Shown: positions 1-64,000 of the stretch, piece by piece | How positions within the stretch are numbered: the first letter of the stretch is position 1 | Layout: every line of letters starts with the position of its first letter | Assembly: GCA_036376245.1 (NCBI GenBank) | Contig: DASVAS010000072.1 | Location: forward strand, 12,959 to 76,958 | DNA from: Thermoanaerobaculia bacterium | GTDB taxonomy: Bacteria > Acidobacteriota > Thermoanaerobaculia > Multivoradales > UBA5704 | DNA: 64,000 nucleotides | Direction: 5' to 3' | Notes under the pieces: generated by a model | The model's input: only the letters and a program-made list of their open reading frames with translations | Databases searched by the model: none | Told to the model about the DNA's origin: nothing | Position numbers and translations under genes: made by a program

Positions 1-1898
1 AGCATGGTGACCTGGGCGGTGGTGAGGCTCGTCTCGCCGAGGATCGCCACGTCGTAGCCCGCCAGGGTGGTGGCGGTGACGGAGCCGATCTCCCGGATGG
101 CGTAGTGGTTGAGCCCCTCGGCCAGCAGGATCTCGCCGACGTAGCGGGTGAACGGGTTGGCGTTGGCGCTGATCACCAGCACCGGTCCGCCCGGGCCGCT
201 GTCCTCCCCGAAGGTCGTGACCGCGACGTCGTCGAATTCGATGGGCTGGTTGGAGACGTCCAGGGCGACGGCGCCCGAGGTCAGGACGGTGTCGTTCACG
301 TCGATGACGGTCACGCCGTTGAAGGCCACGGCGACGCGGCTGCCGTCGAAGGTAACGGCGAGGGTGTGGAAGACGCCTGAAGGGATGGAGAGGCCGCTGG
401 CCTGGGCCAGGACGGCGAAACCGGGAGTGTCGATATGCCAGGCGGCGGAGCGGATGAGCTTGATCACACCGTCGGCGGGGTAGATCCAGGCGGCGTAGGA
501 CGCGCCGGTCGTGGTGTTCACCCGGCCGCGGATGCCGCCGGGATGGTTGCTGCCGTTGGCGAGGCGGAACTTCACGGTCAGCGTGTAGTCGGTCCAGGCG
601 CTGTCGCCGGCGTAGATCTGGGTGTGACCGCCGCCGTTGTAGGAGGCCGTGCCGGAAGCGCCGCTCCAGTTGGAGAAGAGGCCGAGTGGCGACGCCGTCC
701 AGCCGGCGAGTCCGCCGGCGAAATCGTCGGCGAAGAGCTGGGCGGCCGGGGGCGGCGCGGGCGGCTGCGTCACCGTGACGTCGTCGAAGTCGATCGGCTG
801 GTTGCTGACGTCCAGGCCGATGGCCCCGGAGGCGTAGGTCGCGTCGGACGTCTGGATCACGGCCGCGCCGTTGAAGAGGACGGTGATCTGGCTGCCCTGG
901 AACTTGATCGCCAGGGTGTGGAACGTGCCCGTGGCGATGGAGACGTTCGCTTCGGCCAGCACCGTCGTGGGCGCGGTGTCGATGTGCCAGACGGAGTGGC
1001 GCCAGAGCTTGATCTTCCCCTGGCCGGGATAGATCCAGGCCGCGTAGCTGCCGCCGGTCGCGGTATCCAGCCGGCCGCGGATGCCGCCGGGGTAGTCGTT
1101 GGGGTTGGTGACGCGCACCCTGGCCTCGACGGTGTAGTCCGTCCAGGCGGAGCTGCCGGCGTAGAGCTGGGTGTGGCCGCCGCCGTTGTAGGCCGCGACA
1201 CCCGCGGAGGCGTCCCAGTTGTTGGCGAGGCCCAGGGGCGAGGACGCCCAGTTGCGGAGCGGACGGGGGCTGAAGTCGTCGCTGAACAGGGTCGTGCTCC
1301 CGGCGGTCACGGCCACGTCGTCGAAGGCGATGGGCTGGTTGCTGACGTCCAGGGCCACGGCGCCGGCGGTCAGGGCCGTGTCCGTGGTCTGGATCACGGT
1401 CGCGCCGTTGTAGAGGACGGTGATCTGGCTGCCCTGGAAGTCCAGGGCGAGGGTGTGCTGGACGCCGGAGGGGATCGAGATCCCGTTCGCCTCGATCAGC
1501 AGCGTGGAGCCCTGGTCGATGTGCCAGGCGGCGGCGCGGTAGAGGCGGATGCGGCTGCTGCCGGGGTAGATCCAGGCGGCGTAAGAGGCGCCGGTCGCGG
1601 GATTCACCCGGCCGCGCAGGCCGCCGGGGTAGTCGCTGCCGTTGGCGACCTGGAGCTTCACCTCGACCTTGTAGTCGGTCCAGGCGGCGTTGCCGGCGTA
1701 GAGTTGGGTATGGCCGCCGCCGTTGTAGGATGCGGCGCCGGAGGAGCCGTCCCAGTTGGACGCCAGACCCAAGGGCGAGGAGGTCCAGCCGCCGAGGGGC
1801 TTGGGACCAAAGTCATCGTTGAAGAGGAGGGTCTGGGCGGAAGCCGCCGAGGCGAGAAAGAGCCCCAGCAGAGCCACCGTTCGGAGTCTCGCGATCAT
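1..1898 (-). CDS. secreted protein with three tandem ~190-aa concanavalin-A-like (DUF1080/LamG-type) modules plus a further domain; 3' end runs off the window start
   Basis: The minus-strand frame is open from the ATG at 1898-1896 to position 1 and is absent from the ORF track only because it has no in-window stop. The N-terminus MIARLRTVALLGLFLASAASA-QTLLFNDDF is a signal peptide. Three repeats share YNGGGHTQ(L/I)YAG..AWTDY, NGS.(Y/H)PGG(L/I)RGR, YAAWIYPG, AWHID, LDVSNQPI.FDDV.VT. The last in-window part (NPFTRYVGEILLAEGLNHYAI...AQVTML) looks like a different alpha/beta domain. The long + ORF 435..1958 is its antisense shadow. Confidence 0.6.
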   Translation of the reverse strand, partial: MIARLRTVALLGLFLASAASAQTLLFNDDFGPKPLGGWTSSPLGLASNWDGSSGAASYNGGGHTQLYAGNAAWTDYKVEVKLQVANGSDYPGGLRGRVNPATGASYAAWIYPGSSRIRLYRAAAWHIDQGSTLLIEANGISIPSGVQHTLALDFQGSQITVLYNGATVIQTTDTALTAGAVALDVSNQPIAFDDVAVTAGSTTLFSDDFSPRPLRNWASSPLGLANNWDASAGVAAYNGGGHTQLYAGSSAWTDYTVEARVRVTNPNDYPGGIRGRLDTATGGSYAAWIYPGQGKIKLWRHSVWHIDTAPTTVLAEANVSIATGTFHTLAIKFQGSQITVLFNGAAVIQTSDATYASGAIGLDVSNQPIDFDDVTVTQPPAPPPAAQLFADDFAGGLAGWTASPLGLFSNWSGASGTASYNGGGHTQIYAGDSAWTDYTLTVKFRLANGSNHPGGIRGRVNTTTGASYAAWIYPADGVIKLIRSAAWHIDTPGFAVLAQASGLSIPSGVFHTLAVTFDGSRVAVAFNGVTVIDVNDTVLTSGAVALDVSNQPIEFDDVAVTTFGEDSGPGGPVLVISANANPFTRYVGEILLAEGLNHYAIREIGSVTATTLAGYDVAILGETSLTTAQVTM

Positions 1899-2055
1899 GT
1901 TTGTCTCCTTATATGCGGCTCAACGTATAGCAGGGCAAGTATAAGTGGTCAAGCTTAAACTTCGGAGCTCGCCAAGCTGTCACAGTCGGGCAAAGAGCCG
2001 GCACCCTAGGAGAGTTGGCTTTTTTGTTTTTCTCTTTTAGGGGGGAGGTTTTTAG

Positions 2056-3492
2056 ATGTCAAAGAAGAATGTATCCGTCTATCTTCTGATTCTGCTGGTC
2101 TCTGTCGCCGCGATCTGGTTCCTCGTCGGCTACGGCTCGCAACTGACGCCGGCGGCGGCCCCGAGCGCCGCGTCCCAGGCGGCTTCCGCGCATCCCGAGG
2201 CTTCGGGTCTTCAGGCCGTGCTCGAGAACGTGCGGCACCCGGTCAGCATCCTGCTGCTGCAGGTCATTGCCATCGTCATCGCCGCCCGCTCTCTCGGAGC
2301 GCTCTTCCACAAGATCGGCCAGCCGCCGGTGATCGGTGAGATGGTCGCGGGCATCCTGCTCGGCCCCTCCCTGCTGGGGTGGGTGGCTCCCGCGGCGCAG
2401 ACGTTCCTCTTCCCGCAGGACTCGCTGGGGTCCTTGCGGATGCTCAGCCAGATCGGCGTCATCCTCTTCATGTTCGTGGTGGGCATCGAGCTCGACATCG
2501 ACCACCTGCGCAAGAAGGCGCACGCGGCGGTCATGGTGAGCCACGTCAGCATCGTGCTGCCGTTCACGCTGGGAGTGGCCGGCTCGCTGTTCCTGTACGA
2601 ACCGCTGGCCCCTGCCGGCGTGCCGTTCAGCGCCTTCGCCCTGTTCATGGGCGTCTCGATGAGCATCACGGCGTTTCCGGTGCTGGCGCGCATCATCGAG
2701 GAGCGGCGGATGTCCCGCAGCTATCTTGGTACGACGGCCATCGCCTGCGCGGCCGTGGACGACGTCACCGCGTGGTGCCTGCTGGCGGTGGTCGTCGCCC
2801 TGGCCAATGCGAGCAGCCTGACCGGCGCGATGTGGACCATCGGCCTCTCGGTGCTGTTCATCTGCGCGATGCTGTTCCTGGTGCGGCCGCGGCTCGCCCG
2901 CATCGGGCAGCGGAGCGAGGCCTGGTCGGGGAGCTCGGGTCTGCTCGCGGCTCTCTTCGCCTTCGTCTTCGCGTCGGCGCTGATCACGGAGGCGATCGGC
3001 ATCCACGCGCTGTTCGGCGCCTTCCTGGCCGGGGTGTGCATGCCTCCCGACGCCAAGCTGCGCCAGTTCCTCCGCGAGCGGGTGGAGACCTTCGCCTCGG
3101 TGTTCCTGCTGCCTCTCTTCTTCGCCTTCACGGGCCTGCGCACCGAGGTGGGCCTGCTGAACGACTGGTGGGGCTGGATGATGTGCCTGGCGATCATCGC
3201 CCTGGCGATCACCGGCAAGCTCGTCGGCAGCATGCTGGCCGCGCGCTGGACGGGGATGAGCTGGGGGGATTCGTTCTCACTGGGGGCCCTGATGAACACC
3301 CGCGGCCTGGTCGAGCTGATCGTGCTGAACATCGGCTTCGACCTGGGGATCCTGTCGCCGAAGATCTTCGCCATGCTGGTCCTGATGGCGCTCATCACGA
3401 CCTTCATGACCGGTCCGCTGCTCGCCCTGTCCAACTGGGTGCAGCGACGGAGGTCTCTAGAAGGCGTCGCCGCAGGCGCCGTGATTCAGTAG
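2056..3492 (+). CDS. cation:proton antiporter (CPA2, Kef/NhaP-like)
   Basis: Polytopic membrane protein of 478 aa with GEMVAGILLGPSLLGW and further glycine-rich TM helices typical of Na+(K+)/H+ antiporters; AGGT-rich RBS gggggaggtttttag lies before the ATG. Confidence 0.85.
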   Translation: MSKKNVSVYLLILLVSVAAIWFLVGYGSQLTPAAAPSAASQAASAHPEASGLQAVLENVRHPVSILLLQVIAIVIAARSLGALFHKIGQPPVIGEMVAGILLGPSLLGWVAPAAQTFLFPQDSLGSLRMLSQIGVILFMFVVGIELDIDHLRKKAHAAVMVSHVSIVLPFTLGVAGSLFLYEPLAPAGVPFSAFALFMGVSMSITAFPVLARIIEERRMSRSYLGTTAIACAAVDDVTAWCLLAVVVALANASSLTGAMWTIGLSVLFICAMLFLVRPRLARIGQRSEAWSGSSGLLAALFAFVFASALITEAIGIHALFGAFLAGVCMPPDAKLRQFLRERVETFASVFLLPLFFAFTGLRTEVGLLNDWWGWMMCLAIIALAITGKLVGSMLAARWTGMSWGDSFSLGALMNTRGLVELIVLNIGFDLGILSPKIFAMLVLMALITTFMTGPLLALSNWVQRRRSLEGVAAGAVIQ

Positions 3493-3528
3493 TCGGAATT
3501 CCTCCCGGGGTTTTGAGAGTCGCTCCAC

Positions 3529-3621
3529 GGACACCAAGGACACCAGGGACACCAGGGACAGCAACGACGTCAAGGTTGTTGTCCTTTGTTGTCCTTGCTG
3601 TCCCTGGTGTCCTTGGTGTCC
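3529..3621. repeat. nonamer-built palindromic hairpin element, copy 1
   Basis: GGACACCAA GGACACCAG GGACACCAG GGACAGCAA CGACGTCAA is followed by its near reverse complement (TTGTTGTCC TTTGTTGTCC TTGCTGTCC CTGGTGTCC TTGGTGTCC). The arms are tandem 9-bp units. It sits immediately 3' of the antiporter gene. Confidence 0.7.
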
Positions 3622-3705
3622 TTTACTCCTTACTCTGATCCCCTGGCGATCCAGTCTTCCTGGCCCCTGCGATAGACTGCGGCCTCCACTTTCAGGAGGC
3701 ATCGC

Positions 3706-4551
3706 ATGCGGAACCTCGTCCTCTTCGCCGCCGGCCTGTTCCTCGCGCTGGCGGCCACCGCCCAGGATCTCCCCATCCCCCGCGAGAGCCCGCCGGCCAC
3801 GGTGCGCCAGGGCATCGGCATCAGCTCGGTCGAGATCGTCTACCACCGGCCCGCGGTCAAGGGACGGAAGATCTGGGGCGGCCTGGTCCCCTACGGTGAG
3901 GTCTGGCGGCTGGGAGCCAACGACGCCACCACGATCGAGATCAGCGACGCGATGAAGATCGCGGGGCACGACGTCCCGGCCGGCAAGTACGGCTTCTTCG
4001 CCATCCCCGGACCGGAGACCTGGACGCTGATCCTCAACAAGCGGCCGCAGCAGTGGGGGGCCTACTTCTACAAGGCCGAGGAGGACTTCCTGCGCTTCGA
4101 GGTCAAGCCCGAGGCCGGCCCGCCCACGGAGTGGATGACCTTCGACCTCTATCCCGAGGACCGCAACCGGCTCAGGCTCGGGTTCGCGTGGGAGAAGCTG
4201 CGCTTCTCGATCCCCATCGAGGCGGACGTGGACAGGATCGTCTGGGCCCGCTACGACGCCGCCCTCGCCGATCCCAAGGCGGGCTGGGACGCCTATCAGG
4301 CCGTCGCCCAGTACGCCCTCCAGCGCGAGCAGCGGCTGGACGAGGCCATGGTCTGGATCGACAAGTCCATCGCTCTCCAGGAGAGCTTCTGGAACTACGA
4401 GACCAAGGCGCGGCTCCTGCACAAGGCGGGGAAGACGAAGGAGGCCCTGCCGCTGCTGGAGAAGGCCCTGGCCCTCTCCCGCGGCAAGACGCCCAAGGGA
4501 TACCAGGACGGGCTGGAGGCTACGAAGAAGGAGTGGGAAGGAGGCAGGTAG
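3706..4551 (+). CDS. DUF2911 domain-containing secreted protein with C-terminal helical (TPR-like) tail
   Basis: Signal peptide MRNLVLFAAGLFLALAATAQD, GANDATTIE motif region, RBS caggagg 7 nt before the ATG, 281 aa. Confidence 0.65.
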   Translation: MRNLVLFAAGLFLALAATAQDLPIPRESPPATVRQGIGISSVEIVYHRPAVKGRKIWGGLVPYGEVWRLGANDATTIEISDAMKIAGHDVPAGKYGFFAIPGPETWTLILNKRPQQWGAYFYKAEEDFLRFEVKPEAGPPTEWMTFDLYPEDRNRLRLGFAWEKLRFSIPIEADVDRIVWARYDAALADPKAGWDAYQAVAQYALQREQRLDEAMVWIDKSIALQESFWNYETKARLLHKAGKTKEALPLLEKALALSRGKTPKGYQDGLEATKKEWEGGR

Positions 4552-4728
4552 CCGCAGCGCGGCAGAGCCGTCTCCGGTGGGCGCTTCAGAAGTAGTGCTA
4601 CTCTGGTACGGCTCCTGCTTCTTTTCCCTTTTGAGGCTGGCATGCCAGGCTCGACCCTGCTATCATTGTCGCAGTGCGGCATAGCCGGCGCCGGCGGGCC
4701 GCGCTCCTACTGCCCAAAGGGGAGAGAC

Positions 4729-6651
4729 ATGGCGAAGGAACCTGAACACGTCAGCGAATTGGAATCCAGGAAGGTCGCGGAGGCTTCGCGGGAAACCGAG
4801 TGGAAGCAGCCCAGCTTCCTGCGTGAGATGTTCCTCGGCAATTTCCGGCTGGACCTGGTCCATCCGTATCCGCTGCCGGCGGAGGAGCGGCCGGAATTCG
4901 CCGCTTTTTACAATGCCTTGAAGGAATTCCTGCGGGATCAGGTCGACCCGGTGGAGATCGACGCCACGGGCGAATACCCGGAGCATGTCGTGGACGGCCT
5001 GCGCAAGCTGGGCGCCTTCGGCATGAAGATCCCGAAGAAATACGGCGGCATGGGCTTCACCAACATGGAGTACCAGAAGGTCATGATGCTGATGGGCTCC
5101 ATCGACGGCAACCTGTCGGCCCTGCTGTCCGCCCACCAGTCGATCGGCGTCCCGCAGCCGCTCAAGATCTTCGGCTCCGACGCTCTCAAGAAGAAGTACC
5201 TGCCGCGCTGCGCCGCGGGTGAGATCTCGGCCTTCGCGCTCACCGAGACGCAGGTCGGCTCCGACCCCGCGCGCCTGCTGACCCGGGCCGAGAAGACCCC
5301 CGAGGGGGACTACGTCATCAACGGCGAGAAGCTCTGGTGCACCAACGGCACCATCGCCAAGCTGCTGGTGGTGATGGCGAGCGATCCCAAGACGAAGAAG
5401 ATCAGCGCTTTCGTGGTGGAGACGAGCTGGCCGGGCGTCAAGGTCGAGCACCGCTGCCACTTCATGGGCCTACGGGCGCTGGCCAACGCCGTGATCAGCT
5501 TCAAGAACGTGCGGGTGCCGGCCGAGAACCTGATCGGCGAGGAGGGCAAGGGCCTGAAGATCGCCCTCACCACCCTCAACGACGGCCGCCTGTCGATCCC
5601 CAACGGCTCGGTGGGCACGGCCAAGCTCTGCCTGGAGATCTGCCGCAAGTGGGCCGCCGAGCGCGTGCAGTGGGGCCGGCCGGTGGGCAAGCACGAGGCG
5701 ATCGCCCACAAGATCGCCGACATGGCCGCCACCACCTTCGCGATGGAGTCCATCGCCACCCTGGCGACCGAGATGACCGACCGCGGCGGCTACGACATCC
5801 GCCTGGAGGCCGCGGCCTGCAAGGAGTGGAACTCCTACCGCACCTGGGAGATCGTGGACAACACCATGCAGATCCGCGGCGGCCGCGGCTACGAGACCGA
5901 GCTTTCGCTGAAGGCCCGGGGCGAGGAGCCGATCGGCGTCGAGCGGATGATGCGCGACTACCGCATCAACAAGATCTTCGAGGGCTCGTCCGAGATCATG
6001 CACCTGTTCATGGCCCGCGAAGCCGTGGACAAGCACCTGCAGGTCGCGGGCGCGATGATCGATCCCGAGAAGAGCGTGGCCGAGAAGCTGGGCGAGCTGC
6101 CGAAGATGACCGCCTTCTACGCCTCCTGGTATCCGACCCGGTGGCTGGGCTGGGGCCAGTGGCCGCGCTACCAGGAGTTCGGCGAGCTGGCGGGGCACCT
6201 CAGGTTCGCGGAGCGGAACACCCGGCGCCTGTCGCGCCAGATCTTCCACGGCATGATCGTCCATCAGGCCAAGCTCCAGAACAAGCAGGCGTTCCTCTTC
6301 CGCCTGGTGGACATCGCCAACGAGCTGTTCGCCATCACGGCGTCGGTCGCGCGGGCGCACGCCATGCGGGAGGCCGGCCATCCCGACGCGGCCAACGCCG
6401 TCGAGCTGGCGGACCTCTTCTGCCGCAGCTCCCGCCGCCTGGTCCTCCGCCTCTTCCACGACCTGTGGGCCAACGACGACGTGCGGAAGTACAAGGTGGC
6501 CCTGCGGGTGCTGGACGGCAAGCACGCCTGGATCGAGAGCGGCATTCTCAATCTGGGCGCCCGCGCCGAGGCCCTGAAGCCGCAGTCGGTGGAGCCCGCG
6601 AAGCCCGATCCGGTGCCGGTCCCGAAGGTCCGCCCGGTCGGCACGCACTAA
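4729..6651 (+). CDS. acyl-CoA dehydrogenase family protein (long, ACAD9/10/11-like form)
   Basis: MAKEPEH start after RBS aaaggggagag; conserved ACAD blocks (FALTE..GSD, GEK.W.TNG, RGGRGYE, IFEGSSEI); the track's upstream Met at 4642 has no RBS. Confidence 0.8.
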   Translation: MAKEPEHVSELESRKVAEASRETEWKQPSFLREMFLGNFRLDLVHPYPLPAEERPEFAAFYNALKEFLRDQVDPVEIDATGEYPEHVVDGLRKLGAFGMKIPKKYGGMGFTNMEYQKVMMLMGSIDGNLSALLSAHQSIGVPQPLKIFGSDALKKKYLPRCAAGEISAFALTETQVGSDPARLLTRAEKTPEGDYVINGEKLWCTNGTIAKLLVVMASDPKTKKISAFVVETSWPGVKVEHRCHFMGLRALANAVISFKNVRVPAENLIGEEGKGLKIALTTLNDGRLSIPNGSVGTAKLCLEICRKWAAERVQWGRPVGKHEAIAHKIADMAATTFAMESIATLATEMTDRGGYDIRLEAAACKEWNSYRTWEIVDNTMQIRGGRGYETELSLKARGEEPIGVERMMRDYRINKIFEGSSEIMHLFMAREAVDKHLQVAGAMIDPEKSVAEKLGELPKMTAFYASWYPTRWLGWGQWPRYQEFGELAGHLRFAERNTRRLSRQIFHGMIVHQAKLQNKQAFLFRLVDIANELFAITASVARAHAMREAGHPDAANAVELADLFCRSSRRLVLRLFHDLWANDDVRKYKVALRVLDGKHAWIESGILNLGARAEALKPQSVEPAKPDPVPVPKVRPVGTH

Positions 6652-6652
6652 A

Positions 6653-6702
6653 GCCCCTCTCCCCTGGGAGAGGGGTTGGGGTGAGGTCTTCCTGGGGTAG
6701 GA
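6653..6702 (+). terminator. GC-rich palindrome (short derivative of the MITE-like family) 3' of the ACAD gene
   Basis: CCCCTCTCCCCTGGGAGAGGGG perfect stem followed by GGGGTGAGGTCTTCCTGGGG, which matches the right end of the ~190-bp elements at 16645, 38197, 59003 and 60843. Confidence 0.4.
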
Positions 6703-6709
6703 TCGCGCG

Positions 6710-7684
6710 GTGCGCGCGGTCCTGCCCCCTGCCGATTCCAACCATCCCGTCCCCAGAGTAGGGATCGTCCCCGACCCGGTTCCCGCGGTCGGGGAGGTCC
6801 TCGTCGCCGTGGAGGCCGCCGGCATCAACCACGCCGACGTGCTCCAGCTCCGCGGCCAGTACCCACCCCCGGCGGGCGAGAGCGACATCCCCGGCCTCGA
6901 ATGCTCCGGCGTAGTGCTGGAGTCGGAGAAGGGGAGCCCGTGGCAGCCTGGCGCGCGGGTGATGGCCTTGACCGGCGGCGGCGCCCACGCCACCCGCGCC
7001 GCCATCCCTATGGGGCAGCTCATGCCCCTGCCCGACAACCTCTCCTTCATCGAAGGCGCGGCCATCCCCGAGGCCGCCCTGACCGCCTGGACCAACCTGG
7101 TGGCCGAGGGCGGGCTGCAAGCCGGCGAGACGGTGTTGATCACAGGCGCCACCGGCGGCATGGGGAGCTTCGCCGCGCAGCTCGCCCGGGAGCTGGGCGC
7201 CCGCGTCCTCGCCGCGGGCCGGAGCTGGGAGCGGCTGGAGATGCTGCGCGGGCTGGGGATCGAGGAGGTCTGCCTGGAGGGGGCGAACCTGGCGCGTCAG
7301 GTGCGCGAGGCCACGGGCGGCCGCGGCGTGGACCTGGTCGTCGACTTCACGGCCGGTCCCGGGCTGGACGGCCATCTGGCGGCCCTGGCGGAGCGCGGCC
7401 GGCTGGTGGTGGTGGGCCTGGTGGCGGGCCGCAAGGCCGAGGTGGACCTCGGGCTGGTGATGCGGCGGCGCCTGCGGGTGATCGGCTCGGTGCTGCGGGC
7501 CCGTCCCCGCGAGGAGAAGGCGCGGCTGGTGGCGGACTTCGCCGCCTTCGCCCTGCCGCGCCTGCGCGAAGGCCGCCTCCGCCCGGTGGTGGACCGCGTC
7601 CTCCCCCTGGAACGGGCCGCCGAAGCCTACAAGGCCCTGGAGCGGGGCGGCGCCTTCGGCAAGATCATCCTATCGGCCGTTTGA
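6710..7684 (+). CDS. NADPH:quinone oxidoreductase (zinc-type MDR family)
   Basis: GTG start; GATGGMGSFAAQLA nucleotide-binding motif; 324 aa; its last 15 nt overlap the convergent VWA gene. Confidence 0.8.
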   Translation: MRAVLPPADSNHPVPRVGIVPDPVPAVGEVLVAVEAAGINHADVLQLRGQYPPPAGESDIPGLECSGVVLESEKGSPWQPGARVMALTGGGAHATRAAIPMGQLMPLPDNLSFIEGAAIPEAALTAWTNLVAEGGLQAGETVLITGATGGMGSFAAQLARELGARVLAAGRSWERLEMLRGLGIEEVCLEGANLARQVREATGGRGVDLVVDFTAGPGLDGHLAALAERGRLVVVGLVAGRKAEVDLGLVMRRRLRVIGSVLRARPREEKARLVADFAAFALPRLREGRLRPVVDRVLPLERAAEAYKALERGGAFGKIILSAV

Positions 7685-9526
7685 CTTCACCACGACCTGG
7701 CCCGCAGTCTCGCCGACCGTCACGTCGCGGCTGAGGTAGGAGGTGTACGCGGAGACCTGGTCGTGCACGGCCACGGCCACCCGCTGCCCGCCCGGGGGCA
7801 TCTTGAGGGTCAGCGTGTACAGGTAGTGCTGCCCCATGGCGTTCAGCACCTCCTTGCGGGGGATGTTCAGGGGCACCTCGACCTGGCGCACGGGAGAGTT
7901 GGCGCCCTTGGCGTCCTGGGTCACCACCAGCAGCCGGAGCTTGCCCTGATAGGTCCCCTCCCGGTTGAGGAGGGCCAGCTTGAAGATGGGGATCTTGAGC
8001 TGCACGGGCACGGCGAACTTGCCGTCCTCGCCCGGGATCTGGTCGCCGATGTTGACGGCGACTTCCAGGGGATTGTCATCCAGCCCGTGGAGGAGCGACG
8101 CCAGGGTGCGGTCGACCATCCTCTCCATGAGCGGCTTGTCGCGGTAGCTGTGGCGGTAGCGCACCCGCAGGCCCGGCCGCTTGACCTTGACCGCGAGCCG
8201 GTGCTGCTTGCCCTGCCCCAACCGGGACGGGTTGTAGCCGAGCGAGTAGTAGTTGGAGAAGTCCTCCTGCATGCGGGCCAACTCGGGCAGGAAGTCGTTG
8301 ACGTCCAGGATGGCGCGGCCCCCGGTGTCGGCGGCCATGGCGGTCAGCGAGCCCTGGTGGTTGGCGGTCTCCGCCTGCCGGACGGTCATGAGCTGGAGGA
8401 TCCTCTCGGCGCCGAGCCCGCCGTCGCCCGCGGAGCCGTGGGCGGTCAGGCCGCTGGCCTGGAGGGTGTAGAACGTCACGCGGTGCGCGTTGGCATGGGC
8501 GGCGAGCTCCGCGAACTGGCTGACGAGGCTGTAGCTCTGAGCGTCCAGGAGGGCCTGGGAGGCCGAGTATCCGCCGCCGGTCGCGGTCTCGGAAACCCCG
8601 GCTCCGCTGCTGCTGCCGCCGCTGTCTCCGTCGCCCGGCAGATTGGCCGCGCCGATCTTTTCGGACAGATAGCCGACGGCAATCCCGGCCCGCTCCGCGC
8701 CGCCGCTGCAAAGCTCGAAGAGCGCCTGGAAGAGCTCCTCGCCAGGGGTCACCGGCACGCCGTCGCTGACGTAGAGCACCGCCTTGCGGCCCGGAACTCC
8801 GGAGAGGGAATTGACCATCAGGGTCAGCGCCCCGACCGTCTGCAGGGATTCGTTCCGCATCTGCTGCGCGTAGGCTTCGATGGGATCGACGATGTCGCTG
8901 TCGCAGCCTTCGAGCCCATACAGGGTGAGCATGGTCCGCATCGCCTCGTTGCGGGAGGTGGCCGCCTGGACGCCGAAGGCGGGAAGCCCCTCGATCTCCT
9001 TCAACGCCGAGTCGAGGGCGGCCGGGTCGTCGGTGAAGGCCTGGCGCGTCCGCAGCCCGAGGTCGTGGCTCACCAGCATCACCCGGTCGCCGGCGCGGAC
9101 GTTCGCGGCGAGGAACTTGCGGATCTGCTCCAGGGCCCGCGTGCGGTTGTCCGGGCGGAGGTGGAGGTTGTCCACGAAGACCACCAGGGAGAGGCCGGCC
9201 TCCGGGCTGGCCGGCGGCGGCACGGTCCTCTCCGGGACGGCCGGAGCGGCGGGGACCCCGGGGGCGGCGGCGACGGCGGGCGCGGATCTTCCCTGGACCG
9301 CCTCGAAGTTGGAGATCTGCACCGGCTTGCCGTCCTCCAGGACGACGAAGTCCTCCTTCTTCAGGCCGGTCACCCGGTTGCCGTCCTTGTCGGTGACGTA
9401 GACGTCGACGTTGACGACGGTGACCTCCACGACTTCGCCGAAGCTGGGCTCGGTGGAGGTCTGCGCGCCGAGGGGAGAGCCGCAGAGCGTGGCGAGCAGG
9501 GCGGCGGCGAGGATGGGGGATCTCAT
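7670..9526 (-). CDS. VWA domain protein, Acidobacteria-type VWFA family (paralogue 3 of 3)
   Basis: Signal peptide, FGEVVEVTVVNVDVYVTDKDGNRVTGLKKEDF N-terminal domain, VWA core (LSLVVFVDNLHL..RVMLVS), C-terminal GGRAILDVNDF ... YRHSYRDKP block; 618 aa. Confidence 0.8.
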   Translation of the reverse strand: MRSPILAAALLATLCGSPLGAQTSTEPSFGEVVEVTVVNVDVYVTDKDGNRVTGLKKEDFVVLEDGKPVQISNFEAVQGRSAPAVAAAPGVPAAPAVPERTVPPPASPEAGLSLVVFVDNLHLRPDNRTRALEQIRKFLAANVRAGDRVMLVSHDLGLRTRQAFTDDPAALDSALKEIEGLPAFGVQAATSRNEAMRTMLTLYGLEGCDSDIVDPIEAYAQQMRNESLQTVGALTLMVNSLSGVPGRKAVLYVSDGVPVTPGEELFQALFELCSGGAERAGIAVGYLSEKIGAANLPGDGDSGGSSSGAGVSETATGGGYSASQALLDAQSYSLVSQFAELAAHANAHRVTFYTLQASGLTAHGSAGDGGLGAERILQLMTVRQAETANHQGSLTAMAADTGGRAILDVNDFLPELARMQEDFSNYYSLGYNPSRLGQGKQHRLAVKVKRPGLRVRYRHSYRDKPLMERMVDRTLASLLHGLDDNPLEVAVNIGDQIPGEDGKFAVPVQLKIPIFKLALLNREGTYQGKLRLLVVTQDAKGANSPVRQVEVPLNIPRKEVLNAMGQHYLYTLTLKMPPGGQRVAVAVHDQVSAYTSYLSRDVTVGETAGQVVVKSNGR

Positions 9527-11418
9527 GGCTTCACCTTCGTTCCGTCGGCCACGGCCTCGCCGACGGTGACGGGACGGCTGAGGTAGGAGGTGGTGGCGGC
9601 GACCTCGTCGCGCACGGCGAGGGCCAGCTTGTGCTCCCCGGGCTTCATGGTGAGCGTCAGGTTGTAGACGTAGTACTGGCCCATGGCGTTGAGCACCTCC
9701 TTGCGGGGGATCTTCAGCGGCACGCTGACCTGCCGCACGGGGGAGTTGGCGCCGTCCGGGGTGCCGGTGACCACGAACAGCTTGAGGGCGCCTTCATAGG
9801 TCTCGTCGCGGTTGAGGACGGCCAGCTTGAACATCGGGATGCGCAGCTTGACCGGGACGGTCCAGGTGCCGGCGCCGCCGGGGATCTGCTCGCCGATCTC
9901 CATGGCCACGTTCAGGGGGTTGTCGTCGAAGCCGTGGTAGAGGGCCGCCAGGGTGCGGTCCACCAGCTTCTCGACCGCGGGCTTGTCGCGGTAGCTCTGG
10001 CGGTAGCGCAGCCGGGTCCCCTGCCGTTTGACCTTGACCTCGATCTTGTGCTCGCGGCCGTCTCCCGTGTGCGACGGCGTGAAGCCCAGGGAGTAGTAGC
10101 TCTCGAAGTCCTCGCGCATGCGGGTGAGGTCGGGGCGGAAGTCGTTGGTGTCGAGGATGGCCCGGCCGCCGGTCTCGTCGGCCAGGAACAGCAGGCTGTC
10201 GCGGTTGTTGTTCCGCAGCGCCGCGCCGATGGCGGGGAAGCGGAAGAACGCGTCCGACGGCGCCATATCCACGTTGTCGGGCGCCCCCAGCCCGCTGGCC
10301 TGAAGGGCGTAGAGGGTCACGCGGTGGGCGTTGGCGTGGGCCGCGAGCTTCCGCAGGTCCTTGGTGACGTTGTAGCCCTGGGCGTCGATCGGCGCCTGGG
10401 TGGCGGCCTGATAGGCCCGGGGACCGAGCATGCGGGCGTCGTAGGGCGTCAGGGGATCCCAGTCCCGGGTTTCCCGCGGCAGGGTGACTCCCGTGCCTGA
10501 GCCTTCGCCGCCTTCCGTGTCGGGGCTCGTGTCCAGGCCGTTCATCCCCGCACTCTGGTAGGACCCGAGGCCGGAGGTGCCGCCGCCGCCGCACATCGAC
10601 ACCAGCAGCTCGAACACCTCCTCGCCGGGGATCAGGGGGAGGCCGTCGCTGACGTGGAGCAGCGCCTTGCGGCCGGGCACGCCGGAGAGCGAGTTCACCA
10701 GCACGGTGAGAGAGCCGAGCGCGCGCCGGACCTCGTCGCGCCGGGACGAGGCGTAGGTGTGCGCCGGGGTCGCGATGTTGAGGGGACAGGGCAGGGGGTC
10801 GGGACTGACGACGGACGCCTGCTGGATGGACATGATGGCCTGGAAGGCGAAGCGGCGGTCCTGATCGCTCTGGAGACCCTGCGCCGCCGTGCGCTGGATC
10901 TCGTCCATGGCGCGGGCGACGGCGGCCGGATCGCCGCTGAAGGGGAGGTGGACCTTGAGCCCCAGGCCCTGGGTCACCAGCATGACCCGGTCGCCGGGCG
11001 CGAGGCTGTGGGTCAGGAACTCCCGCAGTTGCTGGGCCGCCCGGGTGCGGTTGGCCGGCTTCAGGTTCGAGTTGTCGAACAGGACCACCAGGTTCAGCGC
11101 GTCCTCCGGCGCCTGGGCGGCCGGCGTCGCCGGGGCCGCCGGAGCGGCGGCGGCTTCCTGGGGGGCGGCGCGCCCGGCCACCACCTCGAAGTTGGTGATC
11201 GGCACCGGCTTGCCGTCCTCGAAAAGCTCGAAGTCCGCCTTCTGGAGGTCGTTGATGCGGCGGCCGCTCTTGTCGGAGACGTAGACGTCCACGTTGACGA
11301 CGTTGACCTCCACCGACTCGCCGAAGGCGGGCGTGTCCGCCGGCGCCTGGGCGCGGACCGGGGCCGGGGTCCCGGAGAGGACCGCGAGCAGGACTGCGAC
11401 GAAGACTTTGAGCTTCAT
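9523..11418 (-). CDS. VWA domain protein, Acidobacteria-type VWFA family (paralogue 2 of 3)
   Basis: Same architecture (FGESVEVNVVNVDVYVSDKSGRRI..., GGRAILDTNDF, YRQSYRDKP); 631 aa; its stop overlaps the next start by 4 bp (ATGA). Confidence 0.8.
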   Translation of the reverse strand: MKLKVFVAVLLAVLSGTPAPVRAQAPADTPAFGESVEVNVVNVDVYVSDKSGRRINDLQKADFELFEDGKPVPITNFEVVAGRAAPQEAAAAPAAPATPAAQAPEDALNLVVLFDNSNLKPANRTRAAQQLREFLTHSLAPGDRVMLVTQGLGLKVHLPFSGDPAAVARAMDEIQRTAAQGLQSDQDRRFAFQAIMSIQQASVVSPDPLPCPLNIATPAHTYASSRRDEVRRALGSLTVLVNSLSGVPGRKALLHVSDGLPLIPGEEVFELLVSMCGGGGTSGLGSYQSAGMNGLDTSPDTEGGEGSGTGVTLPRETRDWDPLTPYDARMLGPRAYQAATQAPIDAQGYNVTKDLRKLAAHANAHRVTLYALQASGLGAPDNVDMAPSDAFFRFPAIGAALRNNNRDSLLFLADETGGRAILDTNDFRPDLTRMREDFESYYSLGFTPSHTGDGREHKIEVKVKRQGTRLRYRQSYRDKPAVEKLVDRTLAALYHGFDDNPLNVAMEIGEQIPGGAGTWTVPVKLRIPMFKLAVLNRDETYEGALKLFVVTGTPDGANSPVRQVSVPLKIPRKEVLNAMGQYYVYNLTLTMKPGEHKLALAVRDEVAATTSYLSRPVTVGEAVADGTKVKP

Positions 11419-11426
11419 GTTCTCTC

Positions 11427-13283
11427 CTAAACACCGTTGACGGTGAAGCCGCGGCTCAGGAACGAGGTGGTCGCCGAGAGCTCGTCCCGCACCGCCACCG
11501 CCACCCGGTGATCGCCGGGTTGCAGGTGGACGGTCAGGGTGTAGACGTAGAACTGTCCCATGGCGTGGAGGACCTCCTTGACCGGCACCTGGATGTGCAA
11601 CGGCACCTGCCGTACCTGCGAGGTGCGCCCCTCGCCGTCCCGGGTGGCCAGCAGCAGCCGCAGCCTGGCCTCGATGCCCTCGTCCTTCTTCTCCAGGATC
11701 GCCAGCTTGTAGACCGGGATCCTGAGCTGGACGGGCACCGAGACGGCGCCGTTGGGCCCGGGCGTCTGCTGGCCGATCTCCAGGCCGATCTGCAGCGGAT
11801 TTTCGTCCGCGCCGTAGTAGAGGGACGCCAGGGTGCGGTCCACGGTCTTTTCCATCACCGACTTGTCGCGGTAGCTCTGGCGGTGGCGGACCCGCAAGCT
11901 CTTGTTCCGCGCGCGGACCTCGATGCTGTGCTCTCCGCCTTCGCCGCGGCTCCCGGGCTCGAAGCCGAGAAGGTAATAGAAGGAGGCGTCCTCGCGCATG
12001 CGCGCCAGGGCGGGGGAGATGTCGTTGACGCCCAGGATCGCCCGGCCCCCCGTGCCGTCCGCGAGGGCGGTGAGGGAGTCCTGGTAGCTCTTCCGCAGTG
12101 TGAGGTCGATCGACTGGAAGTGCGTGATGCGGTCTCCCGGGTCGGCGTCCGCGGCGGCGGGCCGCTCCGCGCCCACGGCCTGCAAGGTGTACAGGGTCAC
12201 CTGTTGGGCGTTGGCGTGGGCCACCAGGCCGTCGATCTCCTTGCCGATGTGGTAGCCCTGGGCGTCGAGCGGAGCCTGGGACGCCCCCTGGTAGGCCCGG
12301 GGGCCCAGGGACCGCGGGTCATAGACCATGTCCGGGCTCTGGCTGGGCTGCCGGAACGGCACCTTTTCCCCATCGGGGCTTGCCGGGTCGGGGAGCAGCG
12401 GCCCGGTCCGTTCGTCCTCGGGCTTGTCGTTTCCTACGGGGATCTGCCTGCCGATGCCTCCCGTGCCGGAGCCGCCGCCGCAGATCTCGGCGAGGAACTG
12501 GAACACCTCCGCGCCCGGCGTGGCCGGGATGCCGTCGCTGACGTGGAGCACCGCCTTGCGGCCCGGCAGGCCCGAGAGCGAGTTCACCAGCACCTGCAGG
12601 CCGCCGAGGGTGCGCAGGGCTTCGTCCTTGCGCGCGGCGGCGAAGTCGTGGGCCGGCTGGGCGATCGACGGGGGGCAGGGGAGCGGTTCCAGCGGATCGC
12701 TCAGCGAAGCCCCCTGGATGGTCAGGATCGCGCGGTAGGCCCGCTGCCGGTCGGAGTCGGCGGTGAGAGCGTGGGCCGGGAGCCCCTCCAGGTCGTCCAG
12801 GGCCTTGGCGAGGGCGGCGGAATCCGACGTGAAGGGAAGGCGGACCTTGAGGCCCATGTCGTAGCTCGCCAGCATCACCCGGTCCCCCGGCGCGAGGGTT
12901 CGTCCCAGGACGTCCCGGAGCTGCCGCAGCACGCGGGCGCGGTTGGCGGGATGAATGTTGAAGTTGTCGACGAAGACGATCAGGTTCCAGGCGTCTTCGG
13001 GAGCGGCCCCGCCGTCCCCGGCCTCCCCACGCCGCGCGCCCCGCTCCACCCGGTCGAAGTTGGAGATGCCGGCCCGCCTGCCGTCCACCAGGAGGTCGAA
13101 GTCCCCCTTGCGCAGGCCGGTCACCGGGTTGCCTCTGGCGTCCGTGACGTAGACCTCGACGTTGACGACGTTGACGTCCACCGACTCGCCGAAGCCCGTC
13201 CTCTCGGGAGCCTGAGCGGGCAGCGCGGACGCGCCGAGTCCCGTCAGCGACAACCAGCACAGCAGCGGTCGGAGGCGCGTCAT
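11427..13283 (-). CDS. VWA domain protein, Acidobacteria-type VWFA family (paralogue 1 of 3)
   Basis: Start taken at the internal ATG giving MTRLRPLLCWLSLTGLGASALPAQA (signal peptide); FGESVDVNVVNVEVYVTDARG..., GGRAILGVNDI, HRQSYRDKS. Confidence 0.75.
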   Translation of the reverse strand: MTRLRPLLCWLSLTGLGASALPAQAPERTGFGESVDVNVVNVEVYVTDARGNPVTGLRKGDFDLLVDGRRAGISNFDRVERGARRGEAGDGGAAPEDAWNLIVFVDNFNIHPANRARVLRQLRDVLGRTLAPGDRVMLASYDMGLKVRLPFTSDSAALAKALDDLEGLPAHALTADSDRQRAYRAILTIQGASLSDPLEPLPCPPSIAQPAHDFAAARKDEALRTLGGLQVLVNSLSGLPGRKAVLHVSDGIPATPGAEVFQFLAEICGGGSGTGGIGRQIPVGNDKPEDERTGPLLPDPASPDGEKVPFRQPSQSPDMVYDPRSLGPRAYQGASQAPLDAQGYHIGKEIDGLVAHANAQQVTLYTLQAVGAERPAAADADPGDRITHFQSIDLTLRKSYQDSLTALADGTGGRAILGVNDISPALARMREDASFYYLLGFEPGSRGEGGEHSIEVRARNKSLRVRHRQSYRDKSVMEKTVDRTLASLYYGADENPLQIGLEIGQQTPGPNGAVSVPVQLRIPVYKLAILEKKDEGIEARLRLLLATRDGEGRTSQVRQVPLHIQVPVKEVLHAMGQFYVYTLTVHLQPGDHRVAVAVRDELSATTSFLSRGFTVNGV

Positions 13284-13353
13284 CGAATCCCTCCATCTGA
13301 AGCGATAACCGATTTTCACAATCATGATATGCAAGAGACGAACCATGCACTTC

Positions 13354-14382
13354 TCAGAGGAGAGACGGGCCTGGATCGTCCTCCGGGGCTGACGGTTGGG
13401 TCGGCGGAGCGTCCTCGGCCGGTAGAGCCGCGGGCGCGGTCTTCCGCGGCGGCAACGGCCCCGTGGGGGAGCGCCGCCAGAGGGGAGCCCAGAGCGCCAG
13501 GGCGAGCAGGAGGCCCAGCGTGGTCAGGACCAGGCTCCCCTCCGGGCCGAAGCCTCCGCCCGTGACCCGGTCGTCCCCCGCGATGGACAGGTCGAAGAGG
13601 CGGAAGATCCGGATGCCGCTCACCGGCAGCGACAGCGCGCAGGCCACCCCCCAGTTCCAGAAGCCGTGGGCCACGGTGGCGCTCCACAGGCTGCCGCTCC
13701 GCTCGACCATGGCGGCCAGGACCAGGCCGGCCAGCACGATGTTGACCAGGGCGACCCAGGAGACGCTGGGATTGGTGGCGTGCAGGAGCGAGAAGAGCAG
13801 CGACGAGGAGAGGGCGGCCAGCCAGGGCCGCCAGCGCTCCTTGAGAGCCCGGTAGATGTAGCCGCGCACCACCAGCTCCTCGAGCCCGCCCTGGACGAGG
13901 AAGCCGAGCAGGAGGAGGGCCAGGAACAGGACCTGGGGGAGGGGCCAGCCCGGGGAGGGCTCGCGGAACGGCTTGCTCAGGCCCTCGAACCGGACCTCCG
14001 CCAGCGCCGCCGTCAGGGCCAGCCAGACGCCCAGCAGAGCGGCGACGGCCAGGGCCGTGGTGAGGACCTGAAGGGCCGCCTTCCCGCGCCCTCCCTCCGG
14101 CCAGCGAATCCCGATGGAGCCCAGGCCGCGCCGGTCGAGGTAGCGGACGAACAGCCAGGTCGCGAGCAGCATGGGGGGAGCCGCCAGCACGGTCGCCAGC
14201 AGGAAGGCCTCGTTCGAGCCCGCGAGGCCGCCTTCGGCGGAGAGGACGCCGCCCAGGGCCCAGTCGAGGAGAGAGAACAGGAGGACGACGGCGAGCTGGA
14301 CGGCCGCGTACGCCACCATGTAGAGGACGGAACGCGCCAGCGGATGCCAGAGGGGGCGGGGGGAGGCGGGGCCGGTTTCCAA
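13354..14382 (-). CDS. CPBP family intramembrane metalloprotease (CAAX-protease-like)
   Basis: Multipass membrane protein with EELVVRGY, FSLLHA and HGFWNW motifs (the EExxxR / FxxxH / HxxxN triad); lies 70 bp upstream of the VWA triplet on the same strand. Confidence 0.75.
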   Translation of the reverse strand: METGPASPRPLWHPLARSVLYMVAYAAVQLAVVLLFSLLDWALGGVLSAEGGLAGSNEAFLLATVLAAPPMLLATWLFVRYLDRRGLGSIGIRWPEGGRGKAALQVLTTALAVAALLGVWLALTAALAEVRFEGLSKPFREPSPGWPLPQVLFLALLLLGFLVQGGLEELVVRGYIYRALKERWRPWLAALSSSLLFSLLHATNPSVSWVALVNIVLAGLVLAAMVERSGSLWSATVAHGFWNWGVACALSLPVSGIRIFRLFDLSIAGDDRVTGGGFGPEGSLVLTTLGLLLALALWAPLWRRSPTGPLPPRKTAPAALPAEDAPPTQPSAPEDDPGPSLL

Positions 14383-14495
14383 GGGGATTCCTCTCAGTCC
14401 GCGGCCATTCTATGGAACCAATGTGGCACGCCCGTTGCTATCTGTACGAATCGGGGAGAGAAAAGGACCTTAACCAAACCAAAAGGAGGATCGTC

Positions 14496-14768
14496 ATGAT
14501 TAACCTTATTCTCATCCTGATCGTCGGTGGCCTTATCGGCTGGATCGCCAGCATCGTGATGCGCACCAACGCGCAGCAGGGCGTCCTGCTCAACATCGTC
14601 GTCGGTATCGTCGGCGCGTTGCTGGCGGGTTTCCTTCTCGCTCCGCTGTTCGGAACCGGCACGCTGACCGGGGGCGATTTCAGCCTCCCGGCTCTGTTGG
14701 TTTCCCTGCTGGGCGCCATCGTCCTGCTGGCCATCGTCAACCTCTTCCGCCGCGGCGCGGTCCGCTGA
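14496..14768 (+). CDS. GlsB/YeaQ/YmgE family stress-response membrane protein
   Basis: MINLILILIVGGLIGWIASIVMR...; strong RBS aaaaggagga 6 nt upstream. The track ORF 14412..14768 starts at an upstream out-of-context Met. Confidence 0.8.
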   Translation: MINLILILIVGGLIGWIASIVMRTNAQQGVLLNIVVGIVGALLAGFLLAPLFGTGTLTGGDFSLPALLVSLLGAIVLLAIVNLFRRGAVR

Positions 14769-14879
14769 CCCAGGCAGTAACCAGCAAAAGCTGTTGGAGC
14801 TCGGCGGGGGTTTCGGATGGTGTCCGGCCCCCGCTCGGTATCTCCGGCGGTCCCTTTCTTTTTTACAACCGTCGCATAA

Positions 14880-16124
14880 TCAACGATTTAAGGCCGGCGC
14901 CTGGGTAGTCTCCCGAGCCTTCCGGACCCCCTCGGGCGTGGTGAGGCCTTCCTTCGTCAGCACCTCGTTCATCCAGCGGGCCGCCATCTGATTGCCCGAC
15001 TTCGGGTAATGAAGGAAGTTCTTCTTCGCCATTTCGCCTCTGGGGTCGTAGCGCTGGAAGCCGTCCGCGAGGTCGATCAGGCGGTAGCCCTTTCGCCGCA
15101 GCTCGTCCAGGAGGGGCTGGTAGGTGACCGGCTTGCCGTCGCGCCGCAGCCGCACGTCCTTGCGCTGGGGATAGAGCACCAGGACCGGCACCGAGCCGTT
15201 CTCCAGGGCCTCGCGGTAGAACTGGTCCAGGACCCGGACGGTCACCTCGTAGGCCTCGGAGCGGGTGTTGTAGGTGCCGTCCGGCCGGAAGACCGGCTGG
15301 TCGAGGTACTGGGCGCTCATGATGCGGGCGAAGCGCACCGAGGGCAGGAAGTCGAAGCGGCTGCGGCGGTGGTCGCGCCGGTAGAAGAAGTCGTGCTCGC
15401 CCAGGCGGGGGAGGACCTTCTCGGGCTCGCGCATCAGCTCGCGGTAGCCCTCCGCGTCCCGGATGGGGTTCTCGATCAGCACCAGCTCGCCCCCCCGGAC
15501 CTCGAAGCGGGGCTTGCTGAACGGGATGCCGCTGCGCGTGAAGTAGAACGGCCGGAAGGTGTTCACCAGCCGGTTGATGTTCTCCGACATCATGCCGATC
15601 AGGACCACGGCCGGCCGGTACTGCCTGCCCTCGCGGCGGTAGCGCAGCAGGGCCTGCCCGGGGTCCGATCCCGGGATGCCGAAGTTCATCACCTCCAGCC
15701 CCGGCGCCATCCTCTCCAGGCGCTCGGCCCAGGAGAAGCCCGTGGGCACGCCGCTGCCGTGGGTGAAGGAGTCGCCGAAAGCCGCCACCCGCACCTTGCC
15801 CGGCGGCGGCTCCAGGGAGTACTCGCGGGTGGCCCGCAGCCCCTTGCTGTTGGCCTTGTACTGCGGCTTGTCGCCGTGGGGCCGGATGGTCCAGCCCAGG
15901 TCCGGATCGAAGATCAGGTACGACTTGGCGTCGGCGAGATGGGCGTTCAGCAGCCCCTTGTGCTTGTTGTTGAGGTCCGCCAGCACGCTGGGCTGGTACT
16001 CGACGTTCTTGTAGCGCTTGAGCGCCCACAGGCCGCCCAGGCAGGCGAGCTCGAGCGCTCCCCAGAGGAAAGTGAGCAGCACGAGAGAGAACGCGATCTT
16101 CTTGCGGGTCGAGAGCTGTGCCAT
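14880..16124 (-). CDS. SGNH/GDSL hydrolase family membrane-anchored protein
   Basis: AAFGDSFTHGSG block (the GDS(L) catalytic Ser motif) preceded by an N-terminal TM anchor. The track start at 16211 is a TTG; the first ATG (MAQLSTRKK, 16124) is preferred. Start is uncertain. Confidence 0.6.
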   Translation of the reverse strand: MAQLSTRKKIAFSLVLLTFLWGALELACLGGLWALKRYKNVEYQPSVLADLNNKHKGLLNAHLADAKSYLIFDPDLGWTIRPHGDKPQYKANSKGLRATREYSLEPPPGKVRVAAFGDSFTHGSGVPTGFSWAERLERMAPGLEVMNFGIPGSDPGQALLRYRREGRQYRPAVVLIGMMSENINRLVNTFRPFYFTRSGIPFSKPRFEVRGGELVLIENPIRDAEGYRELMREPEKVLPRLGEHDFFYRRDHRRSRFDFLPSVRFARIMSAQYLDQPVFRPDGTYNTRSEAYEVTVRVLDQFYREALENGSVPVLVLYPQRKDVRLRRDGKPVTYQPLLDELRRKGYRLIDLADGFQRYDPRGEMAKKNFLHYPKSGNQMAARWMNEVLTKEGLTTPEGVRKARETTQAPALNR

Positions 16125-16246
16125 GGGAGGCGCGGATTCTATCCGATGGCAAGGGAGAGCGGGGAAGGCGATTATTGATCGTTGTCTATATGCGTCGTAT
16201 AATGAAGGCAAGTCGTTCGAAGCACCGCAGGACAGGAGGAGATAGC

Positions 16247-16615
16247 ATGATGAACCCCCTTCCCAAGATCCGTCGTTTTCCGCGCGTTCAGGCCGAGCAT
16301 GCCGTGATGGTACGTCTGCTGGGCGTTCGTCCTTTTGAAGAGTTCGCCCGCACCCGGGTCCTCGGTCCCGGGGGCTGCATGTTCGTGAGCGAGGAATCGC
16401 TCGGCTACGGCTCGCTGATGGAGCTCTCCATCGCCCTGCAGGGGCGGGTCCTGAAGACGGACAGCCGCGTGGTCTACGAGCACGTGCAGGGGGACAAGCA
16501 CGAGGTGGGCGTCGAGTTCCTGCGCATCAGCCCGGCGGACCGGGCCTTCCTGGAGACCATCATCGCCCAGCGCAAGCGCGGGGAAGGCCGGTCGGCCAGA
16601 CCGCAGGCGAGCTGA
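16247..16615 (+). CDS. PilZ-like domain protein
   Basis: RRFPR (RxxxR) followed by GPGGCMF, ~120 aa, RBS caggagga; the track's longer N-terminus has no RBS. Confidence 0.5.
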   Translation: MMNPLPKIRRFPRVQAEHAVMVRLLGVRPFEEFARTRVLGPGGCMFVSEESLGYGSLMELSIALQGRVLKTDSRVVYEHVQGDKHEVGVEFLRISPADRAFLETIIAQRKRGEGRSARPQAS

Positions 16616-16644
16616 GCAGGGTTCAGGCCTGAATTGCCGGCTGG

Positions 16645-16836
16645 GGCGGCTTGCCCTTCGAGACCTCACCCCCTGGCCCCCTCTCCCAGCACCCTCCCGC
16701 CCGACCGGGAGAGGGGGAACGATGAGGAAGCGTCTTGCCAAGATCAAGATGAGCTTGATCGCAGGGCCCTCCCTCTCCCGGGGGCGGGCGGCAGGGAGAT
16801 GGGAGAGGGACCGAGGGTGAGGTCTCGGAGGGCAGG
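16645..16836. repeat. GC-rich MITE-like palindromic element, copy A
   Basis: CTGGGGCGGCTTGCCCTTCGAGACCTCACCCCCTGGCCCCCTCTCCC ... GGGAGAGGGACCGAGGGTGAGGTCTCGGAGGGCAGG. The ~20-bp terminal inverted repeats TGCCCT(T/C)CGAGACCTCACCC / GGGTGAGG.CTCGGAGGGCA and the internal CCCTCTCCC/GGGAGAGGG sub-palindromes are shared with copies at 38197, 59003 and 60843. Confidence 0.7.
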
Positions 16837-16851
16837 ACGCCCGCAGGCCCC

Positions 16852-17955
16852 CTACCTCCCGGACCCCGCCAGCCCCCGCCCCGTCACCAGATACGTCGCG
16901 AAGCTCCCCAGCCAGTGCCCGCCCTCGTAGTGCTCGCCGGTGACGGCTTCCAGGCCGGCCTCGCGGTGGGCTTTCGCCGCCGCGCGGAGCGAGGGCAGGC
17001 GCGGATCGTCCGCCGGCAGTCCGGAGGCGATCCCTTCCAGCATCCAGGCGCGGCTCAGGTTCAGGCCGTCCAGGTGGGCGAGCTTGCCGTCCGAGCGGTC
17101 CGTGGCCTCGGCGGGCATGAGCCACTCCGCGCTGCCGATCTGGGGGAGGAACCCGGAGAGCCATTCCGCGTATTGCTCGGGTAACAGCAGCCGGCGCATC
17201 AGGTCCGCCTGCGCGATGCAGGGGGAGAGGAAGTCCTCGCCCCCGGGCTCGTACTCCAGCGGACAGGCGCGGTCCTTCATGTACAGCTCGCGGGCGCGCT
17301 TCTCGAACAGCGCCAGCGCCTCCCGATTGCCGGCCCCCCGCGCCCAGTCGATCAGCAATCCCAGCGAGAAGGCCGTCTGGTTGTGCTCGCCCGTCCGGAT
17401 GGGATGCGAGAGCTTGGGCAGCCAGACGGTCAGCCGGCCCACCGCCGCCTTGACCAGCGGATCGAGGGTCTCGGCCCAGCGCTTGGCCTGGGGATCGTCC
17501 CACTCCTTCAGCTCCGCCGAGAGCTGCATCAGCCAGGCGAGCCCGTAGGGACGCTCGAAGGTCGCCCTTCCCGCGCCCTCCAGGTACTTCACCTCCGCCG
17601 CGATGCTCGCCGGGGTGAGGCTGCGATCGAGCGCCGCCCGCGCCTTGGCCGCGAAGGGGGCGTCCGGGAAGAGCCGCGCCAGCCGCGCCAGCAGCCAGTG
17701 GCCGTGCACGGAGGAATGCCAGTCGTAACAGCCGTAGAACGCCGGCGTCAGCTCGCGCGGCGGCTTGACGTCGGCGTCGGAATTGAGCACGTGCGCGATC
17801 TTGTTCGGGTATTCCTTGTGGACGCACGCCAGGGCCAGGTTCGCGAAGCGGCCGGCCGCGGCCGCGTCGACGGTCTTCGCGGCGTCCGCCGCCGCGGCGG
17901 GCAGCGGCAGCGCGGCCGCGAGGAGAAAACAGACGAAAAAGCGGTGCGAAATCAT
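16852..17955 (-). CDS. DUF2891 family protein (secreted)
   Basis: MISHRFFVCFLLAAALPLPAAAA signal peptide after the in-frame ATG at 17955; YGCYDWHSSVHGHW block. Confidence 0.55.
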   Translation of the reverse strand: MISHRFFVCFLLAAALPLPAAAADAAKTVDAAAAGRFANLALACVHKEYPNKIAHVLNSDADVKPPRELTPAFYGCYDWHSSVHGHWLLARLARLFPDAPFAAKARAALDRSLTPASIAAEVKYLEGAGRATFERPYGLAWLMQLSAELKEWDDPQAKRWAETLDPLVKAAVGRLTVWLPKLSHPIRTGEHNQTAFSLGLLIDWARGAGNREALALFEKRARELYMKDRACPLEYEPGGEDFLSPCIAQADLMRRLLLPEQYAEWLSGFLPQIGSAEWLMPAEATDRSDGKLAHLDGLNLSRAWMLEGIASGLPADDPRLPSLRAAAKAHREAGLEAVTGEHYEGGHWLGSFATYLVTGRGLAGSGR

Positions 17956-18035
17956 GGCCGGGGATGGTACCACCGGCCCGCCGTAACCCCGCGCGTCCAT
18001 CCTGCGTATTGAGGGACGTGAAAGGAGACCCCCTG

Positions 18036-19829
18036 ATGCGATCGAAGTCCGTGTTTGCGATATTGATCCCAATATTGATCCCAATATTGATCCTGGCGTC
18101 CGCCGCCGCCTGGGCCGCCCCCGCGAAGGACGACCTCCAGGCCCGGCGCGACGCCTTGAACGCCCTGCTCGCCGAGCAGTGGGAATACAACCTCTCCCGC
18201 ACCCCGGAGTTCGCCTCCATCCTGGGCGACAAGCGCTGGAACGACAAGATCTCCGACTTCTCCCAGGAGTCGATCGACGCCAACCTCGCCAAGACGAAGG
18301 AATTCCTCAAGAAGTTCGAAGCCATCGACACCACCGGCTTCCCCGAGCAGGAGGCTCTGAACCAGGAGCTGATGGTGCGCGGGCTGAAGGAGGATATCGA
18401 GGGCTCGAAGTGGAAGGGCTACCTGATGCCGGTCAACCAGATGGGCGGCATCCACCTGCTGCTGCCGCAGCTCGCCTCGCTGGTGCCGCTGGCCACGGTC
18501 AAGGACTACGACGACCTGATCGCCCGCTACCGCCAGTACCCCAAGGTGTTCGACCAGACGATCGGGCACATGCGGACCGGCATGGCCGCCGGCCTGATGC
18601 CGCCCAAGTTCCTGCTGGAGAAGGTGGCGACGCAGGCCGAGGGGATCGCGGCGACGCCCATCGAGCAGTCCCCCTTCGCCCAGGCGCTGGCCAAGTTCCC
18701 CAAGGAGATCCCCGAGGCCGAGCAGAAGCGCATCCGCGAGGAGATGACCGCCGCCATCCGCGACTCGCTGATCCCGTCGTACAACAAGTTCGCGAAGTTC
18801 GTGAAGGAGGAGTACGCCCCGAAGGGACGCACCGAGCCCGGCATGTGGTCGCTGCCCGACGGCGCGGCCCGCTACGCCTGGGAAGTGGAGCAGTCCACCA
18901 CGACCAAGCTGACGCCGGAGCAGATCCACCAGATCGGCCTGCGCGAGGTGGCGCGGATCGAGGGCGAGATGCTGGTCATCGCCAGGAAGCTCGGCTACAA
19001 GGACGTCAAGAGCTTCAACGCCGCCATCGAGAACGATCCCAAGCTCAAGGCCAAATCGCGCGAGCACATCCTCGAGCTGTACCGCAAGCATATCGACCAG
19101 ATGTACACCCAACTGCCGCAGCTCTTCGGCCGCCTGCCCAAGGCCAAGGTCGAGGTCATGAAGGTGGAGGAGTTCCGCGAGAAGGAAGCTTCGGGCGCGC
19201 AGTACATCCCCGGCGCGCCGGACGGCTCCCGGCCCGGCCGCGTGCTGGTGAACACCAGCGAGCCGGAGACGCGCAAGGTCATCTCCATGGAATCCACCGC
19301 CTACCACGAAGGCGTGCCGGGGCACCACATGCAGCTCTCCATCGCGCAGGAGCTGCCCGAGCTGCCGCCGTTCCGCCAGCAGGGGGGCTACACCTCCTTC
19401 GCCGAGGGCTGGGCCCTGTACTCCGAGCGCCTGGGCAAGGAGGTCGGCTTCTACCAGGACCCGTACAGCGACTACGGCCGCCTGCAGGACGAGATGCTCC
19501 GCGCCATCCGCCTGGTGGTGGACACCGGCTTCCACTACAAGCGCTGGAGCCGCGACCAGGTGGTCCAGTTCTTCCGCGACCACTCGGCGACGGACGAGGT
19601 GGACATCCAGAGCGAGACCGACCGCTACATCGTCTGGCCGGGCCAGGCCCTGGCCTACAAGATCGGCCAGATGAAGATCCTCGAGCTGCGCGAGCGGGCC
19701 AGGAAGGAGCTCGGCGCCAGGTTCGACATCCGCAAGTTCCACGACGAGGTCCTCGGCGGCGGCGCGCTGCCGCTGGACGTCCTGGAAGAGCGGATCGACA
19801 CCTGGATCGCCGCGCAGAAGAAAGCCTGA
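18036..19829 (+). CDS. DUF885 family protein (putative metallopeptidase-like, HEGVPGHH)
   Basis: RBS gaaaggaga; signal peptide containing ILIPILIPILIL (a triplicated 12-bp DNA unit); HEGVPGHHMQ motif. Confidence 0.7.
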   Translation: MRSKSVFAILIPILIPILILASAAAWAAPAKDDLQARRDALNALLAEQWEYNLSRTPEFASILGDKRWNDKISDFSQESIDANLAKTKEFLKKFEAIDTTGFPEQEALNQELMVRGLKEDIEGSKWKGYLMPVNQMGGIHLLLPQLASLVPLATVKDYDDLIARYRQYPKVFDQTIGHMRTGMAAGLMPPKFLLEKVATQAEGIAATPIEQSPFAQALAKFPKEIPEAEQKRIREEMTAAIRDSLIPSYNKFAKFVKEEYAPKGRTEPGMWSLPDGAARYAWEVEQSTTTKLTPEQIHQIGLREVARIEGEMLVIARKLGYKDVKSFNAAIENDPKLKAKSREHILELYRKHIDQMYTQLPQLFGRLPKAKVEVMKVEEFREKEASGAQYIPGAPDGSRPGRVLVNTSEPETRKVISMESTAYHEGVPGHHMQLSIAQELPELPPFRQQGGYTSFAEGWALYSERLGKEVGFYQDPYSDYGRLQDEMLRAIRLVVDTGFHYKRWSRDQVVQFFRDHSATDEVDIQSETDRYIVWPGQALAYKIGQMKILELRERARKELGARFDIRKFHDEVLGGGALPLDVLEERIDTWIAAQKKA

Positions 19830-19847
19830 TCCCTCCCTCCTGACCCT

Positions 19848-19887
19848 GGGCGGGGCCCCGTCCCCGCCCGCCTTTCCCCTTTTTCCC
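19848..19887 (+). terminator. Rho-independent terminator
   Basis: GGGCGGGGCCCCGTCCCCGCCC hairpin followed by CCTTTCCCCTTTTTCCC. Confidence 0.5.
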
Positions 19888-19979
19888 GCGCCCCCCTTCC
19901 TTCTTTCTATAGATCGATTACAATAAGCGGCAACAACCGAGAGTCGTACCGCTCTCACAGCCCGGGAGGATCGCTTTTC

Positions 19980-21296
19980 ATGCCTCCGTTCTCTCGCCTC
20001 GCGGCCGGAGCATGCTCCGCCGCGCTCGGGTTGGCCTGCTGTTTCGCGGCGCGCGCCGGCGCCGCCGTCGTGCCGGTCGCCAACGCTTCGCAACTGGTCG
20101 CCGCCGTCAACGCCGCCGCGCCCGGGGACGTCATCACCCTCGCCCCCGGCACCTACAACCTGCAGCAGAACCTCTACTGCGACAACCCGGGGACCGCCGG
20201 CCAGCCCATCGTGGTCCGCGCCGGGGCTCTCGGGCAGGCGCTGATCCGCTTCGACGCGATCGAGGGCTTCAAGGTCTCCGCGCCCTACTGGACGTTCGAG
20301 AACCTGGACGTCCAGGGCGTCTGCGCCGCGCATTCCAATTGCGAGCACGCCTTCCACGTGGTGGGGCAGGCGGACTTCACGCGCATCCGCAACTCCCGGC
20401 TGCGCGACTACAACGCGGCCATCAAGGGGAACGGCGAGGGCAGTCCCTTCGTCTTCCCGGACGACGTGCTGATCGAGGGCAACGAGATCGCCAACTCGTC
20501 GATCCGCCAGACGTCGAATCCGGTGACGCCCATCGACGTGGTGGGCGGCCGGCGCTGGGTGGTGCGGGGGAACTACATCCACGACCACGCCAAGGGGCAG
20601 GGCGACGGGATCAGCTACGCCGCCTTCCTCAAGGGCAACTCCCGGGACGGGCTTTTCGAGCGCAACCTGGTGATCTGCGAAAAGGACCACGCGGGGGGTG
20701 TGCGGCTGGGGCTCTCCTTCGGCGGCGGCGGATCGTGGCCGGAATCGGTCTGCGAGGACGGAGTCTGCACGCCGGAGCACCGCAACGGCGTGATGCGCAA
20801 CAACATCATCGAAAACTGCTCGCAGGACGTCGGGATCTACCTCAACAAGGCCCAGAACACGAAGGTCTACAACAACACCCTCTACAACACCACGGGGATC
20901 GACGTCCGCTTCACGGCCAGCACGGCCGACCTGCGCAACAACATCCTCTCGGGTGCGATCCGCAACCGGGACGGCGGCACCAGCACCAAGGCGTCGAACC
21001 GCGAAGGGGTGACCCTGGCGCAATTCGCCCTCTGGTTCCTCAACCCCGCGGGAGCGGTCTTCACGCTGCTCGACGGCTCGCAGATCGTCGATCTGGGCCA
21101 ATACCTGCCGGAGGTGCCGGACGACTACTGCGGCAACCTGCGAGACGACGGCGCGCTGGACCTCGGCGCGGTGGAGTTCGACGGCGCCGCCACCTGCGAC
21201 ACCTCCCGGCCGCCCGGCGGCGGCGGAGGCGGCGCCATGATCTTCGGAGACGGCTTCGAATCGGGCGGGATGGGGGCGTGGGTGGCGGGGCAGTGA
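19980..21296 (+). CDS. secreted right-handed parallel beta-helix repeat protein (polysaccharide-lyase/pectate-lyase-like fold)
   Basis: Signal peptide; APGDVITLAPGTYNL..QPIVVRA; repeated NN.I.N / G..VRGN beta-helix rungs; Gly-rich C-terminus. Confidence 0.65.
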   Translation: MPPFSRLAAGACSAALGLACCFAARAGAAVVPVANASQLVAAVNAAAPGDVITLAPGTYNLQQNLYCDNPGTAGQPIVVRAGALGQALIRFDAIEGFKVSAPYWTFENLDVQGVCAAHSNCEHAFHVVGQADFTRIRNSRLRDYNAAIKGNGEGSPFVFPDDVLIEGNEIANSSIRQTSNPVTPIDVVGGRRWVVRGNYIHDHAKGQGDGISYAAFLKGNSRDGLFERNLVICEKDHAGGVRLGLSFGGGGSWPESVCEDGVCTPEHRNGVMRNNIIENCSQDVGIYLNKAQNTKVYNNTLYNTTGIDVRFTASTADLRNNILSGAIRNRDGGTSTKASNREGVTLAQFALWFLNPAGAVFTLLDGSQIVDLGQYLPEVPDDYCGNLRDDGALDLGAVEFDGAATCDTSRPPGGGGGGAMIFGDGFESGGMGAWVAGQ

Positions 21297-21353
21297 AATT
21301 GGCGTTGCGTCGACCGCGGAAGCTCCGCGCTCGTCGCAAGCCTTCCGCGACGG

Positions 21354-21440
21354 TTTTTTAGCCTTAAAAATCGTCGCGGAGCTTCCGGCGCCGCCGTATA
21401 GCCTTAAAAATAGTTTTTTAGCCTAAAAAACTAGTTTTAT
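21354..21440. repeat. AT-rich patch with three TAGCC(T)TAAAAA(T) copies
   Basis: TTTTTTAGCCTTAAAAAT ... TATAGCCTTAAAAATAG TTTTTTAGCCTAAAAAACTAG TTTTAT; strongly AT-rich relative to the surrounding DNA. Confidence 0.6.
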
Positions 21441-21444
21441 TCTT

Positions 21445-21564
21445 CCGCGGCCGTTTTTAACGCTCCGGCGGCGTTTTTAACGGTCCGGTGGCGTTTTTAA
21501 CGGACCGGCGGAGTTTTTAACGCTCCGGAGCAGTTTTTAATGCTCCGCGGCCGTTTTTCGGGCT
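21445..21564. repeat. six head-to-tail 20-bp direct repeats (iteron-like array)
   Basis: CCGCGGCCGTTTTTAACGCT / CCGGCGGCGTTTTTAACGGT / CCGGTGGCGTTTTTAACGGA / CCGGCGGAGTTTTTAACGCT / CCGGAGCAGTTTTTAATGCT / CCGCGGCCGTTTTTCGGGCT. The period is exactly 20 bp and each junction can form AACGC-N7-GCGTT followed by T5. Confidence 0.75.
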
Positions 21565-21604
21565 TAGCGGGCGTCCCGGAAGCTTTGCGGAGGCTCCCAA
21601 GCCT

Positions 21605-23137
21605 TCACCAGAACCCCAACGCCTTGGCCATCACCCAGTAGATCGCGTTCTGTTCCATCGTCCCCTGGAAGAGATGGGCGTAGGGGCCGCGGGCGAAGAT
21701 GGCCACGTCCTCGCCGCCGTGGGTCTCGGAGCCCAAGGGGACGAGCGCCTGCTGCCGGTAATCGCGCCCTTTCGCCTCGTCCTGCGTGAGGTCCGGACGG
21801 GCGCCGTTGACCGCTCCAGGGCCGTTGGCGTACCCGAGGGTCGTATAGGGTTTGCCATCCTTGGCCAGGGAGGGAGCGGCCTCCGGCTTGCCGTCGACGC
21901 CATTGGAGACCACCAGCCCCAGGATGTCGTTGCCCCGGGTGGGATAGCCGTTCATCGTCAAGGTATGACTGTGGTCCGCCGTGACGATGATCAGGGTGTC
22001 GTCGCTCGTCATCAGCGCCGCCCGCTCGACCGCTCGCGCCAGCTCGATCGCCTCGGTGAGCGCCCGGTAGGCGTTGCTCCCGTGATGGCCGTGATCGACG
22101 CGCCCGCCTTCCACCATGAGGAAGAACCCTTCGGGGCTGCGCTCGAGGATCCGGATGGCCTTTTCGGTCATCTCCGTCAGCGAAGGCTCGTTGGTCCGGT
22201 CGATCTCGAATTGCATGTAGCTGCGCTCGAACAGCCCCAGGACCGGCCCCGTCTTCGCGGGATCGATCTTGTTGAATCCCGCCAGGTCCCAGACGTACTG
22301 GCCGCCGGCTTTTTCCCATTCCTTGGTGAGATTTCGCCCGTCCTTCCGTTGCCCTTTCTTGCTGGCGTCCTCGGGATCGGGATCGCTCGCCGTCAGGAAA
22401 TTCGCCCGGCCGCCTCCCATGGCGACTTCCAGGCCCTTGCTCCGGACGCCGTTCAGGGTCGTTTCCCGCAGGTTGAATTCGACGAGTTGCCGGGCGATGT
22501 CGCGGAATCCCGCCGCCGCGGCGCCCGGGCTGAGGTCGGCGTCGGACTCCCAGCCGCGGTTGGGAGTGTGGGCGTAGCAGGCGCCGGGGGTGGCGTGGGT
22601 GACGGTGGCGGTGGAGACCACGCCGGTCCACATGCCGCGCTTCTCGGCCCGCTCCAGGATGGTCTCCAACTGATTCGCGGGATCGGAGGCCGCCGCGAAG
22701 TCGTCGTTGGCCAGCACGTTGGGAGCGATGGAGAGCATGCCGTCGTTGGCCTTGCTGCCGGTGACGATGGCGGTCATGGTGGGCGCGGAGTCGGCGACCT
22801 GCTGGTTGGCCTGGTAGGTCTTGGAGTGGGCGAGATAGGGGAACTTCTCGAAGCTGAGCGCGTTCTCCTCGCCGCCGTAGGGGCTCTTCTTCAACTGTCC
22901 GTCGAGGATGCGGGCCGCCGTGATGGTGCTGACCCCCATGCCGTCGCCGACGAACAGGATGACGTTCCGGGCCTTGTTCGTGTTCGGCTGCAGGCGCTGG
23001 TTCGCCTCGACCTGGGCGCGGGCCCGCGCCATGAACTCGTCCCGGGTCTCGTGGGCCGTGGCCTGGGAGAAGAGTGGGGCGCCGGTGGTCAACAGGACGG
23101 CAAGGCTCAGGCGTAGCGTTCTGCCCATCGATCCCAT
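21605..23137 (-). CDS. alkaline phosphatase (PhoA family)
   Basis: VEGGRVDHGHH and TADHSHT active-site blocks; signal peptide; 510 aa. Confidence 0.85.
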   Translation of the reverse strand: MGSMGRTLRLSLAVLLTTGAPLFSQATAHETRDEFMARARAQVEANQRLQPNTNKARNVILFVGDGMGVSTITAARILDGQLKKSPYGGEENALSFEKFPYLAHSKTYQANQQVADSAPTMTAIVTGSKANDGMLSIAPNVLANDDFAAASDPANQLETILERAEKRGMWTGVVSTATVTHATPGACYAHTPNRGWESDADLSPGAAAAGFRDIARQLVEFNLRETTLNGVRSKGLEVAMGGGRANFLTASDPDPEDASKKGQRKDGRNLTKEWEKAGGQYVWDLAGFNKIDPAKTGPVLGLFERSYMQFEIDRTNEPSLTEMTEKAIRILERSPEGFFLMVEGGRVDHGHHGSNAYRALTEAIELARAVERAALMTSDDTLIIVTADHSHTLTMNGYPTRGNDILGLVVSNGVDGKPEAAPSLAKDGKPYTTLGYANGPGAVNGARPDLTQDEAKGRDYRQQALVPLGSETHGGEDVAIFARGPYAHLFQGTMEQNAIYWVMAKALGFW

Positions 23138-23188
23138 GCGGTGTCTCCCTTCTGTCGAGGAGATCTACTATAGACAAAGGAGGAGACC

Positions 23189-23620
23189 ATGTCCGAAACC
23201 GAAGACCTCAAACAGGTCGTGGAAGGCAACGACGGCATCTCCGTGATCCGGGGGAGCGGCGTGTTCCGCGGCTGGAACGGCATCCAGTACAAGGCGGGGC
23301 TGTCGGCGAAGAACGTCAACGCCCAGAAGCTCTCCATGAACGTGGCCACGATTCCGCCGGGCGGCACCGCGTACGCGCACATCCACGTGGATTTCGAGGT
23401 GATGCTCTACATCCTCGCGGGCCGCGTCCGCCACGAATACGGCCCGGGCCTGAAGAAGATCGTGGACAACGAGGCCGGCGACTTCATCTTCATCGAGCCC
23501 GGCGTGCCGCACGAGGTCCACAACCTCAGCGACACCGAGCCCGTGGTGGCCGTGGTCGCCCGCTCGGACGCCTCCGAGTGGGAGAACATCGTCAACTATG
23601 ATCGGAACAGTGAGGGGTAG
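23189..23620 (+). CDS. cupin domain protein
   Basis: PGGTAYAHIHVDFE and GDFIFIEPGVPHEVHN (two-motif cupin signature); RBS aaaggagga. Confidence 0.75.
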   Translation: MSETEDLKQVVEGNDGISVIRGSGVFRGWNGIQYKAGLSAKNVNAQKLSMNVATIPPGGTAYAHIHVDFEVMLYILAGRVRHEYGPGLKKIVDNEAGDFIFIEPGVPHEVHNLSDTEPVVAVVARSDASEWENIVNYDRNSEG

Positions 23621-23630
23621 GTGCTCGGGG

Positions 23631-23722
23631 ACAAGGACCTAAAGGACCTAAACGACCTAAACGACCTAAAGGACTCAAAGGACAGTCATTCGTCCTTTTT
23701 GTCCTTTAGGTCGTTTAGGTCC
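23631..23722. repeat. nonamer-built palindromic hairpin element, copy 2
   Basis: AAGGACCTA AAGGACCTA AACGACCTA AACGACCTA AAGGACTCA AAGGACAG then a TCATTCG loop and the inverted arm (GTCCTTTTTGTCCTTTAGGTCGTTTAGGTCC); lies between the convergent cupin and hemD 3' ends. Confidence 0.7.
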
Positions 23723-24482
23723 TTCCTGCTTCCAAAGCCAACTCCACCGCCTCCACCAGCGCCTCGTCCCCCGGCCGTTCCGCCTCGGCGGCGGGCGCGA
23801 TCCCGTGCCGCCGCAGCTCGTTGCTGGTGACCGGGCCGATCGAGGCCGCCCGCAGCTCGGGCTGCCGCCGCTCCCAGTCTTCGAAGAGGTCCACGAACGA
23901 GCGCACGATGCGCGGGCTGGTGAAGGTCACCCAGCCCAGGGGAGCGTCCGCGAAGAGCTCGGCGGCGCGGCGGGGGGCGTCCGCGGGCAGGCGCTTGTCG
24001 TAGGCGACGACCGCCACGGGCTCGGCGCCGGCGGCGGCCAACGCCTCGAAGAGCGTCACGCGGGCGTCCGCCGCCTGCGGGAGGAGCACGCGGGAGCCCC
24101 GGTCCATGTAGGGGAGGAGGTCGGCGGCCAGGCCTTCGGCGTCGGAGCGCCGGGCCTCCAGGAGCGGCTCGATCCCCCAGGAGCGGAGCGCGGCGGCGGT
24201 GGCGGGCCCCACCGCGGCGGCGCGCACACGCACAGGGAGCGCGCCCTGGACCTTCGGCAGGAAGGCCTCGACCGCGTTGGCCGAGGTGAAGACCACCCAC
24301 TCGTAGAGAGGCAGCTCCGAGACCGCCCTTTCCAGCGGGCGCGGATCGGCGGGCGGCACGATCTCCAGCAAGGGGAGGAGCTCGACGAGAGCACCCTCCC
24401 GGGTGAAGGCGGCGGCGAGGCCGTCGGACTGATGCTCGGCGCGGGTGACGACGACGCGGATGCCGGAGAGCGGGCCGGTCAC
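23715..24482 (-). CDS. hemD: uroporphyrinogen-III synthase
   Basis: GTG start overlapping the hemC stop (GTGA); two-lobe HemD pattern (VVVTR...FTSANAV ... WVTFTSPRIV). Confidence 0.75.
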   Translation of the reverse strand: MTGPLSGIRVVVTRAEHQSDGLAAAFTREGALVELLPLLEIVPPADPRPLERAVSELPLYEWVVFTSANAVEAFLPKVQGALPVRVRAAAVGPATAAALRSWGIEPLLEARRSDAEGLAADLLPYMDRGSRVLLPQAADARVTLFEALAAAGAEPVAVVAYDKRLPADAPRRAAELFADAPLGWVTFTSPRIVRSFVDLFEDWERRQPELRAASIGPVTSNELRRHGIAPAAEAERPGDEALVEAVELALEAGRT

Positions 24483-25402
24483 TCCCGGATCCTCGCCAGC
24501 ACCTCGTCCGCGCCCTGGGACCGGAGCGCGGCGACGCAGGCGTCGGCGACTTCCTTCGGATCGGTGCCCGTCGCCTCGCCGCGCGCCGCGTGCAAGCCGT
24601 CCGGAGTCGCCAGCAGGGCGGTCAGCCGCAGGACGCCGCCGTCGCCGTCCGGCCGCGCCCAGGCGGCGAGGGGGAGGGTGCAGTCCGCCCCGAAGGCGGC
24701 CACGACCCGGCGCTCGGCTTCGGCGGCGCGGGCGCTGGCGGAGTGGTCCATGGCGCGGCAGAGCTCCGCGGCCCGCGTCCCTACCTGGACCTCCAGGGCG
24801 AGCGTCCCCTGGCCCGGCGCGGGGATCAGCACGTCCGGCGGGATGGGATGGGCCGGCAGGTCGCGGAGCCCCAGGCGGCCGAGGCCCGCGCCGGCGAGGA
24901 TCACGCCGCCCGCGCCGCTCTCGCGCCACTTGCGCAGCCGGGTGTCCACGTTGCCCCGCAGGGGCTCGACCCGCAGGTCCGGACGGCGGAGCAGGATCTG
25001 GGCGCGTCGGCGCAGGGCGCCGGTGAGCACCACCGCGCCCTCGGGCAGGTCGTCCAGGCTCTCCGCCAATTCGCTCACCAGCACGTCGCGGGGGTCGGCC
25101 CGCTCGGGATAGGCGGCCACGGCGAGCCCGTCGGGCAGGGCGACGGGCAGGTCCTTGAGGCTGTGGACGGCGAAATCGATCGAGCCGTCCAGGAGGCCGG
25201 CCTCCAACTCCTGGGTGAACAGGCCCTTGCCGCCGTGTTTCGCGAGGTCGCCCGGGATCACGTCGCCCGTGGTCACGATGGGCACCAGCTCGACGGCGAG
25301 GCCGGGATGGCGGGATTCCAGCTCGCGGGCCACCATGCCGGACTGCGCCAGCGCGAGGGCGCTCCGGCGCGTCCCCAGACGCAGCACGTTGTCAGTCGTC
25401 AT
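24479..25402 (-). CDS. hemC: hydroxymethylbilane synthase (porphobilinogen deaminase)
   Basis: LRLGTRRSALALAQS, LVPIVTTGD, LRGNVDTRL blocks; its start overlaps the hemA stop. Confidence 0.9.
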   Translation of the reverse strand: MTTDNVLRLGTRRSALALAQSGMVARELESRHPGLAVELVPIVTTGDVIPGDLAKHGGKGLFTQELEAGLLDGSIDFAVHSLKDLPVALPDGLAVAAYPERADPRDVLVSELAESLDDLPEGAVVLTGALRRRAQILLRRPDLRVEPLRGNVDTRLRKWRESGAGGVILAGAGLGRLGLRDLPAHPIPPDVLIPAPGQGTLALEVQVGTRAAELCRAMDHSASARAAEAERRVVAAFGADCTLPLAAWARPDGDGGVLRLTALLATPDGLHAARGEATGTDPKEVADACVAALRSQGADEVLARIRE

Positions 25403-26706
25403 TCTTCGTCGTCATCCAGATGGAACAGCTCGCGGACGAGCTCCAGGCGCGGCAGGGGGTCTCCTGAGCCCTCGCGGGCGCGAAGGCGGGCGCTGGGGTG
25501 GTGGAGGATCTTGCGGACCAGGGCGCGGGTGAGGCGGTCCAGGTCCTCGTGGGTTTCCTTGGGGAAACGCGCCAGGGCGTCGGCCAGCTCGCGCTGGCGG
25601 ATCTTCTCGGCCTGCTTCTGGAGCCGGGCGATGATCGGCTCGGCCTCCAGACCCCGGAACCAGGACCGGAAATGGCCCAGCTCCTGGTCGATGATCTCCT
25701 CGACGTGCGGCACCTCCTCCTTGCGCCGCTTGAGGTTGCGCTGGATCAGGTGCTCCAGGGAGTCGACGGTGTGCAGGAAGACGTTCTCGACCTTGCGTAC
25801 CGCCGGATCGATGTTGCGCGGCACGCCGAGGTCCACCGCCAGCAGCGGCCGGTTGCGCCGGGAGCGCATGGCCTCCTGGACGTGGTGGCGGGTGAGCACG
25901 GGCTCCTCGGCGCTGGTGGTGGCGACCACCACGTCGGCGGTCTGGAGGGCCTCCACGCGGGCGTCGAAGGGGAGGATCTCGGCCGCCGGGATCTCCTCGC
26001 GGAACTGCCGCGCCCGTTCCTCGCTACGGTTGGCCACCCGCAGCTCCCGGGCGCCGCGTTCGACCAGAGGACGGGACACCGAGCGGGCGATCTCGCCGGC
26101 GCCGAGGAGCAGCACCCGGCATTCCTCCATGCCGCTGAAGATCTGCCGCGCCAGCTCGACGATGGCGTAGCCCAGGGAGACGGCGCCGGCCGAGATCTCG
26201 GTCTCCTGCCGCGCCCGCGCGCCCGCCGCCGAGGCGCTGCGCAGCAGCCGGCGGAGGATCGGTCCCTCGGCGCCCATGGCCTCGGCCAGCGCCGCGGACT
26301 GCTTGATCTGCCCCAGGATCTCCGGCTCGCCCAGAACCATGGACTCCAGGCCGCTGGCCACCGCCAGCAGGTGCCGGGCCGCGTCGCCGTTGCGCTTCAC
26401 GTACAGCCGGCCCGGCCGCTCCATCTCCGGCACGCGTTCGAGGAAGACCAGGCCCAGCGCGGCGCGGTAGGCCCCTTCCTCGTCCCGCGGCTGCACGTAG
26501 ACCTCCGTCCGGTTGCAGGTGGAGAGCAGGAACGCCTCCGCCACCTCCGGACGCGCCAGGAGATGGACGAGCGCCTTCTCGGCCTCCTCTTTCGGATAGG
26601 AGACGCGCTCCCGCAGCTCCAGGGGAGAGCAGCGGAAGTCCGTGCCGACGAGCAGCAACGGTGGATCCTGGCGCGGTCTGGCCTCGGCGAGCGGTTCCAT
26701 GTCCAA
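25399..26706 (-). CDS. hemA: glutamyl-tRNA reductase
   Basis: LSTCNRTEVYV catalytic-Cys block and NAD(P)-binding LLLGAGEIA; 435 aa. Confidence 0.9.
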   Translation of the reverse strand: MDMEPLAEARPRQDPPLLLVGTDFRCSPLELRERVSYPKEEAEKALVHLLARPEVAEAFLLSTCNRTEVYVQPRDEEGAYRAALGLVFLERVPEMERPGRLYVKRNGDAARHLLAVASGLESMVLGEPEILGQIKQSAALAEAMGAEGPILRRLLRSASAAGARARQETEISAGAVSLGYAIVELARQIFSGMEECRVLLLGAGEIARSVSRPLVERGARELRVANRSEERARQFREEIPAAEILPFDARVEALQTADVVVATTSAEEPVLTRHHVQEAMRSRRNRPLLAVDLGVPRNIDPAVRKVENVFLHTVDSLEHLIQRNLKRRKEEVPHVEEIIDQELGHFRSWFRGLEAEPIIARLQKQAEKIRQRELADALARFPKETHEDLDRLTRALVRKILHHPSARLRAREGSGDPLPRLELVRELFHLDDDEE

Positions 26707-26793
26707 CTGGATTTTACCCCTGTTCCCGGGATGGACGGGACCGCCTTTTCGGGTGGCGCGACGGGTGGTTTCGCTTTGAACTATACTTTAGCT

Positions 26794-28662
26794 ATGTCAC
26801 GTCGGCATATCCTTCCCCTCTTCCTCCTGACGGGCGCTCTGTTGACGCAGGGAGCGCCGGCCCAGACGCCGGCCCGGCCGGCGCAATTCATCGTCCCGCC
26901 CGGCTCGAGCAACCAGCTCCTCGCGGCCGTGGCCATGGACGGCGCGGACAATCTGTCCTTCCTCTGGACCGACTTCTCCAGGAGCTCCCTGGGGCTCGTC
27001 TCCACCCGGCGCTTCTCGGCGCTCGACGCGCCCCTGGGCCCGGCGGTCCGGCTGGAGCGGTCGAGATACACCTCGAGCTCCGGCACGATCGTGGCCAATC
27101 AGCGCGGCGACGTCCTGGTGACGTGGGCCCGGTTCCCCACGGCTGATCCGAGGGGCGTCACGGAGTTTTTCCTGCGGCGGACGAGCCCGGTCTTACCGAC
27201 CCTCACCCTGCGGCTCAAGGGTCTCGGGGACGTGGCGGTGGACGACGCCGGGAACTTCGTCGTCGTCTGGACCACCTTCACCCGCGCCGGGACACGCGTG
27301 TTCGGCCAGCGCTACAACGCCGACGGCACGGCGCGGGGACCGGAATTCAACGTCTCCACCTCGCCGATCGGGAACCACGTCTCGCCGAGCGTCGCCATGA
27401 ATCCGAGCACCGGCGAGTTCGTGGTGGTCTGGGAGGAGAATCTGAACCAGGGTGCAGAGGGGTTCGGCGTGTTCGGCCAGCGATTCGGGTTCGTCACCGG
27501 CCGGCAGGGGAGCGAGCTCTTCGTCTTCGTGCCGTCCGTGAACGCGCGTCCGGCTTCGGGCGACCTCTTCGCTCCCCAGGTGGCGCGGGCGGCGAACGGC
27601 CGGCTCGTCGTGATCTGGAGGGATGCCGGCCTCGAACGCGGAGGCGTTCTGGGGCAGCGCTACAACAATGGGGGGGCCGCGGTGGGCGGGCGGCTGGTGA
27701 TCACCGGGGACAAGCACCCGAACAGCCGGCCGCAGATCGCCATGTCCCCGGCCGGGGACTTCGTGGTCGCCTGGGACGACCTGGGCGGGATCGAGGCGTG
27801 GTTCCGCCTGTTCCACCGCGACGGGACGCCGGCCGGGCCGGTGATCGCGCAAACCCCGCTGGGGAGCTCCCCCAATCTCGGGGCCGCCAAGGTGGCGTTC
27901 GGAGGCAACGGGACGTTCGTCTACGGCTGGACGAACTACGACGACGAGGGCGTCGGCCACACCATCAGCTTCCAGCGTTTTGCCGCCTCGCCGGGCGACG
28001 AGCCCTGCGTCTTCCGCAACCGCCACTTCCACTGCGACACCGGCCGCACCGGCGGCGAGCCGGAGATCGACAGCACGTTCGACATCCGCGACGGCCTGCC
28101 CCTGGCGGGCGATGTGGACGGCGACGGGCGCGAAGAATTCTGCCTCTTCCGCACCAACCGCTTCGACTGCGACAGCGGCCATGACTTCGGCGCCGCCGAG
28201 GCCTCGGTCGTCTTCGGCCAGGCGGGGGACTCGCCGGTGATGGGCGACGTGGACGGCGACGGGCGCGACGACGCCTGCGTCTTCCGCGGCGACCGCTTCC
28301 TCTGCGATTCCGGCCACGACGGCGGCGCGGCCGAGACCGAGATCATCTTCGGCGCGCCGGGCGACCGGCCGCTGATGGGCGACGTCGACGGCGACGGCCG
28401 GGATGAGGTCTGCGTCTCCCGCGGCGGCGAGTTCCGGTGCGATACGGCGCATGACAGTGGGGAGGCGGAGACGGTGATCGCCTTCGGCGGCAACGGCACC
28501 CCGCTCCTCGGCGACTTCGACGGCGACGGCCGCGACGACGCCTGCGTGCATTTCTTCCAGACGTTCTGGTGCGACACGGCTCATGACGGCGGCGAGGCCG
28601 AGGTCACCCTCCGCCTCCCCCGCAAGGGCCGGCCTTTGATGGGAAACATCGACGGTCTCTAG
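26794..28662 (+). CDS. secreted repeat protein: N-terminal FGQRYN-type repeat region plus five C-terminal Cys-bracketed FG-GAP/VCBS-like repeats
   Basis: Signal peptide MSRRHILPLFLLTGALLTQGAPAQTP; recurring VFGQRYNADGT...EF.V / VFGQRFGF.TGRQGSEL units; C-terminal repeats of form C.FR...F.CD(S/T)(G/A)HD.G.AE..(I/V)..G..GD.P(L/V)MGD(V/F)DGDGRD(D/E). The track's 1054-aa version has a spurious upstream extension. Confidence 0.65.
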   Translation: MSRRHILPLFLLTGALLTQGAPAQTPARPAQFIVPPGSSNQLLAAVAMDGADNLSFLWTDFSRSSLGLVSTRRFSALDAPLGPAVRLERSRYTSSSGTIVANQRGDVLVTWARFPTADPRGVTEFFLRRTSPVLPTLTLRLKGLGDVAVDDAGNFVVVWTTFTRAGTRVFGQRYNADGTARGPEFNVSTSPIGNHVSPSVAMNPSTGEFVVVWEENLNQGAEGFGVFGQRFGFVTGRQGSELFVFVPSVNARPASGDLFAPQVARAANGRLVVIWRDAGLERGGVLGQRYNNGGAAVGGRLVITGDKHPNSRPQIAMSPAGDFVVAWDDLGGIEAWFRLFHRDGTPAGPVIAQTPLGSSPNLGAAKVAFGGNGTFVYGWTNYDDEGVGHTISFQRFAASPGDEPCVFRNRHFHCDTGRTGGEPEIDSTFDIRDGLPLAGDVDGDGREEFCLFRTNRFDCDSGHDFGAAEASVVFGQAGDSPVMGDVDGDGRDDACVFRGDRFLCDSGHDGGAAETEIIFGAPGDRPLMGDVDGDGRDEVCVSRGGEFRCDTAHDSGEAETVIAFGGNGTPLLGDFDGDGRDDACVHFFQTFWCDTAHDGGEAEVTLRLPRKGRPLMGNIDGL

Positions 28663-28684
28663 ATCACAGAAAGGACTCGCTCAG

Positions 28685-29875
28685 ATGACGACAACCCGGC
28701 GCACCCTTGCATTCCTCCTCCTCGCCGTCGCCCTGCTCGCTCAGGGGGCGCCAGCCCAGACGCCGGCCGGTCCGGTGCACTACGTCATCCCGCCCGACAC
28801 GGAGAATCCCGGCCTCGACGGCGTGGCCATGGACGGCGCGGGCAACATGACCTTCCTGTTCACGATCCCGATCTTCGAAGGCACTTTCAGGGAAGAGGCC
28901 TATATCCGGCGCTTCTCCGCGACCGACACGCCGCTCGGGCCCGCGGTCCGGCTGGGCCCGGCGACCGTCAGCACGAACGGCGGATCGATCGCGGCCAACC
29001 AGCGCGGCGACGTCGTGTTCACCTGGTCCCGCGCGAGCGGCGGTTCCACCTCGTACTTCCTGCGCCGGACGAGCCCGGTGCTGGGGACCCTGACCCTGCC
29101 GATCAAGGGGTTGGCGGACGTCGCGGTGGACAACAACGGCAACTTCGTCGTCATCTGGGGGAGCGGGGGCGAGGTCCTGGGCCAGCGCTACAACGCCGAC
29201 GGCACGAAGCGGGGGCCGGAGTTCAACGCCGCCACTTCGCGGGCCGGTACCAAGATTTCGCCGAGCGTGGCCATGAACCCGAGCACCGGCGAGTTCGTGG
29301 TGGTGTGGGAGGTGCGGGAGGCGGGGAGTGAAGGGACCCTCCCGGCGAGCGTCCGCGGCCAGCGCTTCGGGTTCTTCACCGGCCGGCAGGGGAGCGAGCT
29401 CGTGGTCTATACCCGGCCTGTCAGCGAGCCCTCGAGCATCATCTCCTTCTACGCCCCTGACGTGGCCCGCGCCAACAACGGCGGCTTCGTCGTGGTGTGG
29501 CGGACGGACTTCGGGAGGGACGTCCTGGGTCAGCGCTACAACAACGAGGGCGTGCCCCTGGGCGGGCGCCTCGTGATCGCGGCGAGCGCGGGCATCCCGG
29601 ACGGCCGCCCGCACATCGCCATGGCGCCGAACGGCAGGTTCGTGGTCTCCTGGGACGACCAGGGGACGTCCCCGCAGTGGTTCCGGCTCTTCCGGCCCAA
29701 CGGCACGCCCTGGGGGCCGGTGCTGGTGGAGCCCCCCTTCGACGGCGCCCCCTACAACGGCTCCGGACGGGTGGCCTTCGGCCGCAACGACTCCTTCGTG
29801 ATCGGCTGGACCAACTACAACGACGAGGGGGATTTAGGAAACACGATCAGCTTCCACCGGTTCCTGGTGCCGTAG
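28685..29875 (+). CDS. secreted paralogue of the preceding protein (repeat region only, no FG-GAP tail)
   Basis: The signal peptide MTTTRRTLAFLLLAVALLAQGAPAQTP is nearly identical to the neighbour's; the same GQRYNADGT..GPEFN / GQRFGFFTGRQGSEL units occur. Confidence 0.65.
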   Translation: MTTTRRTLAFLLLAVALLAQGAPAQTPAGPVHYVIPPDTENPGLDGVAMDGAGNMTFLFTIPIFEGTFREEAYIRRFSATDTPLGPAVRLGPATVSTNGGSIAANQRGDVVFTWSRASGGSTSYFLRRTSPVLGTLTLPIKGLADVAVDNNGNFVVIWGSGGEVLGQRYNADGTKRGPEFNAATSRAGTKISPSVAMNPSTGEFVVVWEVREAGSEGTLPASVRGQRFGFFTGRQGSELVVYTRPVSEPSSIISFYAPDVARANNGGFVVVWRTDFGRDVLGQRYNNEGVPLGGRLVIAASAGIPDGRPHIAMAPNGRFVVSWDDQGTSPQWFRLFRPNGTPWGPVLVEPPFDGAPYNGSGRVAFGRNDSFVIGWTNYNDEGDLGNTISFHRFLVP

Positions 29876-29936
29876 GGGCCCTCACCACCCCGGCCCTCCT
29901 CTCCCAGCCTCCGGGAGAGGAGGAAGAGGTTGGAAA

Positions 29937-30050
29937 AAAGGACCTAAAGGACATAAACGACCTAAAGGACCCAAAGGACAAAACAAGCGAGCTTCTCCGT
30001 CCTTGTCAGTCCTTTAGGTCCCTTGGGTCCTTTATGTCCTTTAGGTCCTT
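29937..30050. repeat. nonamer-built palindromic hairpin element, copy 3 (a short CCTCCTCTCCC..GGGAGAGGAGG palindrome lies just 5' of it)
   Basis: GGACCTAAA GGACATAAA CGACCTAAA GGACCCAAA GGACAAAAC followed by a loop and the inverted arm GTCCTTTAGGTCCCTTGGGTCCTTTATGTCCTTTAGGTCC; lies between convergent gene ends. 29889..29930 is a separate GC-rich palindrome. Confidence 0.7.
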
Positions 30051-30066
30051 CTGTCCTTTCCCCCTC

Positions 30067-31056
30067 TCACAGGAACCCGTGGAAGTCCGTGAAGAAGAAG
30101 TTCACGGCCATCAGGGAGAACAGGATCGCCCCGAAACCCGCCAGGCTCGCCAGCGCCGTCTGCCGCCCTTGCCAGCGCTGCAGACGGCGCAGCAGCAGGG
30201 CGGCGGCGTAGAGCACCCAGGTCGCCAGGGTGAAGAGGATCTTGGGGTCCCGCAGCCAGGCGTCGTGGAGCAGGCGCTCGGCCCAGAAGGCGCCGGTCAT
30301 CACCGCGCCGGTCAGGGCGATGAAGCCCACCGAGAGCGCGCCCAGCATCATCCGCTCCAGCACCTCCAGGGGCGGCAGCTTGCCGTAGAAGGTGGAGAAG
30401 CGGCCGGCCTTCAGGTCGCGGTAGAGCTGCAGGAACAGGAAGGCGTAGCCCGCCCCCACCACGAAGGCGGCGTAGCCCAGCAGCGCCAGCGAGACGTGCA
30501 CGGCGAAGATCGGGTTGTGGAAGATCTCCCGCTGCGGCGGGTTGGGACGCCCCAGCATCGCGGAGAGAAGCTGGAAGAAGAACACCAGCGCCACCAGCCA
30601 GAACCCCGTGGACCGGGCCCGGCCGTGCCACTCGACGAACACGTAGACCACCGCCACCGCGAACGCCACGATGGACAGCGCCTGCGAGACCGTCGCCGCC
30701 GGGAACTGCCCCCACCGCATCGCCAACACGACCAGGTAGGCCAGGTGGAACAGGACCGTGCCCCGCAGGGCCGGCGTCGCCGTCTTCTCGGCCACCGGGT
30801 TGGACGAGTAGAAGAGGAAGGCGTAATCGATCGCCACCAGCAGGTAGGCGAGCGGGAGGAGGATTTTCGCGAGATCGAGAAAAGTCTGCACCGAACGCTC
30901 CGGGTCCACGGGTAGGGGCGGCCAGGGCAATGCTAGCACCTTCTTGCCCCCCCTCCCATCCTCTGGTACTGTGCCCGGCGCCTCGGACAAACGTCGTAGA
31001 GAGAGCAAGATCAGCCTATCGGAAGAGAGCGGACCGGCCATGGCCAACGTCGTCAT
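30067..31056 (-). CDS. cytochrome c assembly family protein (CcsA/HemX/YpjD-like)
   Basis: Polytopic membrane protein with GAFWAERLLHDAWLRDPK, matching the W-rich WxxDPK signature region of the CcsA/HemX family. The exact start is uncertain; the N-terminal 40 aa may not be translated. Confidence 0.6.
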   Translation of the reverse strand: MTTLAMAGPLSSDRLILLSLRRLSEAPGTVPEDGRGGKKVLALPWPPLPVDPERSVQTFLDLAKILLPLAYLLVAIDYAFLFYSSNPVAEKTATPALRGTVLFHLAYLVVLAMRWGQFPAATVSQALSIVAFAVAVVYVFVEWHGRARSTGFWLVALVFFFQLLSAMLGRPNPPQREIFHNPIFAVHVSLALLGYAAFVVGAGYAFLFLQLYRDLKAGRFSTFYGKLPPLEVLERMMLGALSVGFIALTGAVMTGAFWAERLLHDAWLRDPKILFTLATWVLYAAALLLRRLQRWQGRQTALASLAGFGAILFSLMAVNFFFTDFHGFL

Positions 31057-32371
31057 CGTAGGAATGCAGTGGGGGGATGAGGGGAAGGGGAAGATCGTCG
31101 ATCTCCTCTGCCCGGCGTTCGATGGAGTCGTGCGCTACCAGGGCGGCCACAACGCCGGCCACACGGTGAAGTTCCGCGACCGGCACTTCTCCCTGAAGCT
31201 GATCCCCTCGGGCATCCTGCATCCGGACATGGTCTGCGTCCTCGGCAACGGCATGGTGATCGCGCCGGACGCCCTGCTCTCCGAGCTGGCCGACCTCTAC
31301 GCCGCCGGGGTCCGCTTCGACGGCCGCCTCTTCCTCTCCAACCGCGCCCACGTGCTCCTGCCGTGCCATGCCCTGCTGGACCAGGCGCGCGAGGAGGCGC
31401 GGGGGGCGGGCCGCATCGGCACCACCTCGCGGGGGATCGGTCCCGCCTACGAGAGCAAGGCCTCCCGCTCCGGCCTGCGCATGGTGGACCTCTTCGCGCC
31501 GGACCTGGAGGAGCGGCTGCGCGTCCTCCTCACCCGCATCCAGGCCGAGCTGGCCACCCTGGGCGGCGCCCCGCTGCCGCCGCCGGATTCCTACGCCGAC
31601 CAGTGCCGGCAGTGGGGGGAGAAGCTCCGGCCTTCCCTGCGCGACACCGAGCAGCTCCTCAACGGCTGGATCAAGGAGGGCAAGAACCTCCTGTTCGAGG
31701 GCGCCCAGGGCTCGCTGCTGGACATCGACCACGGCACCTATCCCTTCGTGACCAGCTCCAACGCCACCACCGGCGGCGCCTGCACCGGCACCGGCGTGCC
31801 CCCGACGCGGATCGACGGCGCCATCGGCGTGCTCAAGGCCTACACCACCCGGGTGGGCGGCGGCCCCTTCCCGAGCGAGCTGACCGACGCCACCGGCGAG
31901 TTCCTGCGCAGCCGGGGCAATGAGTACGGCACGGTGACGGGCCGGCCCCGCCGCTGCGGCTGGCTGGACACGGTGGCCGCCCGCTACGGCCAGCTCCTCA
32001 ACGGCGTGGGGATGGTGGCCCTGACCAAGCTGGACGTCCTGGACGCTTTCGACGAGATCCCGGTCTGCGTGGCCTACCGCCACAAGGGGGAGATCCTGCG
32101 CGACCTGCCGCCGGACCGCCGCACCCTGGAGACCGCCGAGCCGGTGCTGCGCACCATGAAGGGCTGGAAGACCTCCACGGAGCGCATCCTGGAGTGGGAG
32201 GACCTGCCGCAGGAGGCCAAGGACTACGTCGATTTCATCGAGCAGGAGATCGAGGCGCCGGTGACGCTGGTCTCCACCGGTCCCCGCCGCGAAGAGACGA
32301 TCGTCCGCACCCACCCCAACCTGGAGCGCTTCACCTCCGGGCGGCTGGGGCGGGTGCTGGAGCAGCGGTAG
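31040..32371 (+). CDS. purA: adenylosuccinate synthetase
   Basis: MANVVIVGMQWGDEGKGKIVD P-loop and other PurA blocks; the track start 30944 is an upstream artefact. Confidence 0.9.
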   Translation: MANVVIVGMQWGDEGKGKIVDLLCPAFDGVVRYQGGHNAGHTVKFRDRHFSLKLIPSGILHPDMVCVLGNGMVIAPDALLSELADLYAAGVRFDGRLFLSNRAHVLLPCHALLDQAREEARGAGRIGTTSRGIGPAYESKASRSGLRMVDLFAPDLEERLRVLLTRIQAELATLGGAPLPPPDSYADQCRQWGEKLRPSLRDTEQLLNGWIKEGKNLLFEGAQGSLLDIDHGTYPFVTSSNATTGGACTGTGVPPTRIDGAIGVLKAYTTRVGGGPFPSELTDATGEFLRSRGNEYGTVTGRPRRCGWLDTVAARYGQLLNGVGMVALTKLDVLDAFDEIPVCVAYRHKGEILRDLPPDRRTLETAEPVLRTMKGWKTSTERILEWEDLPQEAKDYVDFIEQEIEAPVTLVSTGPRREETIVRTHPNLERFTSGRLGRVLEQR

Positions 32372-32389
32372 ACCGCGGTCGCTGGACCT

Positions 32390-32629
32390 CTACTTGTAGC
32401 AGAGGGTCGTTGAGGGGATGCAGGTGAAGGTCCCGCAATTCTCGCAGCCCGCGCCGCAGTAGGAGGCGAGCCTGTACCCCGAAGGGCAGACCCCTCCGCC
32501 CTGCCATTCATCGAGACAACACGGCCTGGTTCCCGCCGCGGCGGGCGGGGTCTGGACCAGCGCGAACTGAAGCAGGCAGAGGGCGACCAGCACGAGGACG
32601 GCGCGGGAACGCAGGAACGCTCGCATCAT
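32390..32629 (-). CDS. small secreted cysteine-rich protein (9 Cys in ~45 mature residues)
   Basis: MMRAFLRSRAVLVLVALCLLQFALVQTPPAAAG signal peptide, then CCLDEWQGGGVCPSGYRLASYCGAGCENCGTFTCIPSTTLCYK. Confidence 0.45.
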   Translation of the reverse strand: MMRAFLRSRAVLVLVALCLLQFALVQTPPAAAGTRPCCLDEWQGGGVCPSGYRLASYCGAGCENCGTFTCIPSTTLCYK

Positions 32630-32824
32630 CTGAGACTCCTTTCCGATCCGGTTCAAGAGGATCTCGACGGCACCTACCTCTGAGGTGCCGGGCGGGTGTC
32701 CGCCCGAGCCCGCGCGCCGCCTTCGGCTGATGGCCGGCCGGTCGTAATTTCGGCTGTAATGTTTTTCCCCGATCCTTGGTCTTGGAATTTCTTATCCTGC
32801 GATGGCCAAGGGAGGACGTGCCCC

Positions 32825-33112
32825 ATGGAGCACCCGGATTCCGAGTTGCTTGCCAGGTTTGCGCGCAATGCCTGCTCTCGCGAGGAACGCGCCGGCGTGA
32901 TCCGCCATCTGTTGAAGGGCTGCTCCCGCTGCGGCCGCGAAGTCAGCGGTTTCCTGCGGAGCGCGGACCATCCCGCGGGCCTTCGCCCGGTCATTGACCG
33001 CGCGGTGGACACTTTCCTCGCGGCTCTTCCCGTCAAGCCGGCCGCCCCCCGCGTCGCGGCTCGTGAGAAGGCGTGGCGGTCCTACACCGCGGAAGCGTCC
33101 GCGATCGTGTAG
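32825..33112 (+). CDS. zf-HC2 (anti-sigma-factor-like) zinc-finger protein
   Basis: C-x10-H-x3-C-x2-C arrangement (NACSREERAGVIRHLLKGCSRC); 95 aa; 18 bp upstream of the sensor kinase. Confidence 0.5.
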   Translation: MEHPDSELLARFARNACSREERAGVIRHLLKGCSRCGREVSGFLRSADHPAGLRPVIDRAVDTFLAALPVKPAAPRVAAREKAWRSYTAEASAIV

Positions 33113-33129
33113 AATCCTTTCGCCTTCCC

Positions 33130-34923
33130 ATGGATGTGCGGACGCTGCTCTTCGCGAACGCGGTGGTCTTCGCGGTTCTCGCGGCCACCATGATCCTGGT
33201 CTGGCGGAGCAACCGCCGGTTCCCCGGCCTTGCCCCCCTCGCCAGGGTCCATGTCGCCATGATGGCGGGCACGGCCATCATCCGGCTGGAGCCCGGCGTG
33301 GTCCCGGCGCACCTGTCCATGATCGCCGGCAACGGGCTCGTCGTCCTCAGCGTCGCCTGGCTTCTCGAAGGCGTCCGCGGGCTCTTCGCTCTCCCGCGCG
33401 ACCACACGACGCGGGTCGCGATCCTGCTGTGGATCTCCTGCCTGCTCTTCTTCCTCTACCTCCACCCCAGCCTTCGCGCACGCCTCCTCATCACCAGCCT
33501 TGTGGCGTTCGTCCTGCTGCTGCGATCCGCCTGGACGGCCCGCATCGGCCTGCGGACACCGGCGGAGAGAGGGCCGTCCCTGCTTCTGATCGGATCGCTC
33601 GGCCTGATTGCGCTGCTCTTCATCGCCCGTTCCGTTTCCTACGCGGCGATCACGCGTCAGGTGGTCCCGCTGGAGCCGGACGCCCTCACGGTCGCCCTGG
33701 TGACCGCCAGCCTTCTGGCCGGCACGGGCTGGACCTTCGGAGTCATGGTGCTCGTCTATGCTCGGCTCAACCGCGAGGCCGTCGAGGCGTTGCGCAGCGA
33801 GGCCGACCTGCGCCTGCAGGCGCTCATCACCCGCAGCATGAACGAGGGGGTCTGTCTGGTGCGGGCGAGCGACGGCACGATCGCCTACGCCAATCCCAAG
33901 TTCGAGCGGATCTTCGGCTATGAGCCTGGGGAACTGAAGGACAAGCCGGTGCAGATCCTCAACGCGGGCAGCTCCGAGGAGGCCGACGCCGCCCACCAGA
34001 ACATCGCACGCGAGCTTATGGAGAATGGGGCGGCCACCTACGAGATCAACAACCTCCGAAAGGACGGCACGCCGATCTGGTGCCGCGCCACCACCGTGCT
34101 TTTCGATCACCCCGAGCACGGCCCGGTCTTCGTGGCCGTGCAGGAGGACGTCACCCAGCGCAAGCGGATGGAGAGGATCAAGGACGACTTCGTCTCGGTG
34201 GTGAGCCACGAGCTACGGACGCCGTTGACCTCCATCCGCGGCTCGCTCGGCCTGCTCGCGGGCGGCGCGGTAGGCGAGATGCCGGCGGCGGCGCGGTCGC
34301 TGCTCGACATCGCGAACAGCAACTGTGAGCGCCTGGTGCGCCTGATCAACGACATCCTCGACATGGAGAAGATCGGGTCGGGCAAGATGGCCTTCGCCCC
34401 CGTGCCGCTCGACCTGGTGCCGCTGGTCGAGCAGGCGATCCTCAGCAACCGCGCCTACGCCCACGGCTTCGGCGTGGAGATCCGGCTGGCAGAGGCCTGT
34501 CCGGGCAGGGTCCTGGCGGATCCCGACCGGCTGCACCAGGTGTTGACGAATCTTCTCTCGAACGCCGCCCGGCATTCGCCCCGGGGCGCGGCGGTGGAGG
34601 TGCGGGTCCGGCGCCTGGACGGGAAGCTGCGCGTCTCCGTCACCGACCATGGCGCCGGAATTCCGCCGGAATTCCAACCGAGAGTGTTCGAGAAGTTCGC
34701 CCAGGCCGACTCTTCTTCCTCCCGCCGCGAGGGGGGCACGGGGCTCGGCCTGAGCATCTCGCGCGCCATCGTCGAGCGCCTCGGCGGCAAAATCTGGTTC
34801 GAGACCCAGGCCGGGGTGGGGACGACCTTCTTTTTCGACCTGGCGGACCTCGACGCCAGCCCCGGGCGGCCGTCCCTGGAGGACGAGCTCGCCCTGCCGC
34901 TCCCTCGCTCAGCCGAGCGGTAG
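33130..34923 (+). CDS. membrane-bound PAS sensor histidine kinase
   Basis: N-terminal multi-TM region, PAS fold (NEGVCLVRASDGTIAYANPKFERIFGYEPGEL), HisKA H-box (VSHELRTPLTSI) and HATPase N/G boxes (NLLSNAARHS, GTGLGLSI). An alternative start lies at 33073. Confidence 0.8.
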   Translation: MDVRTLLFANAVVFAVLAATMILVWRSNRRFPGLAPLARVHVAMMAGTAIIRLEPGVVPAHLSMIAGNGLVVLSVAWLLEGVRGLFALPRDHTTRVAILLWISCLLFFLYLHPSLRARLLITSLVAFVLLLRSAWTARIGLRTPAERGPSLLLIGSLGLIALLFIARSVSYAAITRQVVPLEPDALTVALVTASLLAGTGWTFGVMVLVYARLNREAVEALRSEADLRLQALITRSMNEGVCLVRASDGTIAYANPKFERIFGYEPGELKDKPVQILNAGSSEEADAAHQNIARELMENGAATYEINNLRKDGTPIWCRATTVLFDHPEHGPVFVAVQEDVTQRKRMERIKDDFVSVVSHELRTPLTSIRGSLGLLAGGAVGEMPAAARSLLDIANSNCERLVRLINDILDMEKIGSGKMAFAPVPLDLVPLVEQAILSNRAYAHGFGVEIRLAEACPGRVLADPDRLHQVLTNLLSNAARHSPRGAAVEVRVRRLDGKLRVSVTDHGAGIPPEFQPRVFEKFAQADSSSSRREGGTGLGLSISRAIVERLGGKIWFETQAGVGTTFFFDLADLDASPGRPSLEDELALPLPRSAER

Positions 34924-34957
34924 CGGCGTAGTTACGCCGTAAGTCCCTGATTCTGAA

Positions 34958-35033
34958 TGGTGGGCCGTCAGAGACTCGAACTCTGGACCCGCGGATTAAA
35001 AGTCCGCTGCTCTACCAACTGAGCTAACGGCCC
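34958..35033 (-). tRNA. tRNA-Lys (anticodon TTT)
   Basis: GGGCCGTTAGCTCAGTTGGTAGAGCAGCGGACTTTTAATCCGCGGGTCCAGAGTTCGAGTCTCTGACGGCCCACCA. There is a 7-bp acceptor stem, a cloverleaf with anticodon loop CTTTTAA, a T-loop GTTCGAGTC, and an encoded CCA. Confidence 0.9.
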
Positions 35034-35089
35034 CAAGGCGGGGAGTATACCTGAACCGCGGGAGGGTCCGCCTTGAGGCCTGGCTCTTC

Positions 35090-37231
<2,142 letters not shown>

Positions 37232-37321
37232 CAGAGGCTCCTTCGTGGGGTCAGGTACGGCAAAAGATACCACTTTCTGGAAGATCCGCCGCGGATCTTT
37301 CCGGATGCTTCAAGGTCTCCC

Positions 37322-37618
37322 TCAAGGCAGGTCGATCGTCCGCTTCTCCGGGTCGGGCTGGCGGCGGTAGAGGATCACGGTGTGGCCGATCAGGCCGACC
37401 CGGGCGCTCCGCGTGCGCTGGGCGATCTCGTCCGCCGTCTCCTTCTTCTCCTCGGCCCCGGCCAGCCGGACCTTGATCAGCTCGTGGACGTCCAGGGCCT
37501 CGTCGATGGACTGGACGACGCCATCGGTCAGACCGTTCTTGCCGAGTTGCACGACGGGATCGAGGTGGTGGGCCATGCCCCTGAGGTACTTGCGCTGGGC
37601 TCCGGTGAGCTCTTTCAT
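37322..37618 (-). CDS. yhbY: ribosome assembly RNA-binding protein YhbY (CRM domain)
   Basis: KYLRGMAHHLDPVVQLGKNGLTDGVV...HELIKVR matches YhbY along its length. Confidence 0.75.
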   Translation of the reverse strand: MKELTGAQRKYLRGMAHHLDPVVQLGKNGLTDGVVQSIDEALDVHELIKVRLAGAEEKKETADEIAQRTRSARVGLIGHTVILYRRQPDPEKRTIDLP

Positions 37619-37764
37619 GGCCGCATTCTCTGCGAGAGAGGCGGCGGCGGTCCAGTCGGCGGGGAAATCCGGCGGCGCGTCCGTCTTCTGAAGCAGGGGT
37701 AATGCAGGATTACCGGCCGAACGCCGCCTCTGGCCTGATCTAGAATGGGACAGAGGCGGCGCGA

Positions 37765-38169
37765 ATGATGACCACCCACCCCATCGTTCTCTTCGACGGC
37801 GTCTGCAACCTCTGCAACGGTTCCGTCCAGTTCATCCTCCGCCGCGACCCCGCCGGCAAGTTCCGTTTCGCCTCGCTCCAGTCCGACCTCGGGCAACGCC
37901 TCCTGAACGAGCGCGGGCTCGATCCCAAGGCCCTGGACAGCGTCGTAGTCATCGACGGCGACCGCTGCTACCGCGAGAGCGACGCCGCCCTGCGCGTCGC
38001 CCGGGACCTCAAGGGCGCGTGGAAGGCGTTGACGGTCTTCCGGCTGATCCCGCGGCCGGTCCGGGACTGGCTTTACCGGCTGATCGCGCGGAACCGCTAT
38101 AGCTGGTTCGGGAAGACGGAGACGTGCTGGTTGCCGACTCCGGAATTGCGGGGGCGGTTTCTGGGGTAG
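37765..38169 (+). CDS. DCC1-like thiol-disulfide oxidoreductase (DUF393)
   Basis: IVLFDGVCNLCNGSVQFILRRD CxxC block. Confidence 0.7.
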   Translation: MMTTHPIVLFDGVCNLCNGSVQFILRRDPAGKFRFASLQSDLGQRLLNERGLDPKALDSVVVIDGDRCYRESDAALRVARDLKGAWKALTVFRLIPRPVRDWLYRLIARNRYSWFGKTETCWLPTPELRGRFLG

Positions 38170-38196
38170 GCCGCCCAGATCTGTAGTGCCTGCTGG

Positions 38197-38352
38197 GGCG
38201 GCCTGCCCTCCGAGACCTCACCCTCGGTCCCTCTCCTGAAGGAGAGGGAGGTCTCTTCGGCGCAGGCAAGATCGCCTCCTCATCGTTCCCCCTCTCCCGG
38301 TCGGCGGACGGGGGGCGGGAGAGGGGGCCAGGGGGTGAGGCCTCGAAGGGCA
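38197..38352. repeat. GC-rich MITE-like palindromic element, copy B
   Basis: GCGGCCTGCCCTCCGAGACCTCACCCTCGGTCCCTCTCC ... CCCTCTCCCGG..GGGAGAGGGGGCCAGGGGGTGAGGCCTCGAAGGGCA. Confidence 0.7.
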
Positions 38353-38535
38353 TCCCGCTCGCCTGGAACATCCCTACTGATTCCCGCTGCCCCCCCGGCC
38401 GAAATCCTTTCACCCCCATCGACATAAACCTCATGAGGCCCGGCCTCGTAGAGTAGAGAAGTCCATGCCCCCCGACCGATGTAGAATCCACCGTCCGTTC
38501 GCAGCAACGCCTGACTTCCAGGAGGGGAGCCTGTC

Positions 38536-39324
38536 TTGAATCGCGTCCTCGCGGCGTTCGCGCCCAACCGGGTCATCTCGAAGAACACCCTGCGGATCAT
38601 CGTCGCCTTCCAGGTGGCGATCGTCGTGCTGATCTGGATCAACTCACCGTTCGAGGTGCTGCCGCAGCCGGACGAGGTGCTGCGCGCCTTCAACGGGCTG
38701 TGGTTCGAGCAGGGGCTGGGACGGGAGCTGGGGACCAGCTTCCTGATCAACCTCCAGGCCCTGGGCCTGACGCTGGCGATCTCCCTGGCCCTGTCCTACC
38801 TGACGGTGATCCCGGCCTTCCGGCCCATCGCCCTGGCGGTCTCCAAGGGCCGCTTCCTGGGGCTGATCGGCCTGACGTTCGTCTTCACCCTGATGGTGGG
38901 CGGCGGCCGGCCCCTCAAGGTGTCGCTGCTGGTCTTCGGCATGACGGTCTTCTTCGTGACCTCCATGGCCTCGGAGGTGCTGTCGATCCCGCGCGAGAAG
39001 TTCGACCACGCCCGCACCCTGCGGATGAACGAGTGGCAGGTGGTCTGGGAGGTGGTGGTGCTGGGCACGCTGGACCGGGCCTTCGAGGTGCTGCGCCAGA
39101 ACGCCGCCATCGGCTGGATGATGCTGACCATGGTGGAGGGCATCTCCCGCTCCGAGGGGGGCGTGGGCGCCATGTTGCTCAACCAGAACAAGCACTTCCG
39201 GCTGGCCGAGGTGTTCGCCATCCAGATCACCATCCTCCTGGTGGGCATCCTCCAGGACTACGGCATCGGCGCGCTGCGGCGGCTGATCCTGCCCTACGCC
39301 GACCTCACCCTGGAGAGGAGGTAG
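38536..39324 (+). CDS. ABC transporter permease (NitT/TauT, SsuC/TauC-like)
   Basis: TTG start; six-TM BPD-transporter-like permease (MASEVLSIPREKFDHARTLRMNEWQVVWEVVVLG). Confidence 0.7.
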   Translation: MNRVLAAFAPNRVISKNTLRIIVAFQVAIVVLIWINSPFEVLPQPDEVLRAFNGLWFEQGLGRELGTSFLINLQALGLTLAISLALSYLTVIPAFRPIALAVSKGRFLGLIGLTFVFTLMVGGGRPLKVSLLVFGMTVFFVTSMASEVLSIPREKFDHARTLRMNEWQVVWEVVVLGTLDRAFEVLRQNAAIGWMMLTMVEGISRSEGGVGAMLLNQNKHFRLAEVFAIQITILLVGILQDYGIGALRRLILPYADLTLERR

Positions 39325-39327
39325 CCC

Positions 39328-40152
39328 ATGATCCCGGCGCACGAGCGCAAGGGCGTGATCCTCAAGGGGGAGAACATCTCGGTCGCCCTCGGCGGGGTCC
39401 AGATCCTCAAGGACGTCAACCTGGAGATCCGCGACGTGGTCCGGCCGGATACCGTCGCCGGCCAGGTGGTGGGCCTGCTGGGCCCCTCGGGGGTGGGGAA
39501 GACGACCCTGTTCCGCATCCTGGCCGGCCTCGACAAGCCGGACACGGGCCGGGTGGTCCTCGGCGACGAAGGAAAGCCGGTCGAGCGCGGCATGGTGGGG
39601 GTGGTGGCGCAGAACTATCCGCTGTTCGCCCACCGCACCGTGCTGGGAAACCTCATGGTGGCCGGCCGCAACGCGGGGCTCTCCCGCGCCGCGGCCAGGG
39701 AAAAAGCCATGAGCTTCCTCCAGCGCTTCGGCCTGGAGGACAAGGCCAAGCATTATCCGCCCCAGCTCTCCGGCGGCCAGCGGCAGCGGGTGGCCATCGC
39801 CCAGCAGTTCATGTGCAGCGAGAACCTGCTGCTCCTCGACGAGCCGTTCTCGGGCCTCGACCCGATGGCCATCGACCGCGTGTGCGAGCTGCTCAACGAA
39901 GTGGCCTGCATGCACGAGCTGAACACCATCATCGTGGTCACCCACGACATTTCCGCCGCCCTGGAGGTTGCGGATACGATCTGGCTGATGGGACGCGACC
40001 GGGACGCCGAGGGCAAGGTCATCCCTGGCGCGCGGATTCAAGAGAGCTACAATTTGATCGAGCGCGGTCTGGCGTGGCGGGACGGCATCACCACCAGTCC
40101 GGAGTTCCTGTTGACGCTCCGGGAGATCCGCGCCCGGTTCCCCAGTCTCTGA
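39328..40152 (+). CDS. ABC transporter ATP-binding protein
   Basis: Walker A GPSGVGKTT, signature LSGGQRQRVAIAQ, Walker B LLLDEPFSGLD; starts 4 nt after the permease stop. Confidence 0.85.
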   Translation: MIPAHERKGVILKGENISVALGGVQILKDVNLEIRDVVRPDTVAGQVVGLLGPSGVGKTTLFRILAGLDKPDTGRVVLGDEGKPVERGMVGVVAQNYPLFAHRTVLGNLMVAGRNAGLSRAAAREKAMSFLQRFGLEDKAKHYPPQLSGGQRQRVAIAQQFMCSENLLLLDEPFSGLDPMAIDRVCELLNEVACMHELNTIIVVTHDISAALEVADTIWLMGRDRDAEGKVIPGARIQESYNLIERGLAWRDGITTSPEFLLTLREIRARFPSL

Positions 40153-40153
40153 A

Positions 40154-41125
40154 ATGGACGCCAAGAAGAAGAGAACGCTCCTCAAGAAGAGCATCGCCAA
40201 GGCCCTGACGTCCCAGGGGACCGTGGTCACCGGCGCCGTGTGCCTGGCGGCCTCGGCGGTCACCCTCAACCCGCTGCCCCTGATCCTCTGGGGCCTGGGG
40301 GCGACCGGCTGGGTGACGCTCGCCTCGACCGGCAACCGCTACATCCAGCAGATCGAGGAGGAGGAGCGGCGCGAGACGGAGCTCAAGGCGGAGCGGGACC
40401 GCGAGACGCTGCGCCAGAAGGTGGAGCAGATCCTGGGGGAGAACCCCATCTCCAACTGGATCCGGGCCGGGTTGATGCCGGATTACATGGCGGTCTACCG
40501 CCGGCTGGCCGAGGTCCGCGGCCGCGTCTCGCGGGTGCTCGCCGAGCGCAGCGACCTCGACACCCTCAGCAAGGCGGACATCCTCCAGCAGCTCGGCTAC
40601 ATGCTGACGGCCTACCTCAACTTCGTGCGCGAGCGGGTCTCCTATCTTCAGATCCTGGCCCACATCCGCCCCGGGGCGGACACGCCCACGTCCACGCCGC
40701 CGCCCCCGCCGCAGGAACGCAAGCGGGGGCTGCAGCAGGTGCGGCCGTTCACGCCCCCGGCCACGCCGCTGCCGAGCGTGGACAAGCGCATGGCCGACGT
40801 GGACGAGAAGATCCGGGTGCTTCAGGAGCTGGCGAAGAAGGAGCCCGCCACGGCGCGCACCCGCCAGTTCCACATCGGAATCCTCGAGAAGCAGCGCGAG
40901 CTGCTGATCGAGTGCCAGAAGCGCGACCAGTTGGTGGTCGCGCAACTGGGCGCGTTCTCGGACGTCTTCGAGGTCATCCTCGGGCGCGTGAGCGCTTCGC
41001 AGTTCAGCGCCACCGAGGTTTCGAGCTACATGAGCTCCGTGGTGGAGCAGGTGGTGGAGACCGAGCGTTTCGTGGACTCGCTGCGGCCCGCCATGGACCA
41101 ACTCATGGGCATGGAGCCGGCCTGA
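40154..41125 (+). CDS. hypothetical membrane/coiled-coil protein of the ABC cassette
   Basis: 323 aa with two predicted TM helices (VVTGAVCLAASAVTLNPLPLILWGLGATGWVTLA), a charged coiled coil (IEEEERRETELKAERDRETLRQKVEQ) and a Pro/Thr linker (TPTSTPPPPPQ); starts 1 nt after the ATPase stop. No family recognised. Confidence 0.5.
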   Translation: MDAKKKRTLLKKSIAKALTSQGTVVTGAVCLAASAVTLNPLPLILWGLGATGWVTLASTGNRYIQQIEEEERRETELKAERDRETLRQKVEQILGENPISNWIRAGLMPDYMAVYRRLAEVRGRVSRVLAERSDLDTLSKADILQQLGYMLTAYLNFVRERVSYLQILAHIRPGADTPTSTPPPPPQERKRGLQQVRPFTPPATPLPSVDKRMADVDEKIRVLQELAKKEPATARTRQFHIGILEKQRELLIECQKRDQLVVAQLGAFSDVFEVILGRVSASQFSATEVSSYMSSVVEQVVETERFVDSLRPAMDQLMGMEPA

Positions 41126-41153
41126 ATCCCCGGGCCGGAAAGGAGAAGATAAG

Positions 41154-42977
41154 ATGAAGCTCACCCCCTTGGGGAAAGTGATCGTCATCGTTTGTTTGCT
41201 GGTGGCCGCGTTCTTCAGCATCCGCAGGTTCGCCCCGGGTCTGCTGGACAAGTTCGTGCCGGCGGCGAAGTCGCGGGAATCCGTGGTCCCGGACCGCGCC
41301 GACCTGCCGGACCTGCCGGCGGACCAGGCCACGGCCGCCTCCAACCGCAACGTCGAGATGCCCGGCGAGGGGCCGGGATGCACCGACCAGCCGGAGGTCC
41401 GTTTCTATCACTGGGCGTGGAACTCCCAGATGGGCATGATGTTCGCCACCGGCGGCAAGCAGGCCACCGAAGGCAGCCTGATGTGCAAGAACGGCGTCAA
41501 CCTCAAGCTGATCCGGGAGGATGACGTCGGCCGCATGCAGGAAGGCCTCATCACCTTCGCCAACGAGCTGAGCAAAGGCGAGCGGAACCCCGACAAGGGG
41601 ACGCACTTCGTGGCCATCATGGGCGACGGCGCGGCCACGTTCCTGAAGGGCATCAACGACAACCTGCGGCGCCTCGGCCCCGAGTACACCGCCAAGGTCG
41701 TGGGCTCGGCCGGCTACTCGCGCGGCGAGGACAAGTTCATGGGGCCGCCGGACTGGAAGTCCAACCCCGCCGCCTCCAAGGGCGGCCTGGTGGCCGGCGT
41801 GCTCCGCGATGGCGACTGGAACATCGCCATGAAGTGGCTGGGCGACAACGGCCTGTGCAACAACCCGGACGAGAAGACCTGGGATCCCAACTGCCTCAAC
41901 TGGGTGGCCGCCTCGGACTACATCGACGCCGGCGAGAAATACATCAGCAACTATTGCGAGGACCGGGCGGTGGTCGAGAACGGCCGCCGCACGGGCGACA
42001 ACAAGAAGGTCTGCGTCAACGGCGTCGTCACCTGGACCCCGGGCGACGTGAACGTGGCCCAGAAGCGGGGCGGCCTGGTCTCCATCGTCTCCACCCGCGA
42101 GTACAGCTCGCAGATGCCGAACACCATCATCGGCATCGACAAGTGGATGAAGGACAACCGCCAGACCGTCGAGGGCATGCTGCAGGCGATCTTCGACGGC
42201 AGCGACGCCGTCAAGAGCAACCGGTCGGCCCTGCGCAAGGCGGCGGAGATCAGCGCCATTACCTACGGCGAGGAGGACGCCGACTACTGGGAGAAGTACT
42301 TCGACCTCGTCACCGAGCGCGACAAGCAGGGTCTGAAGGTCGAGCTCGGCGGCTCCTCGGTGAACAACCTGGCGGACAACATGCTGCTCTACGGCCTGAC
42401 GCCGGGCTCGGCCAACCTGTTCGGGGCCACCTACTCGGTGTTCGGCGACATCGTGAAGCAGCAGTATCCGGACCTGGTGCCGTCGTACTACCCGGTGGAC
42501 GAGATCCTGGACACCTCGTACGTCCAGGCCATCGCCTCGCGGGCGCCGAAGAGCCAGACGCAGATGGCGGCGGCGGAGACGCCGACCTTCCAGCAGTCCG
42601 ATCCGGTGCGCAACGTGGTCAGCCGCCGGGCGTGGAACATCAACTTCGACACCGGCCGCGCCACCTTCACGCCGGAGGCCGAGCAGGAGATGCAGCAGCT
42701 CCTGCGCGACCTGCTGGTGGCGGGCTCGGCGGTGGTCGAGGTCCACGGCCACACCGACAACGTGGGCTCGCCGGACGCCAACATGCGGCTCTCGGAGGAG
42801 CGGGCCTTCGCGGTCCGCCAGTGGCTGGAGCGCCAGTCCCCGGCCAACTTCCCCGAGGGCCGCGTCCGCGTCTTCGCCCACGGCCAGCAGAACCCGGTGG
42901 CGCCCAACTCCTCGGACGCCGGCCGCGCCCGCAACCGCCGGGTGGAGATCGTGATCGGCACCACCGGCAGCACCTAG
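41154..42977 (+). CDS. periplasmic substrate-binding-like domain (NMT1/SsuA-type) fused to a C-terminal OmpA/MotB peptidoglycan-binding domain
   Basis: N-terminal signal-anchor MKLTPLGKVIVIVCLLVAAFF; PBP-like middle region; C-terminal OmpA block (VEVHGHTDNVGSPDANMRLSEERAFAVRQWL ... NRRVEIVI); RBS aaaggagaag. Confidence 0.65.
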   Translation: MKLTPLGKVIVIVCLLVAAFFSIRRFAPGLLDKFVPAAKSRESVVPDRADLPDLPADQATAASNRNVEMPGEGPGCTDQPEVRFYHWAWNSQMGMMFATGGKQATEGSLMCKNGVNLKLIREDDVGRMQEGLITFANELSKGERNPDKGTHFVAIMGDGAATFLKGINDNLRRLGPEYTAKVVGSAGYSRGEDKFMGPPDWKSNPAASKGGLVAGVLRDGDWNIAMKWLGDNGLCNNPDEKTWDPNCLNWVAASDYIDAGEKYISNYCEDRAVVENGRRTGDNKKVCVNGVVTWTPGDVNVAQKRGGLVSIVSTREYSSQMPNTIIGIDKWMKDNRQTVEGMLQAIFDGSDAVKSNRSALRKAAEISAITYGEEDADYWEKYFDLVTERDKQGLKVELGGSSVNNLADNMLLYGLTPGSANLFGATYSVFGDIVKQQYPDLVPSYYPVDEILDTSYVQAIASRAPKSQTQMAAAETPTFQQSDPVRNVVSRRAWNINFDTGRATFTPEAEQEMQQLLRDLLVAGSAVVEVHGHTDNVGSPDANMRLSEERAFAVRQWLERQSPANFPEGRVRVFAHGQQNPVAPNSSDAGRARNRRVEIVIGTTGST

Positions 42978-43040
42978 GCGGCCATCCTCAGGATGGAAGG
43001 ACGAGGGCGGGGACTGAAATCCCCGCCCTTTTTCTTTGGA

Positions 43041-46000
43041 TCAGCATTCGTCCGGCACGCCGTTGCCGTCCGCGTCCGCGCTCACGCCCTCCACGATGTC
43101 CGTCAGGTCCGACTGGCTGTTGGCGTTGCAGTCGTTCGCCGGCCCCGTGTAGCGGAGGAGGAAGGCGTCGTAGTCGGCGCGGTCGACGTCGCCGTCCCCG
43201 TCCGCGTCGAACGTGTCGCGGCAGGCGTTCGGCGGCGTTTGGAAGGCCGGATCGCTCCCCGGACCGGTCCAGCAGGCCCGCAGCTCCAGGAAGTCGCTGA
43301 GACCCACCGCGCCGTCGCCGTCGGCGTCCCCCGGCGTGCTGGAGACCCGGACCTCCACGATGGTGGCGAGGCCGCTGTTGGCGGCGTGGACGATGGTCGA
43401 TCCGGCCTTGACGGCGGTGACCGTGCCGTTCGCGTCCACGGTGGCGATGGTGGGATCGTCGCTCCAGTACGTGGTGCCGGCCGCGGCGGCGCTGACGTCG
43501 CGCTCCACGCCGTCGTCGAAGGAGCCGGTCACCGTCGCCGAAGCGCTCGGCGTCGTGGCGGAGAGCAGCAGGGGCTGGGAGGACATGGCGAGCCCGGTGA
43601 GGGCGGCGGGGACGTCGACCCGCAGGGGCACGGACGCCGAAGCGATGCGGCCCTGGGCGTCCTCGGCGACGGCCACCAGCTCGATCCGGCCGGCGGCGTC
43701 GGTCGGCACGTCCACGACGTCGTCGAAGCTCGCCGCCTCGACGCCGGTGAAGCCGTGACCGTAGCGGAGGAAGATCCGGACGGGCGTGAAGCCCGCCGCG
43801 CCGGCCACGGTCACCGGCAGCGTCGAGCCGGCCGTCACGGTGGCCTCGGGGCTCGGCGTGGCGATCACGAGGCCGCCTTCAACGATCACCGGTTCCGTCT
43901 TCTCCGCGAGCAGGAGCTTCGGCTCCGCCTCCGGCGCTTCGGCGAGCAGCGCCGTCTGTGGAGTGCAAAGCGAGAGGGGAGAGATGGAGGGGATCGGCAG
44001 ACCCGCGGCGAAGGCCGGGTCGGCGACCGGCTTGTTGAGCAGGTCGATCGCGGCCCGGTTGTAATCCGCCGAGGAGGTGTTGGAAGTGTGCATCGCCTGG
44101 AACGGATCGGACGTGACGGGGCCCACCGCGGCGCCCGCCGGCAGACCCGCCCGCTGGCTGCACACGCCCACGATCACGTCGTAATCCGGCTCGGGCAGGA
44201 AGAGGTTGTCCATGAAATTCGCCGCGCCGCTCAGGGCCATCATCTGGATCAGGATGCCCGCCCAGTGCGTGAAAACAGGCGGCTGGTTCTGGACCCACTG
44301 CCGCCCGCCCTGGCCCACGAACGCGTGGACCGGCAGGCCGATCGGGGGCAGCGACTGGACGGCGGTGCCGCCGCGCCGGAGATCCTCCATCGCGCCCCCC
44401 GCCGCCCGCGGCTCGGAGAGGAGGATGAAGGCTTCGCGCAGCGCGGGCCGGGCGACGACGTAGTTGGCGATGGGCGAGCCGAGCTGCGGCGAATCGATGA
44501 TCACCAGCTTGTGGAGGGTGCCGGTGTAGAAGTTGGCCGGCTCGCGGTATTCATGGGCGCGGGCCACGTCCGCCGGCGTGCCCCGGAGCTGCGCGTAGAT
44601 GCGGCCGCCGGCGTAGATGCGGGACAGGATGCCGCCCATGCTGTGGCCGAAGACGTCGGCCTGGGTGACCGCGAACCCCTTCTTGCGGAACGCCTGGAAG
44701 GCGTTGTTCACGCCCCACCAGACCTGGCTCTGGTTTTCGAGGAAGCTTTTGCCGGCGTGCGGCTCGTAGTCGTGGGGATAGACGAAGAAGCGTCCGTCCC
44801 GTAGCAGGGGCCACTTCCAGCTCGCGCCGTCGCTCCAGACGCCGTGGACGAGGACCACGGGGGGCCGGACGAGGTCGACCTTGCGGGTCACGGTGAGAGA
44901 GGAGCCGCCGCCGGAGGGAGCGAAGACGGCCGTCAGGTCGAGCTGGCGCGGCTTGGACTGGCCGAGGTCGGCGTCGCCCGCCACGCCAGGACGCACGAAG
45001 TCGATCGGGGCGGTCAGCACGGCGAAGGCCCACCAGGCGCTCCCCACCTGGCGGGCGGCGACGGTCACCGGATTGGCGGTCGTGGCCGGCTGGCCCAGGA
45101 GGTCGGCGAGGCGGCCCGCCCGCGCCGGGTCGCGCGAGCCGCGGTCGTCGGCCAGGGTGAAGGTCACGGACCCCGCCCCCGGCGCGCGGAAGCGGAGGAT
45201 CACCGGCGTCACGCCGTCGGCGGCCAGGCCGCGCACCCGCGCTCCCATCGTCGCCAGCAACGCGGGATCGCGGCGGATGAACTGCGCCGGCTGCGAGCCG
45301 AGGGGCGTAGCGGAGTCGAGCAGCCGCGGCGCGTCTCCCGAGATGGGATCGACGATCTCCAGCCGCGAGACCGGCAGCGTGACGTTGCGCTCGGCCTGGC
45401 AGCCCTGGGGATGGTCGTAGCGCACCCGGACCACCACCACGCTTTCGAGCGGCAGGGTCGCGTCGGCCCGCACCCGCACCGGGCAGCGGGCGTTGCCGTC
45501 CGGATAGGTGGTGCAGGGGCCGGTGCGCTCGATCGTGGCGTTGCGGCTGGGGACCGTCGCGGTCAGGGAGCCGCCGGCGGGCGACGCGCTCACCAGCAGC
45601 TCGATCGTCTGGCCCGCCTGAAGCGCCGGCGGCGCCTCGACGCGCAGGATCGAAGCCGGTCCGCCGCTCGGGCAGACCGTTCCCTCCGCCGGCAGGCCTT
45701 CGAGCGGATTGCGGCAGGGGAAGTCTTCCTTCTGCTCCGGATCGACGCGGACGGTGGGCCAGAGCGTGTACTTGATGCCGAGCTCCGCCAGCGGCGTGCC
45801 GTCCGCGAGCGTGATCGAGCGCGGGTCCTCGGCGCAGAAGACCACGGAAGCGGAGCCTTCGCCGTAGGTCGGCGATCCCGAAGCGAGGGCCGACGCGCCG
45901 ACGCTGCCCTCGATGCGGACCTCCAGGCCGCTGCCGGTGAACGGCTGGATCTGGAGCGGCAGGACGGTGCTCGATTCGCTGCCGGTCTCCACGCCGGAGA

Positions 46001-47525
46001 AGAAGCCGTACCGGTTCGCCGCGCCGTTGACCACCTGGATGCTGCCGCTCGCCGAGGAATACTCGCCGATGTTGCGCGCCGGGCGCAGGGCGATGCTGGC
46101 GTTCGCGGCGCCGTTCGTCTGGCTGTTGACGGTGAACGCGGTCCCCTGGACCTGGAAATGAAAGCGGACGTCGAGCTGGGTCTGTCCCGGCAGCAGGTTG
46201 GCGACCACGGAGCCGTAATCGAAGATCACGTACGACGTGAACTTCGCCCCGGCGCTGGGCACGGAAATGCCGTCGTCCTGCTGGTGGGCCTGCGCCGAGG
46301 CCGCGTACGCCTCGATGGCCGATTCGCTGAGGCTGGTCTTACGCTTGATCCGGAAGTGGTCGATGATCAGCTCGGTGCTGGTCTTCGCCGGCTCGGGCAC
46401 GCAGAGCGGCTGGAAGCTCGCGGCGCACAGGCCGTCCTGCCAGGTGAGCATCTCCACCGGCTTGGCCAGGAACGCGTGCCGGACGCCGCCGTAGGTGCCG
46501 CTGCCCACGATGACGCCCTCGTCGCCGATCGAATGGGCGGCGTCGAGATGCCAGGGCTTGCAGTTGTCCGGATGGCCGTCGCGGCAGGTCGGGAGCATCA
46601 TCTCGTTCAGATCCCAGGCCTGGATGCCTTCCCACAGCACCGCCCGGGTCTCGCCGCCGCCGCCCGCGTAGCCGACGATGCGGCCGCTGGAGAGCTGGAG
46701 GTCGCGCGCCGCGGAATCGCCGCCCGCGGCCGGCAGCTCGGTCAGGCCGGTGTCCGACCGCCAGCGGAAGGCGCGGGCGTTCCCCGGCGCGCCGACCTGG
46801 CCGACGGTGGTGAGCACGCCGGACGAGCTGAACAGGCGATAGGCCACGCTGGGCTCGGTCCCGAGCGGATAGACCACCGCGTTCGTCGACCGCTTGGGAT
46901 ACCAGAGCGCGAACCGTCCCTGGTGCTGCCCGGCCGTCACCGGATCGGTCGTGGAGCCGGTGATGGCGAAGGCCGCGCTGGTCCCGGACACCGGCATCAC
47001 GGTCGGCGCGAACGACGGTATCAGCCAGTAGGCCGCGCGGCGCTCGCCGGAGACGGTGACCTCGCCGGCGACCTGGCCGACGGAGTCGATGCCCCAGGCG
47101 ACGCCGCTGGAGCTGCCGGTGGGGAGGCGGAAGAGCTGAGGCAGGATGCTGCCGTCGCTCTGCTTGGTCCACAGCGCGGGCCGGTCGTTCCCCGCCGCGT
47201 CGCGGGTGAGCCCCAGGGCCGTGACATCCCCCTTGAAATCGAAGACCTCGCTCAACACGTCGGACCCGACCGGACAGAACGCCCGCCGCACCCCCGTCCG
47301 GCTTTCGTAGAGGAATCCCGCGCGCGGCACGGACCCCGGGCAGATCGGCGTTTCGAGCGCGCCCGCCGTGACCCCCAGGCCGATGTTGCGCACCCGGTAG
47401 GCGTCGCCCGGTCCGAGGTCCGAGACCGAGTAGTATCGTGGGGGAGACGTGCTCTGCGCGTAGACGGCGGCGGAGCCGAGGAAAGCCAGGGCCAGGGACG
47501 CGAGGCGAAGGACGAAGCGGTCCAT
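43041..47525 (-). CDS. large (1494 aa) secreted multidomain protein: HAF-type repeats, alpha/beta-hydrolase (lipase-like GHSMGG), Ig-like Big_2 domain, dockerin-like Asp-rich C-terminus
   Basis: Signal peptide MDRFVLRLASLALAFLGSAAVYA; AWGIDSVGQVAGEV-type HAF repeats; VVLVHGVWSDGASW ... DVFGHSMGGILSRIY nucleophile elbow; SDDPTIATVDANGTVTAVKAGSTIV (Big_2); DADGDGAVGLSDF ... DADGDGDVDRADYDAF ... DADGNGVPDEC (dockerin/EF-hand-like). Confidence 0.7.
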   Translation of the reverse strand: MDRFVLRLASLALAFLGSAAVYAQSTSPPRYYSVSDLGPGDAYRVRNIGLGVTAGALETPICPGSVPRAGFLYESRTGVRRAFCPVGSDVLSEVFDFKGDVTALGLTRDAAGNDRPALWTKQSDGSILPQLFRLPTGSSSGVAWGIDSVGQVAGEVTVSGERRAAYWLIPSFAPTVMPVSGTSAAFAITGSTTDPVTAGQHQGRFALWYPKRSTNAVVYPLGTEPSVAYRLFSSSGVLTTVGQVGAPGNARAFRWRSDTGLTELPAAGGDSAARDLQLSSGRIVGYAGGGGETRAVLWEGIQAWDLNEMMLPTCRDGHPDNCKPWHLDAAHSIGDEGVIVGSGTYGGVRHAFLAKPVEMLTWQDGLCAASFQPLCVPEPAKTSTELIIDHFRIKRKTSLSESAIEAYAASAQAHQQDDGISVPSAGAKFTSYVIFDYGSVVANLLPGQTQLDVRFHFQVQGTAFTVNSQTNGAANASIALRPARNIGEYSSASGSIQVVNGAANRYGFFSGVETGSESSTVLPLQIQPFTGSGLEVRIEGSVGASALASGSPTYGEGSASVVFCAEDPRSITLADGTPLAELGIKYTLWPTVRVDPEQKEDFPCRNPLEGLPAEGTVCPSGGPASILRVEAPPALQAGQTIELLVSASPAGGSLTATVPSRNATIERTGPCTTYPDGNARCPVRVRADATLPLESVVVVRVRYDHPQGCQAERNVTLPVSRLEIVDPISGDAPRLLDSATPLGSQPAQFIRRDPALLATMGARVRGLAADGVTPVILRFRAPGAGSVTFTLADDRGSRDPARAGRLADLLGQPATTANPVTVAARQVGSAWWAFAVLTAPIDFVRPGVAGDADLGQSKPRQLDLTAVFAPSGGGSSLTVTRKVDLVRPPVVLVHGVWSDGASWKWPLLRDGRFFVYPHDYEPHAGKSFLENQSQVWWGVNNAFQAFRKKGFAVTQADVFGHSMGGILSRIYAGGRIYAQLRGTPADVARAHEYREPANFYTGTLHKLVIIDSPQLGSPIANYVVARPALREAFILLSEPRAAGGAMEDLRRGGTAVQSLPPIGLPVHAFVGQGGRQWVQNQPPVFTHWAGILIQMMALSGAANFMDNLFLPEPDYDVIVGVCSQRAGLPAGAAVGPVTSDPFQAMHTSNTSSADYNRAAIDLLNKPVADPAFAAGLPIPSISPLSLCTPQTALLAEAPEAEPKLLLAEKTEPVIVEGGLVIATPSPEATVTAGSTLPVTVAGAAGFTPVRIFLRYGHGFTGVEAASFDDVVDVPTDAAGRIELVAVAEDAQGRIASASVPLRVDVPAALTGLAMSSQPLLLSATTPSASATVTGSFDDGVERDVSAAAAGTTYWSDDPTIATVDANGTVTAVKAGSTIVHAANSGLATIVEVRVSSTPGDADGDGAVGLSDFLELRACWTGPGSDPAFQTPPNACRDTFDADGDGDVDRADYDAFLLRYTGPANDCNANSQSDLTDIVEGVSADADGNGVPDEC

Positions 47526-47599
47526 CGAAAACCTCCAGGCTGATGCGGCGGACTGTTTATCTTATTCTATCATAGGAATAAGTTGGCTGCCCGGCGAGC

Positions 47600-48060
47600 C
47601 TCCCGGGTCTTCAGACTTCCGGGGAGAGAAACGGAACGAGCCCCCCGGACGTCGCGGCATCAGGGTGGGACGCAAGACCGGCGGGGGAGACCGCGCTCCC
47701 TCGAGTCCGGAACGCTCTCCCCGACGCCCGGACCCTCTGGGCGAGCACCCGGAAGGCTCGTCCCCGCGCCCTGGACGTCCGTACCCGCCGCCGGAACGTT
47801 CTCCCCTGCGTCCGGAGGTCTCCACCAAAAACCCGGACGTCTTCAACAAGTAGGTGGAGGTCTCTACCTGTTGGGTGGAACGCTCTACCCACTGGAAAGA
47901 CGCTTCCGGCGAGTGGGTGGACGCCGCCACCCATTGGGTGGGCCGCTCCACCCAATGGGTGGAAGGCTCTACCTGTTCGGTAGAGCGCTCCAACGAGTGG
48001 GTGGCACCCTCTACCCACTGGTACGGACGATCCGGGAGCGCGAACGGACGTTCTCCCTTA
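47600..48060. repeat. repeat-dense non-coding region including a 24-bp dyad-repeat array (47851..48022)
   Basis: Direct repeats CCGGAACG(C/T)TCTCCCC(G/T)(A/G)CG(C/T)CCGGA at 47706 and 47790, with a third diverged copy at 48040; CCCGGACGTC..GGTGG at 47645 and 47831; six approximately 24-bp units GGTGGA.GCTCTACC(C/T)(A/G)(C/T)TGG, with CCACCCA(A/T)TGGGTGG cores that are perfect palindromes. Confidence 0.65.
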
Positions 48061-48163
48061 TGCTCTTCCTATCCGGGGCCGCCGAATGCACGCATTCCCG
48101 CTCCGTGGATATCGGCCACCCGGTAAATTGACCGCCATGCGACGATCCCCATATACTTCCTCC

Positions 48164-49051
48164 ATGGCCGAGCCCCTGCGCAACACGCCGGCCGACTGGG
48201 AGAGCGAACCGACCTCGTCTCCCGGCGCCGATCCCTTCCCCTACGGATGGCGGATCCGGCACGTCCGCCTGCCTAGCGGCGAAGTCGCAGAGCAGCAGAT
48301 CCCGCTGACGCCGGAGGACCTTCTCGACCCTCAACTGGGAGACGTCGTGGTCCAGAGCGTAGATCACTATTGGGAGGCGCATGACGTGGCGGGTCCCCTC
48401 CGGGATCACTATGCCTCGCGGGAGGACGTCCTGGTCGCCAGCGACGTGAAGCTGCTCTGGGGGATTCAGGATCTTAAGGAGCCGGCGCCGGACGTCGCGG
48501 TCATCTTCGGAATCCGCGACAAAAAGGCGGAGCGGGAAAGCTTCAATTGCGTCGCTGAGGGTACCCGTCCCAGCCTTGTCATCGAGGTGGTCTCCTCCAA
48601 GGACGCGGAGGTGCGCCGCAATGACTACGTGGACAAGGTCAGGATCTACGAGCAGGCGGGGGTCCCCGAGTACATCATCCTCGACCCGCCGTCGCGACTG
48701 ACGAAGAATCGCTTCCTGCTGACCGGCTATCGTCTGGAGGTCGGCGGGAAATACCAGCCGATCCAGCCCGACCCGAAAGGCTTCCTCCTCTCCAAAACCA
48801 CCAACCTCCTCTTCGGCGCGGCCGAGGATGGCCAGACGCTTCAGGTGATCGACGCGGCTACCGGGGAACGGCTGTTGACTTCTCTTGAGGTGAAAGAGGC
48901 TCAGCAACGGGAGGCAGAGGCCCGAAAGCAGGCGGAAGAGCGAGCCGCGCAGGAAACCGCTCGTCGAAAGGAAGCGGAGGAGCGGGCCGAAGCCGCCGAA
49001 GCCGAGACCGCCCGCCTCCGGGCCGAGTTGGAGCGATACCGGGGGCAGTGA
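48164..49051 (+). CDS. Uma2 family (DUF820) PD-(D/E)xK endonuclease-like protein with C-terminal coiled coil
   Basis: PDVAVIFG ... PSLVIEVVSSKD ... YEQAGVPEYIILDP core; Glu/Ala/Arg-rich tail ending AETARLRAELERYRGQ; start at MAEPLRN (the track start 48086 is upstream). Confidence 0.65.
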   Translation: MAEPLRNTPADWESEPTSSPGADPFPYGWRIRHVRLPSGEVAEQQIPLTPEDLLDPQLGDVVVQSVDHYWEAHDVAGPLRDHYASREDVLVASDVKLLWGIQDLKEPAPDVAVIFGIRDKKAERESFNCVAEGTRPSLVIEVVSSKDAEVRRNDYVDKVRIYEQAGVPEYIILDPPSRLTKNRFLLTGYRLEVGGKYQPIQPDPKGFLLSKTTNLLFGAAEDGQTLQVIDAATGERLLTSLEVKEAQQREAEARKQAEERAAQETARRKEAEERAEAAEAETARLRAELERYRGQ

Positions 49052-49884
49052 TTCCTCCGATGGCAGCGTCTCCTCCCCGTGTCGATCCTTTTCGATTTGG
49101 ATGGCGTTATCGCTACGTCCCTCAACCCAACGGCGAAGTCATTCAAGAGCAGATCCCGCTGACGCCGGCGGATCTTCTCGATCCTCAACTGGGAGATGAG
49201 ATACCGCAGACCACACAGCACTACCGGAAAGTCCATGACCTTCAGGATCAACTCCGGACTCAATTTCGTGGTCGAAAAGATGCTCTGGTCGTCTCCGACC
49301 TGAAGATGCTTTGGCGGATTCCAGGTCTCGCCGAGCCCGCGCCCGACGTCGCCGTCATCTTCGGGATTCAAGACAGGGAGACGGATCGGGACAGTTTCGA
49401 TTGCATCCTCGAGGGGACTCGTCCCAGCCTCATCATTGAGGTCGTTGACTCTAGAGATCCAGAATTACGGCGCCATGACTACGAGCGGAAGGTCACGATC
49501 TACGAAAAGGTGGAGATCCCCGAGTACATCATCCTCGACCCGCCAACGCCGTCTACGAAAGGCCGTTGCCTCCTGACCGGCTATCGTCTTGGCGCCAACC
49601 AGAAATATCGGCCCATCCAGCCGGACGCGCAGGGATTTCTCCTGTCGGAAACCACGCAACTCCGGTTCGGCGTGGCTGAAGACGGTCGTAGCTTTCAGGT
49701 GATCGAGGCTGTGGCAGGAAAGCCTCTGCTCACGCTGCCGCAGATGGACGAGGCTCGGAAGCAAGCGGAAGAGCGAGCCGCGCAGGAAAAGGAGCGGGCC
49801 GAAAGGGAAGTCGAGGCCCGGAAGGCCGCCGAAGCCGAGATTGCTCGCCTCCGGGCCGAGTTGGAGCGGGCTCGGCGGGGGTAG
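49048..49884 (+). CDS. Uma2 family (DUF820) endonuclease-like protein, tandem paralogue
   Basis: GTG start overlapping the preceding stop (GTGA); the same PDVAVIFG / PSLIIEVVDSRD / YEKVEIPEYIILDP blocks and coiled-coil tail EIARLRAELERARRG. Confidence 0.65.
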   Translation: MIPPMAASPPRVDPFRFGWRYRYVPQPNGEVIQEQIPLTPADLLDPQLGDEIPQTTQHYRKVHDLQDQLRTQFRGRKDALVVSDLKMLWRIPGLAEPAPDVAVIFGIQDRETDRDSFDCILEGTRPSLIIEVVDSRDPELRRHDYERKVTIYEKVEIPEYIILDPPTPSTKGRCLLTGYRLGANQKYRPIQPDAQGFLLSETTQLRFGVAEDGRSFQVIEAVAGKPLLTLPQMDEARKQAEERAAQEKERAEREVEARKAAEAEIARLRAELERARRG

Positions 49885-49891
49885 CAGGTCT

Positions 49892-52309
49892 TTAGGATTC
49901 CTGTTCGCGGAGGCGGGCGCGGATGGCTTCGACGTAGGCGGCGTCCTTTTCCGCATCCAGGTGGCCGATCTCTCGCCTGAAATCAACAAAGACCTGCATC
50001 AGGTCCGCGGCACGCTGGAGATCTCCTTCCTCCTCATACCCAAGTCCTAAATTCCAATTGGCATTGGCCTCTCCTATTCTGTCTCCGATCTCGCGAGCGA
50101 TGGCGAGGTGCTGTTCGTAAAATTCGATGGCGCGGTGGGGCTCGCCGAGATCTGCGTAGGCGATACCCAGGTTGCCGAGAGCGTTGGCTTCTCCGAGCCG
50201 ATCTCCGATCTCGCGAGCGATGGCGAGTTGCTGTTCGCAGATCTCAATGGCACGGTGCGGCTCTCCCAGATTTTTATACGCGACTCCCATGTTGCCGAGG
50301 GTGTGTTCTTCTCCACGCCGGTCTACAATCTCACGTGCAATGGCAAGGTCATCCTCGTAAAACTCAATCGCACGACGCGGATCTCCAAGAAGCGCATGGC
50401 AGTTACCCAGATTGCCAAGGGTTTGTCCCTCAGTGCGCCGATCAGCACTTTCGCGAGCAAGATCAAGTACCTGTTCGTAGAGTTCAATAGCTCGGAGAGG
50501 TTGGCCAAGGTATGTGTAAGCAAGACCAAGACTGCCGAGATGTCTCATTTCTGCGGTCCGCTCACCCAACCGCCGGGCTGCCTCAAGAGCAGCCTCTCTC
50601 CAGATAATTTGCTCTCTAGGATGGAAGCGAGTATACAAAATATAGGTGCCCTCGACAGGATAACCACTACAAAGATACGCTGCCTCTTCAGAGACCGCAG
50701 AGTGCTTTACTGCCCAAGCTTGACCAGCCTGGATATTGCGCCGCTCAGCATCGAACATCCTTAAGCCTACAAGGATCTGCTCGCCTCCCTCCTCAAAGAG
50801 ATTGTCGGCGCGGGCAAGAACTCCCAAATAATGCTTCGCATGCTTAACCCGAGCCTCTTCCTGTTCGTTCTTTTCAAACAATACAACAGCAAACTCCCGA
50901 GCCAGATCATGCAGCCGGAATCTCCTATCGTTCGAATCCCATTCGACAAGGCTGTACCGATTCAGATCGTCCAACTCCTTCTGAGCTGAATCCTCATCCA
51001 ATTCCCAGATCGCCGCTGCAGCCGCCAAATCGAACGTGTCAGGGAAGACGCCCAGCCACCGCCAGAGCCTCCGCTGTTCCTCGTCCAAAAGGTCATAGCT
51101 CGTATGGAGGGAAGCATCCACTCCATCCAGCCGTTCCTTGCCTTCCTTCAATCGGCGAATGTAATCAGCAGGGGAGAGGGTAGGCCGCTCAGCGAGGGCA
51201 CTCCCTGCCAGACGCAGGGCCAAGGGGAGATAGCCACAGAGTTGGGCAATCTCGTCGGCGTCCGCTCCGATCCTTTCGTCGATCCGGAGAAGCAGATCGC
51301 GTGCTTCCTTCTGGGACATCTCGTCTAGATCTTTCGGGACAAACCCCGGTAGGGTGAAGTGGAATCTTGACGTCACCAGCAGCAGTGAGCCCGCAGGAGG
51401 GATCAGCGGCTCTACCTGCGCCCGGCCCTCTCGGGATGCGTTGTCCATAAGTAGGATTGTCCGCTTGCCGTGGAGCACTGAGCGATAGAGCCCTTCCAAC
51501 TGCATCGGATCCTCAGGAAGTTGCACCTCTGGGTGAAAGGACCGGATTACGTGAGCCATCGCCTGAGCAGGCGTCAACGGCTGGAGATCAACTCCTTTGA
51601 GATCGAGATAGATCTGGGCGTCCGGATATAGAGGCGTCAGCTCCTCGGCGAGTTTCAGCGCGAGGGTGGTCTTTCCGACCCCGCCCATACCGCGGAATCC
51701 GAAGATGGCTCCGGCTCCACCCTGGGTCAGCTTCTCTTTGAGGGAAGCGAGCTCTTCCTGGCGTCCCGTGAAGTCGCGCGGAGGAGGAGGGAGTTGGTGC
51801 AGGGCTTGAAGCGGGGAAGAGATGCCTGGCGAGATCGCGCTGTCCCGAGGCTTGGTATCCGCCTTGGGTGTTTCCTGGGTGAAATCGAGGATCTCTTCGC
51901 AGATGCGGGTTAGTTCGGAGTTGAGCTTGCCCTTGAATCGCTCCAGCGGACGGCCGTCTTTGGGGCGGACCTGTAAAGGAGACAGCCAGGAGATCTTCTG
52001 CCAAGCGCAAGCTTCAGCGATGACAGGGATGAATCGAAGACCGTCCTTGGCCTGACGTTCGAGGAGATACGGGACCTCCTCGTTGAGGATGAAGTCCGAG
52101 CTGAGGGAGTTCGAGGTGACCAGGAGAACAGCGGCGTCAGCCCGGTCCATGGCCTCCCGGATCTTCGAATGCCACTGATCTCCAGGGCCGATCTGCTCGT
52201 CATGCCAGGGATCGAGGAGGACCTCCTTCTGGAGCACTCGGAGATGGCGGACGAGGTGGTCCTTCCAGCGACCATCTTTGTGGCTGTAGCTGATGAAGAC
52301 GTTGGGCAT
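49892..52309 (-). CDS. TIR / NB-ARC / TPR STAND NTPase (plant-NLR-like architecture)
   Basis: N-terminal TIR (VFISYSHKD ... AAVLLVTSNSLSS..(F/W)); NB-ARC with P-loop GMGGVGKTTLA, LLLVTSR, GLPL-type CGYLPLALRLAG and MHD-like FRLHDLA; at least eight C-terminal TPR units (GNLG.AY..LGEP.RAIE.YEQ.LAIAREIGDR.GE). Codon usage is visibly more A/T-rich than in neighbouring genes. Confidence 0.8.
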   Translation of the reverse strand: MPNVFISYSHKDGRWKDHLVRHLRVLQKEVLLDPWHDEQIGPGDQWHSKIREAMDRADAAVLLVTSNSLSSDFILNEEVPYLLERQAKDGLRFIPVIAEACAWQKISWLSPLQVRPKDGRPLERFKGKLNSELTRICEEILDFTQETPKADTKPRDSAISPGISSPLQALHQLPPPPRDFTGRQEELASLKEKLTQGGAGAIFGFRGMGGVGKTTLALKLAEELTPLYPDAQIYLDLKGVDLQPLTPAQAMAHVIRSFHPEVQLPEDPMQLEGLYRSVLHGKRTILLMDNASREGRAQVEPLIPPAGSLLLVTSRFHFTLPGFVPKDLDEMSQKEARDLLLRIDERIGADADEIAQLCGYLPLALRLAGSALAERPTLSPADYIRRLKEGKERLDGVDASLHTSYDLLDEEQRRLWRWLGVFPDTFDLAAAAAIWELDEDSAQKELDDLNRYSLVEWDSNDRRFRLHDLAREFAVVLFEKNEQEEARVKHAKHYLGVLARADNLFEEGGEQILVGLRMFDAERRNIQAGQAWAVKHSAVSEEAAYLCSGYPVEGTYILYTRFHPREQIIWREAALEAARRLGERTAEMRHLGSLGLAYTYLGQPLRAIELYEQVLDLARESADRRTEGQTLGNLGNCHALLGDPRRAIEFYEDDLAIAREIVDRRGEEHTLGNMGVAYKNLGEPHRAIEICEQQLAIAREIGDRLGEANALGNLGIAYADLGEPHRAIEFYEQHLAIAREIGDRIGEANANWNLGLGYEEEGDLQRAADLMQVFVDFRREIGHLDAEKDAAYVEAIRARLREQES

Positions 52310-52397
52310 TGAAGAGGCATTTTAGCGGGTTACCGCTGCTGATGTCCCGCATGCATATCCCAACGGTGTGTCCGCCCCGCAGGGGCACGGGCGTAAA

Positions 52398-52560
52398 GCC
52401 TGGCGCTTTAGCGCCAGGAATTAAGACCCCAATTTTTCTAGAGTCCCGAAGGGACGCAGGTATGTCTCCTGCGTCCCTTCGGGACTTTGGTGTGTGGGTA
52501 ATCGGGGGACCTGGCGTTTAAAACGCCAGGCTCTATACCCTTGCCCCTTCGGGGCAGGTC
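52398..52560. other. cluster of four strong hairpins (two ~80-bp modules) between dinB-family 3' end and the TIR-STAND 5' region
   Basis: CCTGGCGCTTTAGCGCCAGG; AGTCCCGAAGGGACGCAGG-tatgtctc-CCTGCGTCCCTTCGGGACT (19-bp perfect stem); CCTGGCGTTTAAAACGCCAGG; CCTTGCCCCTTCGGGGCAGG. Confidence 0.6.
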
Positions 52561-52655
52561 CCCCGCCCAACAAATTGGTTTGTGGCCGGCGGGACGCCGG
52601 CGGTCCCAGGGGGCGTGCTCCGGGGCGCAGAGGCGGCCCCGGAGCGCCCATGATC

Positions 52656-53150
52656 CTAGAAGACCTGCTCGTCCGCCGTGGGGCCGTAGACGCTCGGCAC
52701 AGGGATGTCGTTCAGGCGCAGGTACACGGAGAGCTGGCCGCGGTGGTGGATGATGTGGTTGAAGACCATCGTGCGCACCACGGCGGCCTTGGGCAGGGTG
52801 AAGACCTCGCGGTCCCCCTTGCGGAGGGTCCACGGCTTCTTGAAGTCCTCATCGCTGGCATTGGCCAGGGCGGCGCGGGTGGCGGCGACGTTCTTGTCGA
52901 ACATGTCCAGGAGCTCCTGCGTGGACTCCACCTGCGGCGGAGTGAAGGGTCCCCCAATATCCAACTCGTCCTGCCCCATGATCGTGGTGCCCCAGCCGGC
53001 CAACTGGGCGACGTGCGTCGCCAGGGTGCCGAAGGGGAAGGACTTGTCGTGCGGCTTCCAGCCGAACTTTCCGGCGTCTACCCGCTCGAGGACCCGGCGG
53101 GTGGTCTTCATCTCCTGGTCGAACTCAGGCAGCAGGGACTGGCTGATCAT
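52656..53150 (-). CDS. DinB/YfiT-like (DinB_2) family protein
   Basis: 164 aa; four-helix-bundle DinB_2 pattern with conserved His (HVAQLAGW ... HIIHHRGQL). Confidence 0.7.
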   Translation of the reverse strand: MISQSLLPEFDQEMKTTRRVLERVDAGKFGWKPHDKSFPFGTLATHVAQLAGWGTTIMGQDELDIGGPFTPPQVESTQELLDMFDKNVAATRAALANASDEDFKKPWTLRKGDREVFTLPKAAVVRTMVFNHIIHHRGQLSVYLRLNDIPVPSVYGPTADEQVF

Positions 53151-53176
53151 TCATGTACCTCCTTGGAATCTAAGGA

Positions 53177-53731
53177 TCAGGGGTTGTCGAAGAGGGAAGG
53201 CTGGTCCCCCTCGGCGCCGGCGTAGAGGAGCCGGCCGCCGGGGAGGACGCGGGCGTTGGAATCGAGCTCGTGGGGATCGGCGCGGCCGGGGGCCAGGATG
53301 TGGAGGACTTCGACGCCCCGCGCCACCAGGGCGTCCGAGATCAGCCGCCGGTGGCAGCGCCAGGGAACCGCCTCGGCGCAGAGGATGGCCACGACTTCCC
53401 GGCCGGCGCGCTCCATCAGCCGCTCCAGGGCGGCGGCGAACGCGGGGGTCTCCATGTGGTCGGCGTAGCCCCGGAAGGCTTCGACCCTCCAGGCCGTGTG
53501 CGGAGAGCCGGGACGGACGGCGCGGCGGCCGCCAAGGTCCGGCTCGTGCATATAGTGAATGCCGGCCTCGGCCAGGGAGGCGGCCAGGGAGTCCCGGGAG
53601 AACTGCGGGTGCCGGCGCGACATGGGATACCGCCGGACGTCCACCAGGACCTGAACGCCATGCTCGCGCAGGAGGTCCAGGAGCTCCTCGATGGAGCGGG
53701 TGGAGTGGCCGAGGGTGAAGACGGGAGGCAT
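53177..53731 (-). CDS. DUF488 family protein
   Basis: MPPVFTLGHSTRS..EELLDLLREHGVQVLVDVRRYPMSRRHPQF ... LGG matches the DUF488 N-terminal signature; start at the internal ATG 53731. Confidence 0.7.
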   Translation of the reverse strand: MPPVFTLGHSTRSIEELLDLLREHGVQVLVDVRRYPMSRRHPQFSRDSLAASLAEAGIHYMHEPDLGGRRAVRPGSPHTAWRVEAFRGYADHMETPAFAAALERLMERAGREVVAILCAEAVPWRCHRRLISDALVARGVEVLHILAPGRADPHELDSNARVLPGGRLLYAGAEGDQPSLFDNP

Positions 53732-53819
53732 GGGGCTACTATATCCTTGCCCACCGGGCGGGCCGGAAGTGGAAGAAAACAAGCGGGATCAGGGTTTTTT
53801 CACCGGGGGAGAGTCCGGA

Positions 53820-54566
53820 TTGCTGCTGAGAGTCATTACCTACAACATCCATCGGGCGATCGGAGTGGATCGCCGCTTTCGTCCGGAGCGGATCGCCGCG
53901 ATCCTCCGGCACTATGACGCCGACCTCGTCCTGCTCCAGGAGGTGGACGAGGGCGCGCCGCGTTCGCGCGAGCTGAATCTCGCCAAGGAGCTGGCGGAGA
54001 TGGCGGGGTACCCGTACTTCGCCCTGGGCCACAACGTCAGCCTCAAGAAGGGCTGGTACGGCAACGCCACGCTGAGCCGGCTGCCGATCCTGCGGGAGCG
54101 GAACATCGACCTTTCCTTGCGCGAGAGCTGGATCCGCCGCGGCTGCCAGCACACCACGCTGGGCCTGAACGGGAAGGGGCACATGGAGGTCTTCAACCTC
54201 CATCTGGGGCTCTCGGCGCGGGAGCGGAACAAGCAGGTCGAGCTGCTGAGCCGTTCTCACGAGTTCAGCGCGGCGCTGGACGGCGCGCCCGTGCTGGTGG
54301 GCGGCGACTTCAACGACTGGCGCTCGCTGCTCCTGCCGGTCTTCACCGACGGCCTAGGCTTCGGCTGCGCCACGGAACGCAAGCGCGGCCCCTACCGCTG
54401 CATCCCTACCTATCCCTCCTTCTCCCCTCAGGGCGGCCTCGACCGTCTGTATCACCGCGGTCCGCTCGAGCTGGTGTCGGTGCACGCCTGCCGGATGCAG
54501 GTGGCGCGGGTGGCGAGCGATCACCTGCCGGTGGTGGCGGAGTTTCGGGTGAAGGCCGGCTCCTGA
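53820..54566 (+). CDS. endonuclease/exonuclease/phosphatase (EEP) family protein
   Basis: ITYNIHRAIG ... LVLLQEVD ... GGDFND ... SDHLPVVAEF catalytic blocks. Probable TTG start at 53820 after GGGGGAGAG; an alternative ATG at 53730 would overlap DUF488. Confidence 0.6.
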   Translation: MLLRVITYNIHRAIGVDRRFRPERIAAILRHYDADLVLLQEVDEGAPRSRELNLAKELAEMAGYPYFALGHNVSLKKGWYGNATLSRLPILRERNIDLSLRESWIRRGCQHTTLGLNGKGHMEVFNLHLGLSARERNKQVELLSRSHEFSAALDGAPVLVGGDFNDWRSLLLPVFTDGLGFGCATERKRGPYRCIPTYPSFSPQGGLDRLYHRGPLELVSVHACRMQVARVASDHLPVVAEFRVKAGS

Positions 54567-54569
54567 GCC

Positions 54570-54800
54570 CTCCCGGCCTTCCGGCCGGGCCCTCACTCCC
54601 CGGCCCTCTCTCCCGACCCCTCCCTCCCACCCACACCGGGAGAGAGGGAGAGGTTAGCCAAAAGAAGCCAGAAACAGACAGCCAAGGCCCCTCCGGTCTT
54701 TTTGCTTTTTTGACTAACTTCTCCTCCTCTCCCGGTGAGGGTGGGAGGGAGGGGTCGGGAGAGGAGGCCGGGTGGTGAGGGCCCGGCCGGAAGGCCGGGA
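54570..54800. repeat. ~230-bp GC-rich inverted-repeat element: ~75-bp arms (about 95% complementary) around an AT-richer 75-bp core
   Basis: Left arm CCCGGCCTTCCGGCCGGGCCCTCACTCCCCGGCCCTCTCTCCCGACCCCTCCCTCCCACCCACACCGGGAGAGAGG; the right arm is its near-exact reverse complement. The core contains GGCCCCTCCGGTCTTTTTGCTTTTTTG. It is related in motif content (CTCTCCCGG/CCGGGAGAG) to the MITE-like family. Confidence 0.65.
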
Positions 54801-54895
54801 AAGGGTTGGGCAGGGCCAGCGTTCAGGTTATGCTTCCCAGGTTCCCGCGAACCGCATTAATCCTGCTGTATTGTAGTGTTTAGGGGAGAAACCCA

Positions 54896-56719
54896 ATGTC
54901 TCGTCCTGCCGTCCTGGTGGTCGATCCGGAGGCGGCCCGGCGCAAGGAGATCTCGCACGGGCTGACCGGCTTTGGCTATGAGGTGATCCCCGCCGTGGGC
55001 GTGGAGGAGGGGCGGCGGTATGCCCGGACGCTGGGGCCGGGGATCGTGGTGGCGCCCGTCGAGGTCGCCCGGGGGGAGGACGGCTCCGTGGCCGAGCGCT
55101 TCGACGCCACCGATCCCACGGCGCAGCACACGCTCCTGCTGCTCGGCGGCGACGAGGAAGAGGGGCGCGAGCTGCCGGAGGACGTCCTCTTCCTCACGGC
55201 GCAGGGGCTGTCGTCCTGGGACCTCGTGCGGCGCATTCATCTCGTGCTCCTGGGCCGCGAGATCGGCGTCGAGCCGGACGCGGAGTTGCAGTCGCTGGTG
55301 GGAGACTTCTCGCTCCTGCCCTTCCTGGAGCTGCTGCGGGCCGCCAACCGGGTGCGCATGACGGGCCGGCTGGTCTGCGCCGAGGGGGAGGTCGTGCTGG
55401 AGGATGGCGAGATGCTCGCCGCCACGGCGGGGCACGCCACCGGGGTCAAGGCGTTCCTGCGCCTGAGCCTGCTGGACGCCGGGCCGTTCTGGATCCAGCT
55501 CCGGCCTGCCACGGGCGTGGGGAAGGAGTTCCAGCAGGACCTCAAGTCCATGATCTTCCTGGCCCTGGAAGACCGGCTGCACGACGCTCCCGATCCGCGG
55601 GCGCGGGTGCGGGTCCATCTCGGTCCCCGCTTCTTCGAAACCCGCTTCTCGCCGCGCCAGCAGGAGATGCTCGCGCTGATCCCGGGTTGCGTCACGGTGG
55701 GGCGCCTGCTCGACGCCATGCCGGCGGCGACCGACGGCGAGATCCTGCGCGATCTCCTGGGGCTTCGCGAGATGGGGATCGTCACGCTGGAGGAGCCGGA
55801 GGAGCTGGTCCGGATCGTCACCGATTCGACCTCGGACCTGCCGCCGGAGGTGGCGCGGGCGAACGGCATCCACGTGGTGCCGGTGCTGGTGCTGTTCGGC
55901 GACAAGGTCTACCACGACGGGGTCGATCTCAAGGCCAAGGAGTTCTACGAGCTGCTGGAGAAGGGGCCGGCTCATCCGCGGACGAATCCCACGCCGAAGG
56001 CCGACTTCCTGGACGTCTACCGGTCGCTGGCGCCGCGGAAGGACATCGTCTCCCTGCACATTTCGGAGAAGCTCTCGCAGACGGTGGTGCACGCCCGGCA
56101 GGCGGCGGAAGAGGGGCTGCCCGAGTACCAGAAGCAGCGCGGCGAGGCCGAGCGCGTAGTGCTGCGGGTGGTGGACACCCGCCAGGCCAGTCTCGGGCTC
56201 GGTCTGATGACCCTGTTCGCCACCCGCATGGCGCGGCGGGGCGTCGAGCCGGACGCCATCGTGGAGCGCATCGAAGCCATGCGGGACCGGGTGCACGTCC
56301 TCTTCGTGGTGGACACGCTGGAGTACCTGGCCCGGGGCGGGCGCATCGGCAAGGCGCGGGCGCTGCTGGGCAACCTCCTGGGGATCAAGCCGATCCTGGG
56401 CGTGGTGGACGGCGAGATCGTGTCCGTGGACAAGGTGCGGGGGGGCCGCGCGGCGCATCCCAAGCTGATCGAGCTGTTCAAGGAGCGGGTAGATCCCCAA
56501 AAGCCGGTGCTGGCCGCCATCGCCCACGCCAAGGCCCCCGTCTGGGCCGACCGCCTGCGCGGCCTGGTCGAGAAGAGCTTCCAGGCGCGGGAGATCCTGA
56601 TGGGAGAGATGGGCCCCGTCGTAGCCGCCAACGCCGGCCCTGGGACGGTGGGCGTGGCGCTGTTCCAGCCGACGGAGGAGGAGCTGGAGCTGATCGCTCC
56701 TATCCAGGAGACAACCTAG
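54896..56719 (+). CDS. DegV family (fatty-acid-binding) domain fused to an N-terminal receiver-like/DUF4388-like region
   Basis: C-terminal 290 aa match DegV (IVTDSTSDLP, GIHVVPVLVLFGDKVY, VVDTRQASLGLG, GGRIGKA); the N-terminal 300 aa resemble a CheY-like fold (VLVVDPEAARRKEISHGLTGFGYEVI) plus a helical domain. Confidence 0.65.
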   Translation: MSRPAVLVVDPEAARRKEISHGLTGFGYEVIPAVGVEEGRRYARTLGPGIVVAPVEVARGEDGSVAERFDATDPTAQHTLLLLGGDEEEGRELPEDVLFLTAQGLSSWDLVRRIHLVLLGREIGVEPDAELQSLVGDFSLLPFLELLRAANRVRMTGRLVCAEGEVVLEDGEMLAATAGHATGVKAFLRLSLLDAGPFWIQLRPATGVGKEFQQDLKSMIFLALEDRLHDAPDPRARVRVHLGPRFFETRFSPRQQEMLALIPGCVTVGRLLDAMPAATDGEILRDLLGLREMGIVTLEEPEELVRIVTDSTSDLPPEVARANGIHVVPVLVLFGDKVYHDGVDLKAKEFYELLEKGPAHPRTNPTPKADFLDVYRSLAPRKDIVSLHISEKLSQTVVHARQAAEEGLPEYQKQRGEAERVVLRVVDTRQASLGLGLMTLFATRMARRGVEPDAIVERIEAMRDRVHVLFVVDTLEYLARGGRIGKARALLGNLLGIKPILGVVDGEIVSVDKVRGGRAAHPKLIELFKERVDPQKPVLAAIAHAKAPVWADRLRGLVEKSFQAREILMGEMGPVVAANAGPGTVGVALFQPTEEELELIAPIQETT

Positions 56720-56983
56720 AACGAAGGCGGTAGAGACGTCCCCAGCCCGTTTCAGAACACCGCCCGCAGACCTTCGACGTCGGGGCGTCTCTTGGCGGGG
56801 ATCAACCTTGAAATTGCGAGGACGCACCGCGTCCGGGTTTGTCAGGCGATAACGTGACGCCCCGCGTCCTGTCCTCTGGATCGGTATCGCCGCTCCGGAG
56901 ACGCCCCGACGTTGGGGCCTGCGGAGGGCGTTCTGAAACGGGCAGGGGCGTCTCTACCGCCTTCGCCGGAGGTTCTCGAGCGG

Positions 56984-57853
56984 ATGAACGGAAGAAAACG
57001 GATCGCCTTCGTAACCCACGCCGGTCTGCCCGGTCTGGCGGCGGACGACCGTCTGGCGGTGGAGGAGCTGGTCCGCCGGGGCGCCGAGGTCGCGCCCGCG
57101 GTGTGGGACGACCCCGGCGTCCAGTGGTCCGGCTTCGACAGCGTCGTCCTCCGCTCGACCTGGGACTACCACTTGAAGCTGTCTTCCTTCCTCGACTGGC
57201 TGGATCGGCTGGAAGGGGAGGGCGTGCCGCTGTGGAATCCGGCGGCGGTGGTGCGCGCCAACTTGGACAAGGGCTATCTGGTGGATCTCGCCGACTCCGG
57301 GGTCCCTGTCGTTTCCACCGTACGAGTAGAGAAGGGGAGCGCGCCGAACCTCGCGTCGCTCCTGGACGAGCGGGGCTGGACGGACGTGGTGATCAAGCCC
57401 GCCGTCTCGGCCTCGGCCTTCCGAACCTGGCGGACCTCCCGCTCTCAGGCCGCGGCGGAACAATCCACTTTCGAGGAGCTCCTGGTCTCCTCAGCCGCAC
57501 TGGTGCAGCCGTTCCTGCCGGAGATCCAGACGCGGGGCGAGTGGTCCATCATGTTTCTCGGCGGCGAATACAGCCACGCGGTCCTGAAGCGGCCTCGCGA
57601 AGGGGACTTCCGCGTCCAGGAGCATCTCGGCGGATGGTCGGAGCCGGAGGCGCCCGGTCCCAGGCTGATCGCGCAGGCCAGGGCCGCGGTGGAGACGATC
57701 CCCGGTCCCTGGCTCTACGCCCGGGTGGACGGCGTAGAGACGGACGCGGGGCTGCTCCTCATGGAGTTGGAGCTGACGGAGCCTTCCCTGTTCCTGGGGA
57801 CCGATCCGAAGGCGCCGGCCCGGTTTGCGGAGGCGATCCTGGCGCGGTCATGA
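56984..57853 (+). CDS. ATP-grasp fold protein (RimK/glutathione-synthetase-like ligase)
   Basis: Pre-ATP-grasp N-domain (RIAFVTHAG), central VVIKPAVSASA and C-terminal EWSIMFLGGEYSHAVLKRP blocks; start at MNGRKRIAFV. Confidence 0.55.
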   Translation: MNGRKRIAFVTHAGLPGLAADDRLAVEELVRRGAEVAPAVWDDPGVQWSGFDSVVLRSTWDYHLKLSSFLDWLDRLEGEGVPLWNPAAVVRANLDKGYLVDLADSGVPVVSTVRVEKGSAPNLASLLDERGWTDVVIKPAVSASAFRTWRTSRSQAAAEQSTFEELLVSSAALVQPFLPEIQTRGEWSIMFLGGEYSHAVLKRPREGDFRVQEHLGGWSEPEAPGPRLIAQARAAVETIPGPWLYARVDGVETDAGLLLMELELTEPSLFLGTDPKAPARFAEAILARS

Positions 57854-58982
57854 TCCTCAGCGTACAGGTCTGAGGCGCCGGAAAGCGCTCACGCGGTCCG
57901 AACAGCCGCAGGTACTCTTCGCCACCCGCGGCGCGAAGGGTGCAGTCTCCCGGACAGGTCTTCCGCGCCGCTTGGCACACCCGAACCAGATCCCGGGAAG
58001 CGGCGACCGCCTTGTAGCGGGCCAGAATGTCCGGATCCAGTCCTCCGGACCGCCAGACCTCCTGGAAGGAACGCCGCGATCCGGGGTCCTCGCTGAGCTG
58101 TTGCCGGATCCAGGCGTAGTCGCGGTCATAGGACTGGAGATAAAGCCGGTACCGGTCGAAGAAGCCGGCGCCCATGAACCGGGCCGTCCAGCGGGTCAGG
58201 AACCAGCCTCCGGAGCGCTCCGCGAGGGAATCGAGGAGTCGCTGGCTGGAGATGGCTCCCAGGACCGTGGCGTCCCGATAGCGGCGCCGCAGGTCGTTGG
58301 AGACCAGGAGCGAAGCGGGAGCGGGGGAGCCCGGCCCGTCGAGTCCGCTCTCCAGATAGGAAATCGCGAGGCGGAGTTGATATTTTTCGACTGTCAACGC
58401 GAAGACCTGGATCACCATCCCCGGCTCGTTCTCCAGGATCGCCGCCTGCCGGCCCAGGCTCCGGATGGCGTCGAGAACCCCGGCGGAATCCCTGTCCTCC
58501 AGAGCGAGGAAGCCCTGGAGGTAGAGCATCCGCGCCAGGGAGATCTGGAGATAGGAGTCCCGCGGGAGCCAGTTCCTCTCACGGTAGTCGATCCCCAGCC
58601 AGGACTCGCCCGGTCCCAGCGAACGCGCCGCCTGGAGGGCCTCGCGGTTCTTCTCCAGCAGGGCCGCCAGCCATGGCCGATTGGACAGCAGGGCAGCCCG
58701 TCCGCCGTTGACGGTTTCGCTCAGGAGATCCCGGTCCGCTTCGGAGACGTTCAGGGACGCGATGGCCGCGAGGAGTTGGGCTCCAGGACTGCCGGGCGGG
58801 GGAGCGGGACGGACGAACCGCTCGATGTCCAAGGAGCCGGCGGCTCTTTCCAGGCGCGCCTTGGCAATCGCGTGGAGGACCCAGCCGGAGGAGACGGTCA
58901 GGAGGAACAGGGTGGCGAGGGCGGCCAGGATCCAGAGATAGAAGCGCGGGATGCGTCTGCGGGGGCGGACCGGGGGCTCCAT
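57759..58982 (-). CDS. hypothetical N-terminally membrane-anchored protein
   Basis: 407-aa ORF with TM helix FYLWILAALATLFLLTVSSGW. No recognised family. Its 3' 95 nt overlap the convergent ATP-grasp gene, so the true stop is uncertain. Confidence 0.35.
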   Translation of the reverse strand: MEPPVRPRRRIPRFYLWILAALATLFLLTVSSGWVLHAIAKARLERAAGSLDIERFVRPAPPPGSPGAQLLAAIASLNVSEADRDLLSETVNGGRAALLSNRPWLAALLEKNREALQAARSLGPGESWLGIDYRERNWLPRDSYLQISLARMLYLQGFLALEDRDSAGVLDAIRSLGRQAAILENEPGMVIQVFALTVEKYQLRLAISYLESGLDGPGSPAPASLLVSNDLRRRYRDATVLGAISSQRLLDSLAERSGGWFLTRWTARFMGAGFFDRYRLYLQSYDRDYAWIRQQLSEDPGSRRSFQEVWRSGGLDPDILARYKAVAASRDLVRVCQAARKTCPGDCTLRAAGGEEYLRLFGPRERFPAPQTCTLRIMTAPGSPPQTGPAPSDRSPGTGKAPSAPTP

Positions 58983-59002
58983 CGCGGTGGAGTATAAGGA
59001 GG

Positions 59003-59192
59003 CGGTCTGCCCTTCGAGACCTCACCCTCGGTCCCTCTCCCATCTCCCTGCCGCCCGCCCCCGGGAGAGGGAGGGCCCTGCGCTTGAGGTCTTCTTGGTC
59101 TCGGCAAGATCGCTGCCTCATCGTTCCCCCTCTCCCGGGTGGCGGGAGGGGGGTGGGAGAGGGGGCCAGGGGGTGAGGATTCGAAGGGCAGA
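59003..59192. repeat. GC-rich MITE-like palindromic element, copy C
   Basis: GCGGTCTGCCCTTCGAGACCTCACCCTCGGTCCCTCTCCC ... CCCTCTCCCGGGTGGCGGGAGGGGGGTGGGAGAGGGGGCCAGGGGGTGAGGATTCGAAGGGCAGAGCGCCCC. Confidence 0.7.
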
Positions 59193-59231
59193 GCGCCCCA
59201 GAGGGCATTCCACCATATATCCTCTCCCCTG

Positions 59232-60824
59232 ATGCACCGCCCGTTCTTTCATCTCTGCCTCCTCTTCCTCGCCGCCCCAGCCCTGGCCCTCCGCCCCCTG
59301 AGCCTCGACCTCCCCGGCGCTCCGGCCGCCGTGATCTCCGCCGACGTCGACGCCGACGGCCGCCGCGACCTCGCGGTGGTGGTGGCCTACAACCAGTGGG
59401 AGGAGATGGCCGTCACCGAGAGCAGCCGGATGGAGGGGATCGACGAGCTCGTGGAGGTCATGACCGTCGTCCCCCAACTGCTGGACCGCCGCGAGGTGCG
59501 CGTCTACCGCGCCCGTCCGGACGGCACCTACGAGCCGCCCCGGTCCCTGGCGCTGCCGCTCTCCGTGCTCGCCCTGGAAGCCGGACCGCCGGGCATGCCG
59601 GTCGTGGCCCTCACCGACGACGGCGTCAGCGCGCTCCGTTTCGAAGCGGGCGCGCTGCGTCTGGAGCCGGTCATCGCCGACGTGCCCGTGATCGCCGGCA
59701 CGGGCAACTTCATGGGCGATCTCAAGCTGATGCGGGACGTCAACGACGACAAGGTCCCGGACCTGCTGCTGCCGGCCCGCGACGGCCTCGCCGTCTATCT
59801 CGGCCGGCCCGAGGAGAAGGGGCTGGCGCGGCGGGCGGCGTCCCGCGTTCCCATTCCCAACGAAGCCTGGCGCTCGACGGGCGATCTGGAACGCCGCTAT
59901 CCGCTGCCCGCGGTGCAGGACGTCACCGGCGACGGGCGGCCGGACCTGATCTTCCGCGATTCCGCCCGCCGCTGGCGCGCCGTCTGGATCGCCCGCAACG
60001 CCGGGCAGGGGAGATTCCAGCCGGCGGTGCAGGTGATGCTGGGCGCGGGCGATCCGCGCGGCCCCAATCCCGTCTGGCTGGGGGATCTCGAAGGCAACGG
60101 CCTGGCCGAGGTGGTGCTGCGCCAGAGCCTGGACGATCCCAAGCGGGGCGGTCTCCGCAAGGAGATGGCCGAGGCCCGCGAGCCCCGCAGCCGCATCACC
60201 TTCCGCCGCCTGACCCGCGACCTCGCCCTCGACAAGGCCGCCTACGGATCGCTCGACGTCACGGGCTACGGCTTCGAGTCCGAGAACGCCGACATGGACC
60301 TGCCCGGCGGCTTCCGGGATCTCAACGGCGACCGCCGTCCCGATCTGGTGACCATGACCCTGGACGTGGGCCTGCCCAAGCTCCTGGGCAGCGTCGCCAC
60401 CAAGCGGCTCACCGTGGGGCTCGACTTCCACGTCTGGTGCCAGCAGAAGGACGGCCGTTTCCAGGCGGTCAAGGGGCTCGATCTCTCGGGAACCTTCCGC
60501 TTCGACCTCAACGACCTGCGCGTCAGCCAGCTCTCCCTCTTCTCAGGGGATTTCGACGGCGACGGGCGCGCCGACTTCGTCCAGATCGGAAGAGGCAAGA
60601 GGGTGACGATCCACCGCGGCCGGGCCGACTGCGGTTTCCCCACCAAGCCGGACATGGCCTTCGATCTGCGCCAAGAGCCCCGCGACCTCTCCCTGGTGCA
60701 GATCCGCGACCTCGACGGCGACGGCAAGTCGGACCTCCTGCTGGTCCAGCCCAAGGGAGCGGTGGAGGATGGGATGGTGCCGCCGGTGCGGTTGGATCTT
60801 TATGTGAGCGGGGGACGGTCATGA
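59232..60824 (+). CDS. secreted FG-GAP (integrin-alpha/VCBS-like) repeat protein
   Basis: Signal peptide MHRPFFHLCLLFLAAPALA; repeats DVDADGRRDLAVV, DVNDDKVPDLLL, DVTGDGRPDLIF, DLNGDRRPDLV, GDFDGDGRADFV, DLDGDGKSDLLLV. Confidence 0.65.
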   Translation: MHRPFFHLCLLFLAAPALALRPLSLDLPGAPAAVISADVDADGRRDLAVVVAYNQWEEMAVTESSRMEGIDELVEVMTVVPQLLDRREVRVYRARPDGTYEPPRSLALPLSVLALEAGPPGMPVVALTDDGVSALRFEAGALRLEPVIADVPVIAGTGNFMGDLKLMRDVNDDKVPDLLLPARDGLAVYLGRPEEKGLARRAASRVPIPNEAWRSTGDLERRYPLPAVQDVTGDGRPDLIFRDSARRWRAVWIARNAGQGRFQPAVQVMLGAGDPRGPNPVWLGDLEGNGLAEVVLRQSLDDPKRGGLRKEMAEAREPRSRITFRRLTRDLALDKAAYGSLDVTGYGFESENADMDLPGGFRDLNGDRRPDLVTMTLDVGLPKLLGSVATKRLTVGLDFHVWCQQKDGRFQAVKGLDLSGTFRFDLNDLRVSQLSLFSGDFDGDGRADFVQIGRGKRVTIHRGRADCGFPTKPDMAFDLRQEPRDLSLVQIRDLDGDGKSDLLLVQPKGAVEDGMVPPVRLDLYVSGGRS

Positions 60825-60842
60825 GGGATAAAGATCGCTGGG

Positions 60843-61033
60843 GCGGCATGCCCTTCGAGACCTCACCCCCTGGCCCCCTCTCCCAGCGCCCTCCCATCCA
60901 CCGGGAGAGGGGGAACGATCCTGTGCCGGCCTTGCTGAATCAAAACGATAACCGCCCGCATACGTCCCCCCTCTCCCGGTTGGGGGGAGGGCGATGGGAG
61001 AGGGGGCCAGGGGGTGAGGGCTCGGAGGGCAGA
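60843..61033. repeat. GC-rich MITE-like palindromic element, copy D
   Basis: GGCGGCATGCCCTTCGAGACCTCACCCCCTGGCCCCCTCTCCCAGCGCCCTCCC ... CCCCTCTCCCGGTTGGGGGGAGGGCGATGGGAGAGGGGGCCAGGGGGTGAGGGCTCGGAGGGCAGACCGCTCC; separates the two FG-GAP genes. Confidence 0.7.
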
Positions 61034-61042
61034 CCGCTCCGA

Positions 61043-62413
61043 CTGGCAATCATCCTTCTGAACCTCCTCTTTCTGATCGCTGTTCGTCCCGGGATCGCCC
61101 AACCCTTCACCGCCACCCTCCCCGGCACCCTCGTGGACGCCGCCGGCGTAACCGGCCCCGGCGGACGTCCCGGCGTCGCTCTCCTGGTCGCGGTGGGGCG
61201 GGACGGCAAGGGCGCGAAAACCCTCCTCTTCCTCGATCCCGCAAGCCGCGGAGTGACCCGCTGGGCCTCCGGGCTGCACGAGGAGGTCAACGCCGTGCGG
61301 GCGTTCGACGTCGCGGGCGACGGCGTGGCCGCTCCCTTGGCCGGCATGCCGGGGCTGTTGTTCACGCCGGCCGGCGGGGGAGCGGCGCGGCGGTTCTTCG
61401 AGCAACAGCATCTGGATCTCCGCTCGGTGACCGGAGCCACGGCGGGCCGGCCCTGGATCGCCACCGCCCGCGCCGGCCTCCTGGAGCTGCTGGGGCGCGG
61501 ACCCGAAGGCGGCCTCGCCCGTATCGCCTCGTTCCCCCTGCCGCTGGAAGCCCAACGGCCCCGCTGGGGATTGCGCATCGCGAGCCCGCCGGTGACCCTG
61601 CTGCCCGGCGATCCGCCGCTCTTCGCCGTGGGACCGAAGGAGGAGGGGCGCCGGTTGCAGACGCTGCTCATCCCGGCGGGCGGCGAGCCGGCGGTGGAAT
61701 CCTGGTCCCTGCTGCCGGCGGGCGAGCGCCTGATGGACGACCGGCGCTATCTCCGCTTCGACGGCGTGCCGGCCCTGGCCGTAGCGAGCTTCGAGAAGGT
61801 CGGGCTTCTGGCCAAGAAGCGCTTCCGCCTCTTCCTCGTGCAACAGGACCGCTCGCGCCGGGGCGGCGGCCCTGTCCTGACGGTCGACACCGACTGCCCC
61901 CTCTGGCTCCCCCTGGACGCCATGTCCGGCGACGCGGACGGCGACGGCAGGAAGGACCTGATCCTCGCTCATCCCGGAGGCTTGCGGGGGAAGGAGATGC
62001 TGCTCGCCGTCCACAAGGGGCTGGGCGAGGGACGTTTCGATCCCAAGCCCCGGCGCTGGAAGGTGAACGCCGAGCCCACCGACTGGCTGTACGGCCCCGA
62101 CCTCTCCGGCGACGGCGTCCCCGATTTCCTGCTCCTCACTGGGGATCGCCTGCAGGTCTATCCTGGAGATCCCAAGGGCTCGCGTCCCCTGGCCGGCAAG
62201 CCGTCGCGGTCGATCCCCATCCCCGGCGCGCCGAAGCGGGACGATGACGACGAAGATCCGGACGTGGGAGACGACGGTCCGGCCCGCGAACGCTTTCTGC
62301 AAGCGGTGGCAATGCCGGGAGGAGGAACGGCGATCCTGGTCCGTGGGGCTACGAAGGACGGGAAGACCGCGCTGACGGTGCTTTCCCTCGCTTCGCCGAA
62401 GCCGCCCGCTTGA
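61043..62413 (+). CDS. second FG-GAP repeat protein (start codon uncertain)
   Basis: Hydrophobic leader LRLAIILLNLLFLIAVRPGIAQP, then GDADGDGRKDLIL and DLSGDGVPDFLL repeats. The only in-frame starts are a CTG at 61043 or a TTG at 60980 lying inside MITE copy D. The track's 1005-aa version is a read-through artefact. Confidence 0.45.
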   Translation: MAIILLNLLFLIAVRPGIAQPFTATLPGTLVDAAGVTGPGGRPGVALLVAVGRDGKGAKTLLFLDPASRGVTRWASGLHEEVNAVRAFDVAGDGVAAPLAGMPGLLFTPAGGGAARRFFEQQHLDLRSVTGATAGRPWIATARAGLLELLGRGPEGGLARIASFPLPLEAQRPRWGLRIASPPVTLLPGDPPLFAVGPKEEGRRLQTLLIPAGGEPAVESWSLLPAGERLMDDRRYLRFDGVPALAVASFEKVGLLAKKRFRLFLVQQDRSRRGGGPVLTVDTDCPLWLPLDAMSGDADGDGRKDLILAHPGGLRGKEMLLAVHKGLGEGRFDPKPRRWKVNAEPTDWLYGPDLSGDGVPDFLLLTGDRLQVYPGDPKGSRPLAGKPSRSIPIPGAPKRDDDDEDPDVGDDGPARERFLQAVAMPGGGTAILVRGATKDGKTALTVLSLASPKPPA

Positions 62414-62981
62414 AGCAGTCGAGCATGTGGTCGTCCACCATCCCCACGGCCTGCATGAAGGCGTAACAGATGGTGGAGCCCACGAACCCGAATCCCCGGC
62501 GCTTGAGCTCCTTGCTCATCGCCTTGGACTCCGCCGTTTCGGGAGGGATCTCCTTGAGGCTCTTCCAGTGGTTGACCTTGGGAGAGCCGCCGACGAATTT
62601 CCACAGGAAGTGGTCGAGGCTGCGGCCCGTGTCCTCGAGGAGCCGGAAGTACGCCTGGGCGTTCTTGATGGTGGCCTCGACCTTGGCGCGGTTGCGGATG
62701 ATCCCGGGATCCGCGAGGAGGCGTTCGACGTCCTTGTCGGTATAGCGGGCGATCTTCGCCGGATCGAACCCGTGAAACGCCTTCCGGTACCCCTCGCGCC
62801 GCCGCAGGACGGTGATCCATGACAGCCCGGCCTGCGCCCCCTCCAGGATCAGCATCTCGAACAGCCGCCGGTCGTCATGGACGGGCACGCCCCATTCCTC
62901 GTCGTGATAGGCGATGTAGAGCGGATCGTCGCTGACCCAGCCGCAGCGGGGGAGGTTGGAAGAGGTGGTCGGGGATGCCAA
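62349..62981 (-). CDS. tag: DNA-3-methyladenine glycosylase I
   Basis: CGWVSDDPLYIAYHDEEWGVPVHDDRRLFEMLILEGAQAGLSWITVL and the C-terminal zinc-binding region; its 3' end overlaps the convergent FG-GAP gene by about 65 nt. Confidence 0.85.
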   Translation of the reverse strand: MASPTTSSNLPRCGWVSDDPLYIAYHDEEWGVPVHDDRRLFEMLILEGAQAGLSWITVLRRREGYRKAFHGFDPAKIARYTDKDVERLLADPGIIRNRAKVEATIKNAQAYFRLLEDTGRSLDHFLWKFVGGSPKVNHWKSLKEIPPETAESKAMSKELKRRGFGFVGSTICYAFMQAVGMVDDHMLDCFKRAASAKRGKAPSARSSRPS

Positions 62982-63046
62982 AGGGGTCTCCTTTCCGGGA
63001 ACGCGGTCCGGGAAGGTAGCATAGGAGAACCAAGGGCGGGACGTTC

Positions 63047-63313
63047 TTACTTCTTCTGGGCTTCCATGTATCTGCGCAAAACCAGGTTGATCCGAGTCTG
63101 GTACCCCTTGCCCTGATTCTTGAACCAGTCGAGCACATCGGGATCAAGCCGGATGGTGATGCTCGGCTTGGCTTGTGGCATGCGCAATTCAGCTTCCGCG
63201 AAGAACGACTCGTCCAAGGGGGGGATATCGGATGTGTCGATCTCCTCGTCCGTCATCCTGTCGATGCGGTCCCAGTCAGTTCGCGAGGACTTTCTCATAG
63301 GCTTGCCGCTCAT
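63047..63313 (-). CDS. brnA: BrnA antitoxin
   Basis: DWDRIDRMTDEEID ... IRLDPDVLDWFKNQGKGYQTRINLVLRRYM matches the BrnA family. Confidence 0.7.
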   Translation of the reverse strand: MSGKPMRKSSRTDWDRIDRMTDEEIDTSDIPPLDESFFAEAELRMPQAKPSITIRLDPDVLDWFKNQGKGYQTRINLVLRRYMEAQKK

Positions 63314-63557
63314 GTTTTACTGCCTTTCTCATCGAGATGATTCGGACGATCTCACCTCCGTTAAGCTCGGTGAAGACCACCACAACCACGCGTCCTTGGA
63401 GGGTCCCGATGCCAGTCCAGCGCTCTTCGCCATAATCCTCTCGGTTGTCCAGGCGGGTCAAAATAGGCGAGTCGAAGACTTCAGGAGCGTCGCGAAAGTC
63501 GAGGCCGTGCTTGCGGAGATTCTCCTGGTTCTTGCGCTCGTCCCATTCGAACCGCAC
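63276..63557 (-). CDS. brnT: BrnT toxin (DUF497 ribonuclease)
   Basis: MRFEWDERKNQENLRKHGLDFRDAPEVF ... IVRIISMRKA; overlaps brnA by 38 nt. Confidence 0.75.
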   Translation of the reverse strand: MRFEWDERKNQENLRKHGLDFRDAPEVFDSPILTRLDNREDYGEERWTGIGTLQGRVVVVVFTELNGGEIVRIISMRKAVKHERQAYEKVLAN

Positions 63558-63607
63558 AGCCTCTAGTGTATGTACAGTCTGTAACTACGTCAAGGAGCGC
63601 CCCGGCC

Positions 63608-64000
63608 ATGCCTTCCGCCCTCGACCGCTTTCTTCCCGACTACCGCCACAACGAGGTCCACGAGACGGTCATCGCCGCCTCTCCTGAACGGGTCCTGAGG
63701 GCGGTCGAGGAGCTGACCGTCAAGGAAATGCCCCTGACGGTCCTCCTCATGGGGATCCGTACCCTGCCGGCGCGGCTGCTGGGCAAGCCCGTGCGGCCGG
63801 GTGGCGCCGACCGTCCCGTTCTCGAAGTCGCGCAAAAGGGTGGCTTTCTGCTCCTCTCGCGGGAACCCCGGGAGGTCGTCCTCGGCGTCGTAGGGCAATT
63901 CTGGAGGCCGGCCGCGGAGGTGGCACGGCTCTCGTCCCCCGAGGAGTTCCTGGCTTTTTCCGAGGAAGGCTACGCTAAGGGGGCGGTGAACTTCTCGCTC
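63608..64000 (+). CDS. hypothetical protein, 3' truncated by the window end
   Basis: The ATG at 63608 opens a frame (MPSALDRFLPDYRHNEVHETVIAASPERVLRAVEEL...) that runs to the window edge. No family assigned. Confidence 0.3.
   Translation, partial: MPSALDRFLPDYRHNEVHETVIAASPERVLRAVEELTVKEMPLTVLLMGIRTLPARLLGKPVRPGGADRPVLEVAQKGGFLLLSREPREVVLGVVGQFWRPAAEVARLSSPEEFLAFSEEGYAKGAVNFSL

Follow-up and report, generated by a model that had tools for sequence, protein, structure and literature searches.

A four-gene cassette in a Thermoanaerobaculia genome predicted to encode a minimal form of an envelope-anchored ABC importer-type module

Four adjacent genes in a 64,000-nt stretch of bacterial DNA (here called the window) on balance appear to constitute the minimal, four-gene version of an ABC importer-type module that is conserved and anchored in the envelope. 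The genes, all on the forward strand at positions 38536-42977, encode in order a permease, an ABC ATPase, a protein referred to here as mid, and a fusion of a solute-binding domain with an OmpA-like domain (Table 1). The cassette comes from a MAG of Thermoanaerobaculia (Acidobacteriota), and the high GC of this genome yields many shadow ORFs. The four ORFs were found where the first-pass annotation had placed them, with intergenic gaps of 3, 1 and 28 nt, the first of which had been given as 4 nt. Purine runs resembling Shine-Dalgarno sequences are located upstream of the permease start and the fusion start, and a strong terminator-like hairpin, 26 nt 3' of the fusion stop, appears to close the operon. 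This hairpin lies between the cassette and a convergent gene ending at 43041.

Table 1. Features of the cassette and its products (positions in the window)
Feature	Position	Strand	Size or basis
Permease gene	38536..39324	+	262 aa, TTG start; ORF
ABC ATPase gene	39328..40152	+	274 aa; PF00005
mid gene (fourth component)	40154..41125	+	323 aa; no curated family
Hydrophobic hairpin of mid, aa 22-60	40217..40333	+	hydropathy; model helices 22-37 and 41-60
Pro-rich disordered linker of mid, aa 173-205	40670..40768	+	pLDDT <50 at 173-199
Fusion gene (binding domain + OmpA)	41154..42977	+	607 aa
N-terminal signal-anchor helix of fusion, aa 5-26	41166..41231	+	Kyte-Doolittle 2.46; helix in AF2 model
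Disordered tether, membrane anchor to binding domain, aa 31-66	41244..41351	+	pLDDT <50
Solute-binding domain, NrtA/CmpA/TauA/NMT1-type fold, about aa 75-470	41376..42563	+	Foldseek vs PDB
OmpA-like peptidoglycan-binding domain, aa 495-603	42636..42962	+	PF00691
Intrinsic-terminator-like hairpin	43003..43030	+	11-bp stem, 8 GC, T-run

The permease is a divergent BPD_transp_1 protein of the NitT/TauT type with about six transmembrane (TM) segments predicted by hydropathy and an EAA-like coupling loop, DHARTLRMNEWQVVWEVVVLG (DHARTLRMNEW...LG). The window protein matched the Pfam BPD_transp_1 model at E=0.005 (17 bits, under the cut-off of 26.4), and the model was matched by 17 of 18 orthologues, the best at 3.4e-9. 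The family profile matched only CmpB (2e-7) and NrtB (2e-3) in the PDB, and the NCBIfam models SaoP, TauC, NtrB and SsuC aligned over the full length of the permease at 1e-4 to 1e-6, far under their cut-offs. The ATPase matched PF00005 (ABC_tran; E=8e-29) and was found to have a complete set of motifs, namely Walker A at residue 52 (GPSGVGKT), the Q-loop residue Q95, LSGGQ at 147, the Walker B-Glu LLLLDE at 167 and the H-loop TH at 205-206, as well as a ~50-aa C-terminal tail. Its relatives in the PDB are generic importer NBDs, CmpD (1e-26) among them. The two proteins are thus predicted to belong to the type I ABC importers of the NitT/TauT lineage, in the case of the permease through its orthologues and profile, in agreement with the original proposal of a NitT/TauT-type permease and ATPase.

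The fusion protein consists of a signal-anchor, a disordered linker, a class II solute-binding fold, a second linker and an OmpA-like domain. A conserved lipobox Cys was not found in the signal-anchor, C14 not being conserved across 116 sequences. The signal-anchor and bona fide OmpA domain reported in the first-pass annotation were both recovered, and the HMM search suggested there matched PF00691 to residues 498-595 (E=9.9e-18; score 64.7 bits, cut-off 27.2). Relatives of this domain in the PDB are TagL, OmpA, YiaD, OprF and YfiB, and its fold matched OprF, AbOmpA, TagL and YfiB with target TM scores of 0.75-0.86 in Foldseek. An NxxLSxxRA motif is present, and D535 and R550 are conserved in 93% and 99% of the 116 sequences, respectively. 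These are presumably the Asp/Arg pair that contacts peptidoglycan diaminopimelate in the TD...NxxLSxxRA motif of the AbOmpA and Pal structures. Judged by sequence conservation, there is strong support for the OmpA-like domain retaining the residues that bind peptidoglycan elsewhere.

The binding domain was matched by no Pfam model at threshold (NMT1_2 gave E=0.08, and NMT1/NMT1_2 were sub-threshold in 5 of 16 family members) and by no PDB profile, those of NrtA and CmpA included. The AF2 model of the fusion (pLDDT 76) was built on a shallow alignment of 34 sequences with 67-100% identity, and Foldseek comparison of the binding-domain fold with the PDB gave 4nmy, NrtA, TauA, CmpA and SsuA as best matches (E 1e-10 to 1e-8; target TM 0.60-0.69). 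The entry 4nmy is a thiamin-binding ABC substrate-binding protein of C. difficile. On this model, the domain would be the class II binding component belonging to the importer, of the NMT1/TauA/NrtA type and recognisable at the fold level only. More than 100 full-length homologues of the fusion are 600-618 aa long, 115 of 150 representatives (<50% identity) fall within 560-660 aa, and the architecture remains the rule down to 34% identity.

Conservation was computed on the window protein together with the 115 representatives sharing <50% identity. The residues found to be invariant in the binding domain were W89, S108, M156-G157-D158, G187, S189, G191-E192-D193, D219-G220-D221, N232, N237, N249, W294, P296, D298, S313-T314, Q320-M321, W379, G399-G400-S401, Y427 and Y438. 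This set includes three Trp, two Tyr, five to seven Asp/Glu and three Asn, and no Lys, Arg or His was invariant in the domain across the 116 sequences. Judging from where they fall, at the ends of strands and the starts of helices, the invariant residues would lie in the cleft. As there is no invariant basic pocket residue, a ligand of the nitrate, bicarbonate or sulfonate kind is improbable, and a cationic or polyhydroxylated one is predicted as most likely. Assignment as an NrtA/CmpA equivalog (nitrate/bicarbonate) was rejected, as the ntrB model gave 21 bits on the permease against a cut-off of 209, the binding domain had no sequence match and it had no invariant Lys, Arg or His. No riboswitch pointing to a substrate was found at the locus, and no conserved catabolic or biosynthetic gene was found beside the cassette in any of the three phyla that carry it.

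The mid protein has a basic N-terminus, a short Gly/Ala-rich hydrophobic hairpin, long helices and a Pro-rich disordered linker, and its AF2 model (pLDDT 73) is all helices. At the hairpin turn, NPLP, residues N39, P40, L41 and P42 are invariant. The topology would comprise a cytoplasmic N-terminus, the membrane hairpin and a cytoplasmic all-helical domain of ~260 aa. The Pro-rich linker is lineage-specific, being variable in length (set A1) and missing from homologues in other phyla, where it was gapped in the hhalign alignment. No match to mid was found in Pfam, NCBIfam or the PDB, and its homologues (469 and 684) were without exception annotated as 'hypothetical' and had no Pfam domain; the possibility that the middle gene belongs to a well-known family, making this an ordinary importer, thus did not hold. 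However, mid was matched to the gene 3' of the ATPase in other phyla (hhalign probability 98.3%, E 1.4e-14), and 43 of the 48 well-flanked loci encode it, so that, while its two TM helices and Pro-rich linker were correctly noted at the outset, it is no anomalous insertion in an importer. Two close relatives, L008 and L009, encode the other three genes but not mid, which is also missing from 4 of the 12 well-flanked Myxococcota loci; mid is thus not obligatory. By these comparisons, mid is a conserved, putatively subunit-like fourth partner of the transporter in three phyla.

A protein in this position has been named a membrane-anchored divergent Snf7 (PMC11237479). This label was not reproduced. 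Neither Snf7 (PF03357) nor PspA_IM30 (PF04012) was detected in 28 mid members scanned at E up to 1, the mid profile matched nothing in the PDB under E 0.1, and a Foldseek comparison with the PDB gave no Snf7 or PspA match. The hhalign probabilities were 0.7-7% against the co-encoded PspA family and <1% against sequences taken as those of yeast Snf7 and E. coli PspA. No homology of mid to Snf7 or PspA was thus detected by these searches.

The fusion gene was found adjacent to the same permease and ATPase genes in at least 552 genomes from the Acidobacteriota, Myxococcota and Armatimonadota, and essentially every locus with sufficient flank has the three genes together in one of two orders. The best 80 of the at least 552 loci were analysed, and the 48 that were well flanked were used for linkage counts, which hence describe the nearer part of the family. 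A coiled-coil family was adjacent in 26 of the 48, AAA+ in 16 and PspA in 13. Both PspA_IM30 (Pfam 1e-14 to 1e-17) and AAA ATPases adjoin the cassette in many relatives. The additions common there are PspA/IM30, an AAA+ ATPase of the double type and the coiled-coil protein (seen in L013, L014 and L019), and these were the sole recurrent neighbours. No homologues of PspA, AAA+ or the coiled-coil partner were detected across the 64-kb window by tblastn or HMM search, and the link to envelope stress is therefore one of association in relatives only. Gene content indicates that the stable evolutionary unit is the four-gene core and not PspA or AAA+.

In the proposed mechanism, there is strong support for a standard type I importer core of the NitT/TauT lineage with two copies each of permease and ATPase, and for a binding protein that is a single chain, held in the inner membrane by its signal-anchor and extending through a disordered tether of ~35 aa to a class II domain of NrtA/CmpA size and the OmpA end. 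The binding domain may catch a small ligand at the membrane-wall interface and dock on the permease, ATP hydrolysis then importing the ligand, while the wall anchor would immobilise the complex and position the binding domain. For mid, the N- and C-termini are both predicted to be cytoplasmic, with a membrane hairpin, basic helices close to the membrane and an acidic C-terminal end; mid may sit beside the ATPase and couple the transporter to inner-membrane maintenance. As the PspA, AAA+ and coiled-coil partners are absent from the segment, the four genes would act alone or with partners encoded elsewhere. The cell-wall-anchored transport or sensing complex suggested by the first-pass annotation fits these results.

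Other explanations were considered. That the cassette encodes an ordinary nutrient importer, in which the OmpA-like domain is another tether and mid a transporter-specific regulator unrelated to membrane repair, is unlikely though by no means far-fetched. Binding proteins are tethered in other ways, by lipid anchors in NrtA and CmpA and by TM anchors in Gram-positives. The three importer parts are canonical and co-evolving, PspA and AAA+ are absent from the window and its nearest relatives, and PspA was adjacent in 13 of the 48 loci. However, a conserved metabolic neighbour was not found in the three phyla, where only PspA, AAA+ and the coiled-coil protein recur, and the TM+helical family is also reported from transporter-free PspA clusters, Salinibacter being one example (PMC11237479, Table S3). 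A sensor or mechanotransducer, the binding domain of which registers how far the membrane is from the wall, or a ligand derived from the wall, while the ATPase cycle signals to mid, which in turn nucleates or regulates PspA/ESCRT-III-like assemblies, seems rather improbable. The tethering of the binding domain at both ends via disordered linkers and the tight linkage of the cassette to a helical membrane protein of the cytoplasmic side, joined in relatives by PspA and AAA+, are consistent with it, and membrane remodelling has been linked with transport by published inference (PMC11237479). However, importer fold and coupling loop are both retained in the permease, conservation of the pocket resembles that of a genuine ligand site, and the operon encodes no signalling output domain.

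Little credence can be given to a version in which the doubly tethered binding protein is a ruler, tension sensor or detector of a wall-derived cationic ligand, and a gated ATPase cycle drives or licenses the assembly of mid as a highly divergent ESCRT-III-like polymer that stabilises or reshapes the inner membrane. If it were true, this would be an ABC-powered or ABC-controlled bacterial membrane-repair module with a four-gene form that dispenses with PspA and a Vps4-like AAA+. Export or trafficking of lipoproteins or outer-membrane components is a highly improbable role, as nothing points to it but the presence of an additional membrane protein and the unusual anchoring to the wall, whereas the periplasmic domain has a class II binding fold and the BPD_transp_1 permease is closest to CmpB/NrtB, with no similarity to MacB, FtsX, LolC, LptFG or MlaE in Pfam and NCBIfam scans. 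The lipoprotein/outer-membrane trafficking idea of the first-pass annotation gained no support, since the permease is of the type I importer type and not the LolC, MacB or FtsX type. An annotation or assembly artefact, either a gene fused by a frameshift or chance high-GC ORFs, has a negligible probability given hundreds of full-length homologues of identical architecture and synteny of the four genes; the frameshift had been named at the outset as a possible undoing of the fusion.

If the importer-type module is as proposed, a widespread system present in at least 552 genomes from three phyla ties solute uptake to the cell wall in physical terms and, in genetic terms, to membrane maintenance of the PspA/ESCRT-III type. 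We know of no model organism that uses a connection between uptake, wall and membrane maintenance. As the four-gene core is a stable unit, it should be a minimal system that can be reconstituted alone, and, as the pocket is nearly invariant across the family, one ligand screen should answer for all members. Since no Pfam model exists for the binding domain or mid, the two proteins carry no label beyond 'OmpA family protein' and 'hypothetical protein', and improved annotation would bear on MAGs from soil and freshwater in their thousands.

Among known systems, the nearest solved relatives of the permease are in the cyanobacterial CmpABCD/NrtABCD transporters (NitT family, TC 3.A.1.16; 2i48, 2g29, 9u9z, 8w9m). 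CmpA and NrtA, of similar size (~400 aa), are also nearest to the binding domain by coverage (query TM 0.41-0.42). Both are membrane-tethered by a lipid anchor and a flexible linker, whereas the window protein is anchored by a TM helix together with an OmpA domain at its C-terminus. The window binding domain also differs in having no detectable sequence similarity to them and an acidic/aromatic pocket without invariant basic residues, and the cassette has an extra helical membrane partner but no second ATPase with a regulatory binding domain of the NrtC/CmpC type. The permease aligns full-length, though weakly, with TauC, SsuC and SaoP, and the TauA/SsuA/NMT1 fold is shared. However, the binding proteins of TauABC, SsuABC and ThiY-type systems are free periplasmic proteins or lipoproteins of ~300 aa, and scores here were far under the family cut-offs. 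MotB/PomB, TssL/TagL, YiaD and ZorB resemble the fusion in having an N-terminal TM helix, a periplasmic linker and a C-terminal OmpA-like domain with the Asp/Arg motif, but none has a solute-binding domain in mid-chain or belongs to an ABC importer. A comparison with PADLOC anti-phage systems gave generic ABC-ATPase and MotB/ZorB OmpA-domain matches only, and none for the permease or mid. Like ESCRT-III proteins, mid is all-helical with a basic N-terminal half and an acidic C-terminal half but, unlike classical ESCRT-III, it has a membrane hairpin.

An operon of this type has been described in silico in PspA/AAA+ gene clusters (Ravi et al. 2024, mSystems 9:e00847-23, PMC11237479), in one paragraph and a table row of a computational study, with the architecture PBPB+OmpA / permease / ABC-ATPase / TM+Snf7 / inactive-AAA+AAA and the example OGG56892.1 from Candidatus Handelsmanbacteria. 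Some of the relatives found here, among them L014, L019, L029 and L037, match exactly the published order of X, PspA, fusion, permease, ATPase, TM-helical protein and AAA+. The window differs in gene order and in having no PspA, AAA+ or coiled-coil 'X' within 64 kb, but it shares the signal plus binding domain plus OmpA protein, the TM permease, the ABC ATPase and the TM plus helical protein, indicating that the window cassette is a minimal member of the published operon class.

The four genes of the cassette encode a permease, an ABC ATPase, a 323-aa middle protein (mid) and a 607-aa fusion of a signal-anchor, a solute-binding domain and an OmpA-like domain, and are separated by gaps of 3, 1 and 28 nt; the spacings in the first-pass annotation were correct for the second and third, and its first (4 nt) is one nucleotide too long. 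Shine-Dalgarno-like sequences precede the permease and fusion starts, and a terminator-like hairpin closes the cassette just before a convergent gene. It is strongly supported that the cassette is an operon of four co-translated genes. The GC content is ~0.67-0.70 around the cassette, in a window that is itself high-GC. A sigma-70 promoter scan of the cassette, which is uninformative in this phylum, found none, and no riboswitch was found in its 5' region. As the DCC-family and YhbY-like genes upstream are syntenic with the cassette only in the three closest relatives, the cassette consists of a self-contained set of four genes.

Features of the cassette, its products, the rest of the window and loci of relatives (L numbers, from the genome scan; coordinates within each locus)
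Feature	Position	Strand	Remarks
Permease gene	38536-39324	+	ORF call
ABC ATPase gene	39328-40152	+	ORF call
mid gene	40154-41125	+	ORF call
Fusion gene	41154-42977	+	ORF call
Terminator-like hairpin	43003-43030		11-bp stem, GC-rich, T-run
mid, N-terminus			Strongly basic, net charge +6
mid, hydrophobic hairpin	aa 22-60		Short, Gly/Ala/Ser-rich, invariant NPLP turn
mid, long helices	after hairpin		AF2 model
mid, disordered insert	aa 173-199		Pro-rich, length varies
Fusion, N-terminal helix	aa 5-26		AF2 model
Fusion, disordered tether	aa 31-66		AF2 model
Fusion, two-lobed alpha/beta domain	aa ~75-470		AF2 model
Fusion, short linker, then OmpA domain	C-terminal to two-lobed domain		AF2 model
tRNA-Lys (UUU)	34958-35033	-	Window's sole tRNA
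'whalefall-1' sRNA match	38214-38250	-	Sub-threshold in Rfam, 23.6 bits vs gathering score 37, E=0.0012
Convergent gene, 1494 aa	43041-47525	-	Secreted protein, signal peptide (translation only)
Degenerate 21-nt-period tandem repeats	47692-47973		5.5 and 2.9 copies
Lower-GC segment	48000-52000		GC 0.57-0.62 vs 0.66-0.74 elsewhere
120-nt-period repeat	50082-50374		2.4 copies, 76% matches
L008 (Thermoanaerobaculia)	5357-8824		Permease, ATPase, fusion
L009 (Thermoanaerobaculia)	876-4521		Permease, ATPase, fusion
L013 (Thermoanaerobaculia)	4360-8815		Permease-ATPase-mid-fusion
L013, divergent operon	701-4459	-	Coiled-coil, PspA/IM30, double AAA+ ATPase
L014, coiled-coil family	5490-6218
L035, coiled-coil family	7733-8464
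L042, coiled-coil family	11459-12112

The 'whalefall-1' match, on the opposite strand within the 367 nt that precede the cassette, is probably a chance match. The translation of the convergent gene contains a GHSMGG motif like that of lipases/esterases and, towards its C-terminus, DxDGDG repeats (DADGDGAVGLSDF, DADGDGDVDRADYD) resembling dockerin or EF-hand calcium-binding loops. The lower-GC segment may be foreign or otherwise atypical. The 21-nt repeats give overlapping ORFs on both strands with WVERSTQ-type repetitive peptides, and are probably either non-coding or part of a repeat protein. The tRNA gene is flanked by genes for a histidine kinase and a prolyl oligopeptidase.

The ATPase matches ABC_tran (8e-29, Pfam), has complete Walker A, Q-loop, LSGGQ, Walker B-Glu and H-loop motifs, and is related in the PDB to generic importer nucleotide-binding domains, CmpD among them; its sequence strongly supports a canonical ATPase that is predicted to be competent. 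The permease from the window scored only 17 bits against BPD_transp_1 (Pfam) and gave weak but full-length alignments with the SaoP, TauC, NtrB and SsuC models (NCBIfam). BPD_transp_1 was matched by 17 of 18 permease orthologues from three phyla (best 3.4e-9), and a profile of the orthologues found two solved proteins only, CmpB (2e-7) and NrtB (2e-3), in the PDB. Together with an EAA-like coupling loop, these matches strongly support an importer-type permease, and the core is a type I importer of the NitT/TauT lineage.

The sole Pfam domain seen in the fusion is the OmpA domain (aa 498-595; 64.7 bits, cut-off 27.2), which was recovered in NCBIfam and PDB searches with YiaD, TagL/TssL, YfiB, OprF and MotB/PomB as relatives, and by Foldseek, where the C-terminal domain matched OmpA-like domains at target TM scores of 0.75-0.86; the annotated C-terminal OmpA domain is therefore genuine. 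No above-threshold match was found for aa 60-490 in Pfam, NCBIfam or PDB profile searches. NMT1_2 matched the window fusion at E=0.08, NMT1/NMT1_2 was sub-threshold in five of 16 diverse members, and a PDB profile search with the fusion family retrieved no binding protein. With sequence-level searches having failed, the binding domain was assigned by fold search alone, using an AF2 model (pLDDT 76, pTM 0.72) built, like that of mid, from a shallow alignment (34-35 sequences at >=67% identity). The large domain matched the C. difficile thiamin-binding ABC substrate-binding protein (4nmy), NrtA (2g29), TauA (6ssy), CmpA (2i48) and SsuA (3uif) at E values of 1e-10 to 1e-8 and target TM scores of 0.60-0.69, with the highest coverage for NrtA and CmpA, each roughly 400 aa. 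As the fold resembles NrtA, CmpA and TauA and the permease matches CmpB and NrtB, two independent lines place both in the same transporter lineage. The model strongly supports the prediction that the fusion has a class II binding domain in the periplasm, anchored through a TM helix and joined to a domain that binds the wall.

Conservation was examined in 116 sequences, the window fusion and 115 representatives sharing <50% identity. Within the binding domain the near-invariant positions are W89, S108, M156-G157-D158, G187, S189, G191-E192-D193, G210, D219-G220-D221, N232, N237, D244, N249, W294, P296, D298, S313-T314, Q320-M321, W379, G399-G400-S401, Y427 and Y438-P439. In the AF2 model, invariant residues lie where strands end and helices begin in both lobes, the positions at which the lobes of class II binding proteins hold their ligand, and we infer from this placement, rather than from coordinates, that they line the ligand pocket. 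No invariant Lys, Arg or His was found in the binding domain among the 116 sequences. An acidic and aromatic pocket of this kind would argue against nitrate, bicarbonate or sulfonate chemistry, and a cationic (amine, polyamine or quaternary ammonium), polyhydroxylated or metal-assisted ligand is therefore favoured. The OmpA domain retains the Asp/Arg pair (D535, R550) and the NxxLSxxRA motif, which in solved homologues bind the stem peptide of peptidoglycan, with 93-99% conservation in the same set. Six cysteines of the binding domain (C76, C111, C235, C247, C268 and C287) do not vary among close relatives (>=67% identity). Across the whole family, C268 and C287 alone are common (~47%), C235 and C247 occur less often (~15%), C111 is found in <10%, and at position 76 Cys does not rank among the top four residues. 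These cysteines look like lineage-specific disulfides added to a periplasmic domain, a pattern that fits a periplasmic location.

Scanning a single genome per species with a query alignment of seven sequences found relatives of the fusion encoded in at least 552 genomes. Synteny was assessed in the best 80 of these loci, with ORFs called by a simple six-frame procedure. The 80 loci come from Acidobacteriota (Thermoanaerobaculia, Holophagales, Bryobacterales, Vicinamibacteria), Myxococcota (Polyangia, Myxococcaceae, Archangium, Haliangiales, Bradymonadia) and Armatimonadota (Chthonomonadales, Fimbriimonadales, Abditibacteriaceae, Capsulimonas). In essentially all sufficiently flanked loci the fusion gene adjoins permease and ATPase orthologues (51-90% identity). 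The usual order is fusion, permease, ATPase, and the order in the window was seen only in its closest relatives; that adjacency is kept despite rearrangement argues for selection on co-expression. No conserved metabolic enzyme was found beside the cassette in the best 80 loci.

By tblastn, mid appeared to be a lineage-specific accessory present in close relatives only, a view overturned by profile methods, which showed conservation across phyla. Clustering of ORFs from the best 80 loci revealed a mid-like protein of roughly 300 aa whose gene immediately follows that of the ATPase in Bryobacterales and Armatimonadota and lies upstream, in divergent orientation, in Myxococcota. Profile-profile comparison found mid and the protein of the other lineages to be homologous (probability 98.3%, E 1.4e-14, 257 columns), and a combined HMM found a member in 63 of the 80 loci. 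Among the 48 well-flanked loci, those with the three-gene core in which each flank extends to 2.5 kb or more, mid was found in 43 (Acidobacteriota 23/24, Armatimonadota 12/12, Myxococcota 8/12). Two Thermoanaerobaculia loci (L008 and L009; fusion 75-77% identical) have no mid gene in the examined flank, and in L008 the ATPase match stops 24 nt before the fusion start; these natural three-gene variants offer a possible comparison for mid function. Given its presence in 43 of 48 loci, with these exceptions, mid is a conserved, nearly constant fourth component. The pair of TM helices and the Pro-rich linker described earlier were retained, and the idea of an unusual insertion into an importer was abandoned. 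The positive-inside rule places both ends of mid in the cytoplasm, and there is strong support for mid as a cytoplasmic helical membrane partner co-evolving with the transporter.

A 'TM+Snf7' protein is part of the PspA-linked operon type described in silico by Ravi et al. 2024 (PMC11237479). No family could be assigned to mid in Pfam, NCBIfam, PHROGs, PADLOC or PDB phmmer and profile searches, and a scan of 28 diverse members with an E limit of 1 found neither Snf7 nor PspA_IM30. The mid profile had no PDB match below E 0.1; Foldseek with the mid model, which is from the shallow alignment, gave none below E 0.25, with ESCRT-III proteins missing from the 50 best matches. By hhalign, the probability of homology was 0.7-7% with the co-encoded, Pfam-validated PspA family, and <1% with yeast Snf7 and E. 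coli PspA, the latter pair being a weak test. All 684 database homologues found by the family profile lack a Pfam domain and are unannotated. The Snf7 label is not reproducible with standard tools.

PspA/IM30 (PF04012, 1e-14 to 1e-17, above cut-off) was encoded in 13 of the 48 well-flanked loci, and 16 encoded an AAA ATPase of ~580 aa with the Pfam AAA domain in its C-terminal half only (residues ~320-456). A coiled-coil family of ~240 aa, forming two sub-clusters homologous at 98.2% (hhalign), was found in 26; its gene precedes that of PspA in Bryobacterales and follows that of the mid homologue in Armatimonadota. This family matched nothing in Pfam or PHROGs, showed no relationship to PspA or mid that could be detected, and may be equivalent to the 'X' or 'Rmar_0091 coiled-coil' proteins of Table S3 in PMC11237479. 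No homologue of PspA, the AAA+ ATPase or the coiled-coil family was found in the 64-kb window (tblastn, HMM search). In L013, which shares the window gene order, the divergent PspA operon lies immediately upstream of the cassette. In the window and in its three closest relatives that place is taken by the DCC-family and YhbY-like genes, so the module has been lost or moved in the window lineage. The stable unit across the three phyla is the four-gene core, not PspA or AAA+.

The arrangement occupies one paragraph and one table row in PMC11237479, where ATP-dependent membrane remodelling tied to solute transport was proposed, with OmpA contacting peptidoglycan and the PBP domain the solute, and where TM+Snf7 proteins were noted beside PspA without a transporter in Salinibacter. 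Archangium gephyra, a carrier in culture, also appears in its listing. This was the only study of an OmpA-fused binding protein that a literature search found, and no experimental work on the operon type was found. The reading we favour, and hold to be somewhat probable, is an envelope-anchored ABC importer with mid linked to membrane maintenance. The binding domain would load a small ligand, probably cationic or polar, near the wall and deliver it to the permease for import driven by ATP; the OmpA domain would fix the complex in place and position it at the wall; and mid, whose gene starts 1 nt after that of the ATPase, would touch the cytoplasmic side and, wherever membrane-maintenance proteins are encoded, connect them with the transporter.

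A lesser possibility, given a modest chance, is an ordinary nutrient importer that is tethered in an unusual way. Still less probable is a sensor or mechanotransducer that is not a net importer, in which the wall-bound binding domain would report rather than deliver. An exporter or trafficking system is very improbable: permease and ATPase form a type I importer core, not one of the MacB, FtsX, Lol, Lpt or Mla type, and the lipoprotein/outer-membrane trafficking initially suggested finds no support. An artefact can be practically dismissed: more than 100 homologues of the fusion share 67-100% identity at lengths of 599-618 aa, an exhaustive search with the binding domain only gave 508 cluster representatives (253 at E <=1e-30), and 115 of the 150 best representatives are 560-660 aa, with alignments that extend across the OmpA domain at identities as low as 34%. 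These full-length homologues rule out a frameshift and confirm the fusion as a single gene. An anti-phage defence role was also rejected, the PADLOC scan giving generic domain matches only.

The system is conserved and mechanistically intriguing, and had been noticed previously (PMC11237479). New here are the four-gene core as a stable unit, the agreement of the binding-domain fold with the permease lineage, the conserved, putatively acidic and aromatic pocket, and the irreproducibility of the Snf7 assignment with standard tools. The cassette is a minimal, rearranged form of an operon class known so far from comparative genomics only (PMC11237479), and compared with the experimentally known NitT/TauT importers it is an unusual variant.

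Follow-up and report, generated by a model that had tools for sequence, protein, structure and literature searches.

An intergenic region filled with repeats

In a Thermoanaerobaculia genome (Acidobacteriota), a lipase-like gene and the first of two tandem Uma2 genes are separated by a 638-bp gap (positions 47526-48163 of the 64,000-nucleotide stretch analyzed here, hereafter called the window). This gap is crowded with repeats, which raises the question of whether they encode a protein or a structured RNA, mark a rearrangement, act as DNA or simply drift. The genes on either side are:

43041-47525, minus strand: lipase-like gene for a large secreted protein (1494 aa, with Big_2 and dockerin-like Pfam matches)
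48164-49051, plus strand: first of two tandem Uma2 genes, coding for a Uma2 nuclease

The PGAP1-like hydrolase match of the 1494-aa protein is only weak. The other neighbors are TIR-NB-ARC-TPR, OmpA, ABC transporter and DinB genes, and none of the neighboring genes checked codes for a regulator or for replication or partition functions. The GC content drops from 0.72 to about 0.60 across the region of the gap. Pfam, protein searches and codon composition were all negative for 47526-48163, in agreement with an earlier note on this DNA that saw no credible gene there. Thermoanaerobaculia are represented here solely by uncultured sequences (metagenome-assembled genomes [MAGs] and metagenomes), and searches of the literature for 21-bp repeats and for Uma2 provided no relevant lead.

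A strictly phased array of 21-bp units

When the sequence was laid out in rows of 21, positions 47623 to 48063 resolved into 21 consecutive 21-bp units in one register, with zero indels. Inside the array, the autocorrelation values for lags 21, 42 and 63 were 0.517, 0.496 and 0.489, respectively. The lag-21 signal corresponds to a z score of 11 relative to dinucleotide shuffles (mean, 0.278; standard deviation, 0.022), whose maximum was 0.367 over all lags from 5 to 59. The values at lag 24 (0.278) and lag 3 (0.292) were at background level, and there was thus no 3-nt periodicity. The spacing of about 24 bp proposed in the earlier note must therefore be replaced by a true period of 21 bp. With this correction the spacing is indeed a multiple of the helical turn, as had been suggested, which 24 bp is not. 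Similarly, there are eight GGGTGG units (47854-48021) rather than six, and the 33-bp direct repeats, the CCCGGACGTC pair and the GGGTGG units, which had been described as separate classes of repeats, share one 21-bp register. The two 33-bp direct repeats (47707 and 47791) have another copy halfway between them, at 47749 (spacing 42/42), and the diverged copy reported near 48040 is the unit at 48043.

Comparisons were made with two syntenic orthologous loci, one in a Microflora Danica Acidobacteriota MAG (L001, about 90% identical over the neighborhood) and one on a JGI metagenome contig (L012). The array was thus compared in three genomes, which amount to two effectively independent lineages. 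The features of the gap are, from left to right:

47562-47581, minus strand: AT-rich palindrome TTATTCTATCATAGGAATAA, which contains the likely promoter of the lipase-like gene
47588-47612: conserved block TGCCCGGCGAGCCTCCCGGGTC, adjoining the lipase-like promoter, with largely the same sequence in all three genomes and recognizable in a fourth locus, L016; partly complementary to 48026-48038
47623-47706: left margin of the array, made up of four weak 21-bp units within which 1-nt indels between orthologues fall
47680-47701: block GGCGGGGGAGACCGCGCTCCCT, within the weak units, invariant in all three genomes
47707-47853: seven 21-bp units of the CCGGAACGCTCTCCCC type, which show a super-period of 42 bp
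47854-48021: eight GGGTGGAACGCTCTACCCAnT-type quasi-palindromic 21-bp units, including both perfect 15-bp palindromes
48022-48063: two terminal units, identical at 40/42 positions between the window and L001, with flanks at 56-74%
48019-48047: block TGGTACGGACGATCCGGGAGCGCGAACGG, identical in all three genomes
48064-48127: fast-evolving spacer ending at a synteny breakpoint (about 48125)
48128-48166, plus strand: Uma2 promoter, with TTGACC (48128-48133), 18 nt, TATACT (48152-48157), 6 nt and the ATG (48164)

The register was verified with a weight matrix built from L001 and L012 alone and then applied to the window. This revealed 17 solid units (47707-48063) and three or four weak units to their left, which had low register scores, yet for which offset 0 was mostly the best. 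All units are oriented head to tail and abut without spacers. They are only 50-70% alike and fall into two or three subtypes, and the left side of the array displays the 42-bp super-period. In the window, G is found at column 4 in 21/21 units and C at column 15 in 20/21. The all-unit consensus, ..gGAacGCTCc.cC.agtGG, carries about 10 bits per unit.

The palindromes described previously are present, namely, the AT-rich TTATTCTATCATAGGAATAA and the perfect palindromes CCACCCATTGGGTGG (47927-47941) and CCACCCAATGGGTGG (47948-47962), the latter two against a chance expectation of 0. Dyad symmetry is a property of roughly eight GGGTGG-type units and does not extend to the array as a whole. No clusters of the motif or of weight matrix matches were detected elsewhere in the 64-kb window. 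A 10.5-bp W/S periodicity is absent, leaving intrinsic curvature or nucleosome-like phasing unsupported.

Altogether, the segment 47623-48063 is very probably an old, non-coding, diverged and strictly phased 21-bp minisatellite that evolves through turnover of whole units. Nothing points to a new kind of system, and the array may function as a regulatory or spacer DNA element or be neutral.

Conserved putative promoters face away from the array

On the lipase side, an extended -10 element, TGATAGAAT, is found on the minus strand at 47572-47564, inside the AT-rich palindrome and about 32 nt upstream of the ATG (47525), which is preceded by GGAGG (47536-47532). Four orthologous loci, among them the more distantly related L016 (protein 79% identical), retain both the motif TGnTAGAAT and the palindrome. 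Judging from its match to the consensus, this extended -10 is likely to be the promoter of the lipase-like gene. A simple promoter scan missed it because it has no -35 element. The only sigma-70-like site found by the scan was TTGACC-N18-TATACT upstream of Uma2, with 10/12 consensus matches. Its -10 element TATACT and the N6-ATG spacing are kept in six of seven Uma2 loci representing three genomic contexts; in L001, the -35 is altered and the -10 lies closer to the ATG. The geometry of this promoter predicts a leaderless Uma2 mRNA.

The scan detected no promoter-like site inside the array and only one weak terminator-like site. The predicted promoters at the two ends are conserved and face outward, and the array itself is therefore probably untranscribed. 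With respect to the inferred transcription start site of the lipase-like gene (~47557), it occupies approximately -66 to -506, and it lies roughly 100-540 bp upstream of the Uma2 start.

The array evolves by turnover of whole units

The array occupies the same place in the window, L001 and L012. Its overall identity between the window and L001 is 80%, distributed unevenly: 82% over 47623-47853, 74% over 47854-48021, which is the least conserved part between orthologues, and 95% over the two terminal units (48022-48063). The adjoining segment 48064-48163 is 56% identical and contains several multi-nucleotide indels. For comparison, third codon positions are 86% identical in the lipase-like gene and 67% in Uma2. 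The L001 array has three 1-nt indels, two of them inside the solid zone, and is otherwise colinear with that of the window; two of its units have been replaced by a 'CGGCGAG' type (10/21 differences each).

The L012 array (2904-3344 of the contig) has 21 units in perfect 21-bp register. Relative to the window, it has lost four CCGGA-type units, corresponding to exactly 84 bp of the 47707-47853 segment, as well as one GGGTGG-type unit. It has gained five units, including a run of TGGACGGAAGGCTCCGGCAAG copies that are nearly identical, indicating recent amplification. The unit alignment thus shows five gains and five losses, net zero and all in 21-bp quanta, and no indels were found between the window and L012 over 357 bp of units that are 50-70% alike. 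The array therefore changes in two ways, by ordinary substitution and by events that add, remove or convert whole 21-bp units, through slippage or unequal recombination between units. Each unit is thereby kept two helical turns from the next. Such turnover explains the fixed period without selection.

The array measures 441, 442 and 441 bp, and the gap 638, 629 and 638 bp, in the window, L001 and L012, respectively. The window and L012 both have 21 units, and no variation in copy number was seen among the three genomes. The invariant blocks are separated by 339 bp in the window and by 318 bp, exactly one 21-bp unit less, in L012. The constancy of the total length across two effectively independent lineages is suggestive.

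Across 60 units from the three genomes, G4 is conserved in 58/60 and C15 in 56/60, and most other columns hold less than 1 bit. Where the window and L001 differ by substitution, the informative columns are avoided (rho = -0.50, p = 0.02); this test was weaker when the information content was taken from L012 (rho -0.32 to -0.39, p 0.08-0.16).

Searches for further relatives added little. A metagenome scan with a profile of the lipase N-terminus found none, and a homologue search with the N-terminus returned a single useful match, with 108 bp of upstream sequence. The conserved 20-mer ACGGACGATCCGGGAGCGCG had eight matches in a metagenome scan, all of them due to chance and in coding DNA. The two matches to a two-unit pattern in a viral scan were due to chance and lacked periodicity, and BLAST against a plasmid collection gave no match. 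Both this genome and that of a relative have other tandem arrays in their intergenic regions.

A phased DNA element or a drifting minisatellite

As to what the array does, we tentatively favor an action at the DNA level, as a phased binding or spacer array; a neutral minisatellite is nearly as likely. In the first case, the array would act as DNA, in the form of a phased row of weak boxes. Guanines fixed on alternate strands about every 10.5 bp would lie on one face of the helix, and a putative DNA-binding or nucleoid protein might coat the boxes cooperatively. Such a coat would determine how active the region upstream of the lipase-like gene is, or insulate this region from the Uma2 promoter. 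Alternatively, the array could be a phase-preserving spacer upstream of the lipase-like gene. The invariant end blocks might be specific sites of higher affinity.

Several observations were counted for this DNA-level reading. They include the lag-21 signal (z = 11) without any 3-nt signal, the perfect register over 17-21 units of the window and, independently, in L012, and the evidence against coding combined with the same position in three genomes. Turnover in exact 21-bp quanta also counted, as did the unequal columns (G4 and C15), with substitutions that spare the informative ones. So did the blocks of 22-29 nt identical in three genomes beside stretches of 56-74% identity, and the conserved outward promoters with none inside the array. 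Bacterial genomes have a general deletion bias, and given this bias, the fact that a 638-bp gap has been kept in a compact genome argues against junk.

Other observations speak against it. There is no known binder and no regulator gene nearby. The identity of the array (80%; 74% in the GGGTGG part) is within the range of third codon positions (86% and 67%), and thus most of it may be drifting. The units are so diverged that the motif they share is short and weak, and we roughly guess at 5-25% the probability of a net-zero unit change by chance. L001 has two 1-nt indels in the solid zone, the three genomes represent two effective lineages, the column test is weaker with L012, and there is no 10.5-bp W/S periodicity.

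In the neutral reading, slippage in the region upstream of the lipase-like gene would have amplified a 21- or 42-bp segment, which would now be drifting. Unequal exchange alone could keep the period, and the conserved blocks could be separate, promoter-proximal regulatory sites that flank the array. A divergence close to that of third codon positions is consistent with drift, as are the non-conservation of the perfect palindromes, the recent amplification of one unit type in L012 and the replacement of units in L001. Whole-unit turnover accounts for the register without selection, and the tandem arrays in other intergenic regions of this genome and of a relative suggest a general propensity for repeats. 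Drift sits less easily with two near-invariant columns over 60 units (about p = 0.01 in a rough Poisson estimate under equal rates) and with zero indels between the window and L012 over 357 bp of such dissimilar units. The same is true of the identical total length after 10 unit-level changes and of the persistence of a 441-bp insert in three diverged compact genomes.

The multi-operator array proposed in the earlier note is still the best functional guess, if an unproven one. The perfect palindromes on which that proposal laid stress are conserved in neither orthologue (L001 or L012), which argues against their being the operators. We also considered a length- and phase-controlled lattice of ~21 weak boxes, in which a protein filament would run along one face of ~440 bp of chromosomal DNA, with selection holding the number of helical turns between the divergent promoters while units turn over freely. 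This proposal is rather unlikely to be correct. If it were true, plasmid centromere arrays would have in this locus a chromosomal counterpart with a regulatory role. Should the conservation of phase and length be real, the locus would offer a clear natural case of selection on helical register and total length, not sequence, and would point to a new DNA-coating regulator in Thermoanaerobaculia. If the array is only a drifting minisatellite, its one lesson is for annotators, who should not take its open frames (up to 182 aa) for genes, and it matters little otherwise.

Absence of RNA signatures

The earlier note had also suggested a structured non-coding RNA. The units might then be a string of 8-bp tetraloop hairpins, in such an RNA or in a long leader, transcribed from an unrecognized promoter. 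Both strands fold far below their shuffles (z = -7.5 and -6.0), each GGGTGG-type unit is able to fold into a hairpin, which on the plus strand includes G.U pairs, and the conserved blocks are complementary to one another. A low folding energy is, however, expected of any quasi-palindromic repeat. A search of Rfam 15 at E <= 1 gave only chance matches to MIR1432 and Atu_Ti3, far below the gathering score, and the covariation term of RNAalifold was +7.41 for the three orthologues, with many pairs broken. Across 59 distinct units, 2 of 11 candidate hairpin pairs covary, and these track subfamily membership. G.U-compatible mismatches are balanced between the strands (63 versus 72, by our own sum), with no G.U/A.C strand bias, and homologous units of L012 have the A.C version of the G.U pair of the window. 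Considering also that the promoters face outward and that the array contains no promoter-like site and one weak terminator-like site, an RNA function appears improbable, and the Rfam 15 families were ruled out on the basis of the two chance-level matches and the positive covariation term.

The array belongs to the side of the lipase-like gene

Uma2 homologues that are 74-85% identical were found in a different context, where a glyoxalase gene lies downstream (L013-L015, L017 and L021). These loci share sequence with the window only from about 48125 onward; they have kept the promoter and have no array. In L019 and L020, the right-hand synteny (Uma2, DinB, DUF488) is kept at 84-86% identity, and the left side consists of a PadR gene and a 192-bp gap without array. 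We therefore rejected an association of the array with Uma2, as Uma2 loci lack it in both the glyoxalase and the PadR contexts. Since the array ends ~60 bp to the left of the breakpoint and is missing from the other Uma2 contexts, it belongs to the side of the lipase-like gene. Nor is it tied to the low-GC insert with the second Uma2 gene and the TIR-NB-ARC-TPR gene, which is present in the window only; only these two genes look inserted.

The proposal that the repeats lie at the edge of an acquired island is half borne out. There is a synteny breakpoint at ~48125, ~60 bp to the right of the array, but the first Uma2 gene is part of a conserved Uma2-DinB-DUF488 block. The array could be a relic or boundary of a rearrangement, either as the inner repeats of a decayed mobile element, with 47589-47612 and 48026-48049 as its imperfect inverted repeats, or as a recombination hotspot where the lipase-side block joins the Uma2-DinB block. 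This would fit with the breakpoint and with the PadR gene and 192-bp gap that replace the lipase-like gene and the array in L019 and L020. It would also fit with the fall in GC content (0.72 to about 0.60) and with flanking blocks that are partly inverted copies (about 16/24 by hand alignment). Nevertheless, the similarity of the inverted repeats follows from the self-complementary unit, the breakpoint is about 60 bp outside the array, and no transposase, integrase, target-site duplication or second copy was found in the 64 kb or the retrieved loci. With no plasmid match and two viral pattern matches attributable to chance, we regard such an origin as very improbable. An oriC or iteron origin was rejected, no dnaA or rep gene being present among the neighboring genes checked.

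Open frames without coding signal

Four frames are open across much of the array, as can be expected for DNA with 67% GC. GC content by codon position ranges from 0.64 to 0.72 in all six frames and at all three positions, compared with a GC3 of 0.92-0.97 and a GC2 of about 0.45 in core genes, and codon-usage scores are negative in 6/6 frames. Five array frames had no Pfam match, and a concatenated four-frame query had no homologue among 5.8 billion proteins. The 182-aa frame matched, among 1.84 billion representatives, only unrelated low-complexity heptad repeats of the GGNMHSS or GGCMHLI type.

The WV..STHW-type peptides reported in the earlier note do occur on both strands. Their description as a by-product of quasi-symmetric DNA is borne out by the flat GC, the lack of a 3-nt period, pN/pS values of at least 1.36 and a stop and frameshifts in orthologues. 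Purifying selection at the codon level on ORF 47854-48126, the test it had proposed, was looked for and not detected (pN/pS of 1.51 and 1.36 for the two WV..STHW frames), and this ORF was set aside. The Arg/Gly-rich frame of 182 aa (47583-48131) has a pN/pS of 0.62, indistinguishable from the 0.59 of the N-terminus of the real gene. There is an in-frame TAG at 47851 in the window, and L001 has 1-nt indels as well as a TGA and a TAG at places where the frames of the window are open, such that the open frames of the genomes are distinct mosaics. None of the start codons is conserved.

A small heptad-repeat protein, be it from ORF 47854-48126, its minus-strand twin or the 182-aa ORF, is therefore hardly credible and already largely refuted, even though 21 bp make seven codons, several frames are open, the 182-aa one in both the window and L012, and the pN/pS of the latter resembles that of a real gene. 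A heptad-repeat gene was thus ruled out on the stops and frameshifts of orthologues, pN/pS values of 1.4-1.5, flat GC, the lack of 3-nt periodicity, negative codon usage and the absence of homologues.

Comparison with known repeat systems

In the way it evolves, the array behaves like bacterial minisatellites or VNTRs, such as mycobacterial MIRU loci and promoter-located repeat tracts, which share intergenic head-to-tail units of tens of base pairs. In these as in our array, related genomes differ by gain, loss and conversion of whole units, with one type recently amplified in one lineage. The array differs in that its units, only 50-70% alike, are strictly in register with a period of exactly two helical turns, and in that their number is the same in three genomes instead of variable. 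It is also confined to one locus in 64 kb, in a probably non-transcribed spacer between divergent promoters and not inside an operon. Of the hallmarks of a minisatellite, periodicity and gain or loss of whole units were thus observed, and copy-number variation was not seen among the three genomes.

Plasmid iterons and centromeres (parC of R1 and of pSK41, sopC of F, the iterons of P1 and RK2) similarly consist of many short sites spaced by helical turns, some of them dyad symmetric, a layout suited, like that of the array, to cooperative coating of one DNA face. The array has a spacing of 21.0 bp and units 50-70% alike, far more degenerate than iterons. It differs further by its chromosomal housekeeping context, the lack of an adjacent rep/par gene (no Rep, ParB, ParR or ParG gene was found among its neighbors) and the lack of a plasmid match, and it is not a member of this class.

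Operators of cooperative repressors, such as MetJ met-boxes, Fur hexamer arrays and omega heptads, resemble the array in having repeated weak boxes upstream of promoters, with few conserved positions. Here, 21 boxes extend over 441 bp, with no cognate regulator found nearby, and lie at ~-66 to -506 of the inferred lipase transcription start site and not over the promoter. We know of no operator that approaches these dimensions.

The clustering of GC-rich imperfect palindromes in extragenic DNA recalls REP and BIME elements. REPs occur in hundreds of dispersed copies of alternating orientation, usually at the 3' ends of genes within transcripts, and are associated with a RAYT transposase. None of the dispersal, alternation, 3'-end position or RAYT is seen here, and the motif is present at one locus in 64 kb. 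A CRISPR array was ruled out because the units abut without spacers.

Independently of the array, the two conserved promoters will be useful for annotating these genomes, namely, the extended -10 of the secreted-protein gene and the predicted leaderless TTGACC-N18-TATACT promoter, which travels with Uma2.

Uma2 genes and their upstream regions

A leaderless-type promoter, TTGACC-N18-TATACT-N6-ATG, was found at window 48128-48166 and also in L012 (a JGI metagenome contig with the array in the same place), in L013, L015 and L017, where the Uma2 homologue has a glyoxalase gene downstream, and in L018. It is partly present in L001, an Acidobacteriota MAG from Microflora Danica that also carries the array. 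This promoter accompanies Uma2 genes in at least three genomic contexts. Because the homology between Uma2 loci across contexts starts approximately 40 bp upstream of the ATG, the sequences look as if the gene and its promoter moved together as a cassette.

Repeats of other kinds precede Uma2 elsewhere. In L013 (852-1530) and L014 (852-1612), another locus of the glyoxalase context, the Uma2 paralogue is preceded by an 82-bp repeat, which itself contains a 23-bp inverted repeat. The copy number of the 82-bp repeat varies, since these metagenome contigs are one copy apart. Words such as ACGGCTCTTCCCC are common to this repeat and the 21-bp array of the window, but homology between the two was not detectable. 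The PadR-Uma2 intergenic regions of L019 (1712-1903) and L020 (517-709) contain repeated CTCCTAG...CTAGGAG palindromes, probably a PadR operator. DinB directly follows Uma2 in both loci and in L018.

Window 49048-52309, a stretch of lower GC content (0.50-0.62), holds a second Uma2 paralogue together with a TIR-NB-ARC-TPR gene of defence-like architecture. L001 has only one Uma2 gene, and its TIR gene is approximately 79% identical. On the minus strand of L001 (8576-13021), a 1481-aa open frame runs antisense to the lipase-like gene, through the array and into Uma2; ORF length is therefore unreliable coding evidence in this 70%-GC genome.

Other repeats in the window

Arrays of approximately five tandem 9-mers (CCAAGGACA, AAAGGACCT and similar) look like a separate repeat family. 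Except in one case, the complementary 9-mer follows as an array in inverted orientation:

3525-3568 / 3576-3623, paired 9-mer arrays
29937-29979 / 30009-30059, paired 9-mer arrays
23633-23683, unpaired 9-mer array

The pairs are located beyond the 3' ends of genes, and each would fold into a hairpin whose stem is approximately 45 bp long. The family possibly has a terminator-like role.

Between convergent genes (21350-21560), three AT-rich TAGCCTTAAAAAT/TAGCCTAAAAAAC-like units precede six 20-bp units, CCGsGGCGTTTTTAACGsT, with a 40-bp super-period. A perfect 12-bp tandem repeat (ATATTGATCCCA, 2.8 copies) at 18060-18093 is AT-rich relative to the rest of the genome. The 135-bp (45-codon) tandem repeat at 28005-28547 lies in a long ORF with many GDVDGDG-type motifs and presumably encodes a repeat domain.

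Follow-up and report, generated by a model that had tools for sequence, protein, structure and literature searches.

The window, the whole stretch of 64,000 nucleotides that was analysed from a Thermoanaerobaculia bacterium, carries on its minus strand an intact gene for a STAND NTPase with TIR, NB-ARC and TPR regions. An ATG-start open reading frame of 805 aa occupies 49892..52309, exactly as the earlier note had claimed, and the encoded protein is 100% identical to the NCBI record P0001, [quoted passage not shown]. The features of the gene and its surroundings are as follows.

49892..52309, minus strand: TIR-NB-ARC-TPR STAND NTPase gene, intact, 805 aa (ATG-start ORF; Pfam domains)
51869..52309, minus strand: TIR domain, aa 1-147 (TIR_2, E 1.5e-16; PADLOC ThsB-type TIR, 3e-25)
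52076-52078, minus strand: codon of the candidate catalytic glutamate E78 (conservation and alignment)
51770..51868, minus strand: low-confidence linker, aa 148-180, ending in HQLPxPPxDFTGR (pLDDT and conservation)
50870..51769, minus strand: NB-ARC, comprising nucleotide-binding domain (NBD), helical domain and winged helix, aa 181-480 (AfsR 8k60, plant NLRs, motifs)
51665-51691, minus strand: P-loop GMGGVGKTT (translation)
51437-51457, minus strand: Walker B ILLMDNA (translation)
51365-51385, minus strand: RNBS-B LLLVTSR (translation)
51206-51238, minus strand: GLPL motif CGYLPLALRLA (translation)
50903-50917, minus strand: MHD motif RLHDL (translation)
49895..50869, minus strand: C-terminal helical/TPR sensor, aa 481-805 (structure model, 120-nt DNA periodicity)
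48086..49051, plus strand: Uma2a, Uma2-family putative nuclease with a C-terminal coiled coil (PF05685, E 5.7e-15)
49048..49884, plus strand: Uma2b, tandem paralog of Uma2a (PF05685, E 1.6e-14)
47526-48085: hairpin-repeat region
52365..52565, no strand: 201-nt nested palindrome in the DinB / TIR-STAND intergenic region (inverted repeats, fold)

Uma2b overlaps Uma2a by 4 nt at its start and runs towards the STAND gene, the stop codons of these two convergent genes lying 7 nt apart. The two paralogs share 60% amino acid identity (dS 0.92), and Uma2a matches the PADLOC candidate family PDC-S03. The STAND gene has a GC content of 0.574 and a GC3 of 0.625, versus a GC3 of 0.85-0.97 in seven neighbouring genes, which bears out the A/T-richer codon composition described earlier; GC3 is 0.656 in Uma2b and 0.776 in Uma2a. 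The composition of the TIR-STAND gene is foreign. Low GC as a trait intrinsic to the family was rejected, because the gene-minus-flank difference in GC averages about zero (+0.003) in 40 other loci.

Domain architecture of the protein

Pfam TIR_2, NB-ARC and TPR_12 all matched the protein. Together with the AfsR, NLR and Foldseek matches and the motifs read from the translation, these results uphold the earlier assignment as a TIR / NB-ARC / TPR STAND NTPase whose motif set is intact. The AlphaFold model of the 805-aa protein has a pLDDT of 84.5, and Foldseek searches with the predicted structure matched the STAND-TPR protein 6mfv, Apaf-1 and RPP1, the last aligning over TIR and NB-ARC.

The TIR_2 match covers residues 4-106 (61.4 bits versus a cut-off of 28), and the model displays the flavodoxin-like beta-alpha pattern of the TIR fold at a pLDDT of about 90. 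The best PADLOC match of this domain was the ThsB model PDLC00420, which scored above the effector-type TIR models. Residue E78 is unchanged in 47 of 47 homologs, position 77 is variable, and E78 aligns with the catalytic E84 of MkeTIR-SAVED, whose E84Q variant is catalytically dead. The conserved glutamate of helix alphaC is thus provided by E78; plant TIR alignments instead place E77 there. In phmmer alignments with plant TIRs the catalytic column is occupied by the variable E77 and not by E78; this one-residue register ambiguity at the catalytic glutamate counts against an immune reading. As predicted from the sequence, the TIR is most likely of the NADase type and would deplete NAD+ by means of the invariant E78.

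In the linker that follows, residues 148-171 have a pLDDT below 50. H171, Q172, D179, F180, G182 and R183 are unchanged across the 47 homologs, and the AfsR alignment starts at the same HQLPxPPxDFTGR motif.

The Pfam NB-ARC match at residues 184-291 (E 1.4e-8, 34.7 bits versus a cut-off of 23.5) spans just the first 109 of the 248 profile positions. The full NOD was matched by Streptomyces AfsR (8k60) with an E value of 1.7e-45 over query residues 171-484. Plant NLRs also matched the NOD, and the RPP1 stretch (query 21-420) spans both TIR and NB-ARC. Across the 47 homologs the key motif residues are invariant or nearly so: G207, G209, G210, G212 and K213 of the P-loop, D289 of Walker B, T313 and R315 of RNBS-B, and L466 and H467 of the MHD motif are invariant, P362, L363 and A364 of GLPL are conserved, and D468 of the MHD motif is present in at least 90%. 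The second acidic residue of Walker B is replaced by N290 in 46 of the 47 sequences. This D-N Walker B, without the second acid of Apaf-1 and plant NLRs, counts against an immune reading, and ATP turnover may therefore differ. The motif set had been called plant-NLR-like; the motifs are indeed present, but they are general AP-ATPase/NB-ARC features that are common to actinobacterial AfsR.

Past residue 480 the AlphaFold model contains 16 helices, which form 8 helical hairpins: irregular ones at 480-561, and then six regular 40-residue TPR units at 564-804. The earlier count of at least 8 TPRs therefore fits the helical hairpins, but the regular TPR units number six. TPR_12 matched in four stretches (E 5e-35), the LGN/Pins TPRs matched with an E value of 1e-51, the unit consensus is.P.RAIe..E..L..AREigdR..E...lgnlG..y..lG, and the 120-nt periodicity of the DNA lies at 50061-50540. 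Homolog lengths rise in steps of about 40 aa (764, 803, 843, 880 and 915). The number of TPRs is thus variable across relatives in 40-aa steps, which supports an immune or conflict role.

The locus among relatives

When the window was compared with its closest relative (L001), the flanks were 85-97% identical in nucleotide sequence (dS 0.06-0.20), and identity dropped from about 0.9 to 0.56-0.79 exactly across the STAND gene. The syntenic TIR-STAND allele of L001 differs at a dS of 1.1-1.75; its dN/dS is about 0.2 across all domains, with a value of 0.06 for the NBD. Because the allele dS so exceeds that of the flanks, the difference points to an ancient allele replacement and not to divergence in place. 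Positive selection acting in place was considered as a source of the allele divergence and rejected, since dS itself exceeds that of the flanks by a factor of 6-10 and dN/dS stays near 0.2. The STAND gene is under purifying selection. The L001 allele is frameshifted and split into two ORFs, which weighs against an immune reading, and the frameshift may be an assembly error.

At the same site next to DinB, another relative (L098) carries an allele of 55% identity, and the TIR-STAND gene is missing from four others (L004, L005, L007 and L008). The non-syntenic alleles P0027 (73%) and P0003 (67%) are closer than the syntenic ones. The presence/absence polymorphism raised in the earlier note thus exists among related Thermoanaerobaculia, together with allele polymorphism. 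In L004 and L098 an ABC transporter takes the place of the window's OmpA-domain protein, big1494 and Uma2. A clean empty site was sought among the relatives and none was found. Because the whole interval from the 323-aa anchor gene (40154-41125) to DinB is variable, the block is not a single insertion. Searches around it for flanking direct repeats or att-like sites returned merely chance-length matches, and there was no integrase or transposase among the ORFs scanned at 38.6-57.9 kb.

The palindrome at 52365-52565, upstream of the STAND gene, has a folding energy of -131.4 kcal/mol (z -13) and probably separates DinB from the STAND gene as a terminator or insulator. Rfam returned two inverted sub-threshold Acido-Lenti-1 matches within it (31.4 and 27.1 bits; gathering score 37), and its other matches on long palindromes, to miRNA models, were rejected as spurious. 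At least about 115 nt of this palindrome are missing in L001, and no second copy was present among the sequences compared. Comparable long palindromes lie elsewhere in the window at conserved intergenic sites. The gene had been described as bracketed by repeats and hairpins; the upstream palindrome and the 47526-48085 region do exist, but they do not hold as marks of insertion boundaries, given the similar palindromes elsewhere and the lack of direct repeats.

The Uma2 genes are variable as well. In L001 a single Uma2 gene consists of the 5' part of Uma2a and the 3' part of Uma2b. Uma2 adjoins a TIR-type family member in three independent settings, namely the window and L001 (convergent), L016 and L021 (both upstream, same strand). 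A custom Uma2 HMM, run on the six-frame ORFs of 82 family loci (about 870 kb), found an adjacent Uma2 just in L016 and L021, and in a Pfam census covering 98 ORFs of the neighbourhoods no family recurred as a partner. The earlier view of the Uma2 genes as partners does not survive these searches: adjacency occurs in 2 of the 82 loci besides the window and L001, with non-homologous subtypes in differing orientations. Since there is no conserved partner gene, the TIR-STAND is considered standalone.

Family and known systems

More than 4000 homologs were found. Among the 82 family loci the same NOD-TPR is headed by TIR in 13, a calcineurin-like phosphoesterase (Metallophos) in 8, DUF4062 in 5 and an Mrr nuclease in 2, and pYEATS and alpha/beta-hydrolase heads also occur; HNH and Mrr heads were seen among homologs. 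DUF4062 is reported as a TIR-like NADase. Such effector-head swapping on one chassis is typical of defence STANDs and supports an immune or conflict role. With TIR here and Mrr, DUF4062, HNH and Metallophos in relatives, the heads are those of antiviral STANDs in the broad sense. Genomic context speaks weakly: the neighbours are mostly housekeeping genes, with occasional toxin-antitoxin (TA) modules (HepT/MNT, VapB, AbiEii, PIN). That most family members lie among housekeeping genes, without recognisable defence islands, counts against an immune reading, as does a literature search that found no experimentally tested bacterial TIR-NB-ARC-TPR of this type. PDB 9h2l, an "NB-ARC domain-containing protein" considered as a bacterial relative, is wheat WAI3.

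Avs/AVAST proteins (Gao et al. 2020/2022; Lee et al. 2026, PMC13581612) likewise combine an N-terminal effector, a STAND module and a C-terminal TPR-like sensor in one polypeptide, and they share with this family interchangeable heads (TIR, Mrr, HNH and others), the lack of obligatory partners and a patchy, horizontally mobile distribution. Unlike theirs, the NTPase here belongs to the AP-ATPase/NB-ARC clade (AfsR-like), and its sensor is a short, regular 40-aa TPR array of about 325 aa, whereas the sensors of Lee et al. (PMC13581612) have at least 400 aa. In PADLOC-DB 2.0 at E <= 0.01 no Avs/STAND model, Avs1-5 included, matched the NOD, which again weighs against an immune reading; matches were limited to TIR models, among them ThsB and SAVED-TIR, and to a generic TPR model. 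Thoeris resembles the protein in that ThsB is the best defence-HMM match of the TIR, but here the TIR forms one protein with a STAND sensor instead of being a free-standing signal generator, and there is no adjacent ThsA-type gene and no SIR2/SLOG, Macro or other Thoeris effector within the locus.

The domain order is identical to that of plant TNPs (TIR-NB-ARC-TPR; Johanndrees et al. 2022, PMC9806590). Like plant TNPs and TNLs such as RPP1 (7crc), the protein has P-loop, RNBS-B, GLPL and MHD motifs, and its TIR and NB-ARC are collinear with those of RPP1. The similarity between bacterial and plant proteins is confined to the NB domain and does not extend to TIR or TPR (PMC9806590). In contrast to the plant proteins, the TIR here is of the bacterial TIR_2/ThsB type with its conserved glutamate one residue off the SxWCxxEL register, Walker B is D-N and not D-D, and there is no LRR.

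AfsR (SARP-NB-ARC-TPR; 8k60/8jke) is the closest solved NOD relative. It too has TPRs after the NOD, and it shares the HQLP..DFTGR-type linker and the motifs GxGGVGKTTLA, LLxDNA, LVTxR, GxLPLAxRxA and RxHDL. Unlike this protein, which has a TIR head, AfsR is a transcription activator with an N-terminal SARP. The SARP/AfsR model (NF053617) scored 234 bits versus 1430, with the match restricted to the NOD region. The FxSxx-COOH protein NF040586 (Kaur et al. 2020, PMC7159879) is likewise a bacterial TIR + AP-ATPase + TPR protein; its model scored 114.5 bits versus a cut-off of 300, and the genes around the STAND include none for vWA-MoxR, radical-SAM proteins or FxSxx peptides.

TIR-NB-ARC-TPR is thus a named plant architecture, and bacterial and fungal TIR-NB-TPR proteins have been noted (PMC9806590, PMC7159879). 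The novelty implied earlier was overstated, given these descriptions and the more than 4000 homologs: the architecture is not new and reveals no new kind of system.

Proposed function and significance

We propose, at a probability of roughly 0.65, that the gene product, a STAND of the AP-ATPase/NB-ARC clade, is an NLR-like immune (conflict) sensor that acts alone as a single polypeptide. A defence-type role reads best from head swapping, TPR-number variation, and allele replacement or absence at one site. The TIR-STAND is probably an anti-phage suicide switch, ordinary for its kind. At rest the protein would be kept monomeric by its TPR superhelix together with the ADP-bound NB-ARC and its MHD residue His467. 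An invader ligand, most likely a phage protein, would bind the TPR surface and release autoinhibition; the NB-ARC would then take ATP and oligomerise, bringing the N-terminal TIRs together into composite NADase sites around Glu78. NAD+ hydrolysis would arrest or kill the infected cell (abortive infection). The ligand, oligomer formation, NADase chemistry and phage phenotype are our inferences. TIRs in Avs/STAND proteins are regarded as NAD+-depleting effectors (bioRxiv 10.64898/2025.12.03.692087), and TPR-STANDs sense phage proteins (PMC13581612).

The protein could instead be a non-immune signal-transduction STAND, either an AfsR/MalT-like regulator or an accessory of a RiPP/FxSxx-type peptide system, in which the TIR would serve interaction or regulation. 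For the NOD-TPR, the nearest solved and NCBIfam proteins have non-immune roles (the regulator AfsR, the RiPP protein HaaT and the FxSxx protein), which counts against the immune reading. In favour of a non-immune STAND, the NOD is closest to AfsR, the best NCBIfam matches were HaaT (241 bits), AfsR and the FxSxx-COOH TPR protein, a TIR-AP-ATPase-TPR gene has been linked to FxSxx peptide systems (Kaur et al. 2020, PMC7159879), and many family members have housekeeping surroundings. We consider this unlikely, since the scores fall far under the curated cut-offs (1125 for HaaT, and those given above for the other two), a SARP DNA-binding domain is lacking, no radical-SAM, peptidase or precursor-peptide genes lie nearby, nucleases and NADase-type domains take the place of the head on this same chassis, and extreme allelic divergence with presence/absence at one locus is unexpected for a regulator. 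That the gene is a decaying, horizontally acquired remnant, inactive and heading for loss, would suit its unameliorated GC3, the split allele of L001 and the absence from several relatives. Such decay is very improbable in view of the full-length ORF of the window with all catalytic and switch residues intact, the low dN/dS in every domain and the possibly artefactual frameshift.

Two-component signalling was also weighed, in which the activated TIR would produce a Thoeris-like nucleotide messenger, such as a cADPR isomer, and one or both neighbouring Uma2 nucleases would be the downstream effector. The signal-producing ThsB as best TIR match, the three settings of adjacency with no further Uma2-like ORF in the roughly 870 kb of family loci, the match to PDC-S03 and a Uma2 dS versus L001 of 0.39-0.72, likewise above the flank level, are in its favour. 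We nevertheless regard it as quite unlikely: Uma2 accompanied 1 of 10 newly scanned TIR-type loci and none of L017 and L098-L101, although in L098 the STAND occupies the same site; L016 and L021 have STANDs that are 77% identical, yet their Uma2 genes belong to different subtypes and are unrelated at the DNA level; orientation varies by locus; and a domain search found no SLOG, Macro, SAVED or CARF signal-binding domain in Uma2a or Uma2b. It is equally unlikely that Uma2 is a recurrent accessory of one TIR-NB-ARC-TPR sub-clade, a second effector arm or co-sensor in an undescribed two-gene system. If it were, the tandem duplication and recombination of Uma2 between the window and L001 would belong to one process of diversification together with the replacement of STAND alleles.

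If the function as an immune sensor is right, the gene would add another bacterial NLR-like abortive-infection sensor, from the poorly studied phylum Acidobacteriota and from the NB-ARC clade in which plant NLRs have their origin. The locus is a clean natural example, with an intact single gene at a defined DinB-adjacent site and relatives that carry anciently diverged alleles or nothing. This DinB-adjacent polymorphism resembles plant R-gene loci, and the locus could be used to study sensor-allele exchange and the phage ligand of a compact 40-aa-TPR sensor.

Architecture and motifs of the TIR-STAND protein

The TIR-STAND gene starts with ATG and encodes 805 aa at positions 49892 to 52309 on the minus strand, exactly as the earlier note had placed it. 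Pfam supported each of the three proposed domains: TIR_2 at residues 4-106 (E = 1.5e-16), NB-ARC at residues 184-291 (E = 1.4e-8, exceeding the gathering score, with a match limited to the first 109 of the profile's 248 positions), and TPR_12 in four stretches (E = 5e-35). The entire NB-ARC nucleotide-binding/oligomerisation region (NOD) was confirmed by sequence matches to solved structures, namely Streptomyces AfsR (E = 1.7e-45, query residues 171-484) and the plant NLRs WAI3 (9h2l), ADR2, NRC4, ADR1 and the TNL RPP1, for which one alignment spans TIR and NB-ARC (query residues 21-420). An AlphaFold2 model built from 47 homologs had a mean pLDDT of 84.5 (about 90 in the TIR domain and above 94 in the TPRs), and Foldseek matched it to the archaeal STAND-TPR protein 6mfv, LGN-type TPRs, Apaf-1 and RPP1. 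At least eight TPRs had been proposed; this number holds for the helical hairpins past residue 480 (16 helices, eight hairpins), while the regular 40-residue TPR units number six (residues 564-804) and are echoed in the DNA as a 120-nt periodicity.

Translation placed each quoted NB-ARC motif at its expected coordinates. Among the 47 homologs (54-73% identity), the invariant or near-invariant residues include G207, G209, G210, G212 and K213 of the P-loop, D289, T313, R315, P362, L363, A364, L466, H467 and D468. The Walker B motif reads LLLMD-N-A, with N290 in 46 of 47 sequences. AfsR has the same D-N, whereas Apaf-1 and plant NLRs have a second acidic residue that the STAND protein lacks. Since the motif set is repeated almost word for word in AfsR, it is a mark of the AP-ATPase clade and not of the specifically plant-like state that the earlier note had read in it.

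In the TIR domain, E78 is invariant (47/47 homologs) and E77 is variable (T, E, K or Q). phmmer aligned E78 with E84 of MkeTIR-SAVED, in which the E84Q substitution is catalytically dead, whereas plant TIR alignments place E77, not E78, in the catalytic column. The result is a one-residue register ambiguity, and a glutamate occupies the putative catalytic position under both registers.

Family members and their N-terminal heads

NCBI lists a MAG protein of identical sequence (100%), annotated as no more than 'tetratricopeptide repeat protein [Thermoanaerobaculia bacterium]'. More than 4000 database proteins match it, and the best 120 of these (41-73% identity) mostly contain TIR_2, NB-ARC and TPR. 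The reading as a TIR-STAND protein was correct and the finding real; the architecture is already described, and the gene is one more member of a very large family. The paper that named the plant TIR-NB-ARC-TPR proteins 'TNPs' mentions TIR-NB-TPR proteins in bacteria and fungi and locates the cross-kingdom similarity in the NB domain (PMC9806590). Kaur et al. 2020 listed TIR-AP-ATPase-TPR proteins among bacterial conflict systems (PMC7159879), and in the classification of Lee et al. 2026 a defence association is assigned to 198 of the 589 STAND clades of prokaryotes (PMC13581612).

We took a census of the N-terminal effector domains (heads) at 82 family loci from genomes and metagenomes, which share a common chassis of NOD and TPR sensor. 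The head was TIR at 13 loci, a calcineurin-like phosphoesterase (Metallophos) at eight, DUF4062, a domain recently reported as a TIR-like NADase, at five, an Mrr nuclease (Mrr_cat) at two, and pYEATS (L025) and alpha/beta-hydrolase at one each. HNH and Mrr heads also occur among the database matches. The close NB-ARC-TPR relatives with non-TIR heads (metagenome loci L025 and L029-L097) are 44-65% identical over NOD-TPR. Pfam gave no match for many of the 45-170-aa N-termini at these loci, which may represent effector or adaptor domains yet to be characterised. Family protein lengths peak at about 764, 803, 843, 880 and 915 aa, one 40-aa TPR unit per step.

The locus and its alleles

The features of the window around the STAND gene are as follows.

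3538-3621, 29931-30056 and 54584-54787: long near-perfect intergenic palindromes
40154-41125: 323-aa anchor gene
43041-47525, minus: 1494-aa predicted secreted protein with Big_2 and dockerin-like domains and a GHSMGG lipase-type motif
47526-48085: divergent intergenic region between the 1494-aa gene and Uma2a, with arrays of about 21-nt units
48086-49051, plus: Uma2a
49048-49884, plus: Uma2b
52365-52565: 201-nt nested palindrome
52373-52418, minus: Acido-Lenti-1 match (Rfam, 31.4 bits, below the gathering score of 37)
52510-52556, plus: Acido-Lenti-1 match (Rfam, 27.1 bits, below the gathering score of 37)

The window aligns collinearly with the closest relative, L001 (514-kb contig of an Acidobacteriota MAG), and nucleotide identity shifts at the gene ends from 85-97% in the flanks to 56-79% in the STAND gene. 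Between the two, dS was 0.06-0.20 for five flanking genes and 1.1-1.75 for TIR-STAND, with a TIR-STAND dN/dS of about 0.2 (0.06 in the NBD). Because dS lies far above that of the flanks at this dN/dS, the genes are anciently diverged, selectively maintained alleles, and fast in-place divergence was rejected. An 884-aa allele, only 55% identical, occupies the corresponding DinB-adjacent position in a third relative, L098 (7.05-Mb contig; DegV 74% identical), while the STAND gene is absent from L004, L005, L007 and L008, though DinB-DUF488-EEP-DegV is retained there. The window allele has closer matches in the non-syntenic alleles P0027 (73%) and P0003 (67%), which come from unrelated contigs, than in the syntenic ones. 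Synteny, which the earlier note had named as a check, therefore revealed both presence/absence and allele polymorphism at the DinB-adjacent site.

In the L001 allele (5178-7594) a frameshift near 6700 leaves two ORFs, of 302 aa and 506 aa; this is either a real pseudogene or an error in the MAG assembly. The DUF488 protein (53177-53782, minus) matches the PADLOC candidate defence family PDC-M45B (E = 1.5e-35); it is kept with DinB, EEP and DegV in six of seven examinable Thermoanaerobaculia-type relatives (no match in L007), independently of STAND gene presence. The EEP (Exo_endo_phos) ORF as listed runs about 90 nt into the 5' end of the DUF488 gene on the opposite strand (53691-53782). Since EEP homolog alignments start at residues 21-44, translation of EEP probably begins downstream of 53691.

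The STAND gene was indeed more A/T-rich than its neighbours (GC 0.574; GC3 0.625, against 0.656 in Uma2b, 0.776 in Uma2a and 0.85-0.97 in seven surrounding genes). Low GC as a family property was rejected: gene minus flank GC averaged +0.003 across 40 further loci of the family, each flanked by 6 kb or more of sequence.

The whole interval from the anchor gene to DinB is variable among relatives. An ABC transporter in L004 and L098 replaces the window's OmpA-domain protein, 1494-aa protein and Uma2, and the 1494-aa protein is confined to the window and L001 (84% aa identity). No integrase or transposase was found among ORFs scanned against Pfam from 38.6 to 57.9 kb, and no flanking direct repeats around the STAND block. 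To the left of the variable interval, at a distance of about 8 kb, is a tRNA gene (34961-35033, minus; Rfam 73.8 bits).

The 346-nt spacer between DinB and TIR-STAND holds the 201-nt palindrome (-131 kcal/mol, z -13), in which a perfect 19-bp hairpin (52442-52486) sits between the two inverted Acido-Lenti-1 matches. L001 lacks some 115 nt or more of this palindrome, and the sequences compared contain it only once. Its probable role is to shield the STAND gene from read-through out of DinB. Of the other palindromes, the one that separates the EEP gene from the DegV-like gene (54584-54787) shows conservation in L001 and partial conservation in L004. Together the palindromes suggest that this lineage has a family of hairpin elements in its intergenic DNA. 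The repeats and hairpins said to bracket the gene are present, but because similar palindromes occur elsewhere in the window, they belong to the genome at large and do not mark the ends of an island. Long palindromes also draw spurious plant and animal miRNA-model matches on both strands. In the divergent intergenic region, each unit (e.g., TGGGTGG-N5-CCACCCA) is a small hairpin, with TRF arrays at 47692-47806 and 47914-47973. This region is 78-87% conserved in L001, has no Rfam match, and may be a regulatory or binding-site array.

Uma2 neighbours and proposed mode of action

Pfam identified Uma2a and Uma2b as genuine Uma2-family proteins. The two lie in tandem, with start and stop overlapping by 4 nt, and are convergent to the STAND gene. 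L001 carries only one Uma2 gene (4415-5167), a chimera that aligns with Uma2a over the latter's 5' part and with Uma2b over its 3' part. This difference suggests a polymorphism of about 879 nt produced by unequal recombination. dS was 0.92 between Uma2a and Uma2b and 0.39-0.72 against L001, between the flank and STAND gene values. The window proteins are unusually long (278-321 aa), with an Ala/Glu/Arg-rich C-terminal coiled coil that is common to the L021 Uma2 (94-1143), also beside a TIR-STAND gene; the L016 Uma2 (184 aa) has no such tail.

The best-supported model, to which we give a probability of roughly 65%, is a standalone NLR-like sensor for invader-triggered, NAD+-depleting abortive infection. 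It builds on the observed architecture, motif integrity, selection, modularity and locus dynamics; its ligand, oligomerisation, chemistry and phenotype are drawn from Avs and plant TNL precedents. By this analogy, the TPRs would bind an invader protein, the NB-ARC would then oligomerise in an ATP-dependent manner, and the TIR domains would assemble into an NADase, so that NAD+ would be depleted and infection aborted.

That the TIR instead signals to Uma2 as the effector is improbable. Uma2 matches the PADLOC candidate PDC-S03, and its adjacency to the STAND gene, seen in three independent cases, exceeds chance expectation because no other Uma2-like ORF occurs in about 870 kb. However, an HMM search of the 82 family loci was positive only in L016 and L021, where Uma2 lies upstream on the same strand and belongs to different subtypes without DNA homology (STAND genes 77% identical). 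In a Pfam census around ten more TIR-type members, the 98 ORFs lying within 2 kb included a single Uma2 and no partner of whatever type that recurs, and Uma2 is absent from five other annotated contexts (L017, L098-L101). The adjacency is neither conserved nor operonic and is read as co-localisation of island-type genes. The proposal of two Uma2 genes as a partner system found no support, given the rarity of the adjacency and the differing subtypes and orientations, and a real functional link is improbable. A non-immune regulatory or peptide-system STAND is unlikely, as NCBIfam scores are sub-threshold and the required neighbour genes are absent at the locus, and a decaying remnant, contradicted by the dN/dS of about 0.2, is very unlikely indeed.

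Head swapping, sensor variation and locus polymorphism are evidence for a conflict or immune role of the family. Among the new results, allele replacement together with presence/absence polymorphism at one site is the most useful.
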